Assembly: GCF_004010195.1 (NCBI RefSeq)
Contig: NC_057718.1
Span: forward strand, 81,988,711-82,052,710
Source of the DNA: Chiloscyllium plagiosum
Lineage: Eukaryota
Direction of reading: 5' to 3'
Length of the DNA stretch: 64,000 nucleotides
A program made the position numbers and the translations under genes. The notes beneath the pieces are model-generated. The model searched no databases. It saw only the letters and a program-made list of their open reading frames with translations, and was not told the DNA's origin. Shown in pieces: positions 1 through 64,000 of the stretch (its first letter is position 1; each line of letters opens with the position of its first letter).

Positions 1-895
1 ATCTAAACCTTTAACACTATGGCAGTCCCAGTCGATGTTTGGAAAGTTAAAATCCCTGACCATAACTACCCTATTATTCTTACAGATAGCTGAGATCTCC
101 TTTCAAGTTTGTTTCTCAATTTCCCTCTGACTATTTGGGGGTCTATAATACAATCCCAATAAGGTGATCATCCCTTTCTTATTTCTCAGTTCCACCCAAA
201 TAACTTCCCTGGATGTATTTCCAGGAATATCCTCCCTCAGCACAGCTGTAATGCTATCCCTTATCAAAAATGCCACCCCCCTCCTCTCTTGCCTCCCTTT
301 CTGTCCTTCCTGTAGCATTTGTATCCTGGAACATTAAGCTGCCAGTCCTGCCCATCCCTGAGCCATGTTTCTGTAATTGCTATGATATCCCAGTCCCATG
401 TTCCTAATCATGCCCTGAGTTCAGCTGCCTTCCCTGTTAGGCCCCTTACATTGAAATAAATGCAGTTTAATTTATTAGTCCTACCTTGTCCCTGCCTGCC
501 CTGACTGTTTGACTCACTTCTGTTCTCAACTGTACCAGTCTCAGATTGATCTCTTTCCTCACTATCTCCCTGGGTCCCTCCCCTCACCTCCTTACTAGTT
601 TAAATCCTCCCAAGCAGCTCTAGCAAATCTCCCTGCCAGTATATTAGTCCTCTTCCAATTTAGGTACAATCCGTCCTTCTTGTACCGGTCATTTCTACCC
701 CAAAAGAGATTTCAATGATCCAAAAATGTGAATCCTTCTCCTGTACACCAGCTCCTCAGCCATGCATTCATCTGCTCTATCCTGCTATTCCTGCCCTCAC
801 TAGCTCGTAGCACCAGGAGTATTCCAGAAATTACTACTTTCTAGGACCTCCTTTTTAAATTCCTGCCTAACTCTCTGTAATCACCCTTCAGAATC
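1..895 (-). mobile_element. CR1 LINE fragment: ORF1 esterase C-terminus and start of ORF2 AP endonuclease
   Basis: Minus strand reads VVISGILLV...MNAWLRSWC...DGLYLNW...LAGRF (SGNH-esterase-like, with stops), then IWVELRNKKGMITLLGLYYRPPNS. Confidence 0.88.
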
Positions 896-1099
896 TGTGT
901 TTTTCAGACAGTCAGCTCAATTTGGGGAAAAGTTCACTTGATTTTGTTGTGAAAGACTGGTTTCTATAACTCAAGTGTTTTAAATTTGAACCATAATACT
1001 TTGTGTCTCATATCGTAATAGCAGCCGGGTGCATGTATTTTATGAGTAAAATACCTGACTCTACAGGTTTAAGTGCCTGTTGAGAATAGTTCACAGGCA

Positions 1100-2885
1100 A
1101 CAACTGACTTGGTTACGTGAGATTCAGGGCGAGCTCACCAACTGGAGACAAAATTGGCTTGATGGTAGGAGACAGAGGGTGATGGTGGAGGTTCATTTTT
1201 CAGACTGGAGGCTACTGAACAGCAGTGTTCCACAGTGTTTGCCATTTGTACAAACGGTTTGGATGAGAATATAGGAGGCGTGGTTAGTAAGTTTGCAAAT
1301 GATGCCACAACTCGCGATATAGTGGCCATGAAGAAAGTTACCCAATCAATTGAGTTAATGGGCTTCGAAGAGGCAGATAAATGCGAGGTTTTGCATTTTG
1401 GTAAAACAAAGAGCCGGACTTATACAATTCATGGTAGGGCCATGGGCAGTGTTGTAAACAGAAAGATCTACAGATTCAAGTACATAATTCTTTGAAATTT
1501 GCACCATATGTAGGCAGGATAGTAAAGTGGGCATTTAGCAAGCTTGTCTTCATTGTTCAGACTTTAGGGTGTAGGTTTGCACGCTGAGCTGTAGGTTTGA
1601 TATCCAGACCTTTCATTACCTGGCTAGGGAACATCATCAGTGGCGACCTCCAAGTGAAGCAAAGCTGTTGTCTCCTGCTTTCTATTTATATCTTTCTCCT
1701 GGATGAGGTTCCTGGGGTTTGTGGTTTGTACAGGGCATTGGTGAGACTTCTTCTGGAGTACTGTGTGCAGATCTAGTAGCCCTGCTATAGGAAGGATATT
1801 ATTAAATTGGAGATAGTTCAGAAAAGATTTGCCTGCATGTTGCTGGAAATGCAGGGTTTGAGTTATAAAAATAGGCTGGATAGGCTGGGACATTTTTTTT
1901 GGAACATAGGAGGTTGAGGAGTGACCTTATGAGGGTTTATAAAATCATGAGGGGCATAGATCAGGTGAATAGCAAAGACCTTTTTACAAGGGTGAGGGAG
2001 TTCGAAACTAGGAGACATATTTTTAAGGTGAGTGGAAAAAGTTTAAAAAGAGGGGTATGCTTTCCTTTATTGGTCAGAACTCCTTTATAGGAGTTGAGTG
2101 GAGAAATGTCAGATGAGTTTAATCCAGACAAGTGTGAGGTGATGCATTTTGGGAGGTCAAATGCAAGCAAAAAGCAGGCCTCTCGGACCGTTGTTATACA
2201 AAGGGATCTTAGGATTCAAGTCCATGCTCCCTGAAAGTAGAAAAGGTGGTGAAGAAGGCTTATGGCCTTCACAGGTTGGGGTACTGAGCAAGAAGTTGTC
2301 AAGTCATGTTATAGTTGCATCAGACTTTAGTTAAGCCACATTTAGAGTACTTGTATGCAGTTCCGGTATCATTCTATAGGATGAATGTGAAGGCTCTGGG
2401 GACGGTGCAAAAGAAGTTTACCAGGATGTTGCCTGGATAGGAGTACATTAACGATAAGGAGATCATGGTCAAACTTGGATTGTTTTTGTTACAGGGTCAG
2501 AGGCTGACAGATGATCTGATAGAAAAATAACAATTTATGAGATGGATGGAAAAGGTGAATAGTTGGAGCCTTTCTCCCAAGGTGGAAATGTCAATATTAG
2601 GTTTAAGGTGATAGTGGAAAGGTTTAAAAGGAGATATGCGAGGAAAGTTTTTTGCACAAAAGATGATGGGTGTTTTGAATGTGCTGCAAGGGGGGTTGAT
2701 AAAAGCAGATACATCACCAAAGTTTAAGAGGCATTTAGAGAGACACATGAACAGGCAGGGAATACAGCAATATGGACCATCTACACACAGCTGGATTCGT
2801 TTAGAAATGACACCACGATCAACACAGAAATGGTGGGCCAAAGATCTTGTTCCTGTGCTGTACAATTCTAAGATCTATGTGTTCA
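1100..2885 (+). mobile_element. Two tandem decayed CR1 RT/3' fragments
   Basis: NWLDGRRQRV, VSKFAND, KCEVLHFG, RRLRSDLMRVYKIM motifs, frameshifted. Confidence 0.85.
1568..1725 (-). mobile_element. Penelope-like terminal fragment with hammerhead motif (1604-1643), nested in CR1
   Basis: Similar to the termini at 37.2, 46.8 and 52.6 kb; CCA-CTGATGA-T-GTTCCC-tagcca-GGTAAT-GAAA-GG-TC-TGG. Confidence 0.8.
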
Positions 2886-3619
2886 AGTGTAAAGCTCAGA
2901 AAGAACATAAGAACACAGGAAAGAGGAGCAGGAGGAGGTCATTCAGCCCATTGAAACTACTTTGCTGTTTTTCCACTATTCTCAAATCTCTTTATGTCAC
3001 CTGTATCTAAAAATCTGTGAATTTCTTTCTTGAACATGTTGAATCATTGAGTTATCAGAGTCCTTGGGCATAAAGAATATTGAGAATAAAGAGAGGAAGA
3101 GAGACTATTAATCAGTGTATAACTGTACTGAGAAATCTAGGTGAAATCTTGAGAATTTAAACAAATAAAGGATGATCCTTGGAATAATATTGCCTTAGGG
3201 ATAAGAAATCTTGTGAGAGAATGTTTGCTGAGAAAAAAAGATACACTCAAGAAAACTAATGGCATGTGCAGAAGCTCTGAGATTATTGATGGGAGAATAG
3301 ATGAGGTTTAACATCTTGCTAAGAGACAGAAACCTAACAAGCACAAGTCAATTAAAACAAGTAAGGACATTGTTTTTATGCTCATCCTTCTGTTCAAAGG
3401 CCAAAACTGATGTACATTTTTGGGGAGGGGGGTGGGGCTGAGAAATCACAAGAAGATTAGAAAGCATGACAATGGGTAGAAGCAGTGGTCTAATTGGAAG
3501 AATGATGTGGAGGTGCCAATGTTGGACTGGGGTGGACACACTTCACTTGGAGGAATAGGGCTTGTGATTTCAAATAAACCTGTTGGACTATAACCTGTGA
3601 CATCTGACCTAATTGGAAG

Positions 3620-5690
3620 ACGCTAAGTCATTTGCATGCAAATATTTTGCTCGAAAGAAGAAAAGGAACCTATTGAGATGATTGCTGCAAAGATTTCTGA
3701 CATATCAGTCTATGCGTTAGCGTAAATTGCCATTCTCAATTCTTAGGGTATAATAAGATGTGCATTGGCAACTGCACCAAGTGAATGTGAAGTATCAGAA
3801 AACATTGCTGCTATGTGCAATAACATGAACTTCTCAGATTTCTGTCAAGATGGTGACCCAAAAACAAAGCTGTTAAAGGCAAAGCACTATGAAGGCATAA
3901 TGCTCATTCCAAGAGGACAAACTAAGCTAAGAGTCCAAAACACCATGAAGAAGGAAGATCTGCAGTTCGAGATAGTGGACATGAAGCAAAATCCCCATAC
4001 CTCAGCTGAAATAAATCAGAAGCTTGGACTGATGATCCTTCACATAGCAGAAGAAATTGACGGTGTTGTGCATATCACCAAAGTATTGACTGTTGAACAG
4101 ATTCTAACAGGCTACATCTTGCTCAAATAATGTAAACTAAACAATGAGATGAAAATCTTCAAATTCTACATCTAAAGAAAGGATGGCCTTAAACCATTAA
4201 AGTAAAACAATACTGGGCATACAGAGACAAAATGACTGCAAGGGAAGGCACCTTGTACAAAGGCGCATTTGTCCATAAAGAAATGCGAAAAGAGATTAAG
4301 TTTTTTAAAAAATTCATTCATGGGATGGGGACATCACTGGCGCGGCCAGCATTTATTGCCCATCTCTAATTGCCCAGAGGGTAGTTCAGAGTCAACCACA
4401 TTACTGTGGGTCTGGAGTCACAATAAGCCAGACAGGAGATCTCCTTTCCTGAAAATGAACCAGATGGGATTTTCTGTCAATTGGTGGTGGATCATGGTCA
4501 TCATTAACTTCTTAATTCCAGATTTTAAAAAAATTGAATTCAAATTCCACCACTTGCCATGGCGGGATTCAAACCTGGGTCCCCAGAATACAATCTGGAT
4601 TAATAGTATAATGATTAATGCCAGTAGACCACCACCAACCCACAAGACATAAGAAAATCAAATCTAATCTGAGGAAGATAATGGAAGTGCTCCACAGGGG
4701 CAACAAGATACAGCTAGTGCTGTGCTTGTAATGAACATCAAGTTAAATTGGTTAAATAATTGGTGATGACATAACATCCCAAACAGACCATGGATGAATT
4801 TTGCAGTGAACCTCTTCACTCTCAGAAACTGATATATCAGAGTTAGCTACTATTCACTCCTAGAAATTATATCTGTTGATGTTTTTGATCTCCAGTAATA
4901 TATCAGGTAACCTTTCAGTCATTAGGGCATTCAAATGGTGAACACAATGGACCTAAACACTGGCGAGGCCATCACTAGTTTTTCTTTTTTTTGAACAAGA
5001 GGTTGAGGTGAACAATTGGACTTTGAATAGCAGATTGCTTTAAAGAAGAGGAGGATGAAAACAGATGTTTGCTGTTGGGAACTGGCCTAGAAGATAAAGC
5101 AACTTAGTTATTGTTCCAAGGATACTATAGGCCAATTGGCACTAAGATGTTGCTACAGTCCGGGCTGGCATCCATGTGGTTGTGATGGCCAACCAGGCAG
5201 GTGCGATGCTAACCAGCCAACCATAGAGAATCTTGATTGGAAAGGGAGAGAAAAGCAACCCTACCGAGCAAATTTGATTCCGCTGACAGAACAAGGAACT
5301 GAAACACTCTTAATCCCAGATATCAACCTTTTCCCCAACAAATGTAATTGATCATCAACCTTAGTAGTGACACTTCCCAGAAATGCAACCTCACCCCAGG
5401 GAACCAAAAGGCACCAAATGAACCATTAAAAACTTACAGGGGCATCATAAGACAACCCGATTGCTTTGAAAAAAAGTGTGCAATAAATTAATGGGGGGCA
5501 CAAACTGGATAGACTAGAAAGAACTTCATGTTCATGCATGATCAACTTTATCAATTGTAACATGAAAGTATGCTAAATGCATATTTTTGTGAAAAGGGGA
5601 AATGTTTGGCCAAATACCTTTGCACATTGTATATTGTCATGTCCATGTGACCTCTTTGCCATGATCTACTTTACTCATCATGTAGAGCTC
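3620..5690 (+). mobile_element. Highly decayed Ty3/Gypsy LTR retrotransposon remnant
   Basis: ORF 3765..4130 looks like a Gypsy protease region (LQFEIVDMKQNP..SAE...LGL); integrase-like IPNRPWM.FAV.LF...YYS at ~4770-4860; purine tract gaaaaggggaaa followed by TG at ~5603. Confidence 0.55.
4310..4640 (-). mobile_element. tRNA-derived SINE (head+tail version of the long element at 11.7 and 33.4 kb)
   Basis: Box B GGTTTGAATCC 4565-4575; body matches 11700-11940; tail gggcaattagagatgggcaataaatgctggcc...cccatgaatgaa matches 14260-14325. Confidence 0.8.
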
Positions 5691-6009
5691 TGATTGGAAT
5701 CCAAATCCATTACTGGATCTCTACTGAAGGCAGAAAAACCGTGCAGGCTTATGAGGAAGGATCACCAGATCCGAAGCATTAACTTTGACTTCTCTGCACA
5801 GATACTGCCAGACCCTGCTGAGCTTTTTCAGCAGTTATTTCTGATTTACAGCATCCGCAGTTCTTTCAGTTTCTATTATAATATACGGTGCATATCGCAA
5901 ATAACTGGTTTACACGGGTGGTGAAGGGGTTTAACCACTAAAATCCTCCTCCAGCTGTTCACCAATTTGCACATAAACTAAAACGTAGCTCTTGTTTTTT
6001 TAAAAAAGT

Positions 6010-6545
6010 AAATCAGTGTTCTCTCGCAAGCAGCACCCCCTCGGGCGAATTAGACCAACGTGAAGAAGGAAATAAACATTAAGCTTAAAATGTATAAACG
6101 TGCGATGTTTAAAACCAAACTCCTCGTCACATTGCGTTGTAAAAACAAATTAAAACCACATCCTCCTCCAGGTCGGTGACTTAGTGAATACATAAATAAC
6201 CCGGTTTGACCTCTCAGCCTCAAGACTAATCTCGAAGTCAAAACCCCTGACCTTCAGGCTTTTTGTCAAGTCGTCCCTCCGGATGATAGTCCCCTGAACA
6301 TTAAACCTGGGGCCTGAAAGGCCTCTCTTGTCTTTATCTCCGGCCGCTCCAGGAGGCCTGCGTTTCCCGGTTACCAGGCAACAGCCACATCCGGTACTGG
6401 GAACCGCCCTTCCGCTGATGTCATATGCCCGCACGTGCTGAAGCACATTGGGAAGCAGGGGCCTGTGACAAAAGCCTGTCCATTATTCTCAAACCACAAG
6501 TCAGCAGGGCGGTGCAATACACTTGCCTTGCCTGACATACGGCTC
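6010..6545. promoter_or_regulatory. CpG-rich promoter of an unidentified gene, probably transcribed leftwards
   Basis: X-box GTTACC-A-GGCAAC 6370-6382; ETS-like ACCGGATGT (-) ~6387-6395 and GCGGAAG (-) ~6410; E-box CACGTG ~6432; candidate minus-strand donor AAG|gtcagg ~6250. Confidence 0.65.
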
Positions 6546-6729
6546 AAGATGTACTCAAAGAATGGATACCAGCTAGGTCAAAGTGGTCTGTTTTTCACAC
6601 CTTCACAACCATCCGATGAAGCTGGTGCTTCCAAGTAAACCTGTTGGACTATAACTTGGTGTTGTGTGATTTTTAACTTTCTTCACCCCCTTCAGCATTC
6701 ATTCCCTTTACTTCCAATGCACATGGTAG

Positions 6730-7590
6730 TAAATGCACACTATCCACAAGGGTGTAATATGTTGAGGCTCTTTCAACAGGACCTTCAACATCTGCAACCG
6801 CTACCACCACCTTGAAAGGCAGCAGATGCATTAGCATCCTACCACCTAAAGTCCCCTTCAAGTCACTATAATCCTGATTTTGAACTATATCACCATACGT
6901 TCACTTGGTCAAAATCCTGGAACTTCCTTCTGATTGTTCTATGGGTGTCCTACACCTTAAGGACTGCAGTGGAAGGCAACGTACTGTAACCTTCAGGGCA
7001 ATTAGGAATGGTCTATCCAGCAATACCCTACCTTCTTCAGGGCAATTAGGAATGACTTGGCCAGCAATACCTACAGCCTATGAACAAATAGAACAAAACC
7101 ACTAACAAAAGTGTGATAGTAAACCAACCAGTTGTCTATGCTATTACCTACAACACCATGCTTCTTTGCCTTGTGTAGTAAACTATTTGTGGCATGTTGA
7201 TAAATCTGAATATACTATAGTTACTAATTCCTTTTTATTCACCCTGTGCTTTACACCCTCAGAGAATTCCAGTAAGCATCAAATGCAAGTTCCTCCACAG
7301 AATCATACTGATTCTACCTCATTGTATTATGATTTTCTCAATATCCTGGCACTACCTCCACCTGCAAATTCCTCTGCAAGCTACTTAGCACCTTGACCTG
7401 GAAATGTATCGCTATTTCTCAGTGGTTGCTGGGTCAAAGTCCTGAAACTAACAGTATTTTGGATGTACTTATAACAAATGCACTACAAAGGTTCATAAAG
7501 GTAGCTGACCATCATCTAGTTAGGACAATTAGGGATGTACAATAAATGCTAGCCCAGCTAGCAAAGCCTATACCCCATCTTGAAAATAAT
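6730..7590 (+). mobile_element. Two 3' tail fragments of the CR1/L2-group LINE family seen at 11.7 kb
   Basis: ggtcaaaatcctggaac...gggcaattaggaatg motifs shared with 14160-14300. Confidence 0.65.
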
Positions 7591-9183
7591 GCATTCTACC
7601 ATTTTCCCAATGATATGCATTAACGTTCCTACTGTATCCTGCTTGTCATTTTGTTTGAATAATGGTATTCTATTTATAGTTTTCTAACCTATTAATGCCT
7701 TTCCAGAATCAAAGGAATTTTTGAAAATTATAAAGAACACATGCACTATCTCCTTCCAAGTCCAAGGACTTGAACCTTCAGTTCTATTAGCATCATACCT
7801 CCCCCCTACCACCGATTGATAGCCTTAAGTTTTTGCCTCTTGCTTTTCTACTTTTCTAGGGAAGCTGTCCATGTTGTTTACTGTGAAGACAAATATACTT
7901 ATTCAACACCACCGTTTCCTTGTTGTCTATTAGTAATTCTCAAGTCTCTCACCTTCTAAAGGGACCAACACTTACTTTGTCTACTTTCCTTTCGTAGACA
8001 TTTTCACCCGTTTTACAATGTCTTGTGAAGAGACCATTATATGCATCCATGTTGTTCAATGTCTTCATTCATCTCTCTTTTCGTAGTCATTCTAGAGTAA
8101 ATCATAACAGTTTGTCTCCTAGTTATGCTAAGACAAAACGCTTATTAAAACAATTAATTTTGATGCATGGTCATTACATCAATGTATCAACCTTACTTCT
8201 CTGCACAGGCTGACTGACATGCTGCATGTTTCCATTTTTATTTTTATACTTTTAGTTCCAGCAAAATTATTTTGCTTTTGTTTTTTATAATGTTTAATAA
8301 ATTAGTATTGAAGAAAAAGATACAACTGTATTTTCCAAAAGGTTTGTACTGTTACTCAATGACAGGGTGTCCCCATTTTTACAGATTGCAGAGAGGACAA
8401 GAGATTACTTATTAAAGCAACATTTCCAAAATATATGCACACACATTGTGGCTTATAGAGATTACTGGATTTGGGTCATTGGTAAACTAAGCATGGAAAC
8501 CAACGTCATCACCTGTAGGAGGAAAATACAATATTGAAATTGATACCAGTTGTAGGAGAAAGTACAAGGCATTTTACTCAGTCAAACGCAATTAAATGGC
8601 TTCCAAAACATTCATACATGACCACCACCGAGACACTAGTTTCGCAAAACAGTTGCAATTTAATAGTAACAAAATGTTAGCTCTGACTAACAGATGACAA
8701 TATCTCATTAGCAATCAAAGTAATTCTGATTGTTTTAAAAAAAAAGTTTCAAATTAATCTGGTTTCTTCAACAAATTAAAAGGATTAGGGTTGGCCTGAA
8801 CCCTAACACTAGGACAAACTTTGTTAGGATGAACAGTCCATTTTAGTTTTATGAATTCAATCTGCATTCCTCTTGAGTTTCTTCAACCCTGCACTGGTGG
8901 CTGCATACTCAGTTGCTGAGATGAAAGCTGCTGAATTCCCTTGCTAAACTTATCCACTCCTCTGCACTGATCTACCCCTTAAAACCCGCATGATTGAATA
9001 AGCTTTTCTTCAAATATACAAGTGTTTCCTGAGTTAACGGTCAAACTTTGTCTGATAATGTTGCTGTGAAGTGCCAAGATGTTTTATTGCAGTAAACATA
9101 TAAAAATAAAGGTTGTCGTAGCTGCAAAAACAAAGAGCTGAATACTTGTAATAGTCAATCTCAAGTCTTTGAACAATAAACAT

Positions 9184-9189
9184 TTTATT
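9184..9189 (-). terminator. Candidate POLR3F polyadenylation signal AATAAA
   Basis: tttatt on + strand ~420 nt past the stop codon; other candidates near 9085 and 8240-8300. Confidence 0.35.
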
Positions 9190-9603
9190 CAACTGTCTTG
9201 ATAACTGTCAAGTAAAGTTTAAACCAGAAATGTATGGATACAAAATAAATTAAATGTTGTTCTATTAAAATAAAAACCCTCAGCTTTACTTTTCTTCCTT
9301 TCACATTCAAAACTCTGCAGATTCAATTCTTCTCATATCTTGCCATTGTGGGCCGAGCTCCATCCTCATTTCCATTAATTATTCATTGAAGGGGGAGCTA
9401 GGAAAGTACGATGAAAAGAACAGAAGGATTTTTTTGAAGAGGGATTGAAAGAGTCTTGGAGAATAAACACTGTCATAGACCAGATGGAACACAATGGTCC
9501 GTTTCTATGCTGTGCACAATAAAAATCCATCCAGGCCATGCCAGCAGTTTTAAATGGTCCAACAATTGATCTCTAAAGTCTGTCTTTGTTATGCCAATAT
9601 TGG

Positions 9604-9681
9604 CTAGAATTCCAGCCATTCTGTCATATAGATGCAGGTCGATGGAGAAATCTCCCCACCTTCATGGCAATCATCAAATAC
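9604..9681 (-). CDS. POLR3F: POLR3F exon 9, last coding exon ([25 protein letters not shown])
   Basis: Acceptor acttttcag, TAG at 9606-9604. Confidence 0.97.
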   Translation of the reverse strand, partial: VFDDCHEGGEISPSTCIYMTEWLEF

Positions 9682-12600
9682 CTGAAAAGTATGAATAGAG
9701 GAATTAAACACAAACAGAATAGGACAAGCAATATACAGAACCAACGTAAGCCTACAAATCAACAGAGCGGTGCAGCATCAAGCAGGTATCCAAAAATTAA
9801 AAAGAAATCCTTCTGCTTAATACTGCAGTTAACTATGTACTTTTGGAGAAAAACAATTTGAGATGCTCGGAAACAAAAACAGAAATTTCTGGAAAAATAG
9901 CAGGTCTGGCAGCACCTAGTCATATAAACATGCAGCACAGTGAAAAAAGTCCCAGTCTATCCAGCCTCAATTTAAAACCCACCAGTCCTGGCACCATTCT
10001 GCCAAATCTTTTGTGAACCATCTCTAATTTAAAAATATCCTTCCTATAACAGGGTGACCAGAACTGTACACAGTACTCCAAAACTGGCCTCAATCAATGT
10101 CCTGAACAACCTCAATATGAGGTCCCAACTCCGAGACTCAATGGTGTGAGCAATGAAGGTAAGCGTGCCAAACACCTTCTTAATCAGAGTCTACCTGTGA
10201 TGCAACTTTTAAATTGTGGAGAGAAAGCAGAGTTAATGTCACATTAAAACGTAAAACATTAACTCTGCTTTCTCTCCACAGATGCTGCCAGACCTGCTGT
10301 GTTTTTCCAGCAATTTCTGTTTTAGTTTGATCTCAGATTCCACAGTTCATTGCTTTTTATTTTTAGGTGATGATCTGTTTAACAACTATGTTTCTCTGGA
10401 AGACAATTACTTGTTTAAAAAAAAAGACAGACTTGTTTGCCTATTCAGTCAATGAAGTACATTTTGAAGTGTAGTTATAGTTGTATGTTTAAAGAAAAGA
10501 AAAACAGCCCAATTACAGAGCATTGATTGTTGAACCTGCAAGCAATCACCTTGGATTAGATGTCCAGAGTTTCTGCCTCCTGAGAGAGTTTACATAAACT
10601 TGTTGGGAGGGGGGAACATCATCTAGTATACTAGCAACTCAAAGGACTGTCAGCAGCTACGTAAAGGAGAGGGAAGATCATATAAGTGGAAATGGCTCTT
10701 TAAGTTGTGGATGAAAAGGAAACGGCAGTACTAATGTGTCTTCTTTTCCAAAACAGCAGTACCTGCAGCAGTCTAATATGCAAACTCAGGAATTCCCTTA
10801 CTAAACCTCTTCTACAAGATCTCCATTAAACTTTTCTTTTCTAATATCTCCTCCTTTGGCTTCTGATTTATCAAGAACCTTGGGAAAAATTTCTGTATTA
10901 ATGCACAAAGAAATGTTTTTGTATGCACAGTGACATATTACAACTCAAAACTGTGGTGTTAGTTGCAGCAAAATAGCCAAATACAAAATACAAAATAAAA
11001 TAAAATAAATAATTTTGGGAGCAAGGGGAGGATTTGAAAATACTATTAACGACAATTTTGCTGTCATTAAAAGTTCTGTCAATGTTTTTATAACAATAGC
11101 TCTGCACTCTTTCAATCATTACAGTTACTCCATTGCTGTGATAACAGTTCTAGGAGAACAGTCTGCCAGCAATGAGCAGCAGATAACAGGTGTTGTGTAT
11201 ATCAAAAACAGCAATAAAAACTTGAAGTCACAAATTAATCCAAACTGAAACACAGGAAAAGAAGAACATGCGATTTTCCTAAAATGCATCAAAAATTGAA
11301 ATCTGTGGAGTATGCACTTCCAAAACAAAGGAATGTAGAAGTATAGTTTATATTTAACCACTGATCAGGAAGTCAGCATAAGGGACTTTTGTAAAAACTA
11401 TGCATATTTTAGTTGGAAAGATAAAGCTGAAAAATGCAAGATTTATGATTAGCTTGTTTTTAGAACTCAAAAGGAAAAGTGGGACTGAAACAGGATTTGG
11501 TAGTTTTGCAAGACATGTTGGCACTAGATTTTCTTTGAGGGGGAAAAGAAAGTAACTGTCGAATATTAACTTGTGGATTGGTTCAAATAACAGTCTTTCA
11601 CTGAACTGAGAGAAGACAGAACAGCTGGAACAAGGCCACCAAAAAGACTGTCAGCAAGCAAAATCACTCTGTCAGGGCAGGCGATGGCATAGTGGTATTA
11701 TCATGAAACTATTAATCCAGAAACTCAGCTAATGTTGTGGGGACCTAGGTTTTAATCCTGGCAGATTGTTGAATTTGAATTTAATAAAAAAATCTGGAAT
11801 TCTACTGATGATCATGAAACTATTGATGACAGTTGGAAAAACCCATCTGGCTCACTCATGTCCTTCTGCCATCCTCACCTGATCTTGCCTACATATGACT
11901 CCAGATCTACTGCAATGTGTTTGACTCTCAATTGCCCTCTGAAATGGTTTAGCAATGCACTCAGTTGTAACAATCAAAATCTCAACACAGAAATGAAACC
12001 ACTTAGCAGTGATCCAGAAAGATAATCTCCTGCTGATTACCATACACCATTCTCCCTCAGCTGATGAATCAGTACTCCTCCAGTTGAAAAGCACTTGGAG
12101 GAAGAACGGAGGGTGGCAAGGTACTCTGGGTGGGGATTTCAAAGCCCACCATCAAGAGTACTCTGAAGCAACACTGCTGGTCTGGTCTGACATCAAGGGA
12201 GCTTACGAGAAAAAACATACTTAACCTCATCCTTACCAATCTGTCAGCTGCAGATACATCTGTCCGTGACAGTATTGGGAAGGGTGACCACTACACTGTT
12301 CTTGTGGAGACAAAGTCCACCTTCATATTGGGAAAACCTACAATCATGTTGATACTATCATCATGCTAAATGGGACAGACTTTGAAGTGATTGGGCATCC
12401 ATTACACAGTATATGCTATCAACAGCAGCAATTCCAAAACAATCTGCAAAGCCAGGCCTAACATACACCCCATCCCCCCACATCCACACCCTCACCACAC
12501 TCCAAAACTCAACCATCACCATCAAGCCAGATTCAATGGAGACAGCAAGAGGGGATGCCAGGAGCAGCACTGGATATACCTAAAATGAGTTGTCAACCTG

Positions 12601-15600
12601 AGGAAGCTGTCAAACAAGATTACAAACAACTGGATCAGATCCAAGCTGTGTCACATCCAGTCACGAATAGTGCTGAACAATCAAACAACTCACTGGAGGA
12701 GGTGATTTCACAAATATCTCCATCCCCAATAACGGAAGAAGCGAACACATCAGCACAAAAGATAAGGCTGAAGCATTGGCAACAATATTCAGCCTTAAGT
12801 GCTAAGTGGATGACCAATCCTGGCCTCCTCAATGGCCCCAGTATCACAGATACCAGCCTTCAACCAATCTAATTCACTATGTGATATTAATAAACGACTG
12901 GGAGCACTGGACAGTAAAAGACTATGGATCCTGACAACATTCTGGCAATATTACTGAAGACTTATGCTTCAGAACTTGCTGCAACCTTAGCCAAGTAGTT
13001 TACAGTACAGCTACAACACTGGTATCTACTTGACAATACAGGTATTCCTATATTCAAACATCAGAACAAATTCAACCCAGCCAATTACTGCCCCAGTTTA
13101 TTCTTGAACACCAGTAAAGTGATGGAAAGTGTAATCAAAAGTGCTATCAAGCAACACCTGCTCAATGACATTCAGATTGGCTTCTGCCAGGGTCACCGAA
13201 CTCCTGACCTCATTACAGACTTGGTTCAAATGTAGACAAAAGAGTGGAGTTCCAAAGATGAGGTGAGAATGACAGCCCCTGATATCAAGGCTGCATTTGA
13301 CCAAGTGCGGTATCAAAGAGCCCTTGCAAAACCGGAGTCAATGGGAACTGGGGAAAAGCTCTCTGCATCATCCCTGGCACATTGGAAAATGGTTGTGGTT
13401 GTTGGAGGTCAGTCATCTCAGCTCCAGGATATCTCAGTAGAGAATCCTCAAGGTACTGTCTTAGGCTCAATGATCTTCAACTGTTTGATCAATGACCTTC
13501 CCTCCATCATCACAACGTCTGAAGCAGGGATGTTTGCCACTGATTGAACAATTCACAACTCCTCAGATACTGAAGGAGCCCATGTTCAAATGCAAGATCT
13601 GGACAATATTCAGGCTTGGTTGGACAAATGGCAAGTAACATTCGCACCATACAAATGTCAGGCATTGACCATCTCCAATGAGAGACGAACCTACCACCGC
13701 CCTTCACGGTGTTATCATCAACATTCTTTGGTGTTACCCTTAACCAGAAACTAAACTGTACTCGCCACAAGAACAATCAGAGACTGGAATACTGCAGTGA
13801 GTAACTACTCCCCTGACTTTTCAAAGCCAGTCCACCACCTACAAGGCACAAGTCAGGAGTGCGATGAATAGTCGCCACTTGCCTTGATGGACGCAGCTCC
13901 AACAACACTCATGAAGCTTGACACCATCCAGGACAGAGCAGCCTTCTTGATTGGCACTGCATCTGCAAACATTCACCACCTCTGCTCAGTAGCAGCAGTG
14001 TTTTACTATTTACAAAATGCACTGCAGAAATTCAAAGATCTTTGCTGAACACCTTTCAAACCTATGACCACGTTCACATAGAAGGACATGGGCAGCAAAT
14101 ACTTGGGAAGACCACCTTCAAATTCTCCTCCAAGCGTCCAAGTGAAGTTCACCTTCACCGATGCTGGGTCAAAATCCAGGAATTTCCTCCCTGAATGGCA
14201 TTACAACCCACACCTAGACTGCAGCAGTTCAACAAAGCAGCTCATCACCATTGTCTCAAGGGCAACTAGGGACAAGCAATAAACACTGGACAGCCAGTGA
14301 GCCATCCATATCCCATGAATGAAAAAAGATAAATAACACACAAAAGACTTTGCAAAAAGAACAAATTGTTAACTTAAGCAAAGACCCATGCTCAATTGAC
14401 TCATTACTGAACTGATGATTGCCTCAATTGGCATCATGATATCATTACCAAAAGGGAACTGTGAGAACGTCACCTAATTTCTCCTTGAGATTTGGATTCT
14501 GACACATAAATCTTGCGCCTGTATTTTCCACCAACTTCTTCCTACAAAAACTATTTGTCTCATTTTCCCATCCTGTGTGAGAGCAAATGTACATGCTTAG
14601 ATTTAAAGGGGGCTTAGTTTAAATTTGCAAATTAATGAATAATGTTTGTCATATGTTAAAGGATAGTTTTGCTATAATAAATTAAGTTTTGTTTTCTTCT
14701 TCATTGACGAAATTCGGAGAATTTTCCTTATCTTAGACAGTGATACAGTGGAACATTAACTATCCTTGACCTTAAATTGGTCATATTTCACATTTGTGCT
14801 GAGTTCTAAAGCTCAACATCCAGTGCATTATTTTTAAATCAGTGTTGTGACACTGCGCTGTTAAGTATTATCTACAAATGATAAACTAATAGAGGTCGTT
14901 TTCAACTCTAGTAATTTATTTCTCTAACCCAAGTAGCAGGGAGTAGCTAAGATGTAATTAAAAGGATAACACATAACTAGCCTAGAAGATAACATACTTA
15001 CTGGGCACATTCCACAAGGTGTCCGCATCAAGCCAGTGGGCTGAATGATGAGATTAACTGCCCGATACAGCTTCATTTGTCCATCCACACTCCCAACAGT
15101 CCCTTCCTTTGCGGCTATGATGGTCATCTCCACTTTTCCGTCATATATCAATGTATTCAGAATGGTTTCAATGTCTTCCATAGAGAGTTCCACCTGAGAT
15201 TACAAAAGCTATTGAAGTTATTCACAGTCACTGAGCAATAGAGAAGATTCACAGACTTTTTTTTATTTCATAAATTTACTTTATTCATAAAATAATTTGA
15301 TGGTCTGTACAGTTGGTCATGCCATACATACATAAACATTTACATAGAGATCAGAATTTATCATTTGTACATACAGGTCTGTACATTTATCAATCATATA
15401 TCCATATATTTAGCTGAGGCGTCAGCAGAGCCCAAATGACTGCGTGAGCCCCCTGTTCTTCTTAGGCAGGCAGATGTTACATGGTGGTCTTTCCCCATTG
15501 TGCCTTGACGGCAGCTGCCCCAAGCTTCAGCGCGTCCCTCAACACGTAGTCCTGGACCATGGAATGTGCCAGTCTGCAACACTCAGTCGGGGTCAACTCC

Positions 15601-18600
15601 TTCAGCTGGAAGATCAACAGGTTTTGGACTGCCCAGAGAGAGTCCTTCACCGAGGTGATGATCCTCCAGGCACAGTTGATGTTCGTCTCGGTGTGCGTCC
15701 CGGGGAACAGACCGTAGAGCACGGAGTCCCACGTCACGGCGCTGCTCGGGACGAACTCTCAAGGACACTACGTGCTGATGGACTTGTGGTCAAAGGTGTT
15801 TTTCTTCATAAACTTCTCCACAAAGGACAGGTGATACGCAACGGTCCAACTACTCGGAGCGTTCCGCCGCAGCGAGGCCAGGCCCATCCTTCGCAACACC
15901 GGGGACAGGTAGAGCCTCAGTATGTAGTGACACTTGGTGTTTGCGTACCGGGGATCCACGCACAGCTTGATGCAGCCACACACAAAGGTGGCCATCAGGG
16001 TGAGGGTGGCATTGGGTGTATTTTTTCCCCCGTTGCCCAGATCTTTATACATAGAGTCCCTTTGGACCCGGTCCAACTTTGACCTCTATATAAATTGGAA
16101 GATGGCTCAGGTGACTGCAGCAGCACAGGTTCTGGGAATAGGCCAGACCTGTGCCACGTATAACAGCAATGACAGTGCCTCACACCTGATGACCAGGTTT
16201 TTTCCCCGCGATGGAGAGCGACCAGTTTCTGCCTCACTTTGCTGATACGCTCCTCCTAAGACTTGGCGCACGCCCCAGCTCTCCCGAACCAAATACCCAG
16301 CACCTTCAGGTGATCGGTCCTGACGGTGAAGGGGATCGAGGATTGGTCGGCTCAGTTCCCGAAGAGCCCCCGAGGCCCATTCAAACTGGTCACATTTGCA
16401 CATGAGTCTGCGCACGGACAGCGAATCCGAGCAAAAAACGGTGACATCGACATCATCCATGTACAGGGAGGCCTTAACCTGTAGGCCCCAGCTGCCAGGA
16501 ATAGTCACCCCTCTCAGGCTCGCATCCTTCCTGATGGGCTCGGCAAATGGCTCTATGCAGCACACAAACAAGGCAGGAGAGAGAGGGCAGCCCTGTCTGG
16601 CTCCAGATCTGACTGGGAAGCTATCTGATTCCCACCCATTGATTGAGACTGCACTGACAATGTTGGTGGACAGCAGTCTGATCCAATTGCAGATTCCCTC
16701 CCCAAAGCCCATTTTGGACAGAACATCTCTCATATACGTGTGCAGACACAACAGAAAACTCAAATGTACAAAAAAGTCAAGCTATTTGTTGGAATGAGAA
16801 GTGATTGAGTACTAGTCCAATCCAACAACTGTTTTAGTGATTAGTACTGGTGATTTAGTGATGACGCAGCCCATTAACTTTCAGCAGTGGTTCCTTTAAA
16901 ATAGGAACAGAACAGTAGTTTTCTACATATAGCTACAGAACCAGTAAACTACGAATCCAGAGGATATAGTTATTTAAATAACAAAATATGGATGGGCATG
17001 AGTGTAAGTCCACTGTAAGGACTGGCCGTAAACCCTTTGAAGAACAAAACAGGTTTATTGAGTTTAGTCACTGATGAGCAATTGAACTCCAGATATCTGT
17101 CTTTATCCATATTCCTTAACAATGTTAGTTGGCAAAAATCTGTTTTAAAGTTAACAATTGATCTAACATTTTGTCACTAATGGCAATTAATGTTTCAAAT
17201 TTCTACCACTTGTTGCACATGCAAATGTTCCCAATTTCAATCCTTAAGTTTAGGGTCAATATTTTTTTTGAAAAAAGGTAATACACTTTAGTCCTATACG
17301 GAACAACCCAAAGCAATAATTTCTCTGTATTTCAATACATCTGCTCCCCTTCACATCAACTTTCTTGTTCACTGGTAATGGTAATAACCATAATTTATTA
17401 AATCTCAACTCATAGATTAGATTACTTACAGTGTGGAAACAGGTCCTTCGGCCCACCAAGTCCACGCCGACCCTCCTTAGAGCAACCCACCCATATCCAT
17501 TCCCCTACAATTACTCCTTCACATAACACTACTGGCAATTTAGCATGGCCAATTCACCGAACCTGCACATTTTTTGGACTGTGGGAGGAAACCGGAGCAC
17601 CCGGAGGAAACCCAAGCAGACACGGGGAGAATGTGCAAACTCCACACAGACAGTTGCTTGAGGCAGGAATTGAACCCACATCTCTGGCGCTGTGAGGCAG
17701 CTGTGCTAACCACTGTGCCACCATTCCGCCGCTTGACTCTGATGGTCAAGTTACCATGCCACTAAATATATGCTAAAGTCTTTGCAAGACCAACAGGTCC
17801 AAGCTGTCAGGAAGACCAGAGCTGTGCTGAAGTACAAAGGACAGTAGATTTGCAACCTAGTTGTGCTAGTGCTCTTGCAAAGGAAATTCACTTGTGTCTT
17901 GGTCTCATCAGACCAAGTTTAGAATCTGTCAGTAATCACTCCAGTATAGATGGGAATTGGGTCATGCTGCATTTTTTCTTCCCAGGCAACTTTTAGGGTG
18001 TTGAGTACCTTTCGGGTCGAATGCAGAGACAATGGACTTGGTTATCTTCAACTTGTAGAAACGTTCATCCATTTTTGACAGGCCAAAGTTTAGTGCGGCC
18101 TCTGTATCCTGGAAAGATTTTGTCCGAGTTGTCAATACAATATTATTGGCAAAAGTAAATTTTCATGATGGGGTTGGCATGTAGCTAACATGGATATTAA
18201 AACAGGTCTGCGCCATAATGTCTTGTGGGAGATCACTGAGTGATTCTAGAGAGCTGGCTTTGTCCCATCAGTAGATCTACATTGCAAAGTAATAGAACAA
18301 TGTCCACAGTAGACAGGTACATGATAGCAACAGGAGCAATTTGAGCAGCAATCTATGTTTCCATACTATTGTAAGTTTCATAGATTTAAGAGCTTTTCAA
18401 GGGCTTGTTTACAGAAACTGCGATATATTCATCCATGGCCACATCTGCCTTCAAAAGTCGATGTGAAAGATCCCACATACCATTTGAAAGAAGAGTAGGG
18501 AATTCTCCCCAAGACTTGGCTAATATTTAACCCTCAACAATCATAGCTGGAAGATGAAGGCCATGGTTTGATAGCAAATGACAGATCAATAGTGCATTTT

Positions 18601-21600
18601 AAATGATCTTTGAGAAAGCTGCGCACAAAGATCTAGCAATTCGTGTGGTATGTTGCCCCCTCTTCTTAATGGCCATTTAAGTGAAGTTAATGGGAATGAT
18701 TTGGTGTGTAACAACAGTGATGTCAATTAAGTAACCAATTACACTGAAGCACTGAGACATAGCAAACCAGGATGCTAAAAATACTTGAATTTCACTTTTA
18801 ATCCAAATTTTCAGATAACCAAATTCTCAATTGGACTAAGGTAAAAGTTGGCTCAGTGGTTAGCACTGCCACCTCACCGCGCCAGGAACCCGGGTTTGAT
18901 TCCAGCCTCGGGCCACTGTCTGTGTGGAGTTTGCACATTCTCCCAGTGTCTGCGTGGATTTCCTGTGGATGCTCTGGTTTCCTCCCACAATCCAAAGATG
19001 TGCGGATCAGGTGAATTAGCCATGCTAAATTGCCCATAGCGTTCGGAGATATGTAGGTTAGGCGCATTAGTCAGGGGTAAAATGTAGGGGAATGGATCTG
19101 GGTGGGTTACTCTTCGGAGGGTCAGTGTGGACTTGTTAGGCTGAATGGCCTGTTTCCACACTGTAGGGCTCTATAAAAATCTGTGAAAGATATGGAAATT
19201 ATTAAAGAGACACTTAGCATATACAAATATAGAATTAGCTCTTTCAGGGTTAGTTAGAGTTTAACAATAATTATGAGGTTATTATGGTGTTGAAAGCTCA
19301 GTTATATGTTATTCAGTGCAGTGATGAGTGATATAGATGCCAATCATATCACAAGGACTCCATATCACTCATGCATTGGAGTGCAAACAGTTGGATTTTA
19401 TCTCATTAGCTTGAGTTAATCAAGAATGTTCAGTGCTTTGTGGTTCTCAGACTGGTATTAAAGATAAAGAATGACAATATTATCCCACGATATAGAGTAC
19501 AGCGGTTATGATGGCAACCCAGCATGGTGGTCAGCTAGTTCCCCTGTGGAAAATCATCATCAGTGTCAATAAGTGGTGAGACTGGTACAATTACAACATT
19601 TAAAAGACTTCTGGATAGGTATTTGAATAGGAAGGGTTTAGAGGGATGGGCCAAATGCTGGCAAACGGGACTAGATTAATTTAGGATATCTGGTTGGCAT
19701 TGACAAGTTGGACCAAAGTGTTGGTTTCTGTGCCGTAGATCTCCAGGACTCTAACTCTATGACCTGGTAACCTTGACACTCAATTATCTTCTAACCAAGT
19801 AGGACAATATTTTCTGTGACAACTCAAACATTCAACTTTCCAGTTTTCTATACCTTGCTGATACCCAATTCACAGATGTATTTCCACACTTCGTGGGATG
19901 AAGCAAATGAACTGTTCCTCTGTACCACTGGACTTTGTTTACTCTCACGAGCCACTTCTGCCTATAGGGAACACATAGTTGTTTTCATCATTAGTCTCAA
20001 TTTCCATGTAATAGTGCTCAATGTAATGATTCAAATTTCCATTCATTACAGTGGTGTACAGCATTCTCTGCAGTTATATCACTTATAGGTTTACATTAAG
20101 TATCAAACACGTCTAACAATGTGCAACGTAACATTAGGAAACCTAGACTCAAAAACTTGGATGCAAGTAGTTTGATATTGTTAAGTTGAAGGAGTGTACT
20201 GTACCTTTAAGAAAAACTGAATGCTGTACTGATCTGAGAGCTTACAAGCACATATGTATATGACTAGATGGCAATCCCAGAGAGTATTGGAAAGTCGAAA
20301 ATATGTAACATTTGGCTGTAAAATGGATACCTGAGTTTTGGTTGCTGTTTGACAACAATTTGAATTTATCCAGTTTAAATTATGCCCCAGGATATTAAAA
20401 CCCAATCGAGTTTAAATTTATTGGTTCCATGTCTGCAAAACAATTAGACAATCAGATGTTGGGGGTACAAAAATGTGGCCATTTTGAAAATTGGTCAGAG
20501 AGCAACTGCCATAGAGGCAGCTCCAAGAAATTAGGAAACACTCTCTACTTTTTCATTTGCAACATACTCACAGCCAAAAGAAAGAAGATGACCCAGGGAA
20601 TTCAGCAGCCAGAAGAGTGAAGTCATAGAAGACGACAGTGGCTGTGTGGTATTGAAACTAAGTTGATGTAATTTTAATAAGCGTCTTATTGGAACAGCAT
20701 ATTATTATGGAGTTGGAGGCAGGTAATAAGCAGTTAAGAGAAAGGGGGGCTTAGAGTTGTGAATAGTTGTTGTTTAACGTTCACTTTTAGAGATTAAAAA
20801 AAAATAATGTTATTTTCTTTAAATAGTGGAATCCGGGAGTTCTCTATCACTCATATTTTAACAGATGGTGAGGCGGGGTGAGCTTTTCTGGGTGTTTGGT
20901 TTCATTAACAGAGGGGTTCATCACCGTGTCATCACAATATAAGGATATTTTAATCATAAAGAACAATGGAACCTCAGGAATATGCTGTTTGTTCACATAG
21001 TGGATACCCATTTCTCAGAGCAAGAGCTCTGTCTGCATCTGACAAGGTCAGGGTTCAAATCTTATAACAAGTGAGTTCTGCATAGTGTTATCAGGTCCAG
21101 AACCTTTTAATGGATTTGTTTTGATGACATAAAATTTTTCCAGCTTCACTCTCAACTCTCCATTCTTAAATTAGACTTTAATCAATATATCTGTTTGTTG
21201 TTGCTCAGATCAAATGGCTTTTGGAGAGATTTGAGCAGTGTATATGACACATGCAAAGAGCATTTCTTTGTATTTATCCACATTTTTTGATTATGGACTA
21301 AAATGGAGGAAAAAAATGATCAGCTCAAGAATTAACTCAGCAGACCCTGTGGTCAGGGATCACAAAACTGCCTTCTCAGTCTTTCCTTCCAACTATAACA
21401 CCCATTTCCTTTTCCTTGATTGTGTATGTAATGTGTAGAGAGGGAGCGTGTAAGGGGACTAGAGTTTTAACTGGTAGAGTTTTATGTCTATGGTTCATTA
21501 GTGTATATATGGAGTTTGACTATTTTTACAAATAAATTTTTTTTTGATACATTACTAGTCAGTACTTTCAATGAACCAAAGTCTGAAAGGCAAATAAATT

Positions 21601-24600
21601 TGAGAATACACTGTACTTTCCAAAAATATTTAACTTCTGTGATGACATCAGGAATAGCAAGGCTTGATTTCCAGCATGCTCACCCTTGCATAACAATGCA
21701 CATGGCAATAGAACTGTTTGAGACAGGCACAATACAACAGAAGGTAATTTCCTCACCCTCACTGTTAAAATCGCATTGCAGTTTAGCACCAGTGGCAAAT
21801 ACCTGTCATTCCCTTAACAACAAATTTACTAATTCAGAAAGCACAATGTACTGTAAAAAACTGATCATGACTTGTAGATATTAGAGCTTGGAGAAAAGTC
21901 TAGAGGAACTTGTGTGATTGACAGAAACAATAAAAGGGAGGAGAATAGGACTACAGAGGAGGATAAATTAGTCTTGTCACTGACTGATAAAGAAATGAAG
22001 CACTAAAGCCATTTGCAAACTCTAAAATAGGTACAAACATGGTGGGCTAAATAGTGTAATGTGCTGTACTGTTTTACGTTCTATGTTTCTTTTAAACCTG
22101 ATTAAGCCAAATCATTATCAGACCGATACTTTTTATAGCAAAAGAGCAATCTTCCAAAATGTTTAGATTAAATTATATGTACAAGTCACAAGCATGATCT
22201 CTCATTGTTGTACTTCGTTGTTGGAACACCTACTACATTACACATTAAATTTTCCTGATTCTGTAGAAGTAGTGAGAGTGAGAGAATGAGAAAGTAACCT
22301 TTCTATGCCATACCTTATTCTGTAAGAATTTGAAGCACTGCTGATTCAACACCTCCACGAACTCGGACTCAAAATCCTGGTCACTGTACCATGCTCCACC
22401 AGTCACAGATCGATCTGGCTGCAGATTATATAACATGTATACTTTTTTTTTCGAAGCCTGGAAGGATAGAAGATAATGGTTGTTCTTGTTTCTTGTGGAA
22501 AACACTGGAAAGACAATATTCATCACCTTAGTTGACGAGAGGGCATCAAGAATTAACCATGAAGAGAAATGCTGGAGCAGTATATAGCCCAGAATACAAA
22601 CCAGGCAGAGACATGGTGCAGGTAGGGATTTTTACATTCATCCACCAGGCTTTACGGTCCTTCACCTAGAGCCAGACCTCAAGTTAATTTTTCTTCCAAG
22701 CTCGATTTCACAATTTGCAATGCAGAGTTTCAACTCAATATCTCTATTGCTAGACCAATCTTTTCTATTGTTGTTAATTGTTTTGGTGCAAGGTAATGCA
22801 TAACTGGAACAAACTTTAACCTTTGACATTCTTTGCTGAGACCAGGATATCGCAAACTTGCTGGCAAAACTATATAGTGGACAGGTTTCACTATTCTAGC
22901 ACTTAGACCACACCACCTCTCTAATGGGACAGACATTCAAATTGGAAAGTTACTATGCAACAAAAGATAAAAAAAAACAGGGTTTGTCCTGGAAATTGTA
23001 AGAACAGCAGTCTGGAAATCTGAAATAAAATCAAACACAAAGTGCTCGGAATACTTAAAAAAATACAGTCAATGTAAAATACAAGGAAATGACTGGCAGA
23101 AAGAGACCAGTTGGTCCAGTTAGCCTCCACAGATTCATGACAGCTGACCAAACACTTGTTGTGTTCTGGGAGATGTAACCAACCAAAGAAAAGTCCAGAG
23201 TCAACAAGAGGATGGGGAAGAGGAAGAAGAAGAAAAACACACTCCACATTCCCACTCACACAATCAAAATCTATCCAGTAGATCACATAACCTCACCTGG
23301 GAGTGAGGTTCCATATAAGACATGTAGAAAATCATCCATAGAATAGACAATACATGTCTCAACTCTGTATAAGAACTCAATTTCACAAGTATGTTTTTAA
23401 AATGTTGAAAGTAGCTTCCACTCCACTTTCGTCTTAACCCACAACAATCGGAGAAATACTTTCAAGGAATTTTCAAGAGGGAAGATTGGAAAATACTTGA
23501 CAGGAACATTGTTGAGGGTTAAGGGGATAAACAGAGGACTGGAAAGTGTATTTGGACAGCCCTTTCAATAAAAGATGACACAGAAGGATGGATCTCCTTT
23601 AATGCTGCAAACACATTTTAACTTACTCATAGTTTTAATTCCCCTTGTAAGTGCTGCTGGGAATTTAATTCTGTCTCAGCCCCTCCATGAATCAGAGCCC
23701 ATCATTTAATTTTAAACATATTCACAATCAAATCCATCTATGATTCTGCAGCAGGAGATAACCATCATGAGCTCAAAAGCCCCATCATCCTTAGATGAAC
23801 AGGTAGCACCCAATCTGAGTCGGAAGATAACATTTCAAGGCCTATTCTCGAGATTTGAACCTATCATCTACACAGAAGCTCTCAGGGGATACGCTACTGT
23901 CCTATCCATGCCCCTCATGATTTTATAATCCTCTACAAGGTCGCCCCTCAGCCTCCGACACTCCAAGGGAAAAACAGCCCCAGCCTATTCAGCCTCTCCC
24001 TAAGGCTCAAATCCTCCAACCCTGGCAACATTATTGTAAATCTTTTCTGAACCCTTTCAAGTTTCACAACATCCTTCCAATAGTAGGCTATTCCAAAATA
24101 GCCTAACCAATATCCTGTGCAGCCACAACATGACCTCCCAACTCCCGTACTCAATACTCTGACCAATAAAAGAAAGCATACCAAACACCTCCTTCACTAT
24201 CCTATCTACCCTCTATTCTATTCTACTTTCAAGGAACAATGAACCTGCGCTCCAAGCTCTCTTTGTTCAGCAACACTCCCTAGGACCTTACTATTAACTG
24301 GAGAAGTCCTGCTCGGATTTGTTTTTCTAAAATGCAGCAGCTCACATTTATCTAAATTAAACTCCATCTGCCACTCCTCAGCCCATTGGCCCCTCTGATC
24401 AAGATTGCGTTGTAATCGGAGGTAACCTTCTTTGCTGTCCACTACACCTCCAATTTTGGTTTTCACCACAAACTTACTTAACTGTACTTCCTATGTTCAC
24501 ATCCAAATCATTTATATAAAAATGACGAAAAGTAGTGGATCTAGCACAAATCCTTGTGGAATTCCACTGGTCACAGGCCTCGTCTGAAAAGCAACCCTCC

Positions 24601-27600
24601 ACCACCAACCTTTATCTTCTACCTTTGAGCCAGTTCTGTATCCAAATGGCAAGTTCTCCTTGTATTCCCATGAGACCTAACCTTGCTAACCAGGTTCGCT
24701 GGGGAACTTTGTCAAACACCTTACTGAAGTCCATATAGATCACATCCACCACTCTGCCCTAATCAATCCTCTGTGTTACTTCTTCAAAAAACTCAATCAA
24801 GTTTGTGAGACATGATTTCCCATGCACAAAGTCATGTTGACTATCCCTAATCAGTCCTTGCCTTTCTAAATACATGTACATCCTGTCCCTCAGGAATCCT
24901 TCCAACAATTTTCCCACCACCGACGTCAGGTTCACCGATCTAAGTTCCCTGGCTTGTCCTTACCACCTTTCTGAAATAGTGGTAGCACATTAGCCAACCT
25001 AGAGTCTTCTGGCACCTCACCTGTGACTATCAATGATACAAATATCTCAGCGAGGGACCCAGCAATCACTTCCCTAGCTTTCCACAGAATTCTAGGATAC
25101 ACCTGATCAAGTCCTGAGGATTTATCCACTTTTATGTGTTTCAAGATATCCAGCAGCACCACCTTTGTAATATGGACATTTTTCAAGATGTCACCATTTA
25201 TTCCCCCACATTCTGTATCTCCGATGTCCTTCTCCACAGTAAGCACTGATGCAAAATACTCGTTTAGTATCTCCCCCATCTCCTGTGGCTCCACACATAG
25301 GCTGCCGTGCTGATCTTTGATGGGCCCTATTCTCTTCCTAGTTATCCTTTTGAACTTAATTTTATTTTTAAAAACCCTTTGATTCTCCTTAACCCTATTT
25401 ACCAAAGCTATTTCATGTCCCCTTTTTGCCCTCCTGATTTCCCTCTTAAGGTTACTCCTACTGCCTTTATACTCTCAGGATTCTCTCAATCTCTCCTGTC
25501 TATACCTGACATATGCTTCCTTCTTGAGAGCTTGCACTGCATAGACAGCTACACTTCTCACATCACAACCCTTCAAAAGCCCTTAATTGTTGCCAAGTGC
25601 TTTGAGATGCTGAGTTTGTAAAATATGCTATTTAAGGGTTTACATCTTGATGCAGTGTGATAAGGTGGAGAACATTCACATATCCAAACCAACACAACAA
25701 GGAAGTCGTTACCATACTCACAGCTACAGATTTGACAGCTTTAATTAGTTTTTTGCTCTCCATGTTCTTGAGGATTTTGTTGATTTCCGTCAGTGGAAGG
25801 TTACTCTTGTATCGAATATCTCTGCTCCATATCCCTATGAAAAATCAATTTAGATCAATGGAACTCAACAATTAAATTTAAAGGTGCATTAACTCAAAGG
25901 AACCAAAATTCAGACGTTCCAGTTCTACTATTTTAAATAATATGCAGAGACGAATTGATAATTTTATTGAATCACAAGTATTAGTGAAACTTTCATAAGC
26001 TTCTGACTTCGTGACAAGAGTCCCACTCAGTCGCCCAATTACAAAATTTAGACGGAGAGGTGGAGGGTGTGTCAGAGGTGTCGTCTTTCAAATCTTCTCA
26101 GTTGACCAAATGAATTCCATTCCACTACTTTGAAGATGGGCAAAGCAGATTTCCAATACTTATCCCTCATTTTTCCTGCATTGTAGAAGACATTGACCTC
26201 GTCATTTATTATATTGCAGTATAAGGGGCTTTGAGGTGTGTAAATTAGTTGCTGTGATTACAACGTTGCAATAGTGCTTTCACTTTAAAAGAAATTCATT
26301 GACTGCAATATATTCTGGGATATGAAAGGCACTGTAGAAATGAAATTCTCTCTTTTCACTCGAACAAATAAAGCAATTACACTTAAAGCTGCACAATGCT
26401 CTTCTCTACGTAGAATAGAGTAACAATATTGAGAGAGTTGGGTTTCTCAACCCATCCCAAAACAATAAATACTTCCACAACCTCTCCACGAAAAGGAGGG
26501 AAGAGAGAGTTTAAATGGAAATGAGCTACATCAAAATGTCTCTGAAACCCATGACATGCTCTACAATGTGCTTCCATCATTGTAACTGAGCAGTTCTAAA
26601 GGTGGAATATGAAGAATAGAAATGTATTTTCAAATCATATACATTCAGACCAGTGCTCTTCCGTTTGGATCACAGGGTCCTGCTAGGATTCCAAAGGGTC
26701 ATTTTTATGCTGAGATTGGTTGGTAGTGGGGTTAAAGAGAGAAGGGATGCAGGATGTGATGGAAGACATCAAGAACAATTTTTAAAAAGGATTATAAGCT
26801 GCTTGTGAATTTGGAGGATTTTAGCTGCTGTACCTTTATTTCCAGCATCTTCTATGATTTGATAAACCAGTTTTTCTTGATTGTCAGAACCCTTCATTTT
26901 GCTGTTAAAAGAAATCCACACATCTAATTAAAAGGTATACTAAAGACTGCAGCAATTCTGAACTTGGAGTTAAACATCAACTCAAAAGGGAGAAGTGTTG
27001 GTAGGTAATAAGATTCTATACCACGAAGTAGAAACAGAAATGGGGTTTGGCTTGCGCTGTCAATGCCCTAAATGGAAAAAAAAACCCAAGAGTGGTAATA
27101 TTCCAAAGTATAGAAATGGTTGAATATGAACATAGGAGTTATGGTTAGTAGGTTTGCTGATGACACCGAAATTGGTGGTGTATTGCACAACCAAGAAGGT
27201 TACCTCGGGTTTCTAGTGGACCTTGATTAGATGGGCCAATGGACTGAGTGGCAGAGTAAGTTTAATTTAGATAAATATGAGGTTCTGCATTTTGGTAAGG
27301 AAAATCAGGGCAGAACTTATACACCTAATGGGAAGGTTCCAGGAAGTGATGCTGAACAAAGAGACCTTGGAGTGCAGGTTCATAGATCCTTGAATACGGA
27401 GCCACAGATGGACAGGACAGAGAAGACAGCGTATGGTATACTTGCCTTTATTGGTCAGTGCATGGAATATAGGAGTTGAGAGGCCATGTTGCGGCTGTAG
27501 AGGACATTGGTTAGGCCATTTTGGAATACTAAATGCAATTCTGGTCTCCCTGTTATAGGAAGGATATTGCAAAACTTTATGTTTTTCCCAGGAGCATTGG

Positions 27601-30600
27601 AGGCTGAGGGGTGACCTTACAGAGGTCTATAAAATGATGAGGGGCATGGATAGACTGAATAGACAAGTACTTTTACCTGGGCTGAGGCAGCCCAGAACTA
27701 AAGGTTTAAGATGAGAGGGGAAAAGATTTAAAAGGGACCTAAAGAGCAACGTTTTCATGCAGAGGATGGTGCATGAATGGAATGAAATGCCAGAGGAAGT
27801 GGCAGAGGCTGGTACAATTACAACAGTTAAAATGCATCTGAATGGATATATGAATAGGAAGGGTTTAAGAGGGATATGGGCCAAATACTGGCAAGTAGGA
27901 TTAGATTTATTTAGGATATCGGGTCAGCATGGATGAGTTGGACCAAAGGGTCTGTTTCCATGCTGCACAGCTTTATGACTCTATGTGTATGACATCAGTG
28001 CTAAAAAGAGCAAGATGGAAGTGTGTAAATGAAGGAGTAGCAATTAATCAGAACCATACAGCACAGAAACAGATCTTTTGGTCCAACTTGTCTATGTTGA
28101 CCAAGTTTCCTAAACTAATCTAGTCCCATTTGCCTGTGTTTGGGCCATATCCCTTTATGTATTTGACCAAATGTCTTTTAAATGTTGTACCTGTACTGCA
28201 GTTACCACTTCCTCTCGCAGTTCATCCCTTATACAAACCACCCACTGTAAGAAAATGTTGCCTCTCAGATTTAAAAGGATCTGGACCAGATGGGCCAATG
28301 GGCTGAGAAGTGGCAGATGGAGTTTAATTCGGATAAATGCGAGGTGCTGTATTTTGGGAAAGCAAATTTTAGCAGGACTTATACACTTAATGGTAAGGTC
28401 CTAGGGAGTGGTGCTGAACAAAGAGATCTTGGAGTGCAGGTTCATAGCTCCTTGAAAGTGGAGTCGCACGTTGATAGGATAGTGAGGAGGGAGTTTGGTA
28501 TGCTTTCCTTTATTGGTCAGAGTATTGAGTACAGGAGTTGGGAGGTCATGTTGCGGCTGTACAGGACATTGGTTAGGCCACTGTTGGAATATTGCGTGCA
28601 TTTCTGGTCTCCTTCCTATCGGAAAGATGTTGTGAAACTTGAAAGGGTTCAGAAAAGATTTACAAGGATGTTGCCAGGGTTGGAGGATCTGACCTACAGG
28701 GAGGGGCTGAGCAGGCTGGGGCTGTTTTCCCTGAAGCGTCGGAGGTTGAGAGGTGACCTTAGGAGGTTTACAAAATTATGAGGGGCATGGATAGGATAAA
28801 TAGACAAAGTCTTTTCCCTGGGGTCGGTGAGTCCAGAACTAGAGGCCATAGGTTTAGGGTGAGAGGGGAAAAATATAAAAAAAAGAGACCTATGGGGCAA
28901 CTTTTTCATGCAGAGGGTGGTACGTATATGGAATGAGCTGCCAGAGGGTGTGGTGGAAGTTGGTACAATTGCAACATTTAAGAGGCATTTGGATGGGTAT
29001 ATGAATAGGAAGGGTTTGGAGGGATATGGGCCGGGTGCTGGCAGGTGGGACTAGATTGGGTTGGGATATCTCATCGACATGGACGAGTTGGTCCGAAGGG
29101 TCTGTTTCCATGCTGTAAATCTCTATGACTCTATGTTACGTCACCAATATCCTGTACAATTTCAACATGATGTCCCAATTCCTATAGGAGGTAGTGAGGA
29201 CTGCAGATGCTGGAGAGTTAAAGTGTGGTGCTGGGAAAAGTACAGTAATGTTTCAGGCATGCCCCTTCATCAGGACTGGGGAGGGGAAAGGGGGAAGGGG
29301 GGAGAAAGAATGAAAGAAAATAAATAAAACCAAACAATATTCTTTCCCACTTATTCACTCCACCCTTCCCAGTGATCTATCACAACCACCTAGCTTCGCC
29401 CACCTATTGCCATCCCACTTAGCTTTCCCCTAGCCCCATTGCCCTCCCGCTACTTATTTCTCAGCCCCCTCCCCCATCCCCAGTCCTGATGAAGGGTTAT
29501 GCCAAAAACATCGACTCTCTTGCTCCTCAGATGCTGCTTGACCTGCAATACTTTTTCCAGCACCACACTTTATCATCCCAACTCCCATACTCAATGATCT
29601 GAGCAATAAAGGCAAGCATGCTAAATTCTTTCTTAGCCACCTTGTCTATCTGTGACACAATTTTCAATGAACTATGTACCTGCACCCTTAGATCTCTCTG
29701 TTTGACAACACTCCCCAGTGGAGTCATGCTTACCTGTTTTGATGGTTCTAGATGATGCTAAAAATTCTATGATGCTATTTTACAGATGGGCAAAACGATG
29801 TATCCTATCTTGAAGCTTCCACTAGAAAAGAACTTGAACATTTCTCCCCCAGACCTCTGTAAGATCGAAACGCTTTCTCCTCCATTTCACAATTCTGGAA
29901 TCCATTTCATAAGATCATTCAAATTAGGAAGAGTAGGCGATTCAGCCCCTCAAGCCTGCTTCAACATTCAATAAAATGATGAATGAACGGTTTGGAGCTT
30001 CAATTTTACTTCCTTGCCCGTCCCTAGTGACCTCCGCGTCAATCAAAAATGTAGTACAGGCTTGAAATATATCCAACGACTTAGCCTCTGCTACTTTCTT
30101 TCGAAAAGAATTCCAGAGAAGTAATTCCTCCTCATCTCCACCTTAAGTGGGCCACCCCTTTTTTTTCGTTGGCCCATGTTCACAACTACTCAGTCTCTGT
30201 GAGGAGTAGTTGCCTTAAATTTACATTTCACTGGTTTTACCACTGTCTCCTTTTCCATTAGTTTAACTTAAAGTAATGTCTGAATTTTACCACCCATGAA
30301 TGCCCTCTGCTAGTTCATATATATAATCTCGAAGCAGGAAAACACACACTGTTTTGTCCAAAATGTGGCATTTTAGCATCTCTTAACAAGAGCAAGTCAC
30401 TCCTCAAGTGTCTTTCTGCCAAGTGCCTCTGAAGTCTATATATTGCACTTATCTCACCATTCAATTCATTTGGATTCTGCCCTTTGAAATCTAAAAATTG
30501 AAAGAACTGCGGATGTTGGAAATCAGAAACAAAAACAGAAAACTTGATGCCATGTTTGTAAAAGTATGATAATGAGAGAGTGGTAAGGCTGAGAACAGCA

Positions 30601-33600
30601 AGAGGTTTTGAAATCTTTAGAATTAAGAGCTGAAAATGCAAGAGATCATGTCACAACTCCTGGTGTGAATGCAACTGGAAAGGTGGGAATCAGATGGAGG
30701 GTGAAGAATGATGCAGAATAAAAAGAATTGTTGAAAGAAGCCTTACTCAAAGTCGTACTGGTGAAGCAAAGGAAAGCGCAAAAAAGGCCAGTGATGAGAG
30801 AAAAACCAGAGTTAACAATAAAGTCACACAGATCACCTTGGTGAAACATAACATGCATTCCCAGAGAGGATACCAGAGAAAGTGCTGCAAGAACCTTTCT
30901 GATTGAAGAAGCCAAGTTCAGTTGTTTTGACAGTTTTGGGCTTTGTGGAGAAAAAAATGTTTGGCACAACATTGGAATAGAACTTCCTGTAATTGGGTCA
31001 GAGCCTGCAGTGACTGCCAGGAGGTTAAAGGGAACATTAGGGGACGCATAAGAACAGGAGTAGGCCATTCAGCCCCTCACATTGGTCTGTATTTCAATTA
31101 GTTCATAGTCAATTTGAATCTTAACACAAATTACCCTTCTTTATCATTAAAATATTCTAGATTATAAAAATTTTACTTTGGAGCCACCATGCTCCAAAGT
31201 CTACTCTGCTGACAAATGAAAAGTGAGATGGAGGAGGACAAAGGAATGTGTCCAAAAAGCAATATACTGGAGAAACAAAATCTTCAAAATGTGGAGATTG
31301 CATTTAATTCTGCTATTCCTCAGATTCTTCTGCCATCTACCACTGTAGTTACTATCCACTTTTCAAATAGGGTCAGCCATTGGTCCCAACCACCATTCCC
31401 AGTAATCCAGTCCAGCCCTTAATAAATCCCAAGGTAAAGAAATGATTCCGGACATGAGTCCTAATTTGACAATACTTCAGAACCTTGTACCGGCAATGTT
31501 TGTCAAAAGAAAATGCAACAAACTAAGTCAAGGTCTAGTCTTTTACTGCCAATTACCCCAACACACCTGTACATAGCTGGAAGTGGAGCTAAAGGTAGAA
31601 AAGTGAAGTCAAACGTAGACATCAGCCAAGATCTAACTGAATGACAGAATACACTCTCCTTGTTTCTGTGTACTTTCCACAATCCAATAATCCAAAATGA
31701 TACAAAGTTAATATTCACATAGTTACGCAAAATATTAAAAGAGGTCACTCACCTTGCAGTCTGAGTATCCTTTATGCGATATAGGAGACCTGAAGTACCC
31801 CTTAACAGATCCAATTGGCCCTGAAATAATTCAACAATGTTACTTACTGAATGAAATGAAATGAAACAGGAAAGAAAAAAGTGCTCAAAGATGTATTCAG
31901 CAACATTACTGCAGTTAAATTTTTTAAAAGGGTGGCACGATGGCTCAGTGGTTAGCACTGCTGCCTCACAGCGCCAGGGATCCAGGTTTGATTCCAGCCT
32001 TGGGCGACTGTCCGTGTGAATTTTGCACAATTCTCCCGGTGTCTGCGTGGGTTTCCTCTGGGTGCTCCGGTTTCCTCACAGAGTCCAAAGATACGCAGGT
32101 CAGGTGAATTGGCCATGCTAAATTGCCCATAGTGTTAGGTGCATTAGTCAGAGGGAAATGGGTCTGGGTGGGTTACCCTTCGGAGGGTCGGTGTGGACTT
32201 GTTGGGCTGAAGGGCCTGTTTCCACACTGTAGGGAATCTAATCTAATCTAATTAAATAACTTTGCTGATTTGTTGCACTCTTCAAGCCACTCACGTAAGG
32301 AGATTAAATTACATAGTTTTAAACAATAGGGGAAAAAAAACCCACTGGTAACGAAAACAGACTTAAGCACCAATACAACGCGCACAAAACGAACAGAAAA
32401 GTGGTATAAACCTCAAGTTATCTAGCTAAGCCTGCCGTCACAGCACCTTCAAATGACTTCAAAGTCACGACTTTAACATTTAGTAAATGGAACGGCAAAC
32501 AGAGAAGCTGAAATTACATCAAAAGACATGTACAAGAGTACAGATGATGACACAACACCACCACTTACAAATCCTCCATGTAACCACAAACCATCTTGAT
32601 ATGGAAATATGTGTCAATGTTCCTTCGCTATCACTAGGTCAAAATAGTGGAACTCCCATCCTAACAGCACTGTAGGTATACCAACACCAGATAAACTGCA
32701 GTGGTTCAAGATGACAGTACACTTTTTTTTAAAAAGCTTTTAAGGAATGGGTAACAAATGTTGGCATTTCTAGAAACATTCAAATCCCCATGACAAAATA
32801 AAATTACAGGTTAATCACACCCTGTATCCATTCAACACACATTATACATGCAAATAACAATCCTTCAAACCCTGGAAGTTACATTCCAAAATTCAAGCAG
32901 TTGGAGGAAATGCCCAGAAATTAATGCTTCATTAATAAAAGGTTAAAAACCTAAAACACAAACAAGACATTACTGCAAAACTAAACTGAAAACAAAAAAT
33001 GCTGAAAATCACAGCAAGTCAAGCAGCACTCGAGCGTTTCAAGTCAAAATGACTCTTTATCAGAGCTGACGTGAGCCACAAACCCAACGGCAAGAACAAA
33101 TTCTCAATACAATATGGGTCCAAGTCACACCCGACACTGAAGCCCACAATATAACTGACTCTCTCGTGCAATAATAAGGAAACAGACTTACAGCAAACAC
33201 CAAATTGTCATCTTTCAAACAAGATGTTAAATGTTATTCTGTCTATATATGGATAACAAATAGCAGAAAATTCAACTCAGAGTCTGGCCAACACTTATCC
33301 GTTGATAAACAACTACAAGTTCGTAGGTATCATCACATTGCTGTTTCTGGGACTTATTCACTCATTGGATGTGGGAGTCTCTGGCTGGGCAAACATTTAT
33401 TGGCTGTCCGTAGTTGCCTTTATGGAAGTGGAGGTGAGCTGACCTCTCGAACATCTGCAGTCCATGTGTTGTAGGTAGACCCTTAATGCCATTAAGGAGA
33501 GAATTCTAGAATAAGGAACTGCAAGGGAACATGTAGGTGGTGGTGTTTCCTTGTCTTTTTAGGTAGAATTGGTCATGTGCTCAGAAGGTGCAGTCCAAAA

Positions 33601-36600
33601 GTCCTTGGCAAATTTCTGCAGTGCATCTTATAGATAGTACAAATAACTGCTACGGAATGTCAGCAGTGGAGTGACTGAATGCTTGTGGGTGTGGTGCCAA
33701 AGCAGGTGGTTTTGTCCCAAATGGCATCAAGCATTTTTGTTGTTGGAGTTGCACTTATCCAGACAAGTGCAAGTATTCCATCAAGCTCTTGATGTCTTGG
33801 AGATGGTGGACAGGTTTTGCACAACTGTAGTCTGAGCCACTAACCTAGTCCTGTAGTTCAGTGTTTCTGGTCTCTGGTAAGCCCCAGGATGTTGAAAGTG
33901 GAGTGAAACAGAGATTGTGACACCATTCAACATAAACATGTCGTGATTAGACTAACTTTTAATGGAGATCATAATTACCTGGCACTGGCACAAGTGTTAC
34001 TTACAACTTTTCAACCCAAGCCTAGAGATATTGACTAGATCTTGTTACGTTGGACTGCTTCAGTATCTGAGGAGTCGTGAATTGTGCTGAACATTGGCAA
34101 ACATCCCCAATTCTGGCCTTATGAAGGGAAGGTCACTGATGAAGCAGCTGAAGATGGTTGGGTTAGGACACAACCCCGGGGAACTTCTGCACAAATGTCC
34201 TGGGGCTGAGAGGACAGACTTCCTGATGTTCCAACTCTGATCTCCAGCATCTGCAGACTTCACTTTCTCCATCTTCCTATGTGCTAGGTATGACTCCAAC
34301 CAGCTGAGAGCTTTTCCCCAAATTCCCAGTGTCTCCAGCTTTGCCAGGATTCTTTTGAGACCACAAGCGTGATCTTCAGATCAATAGCTGTCACTCTAAC
34401 TTCACTTTTGGAACTGAGTTCTTTTGATCATGTTTGAACCAAGCTGTAATGCAGTGGCCCTAATGGCAGTGGCCCTAATGGAATCCAAATTGAGTGTCAA
34501 TGAGTAAGTTATTCCTGAGCAAGTGTTGGTCTTTCATCATTTCACTGAAAATGGCAAGACAACTGGTGAGGTTGTAATTGGTGAAGTTGGATTTGTCTTG
34601 TTTTTTGTGTACACAACACAACCTGCTGCAATTTTCTAAATTGTTAGGTACATGCCAGTGTGGTAGTTGTACTTGAATAGCTTTGCTGGGGTGCAGCAAC
34701 TCTGGAGCACAAATCTTTGGTATTATTGCTGGAACCCTATCAAGGCTCATAAGCCTTTGAAGTATCTAGTGTCTCCAACCATTTCTTGATTTCACATGGA
34801 ATGAATCAAATCGGCTGAAGACTGGCAACTGTACTGCTGGGAAACAGAGGAGGATCATCCACTTGGCACTTCTGAATGAAGACTACTATGAATGCTGATC
34901 TTCTACACTGATGTGTTAGGCTCCTCCATCATTGAGGCTGGTGATACTTATGGAACTACCTCCTTCAGTGAGTTGTTAATTGCCCACCACTATTCATGAC
35001 TGGATGTGGCATAACTGCGGAGCTTAGATCTCATCTGTTGGTTTTGAGATCGATTAGCTCTAATTGCTTATGTTGTTTGGCATGCAAGTAATCCTGTTGT
35101 GACTCATAACCAGGTTTTGCCTGGTGCTGCTCCTGGCACGCCCTTCTCTGCTTTCCACTGAATCTGGATTGATCCCATTGCTTGATGGTAATGATGGAAT
35201 AAGGGATATGCCTAGCCTTGAGGTTGCAGATTGTGTTTGAATAAGATTCTGTTTTTGATGGTCCACAGTGCTTTATGGTTGCCCAGTCTCGAGATGCTAG
35301 ATCAGTCAATTTCAGTTCAGACCATGGAGCCACACAGTGCAAGGGACTCTCAATGTGAAAGCAGGACTTCTATCTCCACATGAACTGTGTGATATCTCGT
35401 TACTGATATTATAACAGACAGATGTATCTACAGCAGGCAGACTTGTGAGGAAATGGTTACATATGACTTTTTCCCTAACCACCTGCTGCTAGATTGGGTC
35501 TGCAATAATGACTTTTAGGGTGTGACTGGTTTGGTAGTGCTGCTGCTGAGCCACTCTTGGTGGTGGACATTGAAGTCTCCCACCCAGAGTACATTCGGCA
35601 TCCTTGCCACCCTCAATGATTCCTTGAAGTGTTGTTCAAATGGAGGAGCACAGTCATCAGCTTAGGGAATCAGCAGTAGGTTTTCATGACTATGTTTGGC
35701 TTGATGCAATGAGATTTTCCAATGTCCAGAGTAAATATTGAAAACTCAAAGGGCAACTCCCTCCTGACTGTGCCGTCACCTCTCCCAGGCCTGTCCAGTT
35801 GGTAGGAGAGGACATATCCAGGGATGGTGATGGTGATGTCTGAGACATTCTGTAAAGAATGCTTCTGTGAGTATGACTATGTCAGACTGTTGCTTGAATA
35901 GTGTGAGAGACAGCTTTCCCAATTTTGGCACTAGCCCCAGTTGTTAGTAAGGGGGACTTTGCAGGGTCAACAGGGCTGTTTTGCAGTTGTCCTATGTTGA
36001 TGCCAGGTATCCAGGTTTCATTTTTAGTGATTGATACAACTGAGTGGCTAGTTCAGAGTCAACCACATTATTGAGAGTCTGGAATCACATGTATGCCAGA
36101 CCAGGTAAAGATGAAAGATTTCCTTCCCTGAATGACATTAGTGAACCAGATGGGTTTTACTCCTTCCCCAATTATTAGTGGTTCGTTAATGTTAGAATCT
36201 TATTGCCACCATCTGCCATGGAAGGATCGGTACCCAGAACATTACTCAAGTTTCCAGATTAGTGAAAAGCAAAAGAGCTGTGGATGCTGTAAATCAGAAA
36301 TAGAACCTGCTGGAAAAGCTCAGCAGGTCTGGCAGGGAAACCATGATCCAACAATTTGTGTTTCTGTTTGCATATTAATGGTCTAGTGATAATACCACTC
36401 GGCCATTGCCTTGTTGTGTACAAATGTTTGTTAATTTCCCACACTACAGTAGCTACAACACAAAAATCTCATTGAATATTCCAAAATGCTTTAGAGTCAG
36501 AGGTTAGCATATGAACAATATGAATACAATAGATTTGTTATGAATATTTAATAGCCTACTATTGCGAGAAGTCTGTTGATAGCCATTGCCCTCTTCTGTG

Positions 36601-39600
36601 GCTCCACATGTGGCATGTCATTCTGAATAACTTGGTCTGTGATTCCTTGTGGGAACTGCTGGCAGAGTTCTATAATCCTAGAAGCAAAAAGGAAATTATA
36701 ATAAGTCAATGTGACAACTACAGTATATGGTCTAATTTAACTGCTCCGACACAGTAAAATGCAAGTATGCTCCTTACAAGATATTCAGAAGTGTATCACC
36801 TCAGTACTGCACTTACCAGTGAAAAACTACAGTACGTATGCTATACTCATGATGGAACAGAGAACATATAGTTTATATCACGAGGTAATAGCATTGAGGA
36901 GTCAATACACAGTGTAAAAAAAATACAATCATTTGAAAGGTCAACTCTGAATAACTTACTTCTATGAAAAGTATTTGATCTTCTTAATTATTTTATGTTG
37001 CTAAAGTTGTTCCCATACTTCAGTTTCTGTTCCATCACAACTGGTGTCAATGCAAACCAATGCAAACTTACCTCCTGAATATGTACCTGATAACAAAAAA
37101 AAAATCTTTACTGAGTCACAGGAGAATAGGAGCAGGATTAAACCGTTCAGCCCCTTGAGCCTGCTCCAGATTCTAGATCATAGGAAGTGGAGAAGATTTG
37201 TTGCACAGGTTGAGGTTCTGGACATAAATTTGCTTGCTGAGCCGGAAGGTTCGTTTTTCAGACATTTTGTCACCATACTAGTAACAGCATCAGTGAGCCT
37301 CCGGTGAAGCGCTGGTGTTATGTCATGTCATGCATTCTATTTATATATTTAGGTTTCTTTGGGCTGGTGATGTCATATCATGTGATGTCATTTCCTGTTC
37401 TTTTTCTAAGAGGGTGGTAGATGGGATCCAAATCGATGCGTTTGTTGATAGACTTCTGGTCGGAATGCCAAAGAACCAAAGACACATACATCAAACACCA
37501 CCAACTTCATCAGCAAGAACAACATTGTCAAGCTAGTGGACCTATGCCTTATCACCCACTTCACCTTTAATAACAAAACCTACAGACAAATCGAATGCAA
37601 TCTCCAATATCAGGGTTCTTAGCCAAGACAGTAATGCAGAGACTGGAACAAACAGCTCTGCCAACCATCCAACCCTAACCTTTGTCATCACTAAATGAAA
37701 CGAATTACAGGAAACCTTCAAGACCATCAAATAATATACTTACTGGTATAAAATTCACAAAAGAGGAAAACAACAAGCTGCCATTCCTAGATGTCACAAT
37801 AGAGCGAACAGTCAATGGGGAACTTTGAACCAGCGTCTACAGAAAAACAGCACATACAGACCAAATATTGAACTACAGAAACAATCATCCCAACACCCAC
37901 AAAACGAAGCTACATTAGAACATTATTTCAATGAGCCACCACACACTACAGCACAGAGTAACTAAGCAGAGCAGAGGAAAACCACCTATACAGTGTATTC
38001 AAAAAGAACTGTACCCAATGAACACAGTCTGCCGATTTCTCAGCAACAAACACCAACAAGCAGACAAAACATGCCCAGAAAATCTAGCCACTCTCCTACA
38101 AAAGACATCTCGGAAATCACTACCAGACTACTCAGACCTCTTTGCATCATGGTAGCTCACAGATCTGCCAATACACATTAAACAGCAGCTAATGAACTTA
38201 AAAGACCCTATAGGGACAACAAGCAAAATGAACGTCATTTACAAAATACTGTGCAAGAACTGTAACAAACACTACATTGGACAAACCGGCAAAAAACTAG
38301 CCACCAGGATACATGAACATCAACTAGCCACAAAAAGACATGACCCACTATCACTAGTATCCTGACATACAGATGTGACTTGACTTGGACAACACATCCA
38401 TCCTCGGACAAGCCAAACGGAGACGTGCATGAGAATTCCTACAAGCATGACGTATCAACAAACATATCGATTTAGATCCCATCTACCACCCTCTTCGAAA
38501 AAGAGCAAAAAGTTACATCAACACCAGATAGGACATCACCACAGGATATGACATTGCCAACCCAAGGAAACCTAAACACAAATATAAAGTGGGACATAAC
38601 ACCAGTGCTTCACTGGACATTCACTGATGATGTTAGCTAGTGTGGTGAAGAAACGTCTGAAAAACCAGCCTCCCCACTCAGCGAGCAAACTTACATCCAG
38701 GTTTTAGATAATGGCTGATCATCGACCTCAATGTCATTTTCCCACATTCACTTTTTATTCCTTAATAGAATTAGCAAGTAGAGATCTACTGATCTTGGTC
38801 TTAAACATACTCCATGACTGAGCTGCTACAGTCTTGAGATGTAAAGAATTTGAAATGTTCATTACCCTCTAAGTAAAGATTCATTACTCATCCCATTCTA
38901 AAATAGCCAGTATTTTATTCATTCAAAGAATGGGTTCTTCATTCTAGACAATCCCCTAAAATCACTGTTCTTGCACTCACCCTATCTACTGCTCAAATGT
39001 TTAATAATTTTTAATGGGATTTGTTTTAATGGCTTTTGTTCTAATTTCTAGAAAATACAGGCACACGGTCTCCTCAACCGCTCCTCAGGGCCATCCAGAA
39101 CCATAAGATCATAAGACATAGGAGAAGTTATGCCATTCAGCCCATCAAGTCTGCTCCGCTATTCAATCATGGCTGATAAATTTCTCATCCCATTCTCTTG
39201 CCTTCTCCCTGTAACCCTTGAACAATCAAAAACCCGGGTTAAATGTACTTAATGACCTTGCCTTCACAGCCTTCTTTGACAGTGAATTACAGATTTACAA
39301 CTTTCTAGCTGAAGTCTTTTCTCCTTACCTCAGTCCTAAAAAGGTCTTCCCTTTACTCTAAGACTGCACTCTCAGATCCTAGTCTCTCCTATCAATGGAA
39401 ACATCTTCCCAAAATCCACTCCGTCCAAGCCATTCAATATTCTGCAAGTTTCAATTAGATCCCACTCACCCTTCTAAATTTAGTATAGATCCAGACTCCT
39501 TAAACAGTCCTGATATGTTAAGCTTTTTATTCCTGGGACCATTCTCGTGAACCTCCTCTGAACAGGCTCCACAGCTGTATAGAGGAATTCGATTATTTGA

Positions 39601-42600
39601 AGTTGCTGGGTGGGCAGTTTTTCATTTGGATAATTAATTTGACCTTAAACAAAAGGAAGCCATACTGCACATAACTGCATTAAAAAGCACGTTTACAGAA
39701 TTTTTATTTCATTTAATCACTAAAATTTGTACAAACACTGGATATCGCTGAAACATTCATGACATTTTACAAATCAAATCACTTTGTGTACCTGTACAAT
39801 AAATAAAATTCATTGGAGGTGGAGGTCGGTTTTATCTTCGAAGAAAAATTTCCAGCCGCTGTTGCTGGAGTTGCTGCTGTCTCTTCTTTTTTCGCGAACA
39901 TTTGGCAAAGATGCATCAACTTAACGGCATCGACTTAGTCTTGTGTTTTGTACCACTCCACTGTCAATAGGTTCGTTAACGGGAATGGGAGGTGGTGTCG
40001 GTATCAAATTTTCCTTCCCAACCACGGCATCTGTACTTTCCCGCTGTGCTTCCGTGACTATGTTGACTATCTGATCATCACCAAGTGTCTCTGTTCTGAT
40101 GTCATTGTCACAGTTCACCCAAGCATCAATGTCAGCCTCTACAAGGTCTCCTAATCCCAGCTGTCTGCAGTTTTCGGTGATGTCAGTGGTTAGCCTTTGG
40201 TCTGGATAGGTGCCCACTTCACTGTCACAGCTACCAACACGCAAGCCATTGGACCAACATTCCGCAAGTGTCGATGGCTTGATGCAGCAATCATGAACAA
40301 AGCGCCCTTGACTATGAATGCCTTCATAATTTCCTACACTCATTTCTCTTCATGGTCTTCACAGGACAGCACACAATGTGTTAAGGTAATAATATTTTTT
40401 CATTATTGTGATGATTCCCCAATTGAGCGGCTACAACTTTGAAGTGGTGTTGAGTGGAAAAAACAAACAAAGTCATAGAGGGAATGAAGACACCACTGAT
40501 TTTGTCATGCATTTTAAATCCTTCCGCATGTCATTTTTCTGTGTTAAAATTATTTCAACATTGTGACAATTGACTAAGATTGTTGCACCAGTGTCATTAA
40601 CACCTCTTTGCTGTAACGTTTGCACATCTTCTTCAGTGCAAGTAGCCATCATTTACCCTGTACTGTAAACAAAAGATGCAATCATTGCACCATTGTTGGT
40701 AACACCTCTATGTTGTAACCGTTTCACGGGATCTTCAGATCCTGTTTGGATAATTCGATTTTCAGATAATTGATGTTCGGATAATCGGTGTTCCTCTGTA
40801 CATCCTTCCTGAGATATGGAGCCAAAACCTGCGCACAGTACTCCAAATGTGGTCTGACTACAGCCTTACATAGCCTCAGAAGTGCATCCCTGCTTTTATA
40901 TTCAATGTCTCTTAAAAATAAACACCATTATTGCATTTGCCTTCCTAACTAATGACTGAACCTGCAAGTTTACCTTGAGAGAATCCTGGACTCCCAAGTC
41001 TCTTTGCACATTTAGAAAATACCCTATGCCTCTATTCTTCCTCCCAAAGTGCATGACCTCACACTTTCCCACGTAGTACTCCATCAGCCACTTCTTTGCC
41101 CACTCTCCTAACCTGTCAAAATCCGTCTTCAGCCTGCCTGCCTCCTCAATGCTACCTGTCCCCCTACCTATCTTTGTATCATCTGCAACTTAGCTCAAAA
41201 GCCCTCAGTTCCTTCATCCAGATCATTAATGAAAAACGTGAAAAGTTGTGGTCCCAACACAGAGCCTTGCGGAACTCCACCTGTCACCAGCTGCCATCGT
41301 AAAAAGGATCCTTTTATCCCCACTGTGCGCTTCCTGCCAGAGAACCAAGCTTCTATCCATGATAGTACTTTGCCCTTATCTTACTCAGTAGCCTCCTGTG
41401 TGGCACTTTGTCAAAGACCTTCTTGAAGTTCAGGTAGATAACCTCCACTGGTTCTCCATGGTCTAACCTGCTCATTACTACCTCAAAGAATTCTAGCAGA
41501 TTTGTCAGGCATGACCTCCTCTTGATGAAACCATGCTGACTTTGCCCTATTTTACCATATGCTTCCAAGTTTTCAGAAATCTCATTCTTCATAATGGATT
41601 CCAGGATCGTACCCACAATCATGGTTAGGCTAATTGGTCTGAATTTTTCCATCTTTTGCCTTACTCCCTTTTAAAACAGAGGAGTCATGTTTACGATTCT
41701 TCAGTCCTCTTGGATCTTCCCCGATTCTAGTGATTCCTGAAAGATAGCCTCCACTATCTCTTCAGCTATTTCCCTTAGAAATCTGGGGTGTAGTCCATCT
41801 GGTCCAGATGATTTATCCAGCTTCAGGCCATTCAGTTTTTCTATCACCTTCTCCTTGGTGATTGCCACTATACTCACCTCTGCCCCCTCACTCTCCTGAA
41901 TTGTTGGGATATTACTCATGTCATCCACTGTGAAAATTGACAGGAAGTAATTATTCAGTTCCTCAACCACTTCCTTGTTTCCCAATACTATCTCTCCAGT
42001 ATCATTTTCTAGCGGCCCAATGTCCACTTTTGCCCTTTATTTCTCTAAAGAAACTCTTACAGTCTTCCTTTATATTACTGGCTAGCTTCCCCTCATATTT
42101 AATCTTCTCCCTCCTTTTTAATTGTTGCCCTCTGTTGGTCTTTGTAAGTTTCCCAGTCCTCTGGTTTCCTTCACCACATTATATGCTTTCTCTTTTCCTT
42201 TAATGCAATCCCTGACTTCCCTAGTCAGCCATGGTTACCTAATTCTCCCTGTACCATGCTTCTTTTTCCTCAGGATAAGTCTCTCCTGTGTCTCCTGAAT
42301 TAATCCCAGAAACTCCTGCCATTGCTGGTCCACTGTCTTTCCTGTCCGGCTCCTCCCAGTCAATTCTATCTAGCTCCACCCTCATGCTTCTATAATTGCC
42401 TTTTTTCAGCTGTAATACCATTACTTCTGATTCTATCTTCTCCATCTTGAATTGCAGAGTAAATTCAAACATATTTACAATCACTGCCTCCCAAGGGTTC
42501 CTTCATCTTAACCTCCCTTATCAAGTCTGCCTCATTGCACAACACTAAATCCGATATTGCCTGTTCCCTAGTGGGCTCCACCACAAGCTGCTCCAAAAGG

Positions 42601-43966
42601 CCATCTCAGACATTCCACAAATTCCTTTTCTGATTTTCCTAGTTCACCTGCATATTGAAATTCCCCCATGATGACTGTGACATTGCCTATCCTATACAGC
42701 TTTTTCTACCTCCTGGTGTATCTTGTGCCCCAGCTGCTGACTACTTTTTGGAGGCCGATACATAACTCCAATTATGGCTTTTTCACCTTTACAGTTCCTC
42801 AATTCTACCCACAGACTCTATACTATCTGACCCTATTCATTTCTTATTATCGATTTAATTTCAATAGATTAGGGTTGTTTTCCAGAGCCAGCCAAGAAGT
42901 GACTTAAACAGTGTCAACAGGGGCTTGGCTAGAGTGGACAGGAATGACCTGTTTCCCCTAGCAGGAAGGTCTATTATTGGCTGCACAGATTTAAGGAGAT
43001 CAGTTGAAGGATTAATGGGGATAGAAGGAAAAACTCTCTCCCCAAAGTGTCGAGAATTTGCTGTTCAATTGTGGTTGAGGCAGAAACCTTTAAAGGAGTG
43101 AGAACATGCTGCTGAAACACTGCAACTGCCAAGGTTTTTGATTAGGTGCTAATAAGTAGGATCAGGATGGAAGTTTATTTTATTCTGCCAGTGTAGACAC
43201 AATAGGCTGAACTGCCTTTAGGTTTTCGACGATTCTCTTATTGTTCCATTAGTGACCAGGCCCTAAACTCAACTGCCTTCCTACATGTCTCTGCCTCTCT
43301 AAATCATTTCTCTCACTCCCACACCTCTTTACTGAGTTTTTGGCCATATGAAGCTCCCTGATTTGTTCTATAAAGTACACATGAAGTTACTTAGGATGTT
43401 CCATTAATAAGTGCAACATAAATAAGTCATAAAAAATAGAAAATACTGGAGAAACTCAGTTTAACATTTCAAGTCAGTTAATACCTCGAGTCAGGAATGA
43501 CTTCTTCAGAATTGAAAGGTGTTGGAAAGTAGATCCTTTTATATTTTTGACAGAAGCAGAGGAGGAGCAAGAGTTCAGAAGGTAGAGGTGCCAGTACAAA
43601 ATACAAAAGGAGTTGTTAACAGTGGAAAAAAAAGAAATGCAAGAAATGTATATTAAGATGTGAAAGGGAGCGAATTGGCCCTTTCTAGTAAGTGCCATGT
43701 AAACAAGACAAAGACGACACGGTTGGGAGACGTGGGGAAGGCAGAAATTAAATACTCCCCATGCTAGAAGTCTCAAATAGCACGGAAATTTTCAGCAGCG
43801 TCTGAAGAGTGAAAACCTTTCTTCAGTAGTGGAATTTTACAACGCGAAAATGGCTCTATCCTGTCATTGTAGCCAGTAACAAGAAGGCAAGAGCTACACA
43901 AAAACATTACCTGCTTTCCAGCCCTACAGAATCTACTGCTTCTTGCTTCACTTTCACATCAGCCAT
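9604..43966 (-). CDS. POLR3F: RNA polymerase III subunit RPC6/RPC39, complete spliced CDS, 9 exons, 314 aa
   Basis: Exons of 56+118+68+68+113+144+108+192+78 = 945 nt join in frame across GT-AG introns into MADVKVKQ...[19 protein letters not shown]...[14 protein letters not shown]...[31 protein letters not shown], which matches vertebrate RPC6 as I recall it. The four C-terminal Fe-S cysteines are present. Confidence 0.98.
9865..10365. mobile_element. Inverted pair of Penelope-type termini split by an antisense CR1 fragment (~9916-10213)
   Basis: Perfect inverted arms tgtggagagaaagcagagttaatgt / acattaactctgctttctctccaca at ~10216-10280; gcaggtctggcagca vs tgctgccagacctgc. Confidence 0.7.
11675..14327 (+). 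mobile_element. CR1/L2-group LINE (APE+RT, decayed) with tRNA-derived 5' head, copy A
   Basis: Box A TGGCATAGTGG 11685-11695, box B-like GGTTTTAATCC 11748-11758; [44 protein letters not shown] motifs. Confidence 0.85.
15002..15193 (-). CDS. POLR3F: POLR3F exon 8 ([23 protein letters not shown]...RTPCGMCP)
   Basis: Acceptor aatctcag, donor gtaagt, 192 nt; ORF 14924..15193. Confidence 0.98.
15257..16740 (-). mobile_element. Tx1-like L1-clade LINE, 5'-truncated, young, with poly(A) end
   Basis: [13 protein letters not shown] and SLYMDDV RT motifs; C-terminus VLYGLFPG...VQDYVLRD...AQWGK; CpG-rich; AATAAA 15285-15280 and A-tail 15264-15257. Confidence 0.9.
17414..17732 (-). mobile_element. HE1-like tRNA-derived SINE
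   Basis: GGTGGCACAGTGGTTAGCAC box A, GGGTTCAATTCC box B, (AATCT)n tail. Confidence 0.9.
18848..19172 (+). mobile_element. HE1-like SINE
   Basis: TGGCTCAGTGGTTAGCAC...GGTTTGATTCC...gcctgtttccacactgtag. Confidence 0.9.
19854..19961 (-). CDS. POLR3F: POLR3F exon 7 ([36 protein letters not shown])
   Basis: Acceptor ttccctatag, donor gtatag, 108 nt. Confidence 0.96.
20304..20936. mobile_element. Possible solo LTR
   Basis: TGTAACA...TCACA termini, flanks aaata/atata, no coding capacity. Confidence 0.35.
22314..22457 (-). CDS. POLR3F: POLR3F exon 6 ([48 protein letters not shown])
   Basis: Acceptor tccttccag, donor gtatgg, 144 nt; inside ORF 22245..22526. Confidence 0.98.
23895..25520 (-). mobile_element. 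CR1 LINE ORF2 (RT) fragment
   Basis: [45 protein letters not shown]. Confidence 0.93.
25722..25834 (-). CDS. POLR3F: POLR3F exon 5 ([37 protein letters not shown])
   Basis: Acceptor tttttcatag, donor gtgagt, 113 nt. Confidence 0.97.
26834..26901 (-). CDS. POLR3F: POLR3F exon 4 ([23 protein letters not shown])
   Basis: Acceptor ttttaacag, donor gtacag, 68 nt. Confidence 0.96.
27130..29135 (+). mobile_element. CR1 cluster: + copy 27130-27985, inverted 3' tail ~28045-28268, young + copy 28270-29135
   Basis: FADDTEIGG; intact 163-aa ORF 28290..28781 ([16 protein letters not shown]...LVRPLLEYC); ctctatgactctatg tail. Confidence 0.93.
29190..29570. mobile_element. Head-to-head Neptune-like Penelope termini with two degenerate hammerheads, inside an antisense CR1 fragment
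   Basis: Minus 29243-29278 and plus AGTC-CTGATGA-A-GGGTTATGCCA-AAAA-CA-TC-GACT 29482-29516. Confidence 0.75.
31753..31820 (-). CDS. POLR3F: POLR3F exon 3 ([23 protein letters not shown])
   Basis: Acceptor ttatttcag, donor gtgagt, 68 nt; end of ORF 31749..32030. Confidence 0.96.
31931..32253 (+). mobile_element. HE1-like SINE, full length
   Basis: Box A/B and (AATCT)3 tail. Confidence 0.92.
33354..36410 (-). mobile_element. CR1/L2-group LINE with tRNA-derived 5' head, copy B
   Basis: Box A TGGCCGAGTGG 36405-36395; head homologous to 11700-12000; APE start ([18 protein letters not shown]), [10 protein letters not shown]; same 3' tail as copy A; head interrupted by a Penelope-type fragment ~36260-36373. 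Confidence 0.85.
36560..36677 (-). CDS. POLR3F: POLR3F exon 2 ([39 protein letters not shown])
   Basis: Acceptor ttttgcttctag, donor gtaggc, 118 nt. Confidence 0.96.
37185..38702 (+). mobile_element. Penelope-like element (Poseidon-type), RT + GIY-YIG remnants, inverted 5' terminal repeat
   Basis: [25 protein letters not shown]; [28 protein letters not shown] at ~38230; 37185-37470 is an inverted copy of the 3' end. Confidence 0.9.
38621..38660 (+). ncRNA. Minimal hammerhead ribozyme motif (core intact, stem II damaged)
   Basis: TCA-CTGATGA-T-GTTAGC-tagtgt-GGTGAA-GAAA-CG-TC-TGA. Confidence 0.7.
39105..42860 (-). mobile_element. Long CR1 LINE ORF2 remnant, split by a DNA transposon
   Basis: [46 protein letters not shown]; sequence rejoins across 39579/40801. 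Confidence 0.93.
39580..40798 (-). mobile_element. Internally deleted pogo/Tigger (Tc1-mariner) DNA transposon
   Basis: TA duplicated (39578-79, 40799-800); TIRs TAGAGGAATTCGATTATTTGAA vs revcomp CAGAGGAACACCGATTATCCGAA; ORF 39921..40343 DIDAWVNCD...[10 protein letters not shown] resembles a Tigger C-terminus. Confidence 0.85.
43911..43966 (-). CDS. POLR3F: POLR3F coding exon 1 ([19 protein letters not shown])
   Basis: aataATGG start context, donor AG|gtaatg, phase 2 matches exon 2. Confidence 0.93.
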
Positions 43967-44760
43967 TATTTCAATATATTGGTGCTGATTCAATTATCAG
44001 CATGACAACATATTGGCGACTGAAGGATTTGTTTTTGGATCTGGTCTACAGTGCTGTTGACGTGCCCCTCGGTCCAATGTTGCAATTCTTGCGTTCGTTG
44101 TATCAAATCTCAGCATCAACGTTCCAAATGCCAGGCTCACCCTCCAACCCCGAGGTTAACGATCCACAGCGTCAACTCTGAGCTGGGGGCCTTTCATTCT
44201 GTCGGCTCAGCCTCTTATTCTGCAAAAAGGCCAGAGATTCATTTGCCAGGCTGCACCCCTCGCTTCTCGTCGTTAATTACAAGGCAGTTCTGAAACTAGT
44301 GAAAAACCAAAGAGGCAGCGGATTAATTCTGTGACCATGTTCTCTGGCAATCTGAGAAGCAGCTATCTAGTTTGAACTGGGGCCTAACCAGAGTTTGGCG
44401 CTTTTGCTGCAAGCCCTGTTATCAAGAGTGGTTAGTTGCAGACTTTGTGTTGCAAAGGACGAGCAATCATCCGAGACAACACGTTTACCATCCCTCTGGG
44501 AGAGGAAAATAGATGTCTTAAAAATGCATTCGTTTAGTTTTGCTTTACGTGGGATCTGATAATGGCGCAGCAAAGTTAAACAAAATCTCATTAACTGATC
44601 AAATTTAAGGAAAGTAATAACGGGGATAAGGGCGAGGAGGAGAAAATGTAGACTGGGTGAGCTTTAATTTCACATCAGGCACAGAAAGAAATAGACGGGG
44701 CGAAAAATTTCGGATTAAGAGAAAATAAAGTAAAAATTAAAAGTTTCTAATTAATTCGTA
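43967..44760 (-). promoter_or_regulatory. POLR3F 5'UTR/promoter region
   Basis: CpG retained relative to background, apparently repeat-free, directly upstream of the ATG; TSS not determinable. Confidence 0.55.
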
Positions 44761-44789
44761 GAGCCAGATAGTTATTCCCATCAATCTGA

Positions 44790-45010
44790 CACTTGAAATG
44801 TGGACGGGCAGGTGTTGGATTGGGGTGACAAAGTTAAAAAAAATCACACACCAGGTTATAGTCCAACAGGTTTATTTGGAAGCACTAGCTTTCGGAGCAC
44901 TGCCCGTTCAACAGGTGATTCTACAACCACCGTATGAAGGAGCAGCACTTCGAAAGCTAGTGCTTCCAAGTAAGCCTATTTTATTATAATTTCTTGTTGT
45001 GGGATTTCTA
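44790..45010. mobile_element. Palindromic pair of Penelope-type termini with two degenerate hammerheads (AGCT family)
   Basis: Minus CAC-CTGTTGA-A-CGGGCAGTGCTCC-GAAA-GC-TA-GTG 44883-44917; plus CAC-CGTATGA-A-GGAGCAGCACTTC-GAAA-GC-TA-GTG 44928-44962; related fragments at ~3510-3600 and 6570-6690. Confidence 0.75.
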
Positions 45011-45424
45011 ACCGTGTTAAAATGGTGAGAGACTAATAACTAAAGTTAGCTTTCTGTGATGATTTTAGTTTATAAAATGCAACGACTTCACGCTATATGA
45101 GCGGCTAGGTAGCTGTTTTCCTGAAACTAACCCGAGCACCATAACTCAGATATCAACATTGTGGACTTTTTAAATTTAACCATGCATTTTCCCTTCACCT
45201 GAAACTATTTCTGCGGAGTCTGACATTTTAAAAAATTATTTATCACAATCCCATTTGGAAGTTAGTCCGAAATCTGATTCTGCCACCCTTTCAGGTTAAT
45301 GCATTTCAGATTTGAATTTTCAAGTTAAAAGATGGGACGAGGAACAAAGATTTTTTGGGGGAATACAAATAAATAAATCACTGGTAATCTAAAGATTGAT
45401 CAAAAAAAGTATGTTTTAAGGTAT

Positions 45425-45738
45425 GATTAGATTAGATTACATTACAGTGTGGAAACAGGCCCTTTCGGCCCAACAAGTCCACACCGACCCGCCAAAGTGC
45501 AACCCACCCATATCCCTACATTTACCCCATACCTAACACTACGGGCAATTTAGCATGGCCAATTCACCTGACCTGCACATCTTTGGACTGTGGGAGGAAA
45601 CCGGAGCACCCGGAGGAAACCCACGCAGACACGGGGAGAACGTGCAAACTCCACACAGTCAGTCGCCTGAGGCGGGAATTGAACCCGGGTCTCTGGCGCT
45701 GTGAGGCAGCAATGCTAACCACTGTGCCACCGTGCCGC
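45425..45738 (-). mobile_element. HE1-like SINE, young (CpG intact)
   Basis: GCGGCACGGTGGCACAGTGGTTAGC...GGGTTCAATTCC; (AATCT)n tail; another 3' fragment at ~47870-47975. Confidence 0.92.
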
Positions 45739-46742
45739 GTATGCTATCAGAATATACAGGTACGATAGTAGAAAGAAAGTTGAGTATACCTTGTAGAGAT
45801 CTTTAAAGTTGTAAAGAAGCTCAATGGGGTAGATGTGGGGAAACTGTTTTCACTTGTGAATGAGGCCAGAGCAAGGGGCAAAAATATAGCCACTAACAGT
45901 ATTTAGAATAATTTCTTTAAATTTTAAATGGGATGATTGAATCAGATATCATTGATAAATTTAAGAAGTAACTTGCAGGATAAAATTATTATAGCACAGG
46001 ACAAAGCCACTCAACTCATTATGTCCATGCTGACGGTGCACCATACTGCCATCCCATTGTCCCAAAACCACATCCCCGCACATTCCTCCTTTTCAAATAT
46101 CCCAATAATGTATAAATGTTTATGGCACAGAAGAAGGCTGTACATCTTTTTCACTTTACGCTGCTGAAAAGTGAGTCAACCTGTCTAATCCTTTTGCAGC
46201 ACTTGGTCCTTAATCTCTGGAGGTTTCAAGTGCCTATCAGAGACCCTTCAAATGCGTTGAAGGTTGCTGCTTCAACTTTTAGACAATGAGTTCCAGACTC
46301 CTACCAGTGCCTGGATGTAAAACATTTTTGTCGTCTCCCCTCCAATCTTCCTAAGAGTCACTTTAAATATATGCACCCCAGTCATAACCCCTCTGCCAAG
46401 GACAAATAGGTTTTTCCCATCCACTCTGTTCAAGCCCCTCTTAACCTGTACACCACAATTAAATCTACCGTCAGCCTCCACCTAAGCCTACCCAATCGTT
46501 CCTCATAGCTGCAATTTTCCAATTCTGGCCACATCTTTGTAACATCTCCTCTGTATCCATTGGATGGCAGTTATATCCTTACTGAAATGAGGGGACAAGA
46601 ACTGTACACAGTACAGTACTCAATTTCTGCTGTAACTAATGTTTCTATATGCCTTCTTAAAGACAATATATATCTGACTCGTAATTGATTATAGGGATTT
46701 GAGGACATGGGGTAATCAGAGTTAGAGGAGATTAGTGTTAGC

Positions 46743-46921
46743 AAGTTGTGAGAAGATTTCTAGCTCAAGTTGAGGTTCTGGATGTAGTTTGCTCGCTGAG
46801 CTGGAAGGTTCATTTTCAAATGTTTCGTCACCATACTAGGTAACATCTTCAGTGAGCCTAGTATGGTGACGAAACATCTGAAAACAAACCTTCTACCTCA
46901 GCAAGCAAACCTACATCCAGA
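46743..46921. mobile_element. Short fold-back Penelope terminus
   Basis: Inverted arms ctggatgtag...tttcgtcaccatactagg / cctagtatggtgacgaaa...ctacatccag. Confidence 0.8.
46816..46855 (-). ncRNA. Minimal hammerhead ribozyme motif
   Basis: TCA-CTGAAGA-T-GTTACC-tagtat-GGTGAC-GAAA-CA-TT-TGA: core and stems I and II intact. Confidence 0.75.
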
Positions 46922-48557
46922 GATTAATGTTGTGTATAAATAAATACTGGTGTAGATCTGGTGAGTCAAGTGACTTGATCCTGTGGTGTAGGTACTATAT
47001 AATTGCTGTAGTGAGGGAATTTCAAAGTAAAAAGGTGCAGGTTGGAATTTGATGTCTTCTCCCACTGTCAGATAGTAATTTTTTCAGAACTTACATCAAA
47101 CAAGAATGGAATGGCGCACATGTTTGTTTGCATTACATTAAAAATATTTTAATCAACTTGTTAGCCACCATATTTTATATTCCAATGAAACTACTTATTT
47201 TTATGCAAACTACTATAAGTACAGCAATCACTCTGGTGTGAGAAAATGAGGAGGGATGTACCAATTGAATAATTGTAGGAAAATGAAAGTTTTAGGTGCA
47301 GGAATTGGTTGAGTTCTTCTGTAACTAGAGGAGTAGTAACAGTTTCATATGGGAATAGTGGTCTAATCTGCATATGTCGTGACAGAGTATCCTATTATCC
47401 AAAACATCCACCCAATTCAGGGGATAATTTTATTATAGCAAACAGGACCCTATGACCCAAATAGGATACCAGATGTCAAATACAGTCGCACTTCTTGTTG
47501 GCCGTTTTGGACACATGATGATCAGTTCCATAGGTAATTGAACCAAAGTTATTTTGTGGGATCCTGAGGAAAAGGAGAGGCAACAAGAATTAAATTGGCC
47601 ATTGCTGACTTGGGAATCCTCCCAACGATTTGCCTTGCTGTAAACTGCCCAATTCTGAATACAGCAAACTATAGAGGACAACTATTTGGCATCCCATGGT
47701 TTATCTGTCAATATTAAACAAGTTTAGAGGACCCGACAACCACCTGGAAAACTCTGGGCAGCCAAGCAGAGCAAGTCAAAACAGATCCATGGGAAAGTAG
47801 AACTTTAGAAGCAAGATTAGGACAATAGGCTCTTCAAGCCTTTTCCACCTTCAGTAAGATCATGGCAGATCTAGATTAGATTTAGATTAGATTACATTAC
47901 AATGTGGAAACAGGCCCTTCGGCCCAACAAGTCCACACCGACCTGCCGAAGCGCAACCCACCCATACCCCTAACTAGATAGGGGTATGGACAATAGGTGC
48001 AGGAGTAGGCCATTCTGCCCTTCGAGCCTGCACCACCATTCAATATGATCATGGCTGATCATCCTTAATCAGTATCCTAAATAGGAACTCCACTTTCTCA
48101 TTCCATAACTTGGAATGGGCAGGTTGTCTTATGAAGAATGGTTTTCAGGTATGAAGAATGGTTTTCAGGCTATTCTTGTATCCACTGGAGTTTAGAAAAG
48201 TGAGAGGTGACTTGATTGAAACAAAAAAAAGATCCTGAACAGTCTTGACAGGGTGCATATGAAAGGATATTTCCTCTTGTGGGAGAACCGATATTTCAGG
48301 GTTACTGTTTACAAATAAGGGGCCACTTATTTCAATCAGAAACAAAGATATTTTTTTCTCACAGGGTTGTGGGTCTTTGGTACTACCATCTTCAAAAAGC
48401 AATTGAAGCAGAATCTTTGAATATTTTAAGACAAAGATTGTTGGATTCTTGATGAGCAAGGGAACTAAAAGTAATTAGGGTGAGGTAGAAATGTGGACTA
48501 ATCAAAATCAGTCTGATCTTAGAGAATGGTGGAGAGGCTTGAGGGGACAAGTGAGGG

Positions 48558-48690
48558 GCCATTCCTGATGAAGGTCTTTTGCCCGAAACATCGATTTTCC
48601 TGCTCCTCAGAAGCTGCCTAACCTGCTGTGCTTTTCCAGCAGCACTCTAATCTTGACTCTGATCTCCAGCATCTGCAGTCCTCACTTTCG
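48558..48690 (+). mobile_element. Neptune-like terminus with hammerhead motif (48561-48596), inserted in a CR1 tail (48100-48740)
   Basis: ATTC-CTGATGA-A-GGTC-tttt-GCCC-GAAA-CA-TC-GATT; imperfect flanking duplication cttgaggggacaagtg / cttgaggagccaagtg. Confidence 0.78.
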
Positions 48691-48749
48691 CCGCCTTGAG
48701 GAGCCAAGTGGTCGACCCCTGCTCCTAAATTTGCATGTGTACACCACAA

Positions 48750-49135
48750 GGTCCCAAGTCTGATTCTTGGCTTCTGTTGAAGTACTTTTAAAAACACAAT
48801 CACTGTTGTAGGAACTAAGAAATGCAGTAACCAATTTGTACTCAGCAAGTTTCCAATAAAAAGTGATAATGATCTGATAATCTTTTTGTTAATTTGTTCA
48901 TGAGGGATAAATATTGGCCAGGATACAAAGGATAACTCACCTGTTCTTATTTACAGTAATGCCATAGAATATTTTATGTCCACCTGAGACAGTAGACAAC
49001 TGTATTTGAACATCTTATTGGAAAGATGGCAGCTCTGATGGTACAGCACTCTCAGTTCTACACTAAGTGCCATATTGTGTTCATTATATGAATCCATAAC
49101 TTTTGAGTCAGAAATAAGACTGCTATGATCTGGAC
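48750..49135 (-). mobile_element. Ancient DeuSINE-like (SacSINE1/AmnSINE1-type) repeat
   Basis: gagtgctgtacc..gagctgccatctttcc...ctcaggtggacataaaa...cctggccaatatttatccctca; similar copies at ~18440, 26050, 53520-53930, 55000-55270 and 61230-61610. Confidence 0.6.
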
Positions 49136-49479
49136 TGCACCTCTTTGCAGTAGATAGTACAATTGCATGTTCAGAAATAGCATATTTTGGCTTAAAACTT
49201 CAACAAAGCATGAGCTACCTGTTTGGGTGGCTTAGCAGAGCTTGTGGCTCATTTTAAAGACTCACTGGACTTTGCCGAACGTTGTGGCCAATATTCATCC
49301 CAATGGCAAACTTTTAGAATGTACCACTGTGCTCCACCACTGGTTGGTTCTGAATATCCGGCATTCTGCCTAGATCAGAGTTCTTAGTCTCTGCTGTCAC
49401 GTCAAATGGTCTAAGTTTGGGAAGGAACTGACGGGATGGACTGAAATGTAAGCCCTGGACACAACTGCTGGTCTTAGTA

Positions 49480-49765
49480 ACCAATCAGGTCTGAGTCTGG
49501 GTCACCCCCATGTCTACCTGCCCACACCTGTGTCCCCTCACCCGCCTCTTCGGCCAGACTCTAACTGCGCGTGCGTCGTTCACAGGCGCCGTTGCTAATG
49601 CCGCTGTAAGAGTTGATTTGATTGCTTGTGGCGGTTGCCAGGCGACAAGAGACGGCCCATCGGAGGAGGCATAGCCGCGCAGTGCGGGTGTTGCCAGGAG
49701 CGACCCTGTGGTGTTCGTGCAAAGCGGCATCTGGATAGAGTCGCAGAACGCTGTTTCTGGTGCGT
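49480..49765 (+). promoter_or_regulatory. Probable DZANK1 promoter and non-coding first exon with two RFX X-boxes
   Basis: CpG-rich patch; CCAAT ~49481; NRF1-like TGCGCGTGCG 49566; X-box-like GTTGCC-A-GGCGAC 49634-49646 and GTTGCC-AGG-AGCGAC 49690-49704; donor CTG|gtgcgt at 49759/49760. Confidence 0.7.
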
Positions 49766-50699
49766 TGGTCTATTATTTATGAAGTGCCAAAATGTAATCA
49801 GTAATAATTGGGTTATTAGTTATTGACACGAGGAGGAGGTTTTAATGATTAAATTATTGGACTATTAATCTCGAGGCCTGGATGAATGAGCCAGAGACAG
49901 TGGGTTTGTGGTGCTGTCTGGCCTGCCTGTTGGCTTGCACTGCCTTGCCTTCAGGAGCTTTGGAGATGGGTTTTTGGGGATAGTCTATTAAAGGTAAATG
50001 AAAGGCCAGTTGTCAGAGGCTGACTGGACTTTTGTTTCATACCCAGGTCTGATACCCAGGGGTGGCTTCTCCTTAGTAGATCATGGTAGGGGAACTCCAG
50101 ATCAGTCTTGTGGCCCTTCCCAGTAAGCGGGTGACAGGTCCCATGGTAGCTGTCACTATTCTTTGCTTGAGCATTTTAAAAGTTGCTGAGTGGATTGCAG
50201 CATTATAGGGCACCTTCTCCCAAGTCTACAACAGTAGGCCTCTGCATCTTTCAAGATGAAGGATTGAGAGTCCACCTGCTGTTCATAATTGGACAGTGAT
50301 TGTGCCCTTTGTCCACTGTTGCTAGTTCAGGGAAAATCACCATTTGGTGACTGCTTCTCGGGGCCCAGACCTGAAATGCAAAATCCTTACCTTGAATTTA
50401 AACCTCCCCATGGCAGCTGGGCAATTTAAATTGTGGTAATTAAATCATTTTGGAATCAAGAAACAGCTATACCCCATATTAGAGCCTGCAAACTACTGCA
50501 TCATAGTGCAGTATAAATCCATCTGGCTTACTAATATTTTACTAATAGAGAATGAAGTCTGCAGTCTCTGTCCTGTTTAATGTATATGTAGCTCCAGACC
50601 CACATAAGTACTGTTGTCTTTCAACTGCCCTCTGAACTGGCCTAGCAAGCCACTCTGTTATTTATAAAATGACTCACCAGAAAGGTAATGAGGGATGAA

Positions 50700-51150
50700 T
50701 GAAAATTATTACCTCATTATTAATTATATTCACTTCCTGCATTAATATGAAAAGTCAGAATTATTAATAAACAATCCTATTATTAATTATCATTAGAGTT
50801 ATAATTGAATCACTAATTAATTGGAGGTTATTTATAATCCATGTAGTTACTGATAATCATTGTAATTTTTAAATATTGGACTTATTGATACTCATTGAGA
50901 TAACAAATTTTCTTTGGCTTGTGTATGCTATGTATTATAAGTATTCATTATGCTACTAACCATCATTTGATATTAATTAGCATTGTTATTTGAATTCTTT
51001 ATGAATAACTACTAGTATTAATAATTGGAGAAATTTATTATAGTATTAAATTAATAATTGAAGTAAATGATTATTAACAACACAATTGGGTGTAGATTGC
51101 TGGGGTTATTTACAATTTTGGGTTCTTTCTTGCTCATAAATTTAATTATT
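50700..51150. repeat. AT-rich low-complexity tract dense in ATTA/TAAT
   Basis: Direct reading of the sequence. Confidence 0.7.
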
Positions 51151-51217
51151 TGAGTTTGTTTGTTGGTGAGACTCCTGCTGTCATTGATAGTTCCTGAATA
51201 ACTTTGTCCTTTCTTAG

Positions 51218-59752
<8,535 letters not shown>

Positions 59753-60560
59753 GTAAGTATATGTAGTAACATACTGTTGATAGGTCACATGTTCCAAGCA
59801 CTGGAGTGAGATTTGGGTAATCCTGAACAGGTTCATAGAAGTTCATTAATTCGTTGCGTGAGTCGAAGAATGATCCATGAGAGATTCTTCTAATGTTGGC
59901 TTCATGAAGGTCCACCTTGTTGGAATAGTGAAAACCATAAAATTGTAATAGCTTGTCATGTCAGTACATAGGAACAGGAAAAGGCGAATTAATCTTTTGT
60001 TTCCCTTTTCTGTTAGGCTATGACCGTTCTACACCTCAGCTTCATTAATCTGCCTCCTTCACTTTATCATCTTGCATTTAGTGGCTTCTGAGGCAGACAG
60101 AGCACATGCATTTCCGTAGCTCAGTTTCCCTGCTACAATCAGTCCAGTTTCCCAATTTCCTGAATGATCAAGATCTAACTTCAAGAATTTAAAGAAAGAG
60201 ATAATTTATAAAACAGCTGATGAAAGTGTGGTGATAGGGAAACACTGTTGTAATTATTTCAATGGCATTAATAATGGATATTTAAAGAAGAAGCCTCAAC
60301 GTTGAAAGCATCCAGTTTGTTTCTTTTTATCTGATTAAATCTTCCAGATTCAATTTAATCAGTTCAACCAAAACACGCCCACATTGTGGACAACATAGAT
60401 TTGATTTCTATAATGTGTTTCTAGGTTAGGTGGGTACACGTGTTCTGTACTATCAATGAATAAGGAGCACTATGGGGCAAACATAGACTGAACATGATTT
60501 ACCCATTTTCCACAATGTAATGAGATTATGTAATGTGATCTTGGCTGATCCACATCCAAA

Positions 60561-60681
60561 GGAGAAAGTGAGGTCTGCAGATGCTGGAGTTCAGAGCTGA
60601 AAATGTGTTGCTGGAACAGCGCAGCAGGTCAGGCAGCATCCAGGGAACAGGAGAATCGACGTTTCGGGCATAAGCCCTTCT
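60561..60681 (-). mobile_element. 121-bp Neptune-like terminus with perfect 15-bp target duplication
   Basis: tgatccacatccaaa at 60546-60560 and 60682-60696; insert near-identical to 62955-63045. Confidence 0.9.
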
Positions 60682-62044
60682 TGATCCACATCCAAATTCA
60701 ATCTATCTACTTTAGTTTGTCGAACAATATGCTTGAATTACAAAAGTCTAATCATCTCAGACTTAAACATGGAGCTATCATCTACTGCATTTTGTGGGAG
60801 AGAATTTCGTACATCTACCATCCTTTATCTATTCTCTTTATTCTTTCCTGAATGACCTGGCTTTCATTTTAAGGTTACAGTCTCTTTTTCTTGACTCCTT
60901 CAACAATTTTTTTTAAATGTTCTATTCTTCTCTAACAATTTATTTGAAAATTCTAAAAACCTCAATATAATCTCCTTTTAACCATGTATATTTCAAGACA
61001 TAGAAGTAATTTATGGGATCACTTTTCAATTTGCCCTTAGGAGCTGTGGTGACAATCTGGTGGATTTACATTGCATTCCTACCAAGGCCAGTGTAAAATT
61101 TCGAAGGTGTGGAGTCCTGAACTGCACACAGCACTGTAACTTAGGTTTTGTATAGCTGCAGCAAAACTTCCTCCCAATTAAATAATAACCCTCCAGAACT
61201 AAACATCAACATAAAGGTGCCAGCCATAGCTAAATAGCACTCTGGTCAAAAGGTTGAAAGTTCCAATCTCACTGCAGGACTCCAGCACAAACATCAAGTT
61301 TGATGATCCAGTGCAGTGCAGATGGAGCACTGCACTGTTGATATCTTGTCAGTTGAATAAGACGTTGTTAAAGTTCCTGTGGCACTATTTTGAAGAAGAG
61401 CAATGAAGAGTCCTGACCAATACTTATTCAATCAATTTCAGTCAAACACATTATTTAACCATTACCACATTTCTGTTTGTCAGAACTTGCTATCCTCAGA
61501 TAGGCTGCCATGTTTCTTACTTTGTAACATGACTAATCTTCAAAACTAATTTAAGACACTATGATTTGTCCTATGGTTGTGAAAAGCATGATATAAATAT
61601 AGTCTTTTGTTCATTTATCCTTTACCTCGTTGATTTATTTCTTCTGTACTTGTTACATTGCTGTAACATTAGCACTATGGAAGCAACAGACTACTAACAT
61701 TTCAAGCAAAAGAGAATCTAACCTCCTCTCTTGACATCCACTGGCATTGCCTTTGCTGAATTCCACACCATTAATATCCAGTGGTGACCAATGATCAAAA
61801 ACTTAATTCGACCAGCCACGTAGTCGTAATAGCTACAAGATCAAGTTGAAGGGTTAGAGTTTTGCTCATGGAAACCTGAAGCCATACTGCTATTTACAAG
61901 GCATGAGTCTAGATTATAATGGAATTCTCCACACTTGCCTAGATGGTAAAGGTCAATATTCCAACACCTCCGTACTGACTCAGAAAGAGTTGCCCACTTG
62001 ATTGGTCCTCGAATATTATCTTTGACTTTCACTGTATCATGCGG

Positions 62045-63045
62045 CGATGGCAACTCCGGGGGTCTTTGAAGAAGGAGGCCATCTGGGTTGTTTAGTATTG
62101 GAATTGGTCTTTGAAGAAGGATGGCCTCCAAAGGATTGCCACCAGGACAGAACCCCACTGGTCCTCACCTACCACCCCACCAACCTCCAGATACATCATA
62201 TCATCCTTCATCATTTCAGCCACCTCCAAACAGACCCCATCACTAAGGATATATTTCCCTCCCCTCCCCTATCAGCGTTCCGGAAAGACCACTCCCTTAT
62301 CAGATCCACGCCCCCCACCAACCCAACCTCCACTCCCGGCACCTTCCCATGCAATTGCAAGAAATGCAAACTTGCGCCCACACCTCCCCCCTCACTTCCT
62401 TCCAAGGCCCCAAGGGATCTTTCTATATCTGTCACAAATTCACCTGCACCTCCACACACATCATTTACTGCATCCGCTGCACCCGATTTAACCTCCTCTA
62501 CATTGGGGAAACAGGCTGCCTACTTGCGGAACATTTCAGAGAACACCTCTGGGACACCCGCACCAACCAACCCAACCGCCCCGTAGCTGAACACTTAACT
62601 TCCCCTCCCACTCCGCCAAGGATATACAGATCCTTGGCCACCTTCATCGCCAGACGATGCCAACATGATGCCTGGAGGAAGAGCGCCTCATCTTCCAACC
62701 ACAAGGGATGAATGCAGATTTCTCCAGCTTCCTCATTTCCCTTCCCCCCACCTTATATCAGTCCCAACCCTCGGACTCAGCACCGCCTTCTTGACCTGCA
62801 ATCTTCTTCCCGACCTCTCCGCCCCCACCCCCTCTCCAGCCTATCACCCTCACCTTAACCTCCTTCCAACTATCGCACTCCCAACGCCCCTCCCCCAAGT
62901 CTCTCCTCCCTACCTTTTATCTTAGTCTGCTCGGCACACCCTCCTCATTCCTGAAGAAGGGCTTATGCCCGAAACGTTGATTCTCCTGGTCCTTGGATGC
63001 TGCCTGACCTGCTGCGCTTTTCCAGCAATACATTTTTCAGCTTTC
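62045..63045 (+). mobile_element. Penelope-like element (Neptune-type) 3' part, inserted in a LINE tail (61700-63350)
   Basis: DRTPLVLTYHP; Cys-rich linker PGTFPCNCKKCK; GIY-YIG IIYCIRCTRFNLLYIGETG...FREH. Confidence 0.9.
62947..62982 (+). ncRNA. Minimal hammerhead ribozyme motif, best-preserved copy
   Basis: ATTC-CTGAAGA-A-GGGC-ttat-GCCC-GAAA-CG-TT-GATT. Confidence 0.8.
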
Positions 63046-63764
63046 ACTGTATTATGTAAGTAGTGCCTTACCACCTACAAAACCTACACCGATGCTAGTA
63101 ATTTTCCAAGGGTCCTTGAACAATAGCTTCCAAGATGAACAGTTGCCATAGGTGCATAAAGACATGATCACCTGCAAGTTCCATTCCAACTTATACATAA
63201 TCCTGACTTGAACTCCTGTCTTAACAGCACTAAGAGTATACTTGTACCAGATAGATTGCAAAGGTACAGAAGATGGTTCAACACCAGATTCTCAAGGACA
63301 ATTAGGAATATGCATTAAGAATGTTGCATCCCATTAGCTAATTTAAAAAATGGACTTGAGCCCCAACATCTCTTTAGTACTGCAGTGTTTCTACCATTTT
63401 ATTCTTTATCAAATATTCAAAATTGCCTTTTAAGGTTCCAAAGGAATGAGTTCACATTGACCTGTGTTCATTGTCATCTGTTGCAATTTTTCCCACTGAA
63501 TTAATCTCTGTTCACAATTTTGAGCTTCTAATCACATTACTTAACAATGTTGGCAAACTTGGGTATGTAGCTCTCTATTACGTGAGCTAACTCACCAATA
63601 AATATAATGAATAGTTGAGGCCTCAGCACAGATCCTCATATGATACTACAGGTATTTCCTTCCAACTAGAGATTTTAACTATAAACTCCACTGTCTGTCC
63701 TTTATCATCTGATCAATCTCCTAACTCGATCAAACATTTTCCTTCTCTTCCATGATCTCTTATA

Positions 63765-64000
63765 CGAGACAATACAGCACAGCACAGGAACAGGCCCTTC
63801 AGCCCACCAAGCCTGTGCTGATTCCTATTCCTTATTTAGACCCTCTACCTATTGCTCATTTGCAGAATCTAACCCTCTGTTCACCTCTCCTCCATTGGTG
63901 GAGTGTTCCAGGCACTCACAGCCCTTTGTGAAAAATTTTCTCCACACTTCTCCCCTAAACTTTCCCCCTCTCACCTTGACCCTGTGCCCTCTTGCACCTG
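63765..64000 (-). mobile_element. CR1 3' tail
   Basis: caggcccttcagcccac...ctcaccttgaccctgtgccctct matches the other antisense CR1 tails. Confidence 0.75.

Follow-up and report, generated by a model that had tools for sequence, protein, structure and literature searches.

A Zenon LINE family of Chiloscyllium plagiosum with a tRNA-like SINE head and a putative Pol III mode of transcription

The window, that is the whole stretch of 64,000 nucleotides of Chiloscyllium plagiosum DNA that was analysed (NC_057718.1, positions 81,988,711 to 82,052,710), holds two long retroelements in opposite orientations, hereafter copies A and B, together with a short SINE and an older fragment of the same 5' module (Table 1). 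To judge from sequence comparison, both long elements belong, as old and dead copies, to the Zenon LINE family of elasmobranchs; over the aligned columns, copy A is 85% and copy B 82% identical to the majority sequence of the family. The first-pass annotation of this DNA had reported the two copies at these places with a box A in each, and both statements hold; box B is decayed in copy A and partly deleted in copy B, the head of which is split by an 86-nt foreign piece resembling window positions 5805-5866. The junction and linker with the conserved aaATGAAACC had also been placed correctly, while the "~300-nt body" proves to be head and body together (~300-317 nt), the head alone taking ~93 nt. 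The short gap seen between junction and AP endonuclease is borne out by copy B, where the endonuclease strand KVLL lies ~60 nt further on; only copy B can show this spacing because copy A lacks the N-terminal half of the endonuclease.

Table 1. Zenon-related features in the window (strand relative to the window; majority, the family majority sequence)
Feature	Positions	Strand
Copy A as a whole, decayed Zenon LINE of nearly full length, headed by a tRNA-like sequence; majority positions 356-709 missing	11676-14327	+
Copy A, head resembling a tRNA, with box A (11684-11694) and a decayed box B (11748-11758)	11676-11763	+
Copy A, SINE body, common to the short SINE	11764-11941	+
Copy A, last part of body, linker rich in A, ATG out of frame (11993); then deletion of endonuclease N-half	11942-12001	+
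Copy A, broken single frame: AP endonuclease C-half (to ~12319), reverse transcriptase (~13046-13761), C-terminal part, stop near 14269	12019-14271	+
Copy A, 3' tail, common to the SINE: AATAAA, hairpin, short A-tail	14260-14327	+
Copy B as a whole, decayed Zenon LINE of nearly full length, headed by a tRNA-like sequence	33355-36411	-
Copy B, head: box A 36406-36396, foreign insert of 86 nt 36356-36271, box B partly deleted near 36228-36224	36214-36411	-
Copy B, SINE body followed by linker and ATG out of frame (36021)	36014-36213	-
Copy B, broken single frame: endonuclease N-terminal strand (35960), reverse transcriptase (~34617-33856), then stop	33410-35960	-
Copy B, 3' tail	33355-33419	-
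Short SINE, first 293 nt of the LINE joined to its last 64 nt	4312-4631	-
Older fragment of the body from the 5' module of SINE and LINE, followed by neither tail nor ORF	50515-50659	+

The majority of 84 non-redundant sequences is 3,282 nt long and represents a multi-thousand-copy family. It runs from a tRNA-like head with boxes A and B through a SINE body of ~220 nt and a short linker into one endonuclease/reverse transcriptase (RT) frame of ~977 codons and an A-tail, and its 5' end is the +1 of the SINE (32 of the 84 sequences, a sample that favours long copies, reach majority position 5 or less). Box A (9-19) and box B (73-83) of the majority match the consensus. That the head derives from a tRNA, as first proposed, is argued mainly by this match and the spacing of the boxes, because a cloverleaf with a long variable arm was returned by ARAGORN for majority sequences only, at a relaxed threshold that also yields spurious folds; ARAGORN at default settings found no tRNA in the 64-kb window, nor did Rfam in five loci.

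A query spanning the junction of copy B gave 6,550 first-look candidates, and all 40 that were scored were matches. With the endonuclease alone as query, 25 of 29 new loci continued into head or body, and the remaining four ended at majority positions 342-488 next to unrelated upstream DNA. An amphioxus outgroup protein retrieved the headed family as its ten best matches, seven of them reaching head or body, with CR1 next, and no headless sister family appeared among the 12 loci read from that query; a candidate sister at 39% protein identity turned out to be a frameshifted copy of the headed family itself. Head and LINE have thus moved as one unit, as had been suspected, the junction being the same in dozens of loci and not at variable positions. 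The 13 copies with both ends, which are 8-19% diverged, show no target-site duplications longer than 6 nt, a point that might favour the chance nesting of a SINE and a 5'-truncated LINE at both places; this explanation, to which we give practically no weight, is refuted by the recurrence of an identical junction at dozens of loci as well as in other species.

Judging from sequence and from the available portions of the source, the headed family is what Stuart et al. 2026 (PMC13343379) describe as elasmobranch Zenon, a LINE of the CR1 group; its placement in the Zenon clade rests on that paper. A 19-nt motif of copy B matches six Zenon rows, and nothing else, in the text of the supplement. When the first 400 nt of each row are compared by eye, seven published consensuses from five shark and ray species (CarCar, HypSab, RhiTyp, ScyCan and three from SquAca) begin with the head found here, including its boxes, and with the linker, RhiTyp_Zenon-1 agreeing almost letter for letter with our majority, and two hagfish Zenons have no head and a 5' end rich in T-runs. 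The published elasmobranch Zenons are also alike in length (3,244-3,314 against 3,282 nt), in lacking ORF1 and in their A-tail. The notion that the family was uncatalogued is therefore abandoned, and the missing ORF1, once thought unusual, is common to all Zenon and Rex1 elements (PMC13343379). The head sits inside the published consensuses and yet is not remarked on: the main text has no match for tRNA or polymerase III, and the portions available to us hold no description of the head, the avoidance of T-runs, the out-of-frame ATG or the relation to SINEs. A 'CR1-Zenon like LINE' is mentioned for whale shark as well (bioRxiv 10.1101/443036). In an RT tree of 38 rows, built without named Zenon references, the element pairs with L225 (98/90) and not with the long-branch shark CR1, and its RT is ~34% identical to that of CR1 from the same genome. 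Homologue searches with short pieces returned 0 and 2 matches, and an atlas search generic RT clusters only.

The element had been described as a once-autonomous LINE without ORF1, and both parts of this description agree with the coding sequence. Only 294 nt precede the ~977-codon frame, with no ORF1 between head and endonuclease; the single frame of the majority runs from nt 295 through 900 stop-free codons, with one TGA of CpG type and a stop at codon 978, and Pfam matches endonuclease and RT on natural pieces. ORF2 had been expected to open at the conserved aaATGAAACC, a start that we reject: this ATG opens a frame of 35 codons in +1, and the Arg-rich leader and the endonuclease lie in frame 0, in which the first Met is codon 293. 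P0067, the closest full-length relative, has a Met 1-2 codons upstream of the place of the conserved ATG; its DNA was not found in prokaryote or viral collections. An intact full frame or a young copy occurs in none of the 147 scored copies. Two headed subfamilies, S1 and S2 (hand-picked groups covering 49 of the 84 sequences), carry linked head variants and differ by 51 synonymous and 38 non-synonymous changes in 810 codons, which gives a dN/dS of 0.22-0.27 (p ~1e-9) against 0.91-0.93 in a decay control. Because headed subfamilies diverged under purifying selection, as expected of an autonomous element, the headed unit was likely autonomous. If a SINE is defined by having no coding capacity, the headed LINE with its long selected frame is not a SINE, and only the short form at 4312-4631 is one.

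One could still take the unit for a SINE-LINE chimera that was not itself autonomous and owed its amplification to Pol III and its mobility to a separate, conventional Zenon acting in trans: every copy seen is broken, an in-frame AUG is missing, and L1 is well known to form chimeras with small RNAs (PMC13174262). We regard this as very improbable and largely refuted, since the selected subfamilies share one junction and the same structure recurs across sharks and rays (PMC13343379). Moreover, a continuous frame of 977 codons survives in the majority, and a headless partner was found with neither the endonuclease-only nor the amphioxus-protein query.

According to the textbook division, LINEs are coding and transcribed by Pol II, and SINEs are non-coding and transcribed by Pol III. 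The sense strand of the headed majority contains three TTT, no T4+ and no T2VT3 or T3VT2 in 3,282 nt, so that T4+ terminators of Pol III, the absence of which was proposed at the outset as a check, are indeed lacking on this strand; the antisense strand has 14 T4+. The signal sits in TTT and not in the absence of T4+, which alone is not significant (P 0.06-0.21): TTT occurs 3 times against 14.0 in dinucleotide shuffles (0 of 1000 as low), and 2 times against 12.5-12.7 when synonymous codons are shuffled (0 of 2000 as low). The observed/expected ratio of 0.16 compares with 0.81-1.26 in 48 non-redundant metagenomic LINE frames, mostly single copies from AT-richer hosts and with no close headless Zenon with DNA among them; T4+ is present in all 48. 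In CR1 of the same genome, 38 TTT and 7 T4+ in 1,596 nt are as expected (the control is limited to this sense part of the majority because the seed held an inversion), and two single CR1 copies have 13 and 11 T4+. None of the three TTT is preceded by TC or TA, which would make minimal terminators (PMC8466645). Phe is encoded by 16 TTC and one TTT in a frame that is poor in T (20%) and in Phe (1.7%, a level as low as this being found in one of 30 long relatives). The DNA upstream of 14 long metagenomic LINE frames showed neither boxes A/B nor a tRNA. Because its coding strand so strongly avoids T runs, headed Zenon was likely transcribed by Pol III. To our knowledge, Pol III does not make such long coding messages, and a long uncapped Pol III RNA without an in-frame AUG should translate poorly.

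A Pol II RNA, being capped, would be easily translated, and it is conceivable that the unit was autonomous with its message made by Pol II, from an internal promoter in the body or by host read-through, the head being a passenger or serving part of the cycle and the T-run avoidance reflecting RNA stability or base composition. The AATAAA found 40-50 nt upstream of the A-tail is also in keeping with Pol II, a Pol III promoter is absent from lepidopteran Zenon in the available text (PMC6740152), and the weakness of the T4+ test leaves room for such a view. We nevertheless consider it unlikely, for five species have preserved boxes A and B (PMC13343379), the LINE begins at the SINE's +1 (with the sampling bias noted above), the depletion of TTT lies far outside the 48 other LINEs and the CR1 control, and the lost in-frame AUG is equally unexplained by a Pol II message. 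Among four runs mapped at 80% likeness, one RNA run gave 1,345 reads and a second raw run 0; sense reads prevail ~2.5-4 to 1 at head and tail, few reads cover the frame and, with no pile-up at start or end, they are uninformative on start sites.

A terminator built in before the A-tail was considered as further evidence and kept as a lead only. An A4+ tract is present in 31 of 38 anchored LINE tails (23 of 92 matches were dropped for want of an anchor), and T4+ precedes the tract in 7 of 31 LINE and 11 of 28 SINE tails, against 3.7-6.2% of all A-tracts; compared with A-tracts already preceded by T, the excess has p 0.02-0.50 for the LINE and p 3e-5-0.02 for the SINE. The SINEs of the T+ class likewise end in AATAAA, in some copies a T-run, and an A-tail, but unlike headed Zenon they are short and non-coding, and because their T-runs lengthen after insertion the likeness may be mutational (PMC8466645).

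The short SINE of the window corresponds to majority positions 1-293 and 3219 to the end (91% and 86% alike), a SINE query found one single junction in 30 of 30 anchors, and the SINE head differs from the LINE subfamilies at 7-11 of ~255 non-CpG sites. By resemblance we take the body shared by LINE and SINE to be of Deu type, and head plus body are presumably those of SacSINE1/Deu. The exact match to the two ends of the LINE and the closeness of the heads could mean that the LINE possessed this head and body from ancient times as its own 5' end, and that SacSINE1-type SINEs arose from it by internal deletion, in the way insect Zenon yields internal-deletion elements (PMC6740152). This is rather unlikely: SINEs with the same head, Deu body and tail are reported from chimaera and coelacanth (PMC5499810), Deu SINEs with Zenon tails from bivalves (PMC11481361), and elasmobranchs alone were seen to have headed Zenon. 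In an older copy of the SINE the join lies at position 317 instead, and the SINE of the window may accordingly derive from an older SINE by a short deletion. Most likely both directions, capture and internal deletion, occurred, and the question concerns origin only, the reverse order being compatible with Pol III transcription.

We therefore favour, with a probability of about 0.6, the reading that copies A and B belong to a single-frame endonuclease/RT Zenon with the head and body of a SINE as its 5' end, likely autonomous and likely transcribed by Pol III from boxes A and B. Through a template switch, an ancestral elasmobranch Zenon would have exchanged its own 5' UTR for the head and body of a SINE that it was already mobilising. 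Pol III would then have read 3.3 kb up to a T-run located at the A-tail or beyond it, and selection would have purged internal terminator-like runs even at a cost in codon choice, as the Phe codons suggest. The uncapped RNA may have been translated from a non-AUG start or by a frameshift near the conserved out-of-frame ATG, perhaps aided by the structured body; R2 is a precedent for uncapped non-AUG translation. The protein would have used target-primed reverse transcription to copy the RNA that encoded it, and would also have mobilised the SINE by way of the tail that SINE and LINE have in common. A bolder version, to which we give slightly less than even odds, holds that an autonomous elasmobranch LINE swapped its Pol II promoter for a SINE tRNA head, that Pol III transcribed its 3.3 kb throughout elasmobranch history while T-runs were purged from the coding sequence, that the SINE body recruited ribosomes to an uncapped RNA without in-frame AUG, and that LINE and SINE kept exchanging ends. 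In any case, a family that codes for its own copying enzyme starts with a tRNA-like head normally found on short non-coding repeats only. If the reading is true, a successful family that is both coding and Pol III-transcribed would be a natural example of a long messenger made by Pol III, with a codon choice shaped by a terminator, and two open questions would become testable, namely the translation of uncapped, AUG-less retrotransposon RNA and the role of conserved SINE body domains.

With regard to known systems, the Zenon family and its lack of ORF1 were already described in the available portions of PMC13343379. Neither the tRNA-like head nor the Pol III signature was met with in the literature searched, a scope outside Repbase and Dfam entries, where prior notice may exist; nor does that literature describe a tRNA-headed or Pol III autonomous LINE. 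Canonical vertebrate CR1, of a lineage with an esterase ORF1 and with a tandem-repeat tail, differs from headed Zenon, which has no ORF1 and ends in an A-tail. The DeuSINEs SacSINE1, SacSINE1-CM and LmeSINE1 share with it a tRNA-like head, a conserved body and a LINE-derived tail in sharks, and are non-coding; our short SINE fits their description, and their partner is given in the accessible text as L2-2_CM or CR1-4_DR-like on homology of the tail only (PMC5499810, PMC3747384, PMC4824008). Headed Zenon would provide shark Deu-type SINEs with a partner sharing both ends and not the tail alone. Persaeus SIDE and lepidopteran Zenon combine a one-frame poly-A Zenon with a two-end internal-deletion derivative, but without tRNA homology or Pol III promoter as far as the source available goes (PMC6740152). 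SINEs on bipartite RTE/Vingi LINEs also join a small-RNA head to LINE parts by template switch and are, unlike headed Zenon, non-coding; in the available parts of that work autonomous LINEs are assumed to use Pol II, and bipartite donors are RTE, Ingi, Vingi and R2 only (PMC5786205, PMC7245038). In small-RNA/LINE-1 chimeras, a non-coding RNA is likewise fused to the LINE 5' end during retrotransposition, and those with tRNA are a few one-off insertions, mostly of antisense half tRNAs (PMC13174262), whereas in headed Zenon one sense head is the fixed 5' end of the family.

The junction between a tRNA-like head and LINE sequence, which the first-pass annotation had proposed from two copies in the window (A and B), is real and family-wide. 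Searching the 3.56-Gb genome with the junction-spanning sequence of copy B returned 6,550 candidates, of which 40 were scored; as such a query favours loci carrying the junction, endonuclease DNA alone was used as a control query. Of the 29 new loci it yielded, 25 run on into the head or the SINE-type body 3' of it, and four stop at positions 342-488 of the majority (the family consensus), with mutually unrelated upstream DNA. With an amphioxus relative as an unbiased protein query, the tRNA-headed Zenon family took ranks 1-10 and CR1 came next among the 12 of 54 matches read; seven of these ten loci extend to head or body, while three are broken off within the frame. No headless sister family was seen among these 29 loci and 12 matches.

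Inspection of the window placed both copies where they had been described (see table). Aligned to the majority, copy A has lost the N-half of the endonuclease (positions 356-709), and copy B has a partly deleted box B. The head of copy B is also interrupted by an 86-nt foreign insert (36271-36356), 88% like window 5805-5866, which is a fragment of another repeat that came in after copy B landed. The second SINE family presumably resembles the shark HE1 SINE, and the other reverse transcriptase fragments are probably CR1. The depth of RNA and contigs over the last 500 nt of the family is 5-10 times that of mid-frame, which may point to numerous short 3' copies or to a derivative with a longer tail.

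Zenon-related and other retroelement features of the window
Feature	Positions	Strand	Remark
Copy A	11676-14320	+	85% identity to family majority, aligned columns
Copy B	36411-33360	-	82% identity to family majority, aligned columns
Short form (SINE)	4312-4631	-	head and body of the LINE fused directly to its tail
Old Zenon 3' fragments	6471-6534, 6815-7011, 7354-7577, 32554-32717, 61708-61945, 63169-63318		66-79% to family
Second tRNA-headed SINE family, ~315 nt	17413-17729, 18849-19168, 31934-32248, 45425-45738, 47875-47972		77-93% alike
Other LINE reverse transcriptase fragments	24296-24941, 28251-28673, 41377-42015		24-29% to Zenon

The majority (3,282 nt, mean depth 54) derives from 133 loci plus copies A and B, 84 sequences being left after removal of 51 overlapping records. 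Boxes A and B occupy 9-19 and 73-83, respectively; the stretch common to the LINE and the local SINE runs to position 293, next comes an A-rich linker, and the single endonuclease/RT frame opens at nt 295, with 900 uninterrupted codons and a final stop at codon 978. The single TGA inside it falls on a column of CpG type (11 C against 18 T). Natural pieces of the family match Pfam Exo_endo_phos_2 and RVT_1. There is no space for an ORF1, as had been suspected, although this is no oddity: Zenon elements, known from elasmobranchs, coelacanth and hagfish, never carry ORF1 and always end in poly-A, according to the available part of PMC13343379. A continuous ORF2 from the conserved aaATGAAACC was not borne out, since this ATG lies in the +1 frame and the endonuclease/RT frame reaches its first Met only at codon 293. 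Among the relatives found, P0067 (983 aa, 39.6% over 981 columns) is the closest of full length; its Arg-rich leader resembles frame 0 and its Met sits 1-2 codons upstream of the family's conserved ATG. We therefore regard the start region as homologous and the in-frame AUG as lost. The linker differs in length from species to species and is therefore non-coding. Copies diverge from the majority by 8-19% (median 11.7%, n=80), with equal decay across codon positions; none of the scored copies has an intact frame, and a search of 13 copies revealed no target-site duplications. The family is dead in this genome, whereas CR1 has young copies there (L314, L315) with open frames of 760-800 codons.

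That the element was once autonomous, as had been raised as a possibility, is made likely by selection on its frame. Subfamilies were defined by shared variants, and every one is headed. Between the hand-picked groups S1 (12 copies) and S2 (22 copies), with CpG-like sites masked, 810 codons hold 51 synonymous and 38 non-synonymous differences (dN/dS 0.22-0.27, p ~1e-9), against 0.91-0.93 for private mutations; the values are 0.24-0.30 for S1-S3 and 0.29-0.36 for S2-S3. A non-autonomous chimera is accordingly very improbable. Because variants of the head are linked to variants of the frame and the junction is the same throughout, the frame was under selection with the head attached; separate head captures at one same base are possible but unlikely.

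Pol III terminates at runs of four or more T and, in part, at degenerate signals rich in T (PMC3141230, available part). The sense strand of the majority holds no such run and three TTT, against 14 and 70 on the antisense strand. The absence of runs, for which the first-pass annotation had proposed a check, is confirmed, but is not significant alone (P 0.06-0.21). The depletion of TTT is significant, and the strongest of any trinucleotide: 3 against 14.0 expected in dinucleotide shuffles (0/1000 as low) and 2 against 12.5 in synonymous shuffles (0/2000 as low), with Phe TTT:TTC at 1:16. The CR1 majority of the same genome (1,596 nt) has 38 TTT (37.9 expected) and seven runs. TTT observed/expected is 0.16 in Zenon versus 0.81-1.26 in 48 non-redundant LINE frames, all with runs, drawn from 64 of 80 metagenomic loci, most being AT-richer and single copies; the control nearest to Zenon in the tree, L225, has 0.81 and six runs. 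A search for the DNA of a close headless Zenon to serve as such a control yielded none. We favour, with a probability of about 0.6, Pol III transcription combined with non-canonical translation. Autonomous LINEs are taken to use Pol II in the available part of PMC5786205, and Pol II transcription with the head as a passenger is here a clearly weaker, though serious, alternative.

T-runs ahead of the A-tail are significantly enriched in SINE tails and marginally in LINE tails. Often 4-10 T stand between element end and A-tail, behind AATAAA (e.g., window 4305-4320), as in T+ class SINEs; they may be mutational in origin.

The local SINE majority equals LINE 1-293 (91%) plus LINE 3219-3282 (86%), and its head-body module is, we assume, SacSINE1/Deu. 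One single junction occurs in 30/30 anchors of the SINE query, and five more anchors with the SINE junction came from elsewhere; among 77 anchors from outside that query, 65 enter the frame, five the tail and seven neither. A decayed SINE in L099 (2625-2860, -) has a different head and a body-tail join at majority 317, not 293, so that an older SINE form once existed. Sharks, chimaera and coelacanth harbour SINEs described as having a tRNA head, a Deu body and a common tail (PMC5499810, available part), and bivalve Deu SINEs are driven by Zenon tails (PMC11481361). We therefore favour a scenario in which Zenon would have captured a SINE head early, and later deletions or exchanged ends would have yielded the local SINEs.

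Homologues of the family occur in one catshark and one whale-shark gene model and, together with the published match, place the genome among elasmobranchs; the catshark cystathionine beta-synthase-like model (P0002) contains ~150 residues of the Zenon RT region, through exonisation or a gene-model error. A long near-perfect hairpin at L131 426-527, matching a miRNA model weakly and below threshold, is probably a small inverted-repeat element.

With respect to novelty, the family belongs to a published one, whose consensuses already include the head: the PMC13343379 supplement lists seven, drawn from five species of sharks and rays, and by eye over the first 400 nt all of them open with the head, boxes, body, linker and ATG described above. 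The consulted portion of that paper, in which elasmobranch Zenons are said to be absent from repeat repositories, mentions neither tRNA nor polymerase III. A literature search, with Repbase/Dfam and two older papers outside its reach, returned no description of a tRNA-headed autonomous LINE. What is new is a fixed SINE-type head on an element showing both autonomy and terminator avoidance. The coelacanth Zenon has a low-confidence 5' end in the same supplement, as far as seen, and the hagfish Zenons, by eye over their first 400 nt, start differently from the headed elasmobranch ones. The insect Zenon, in the accessible part of PMC6740152, is without a Pol III head, yet yields two-end deletion elements.
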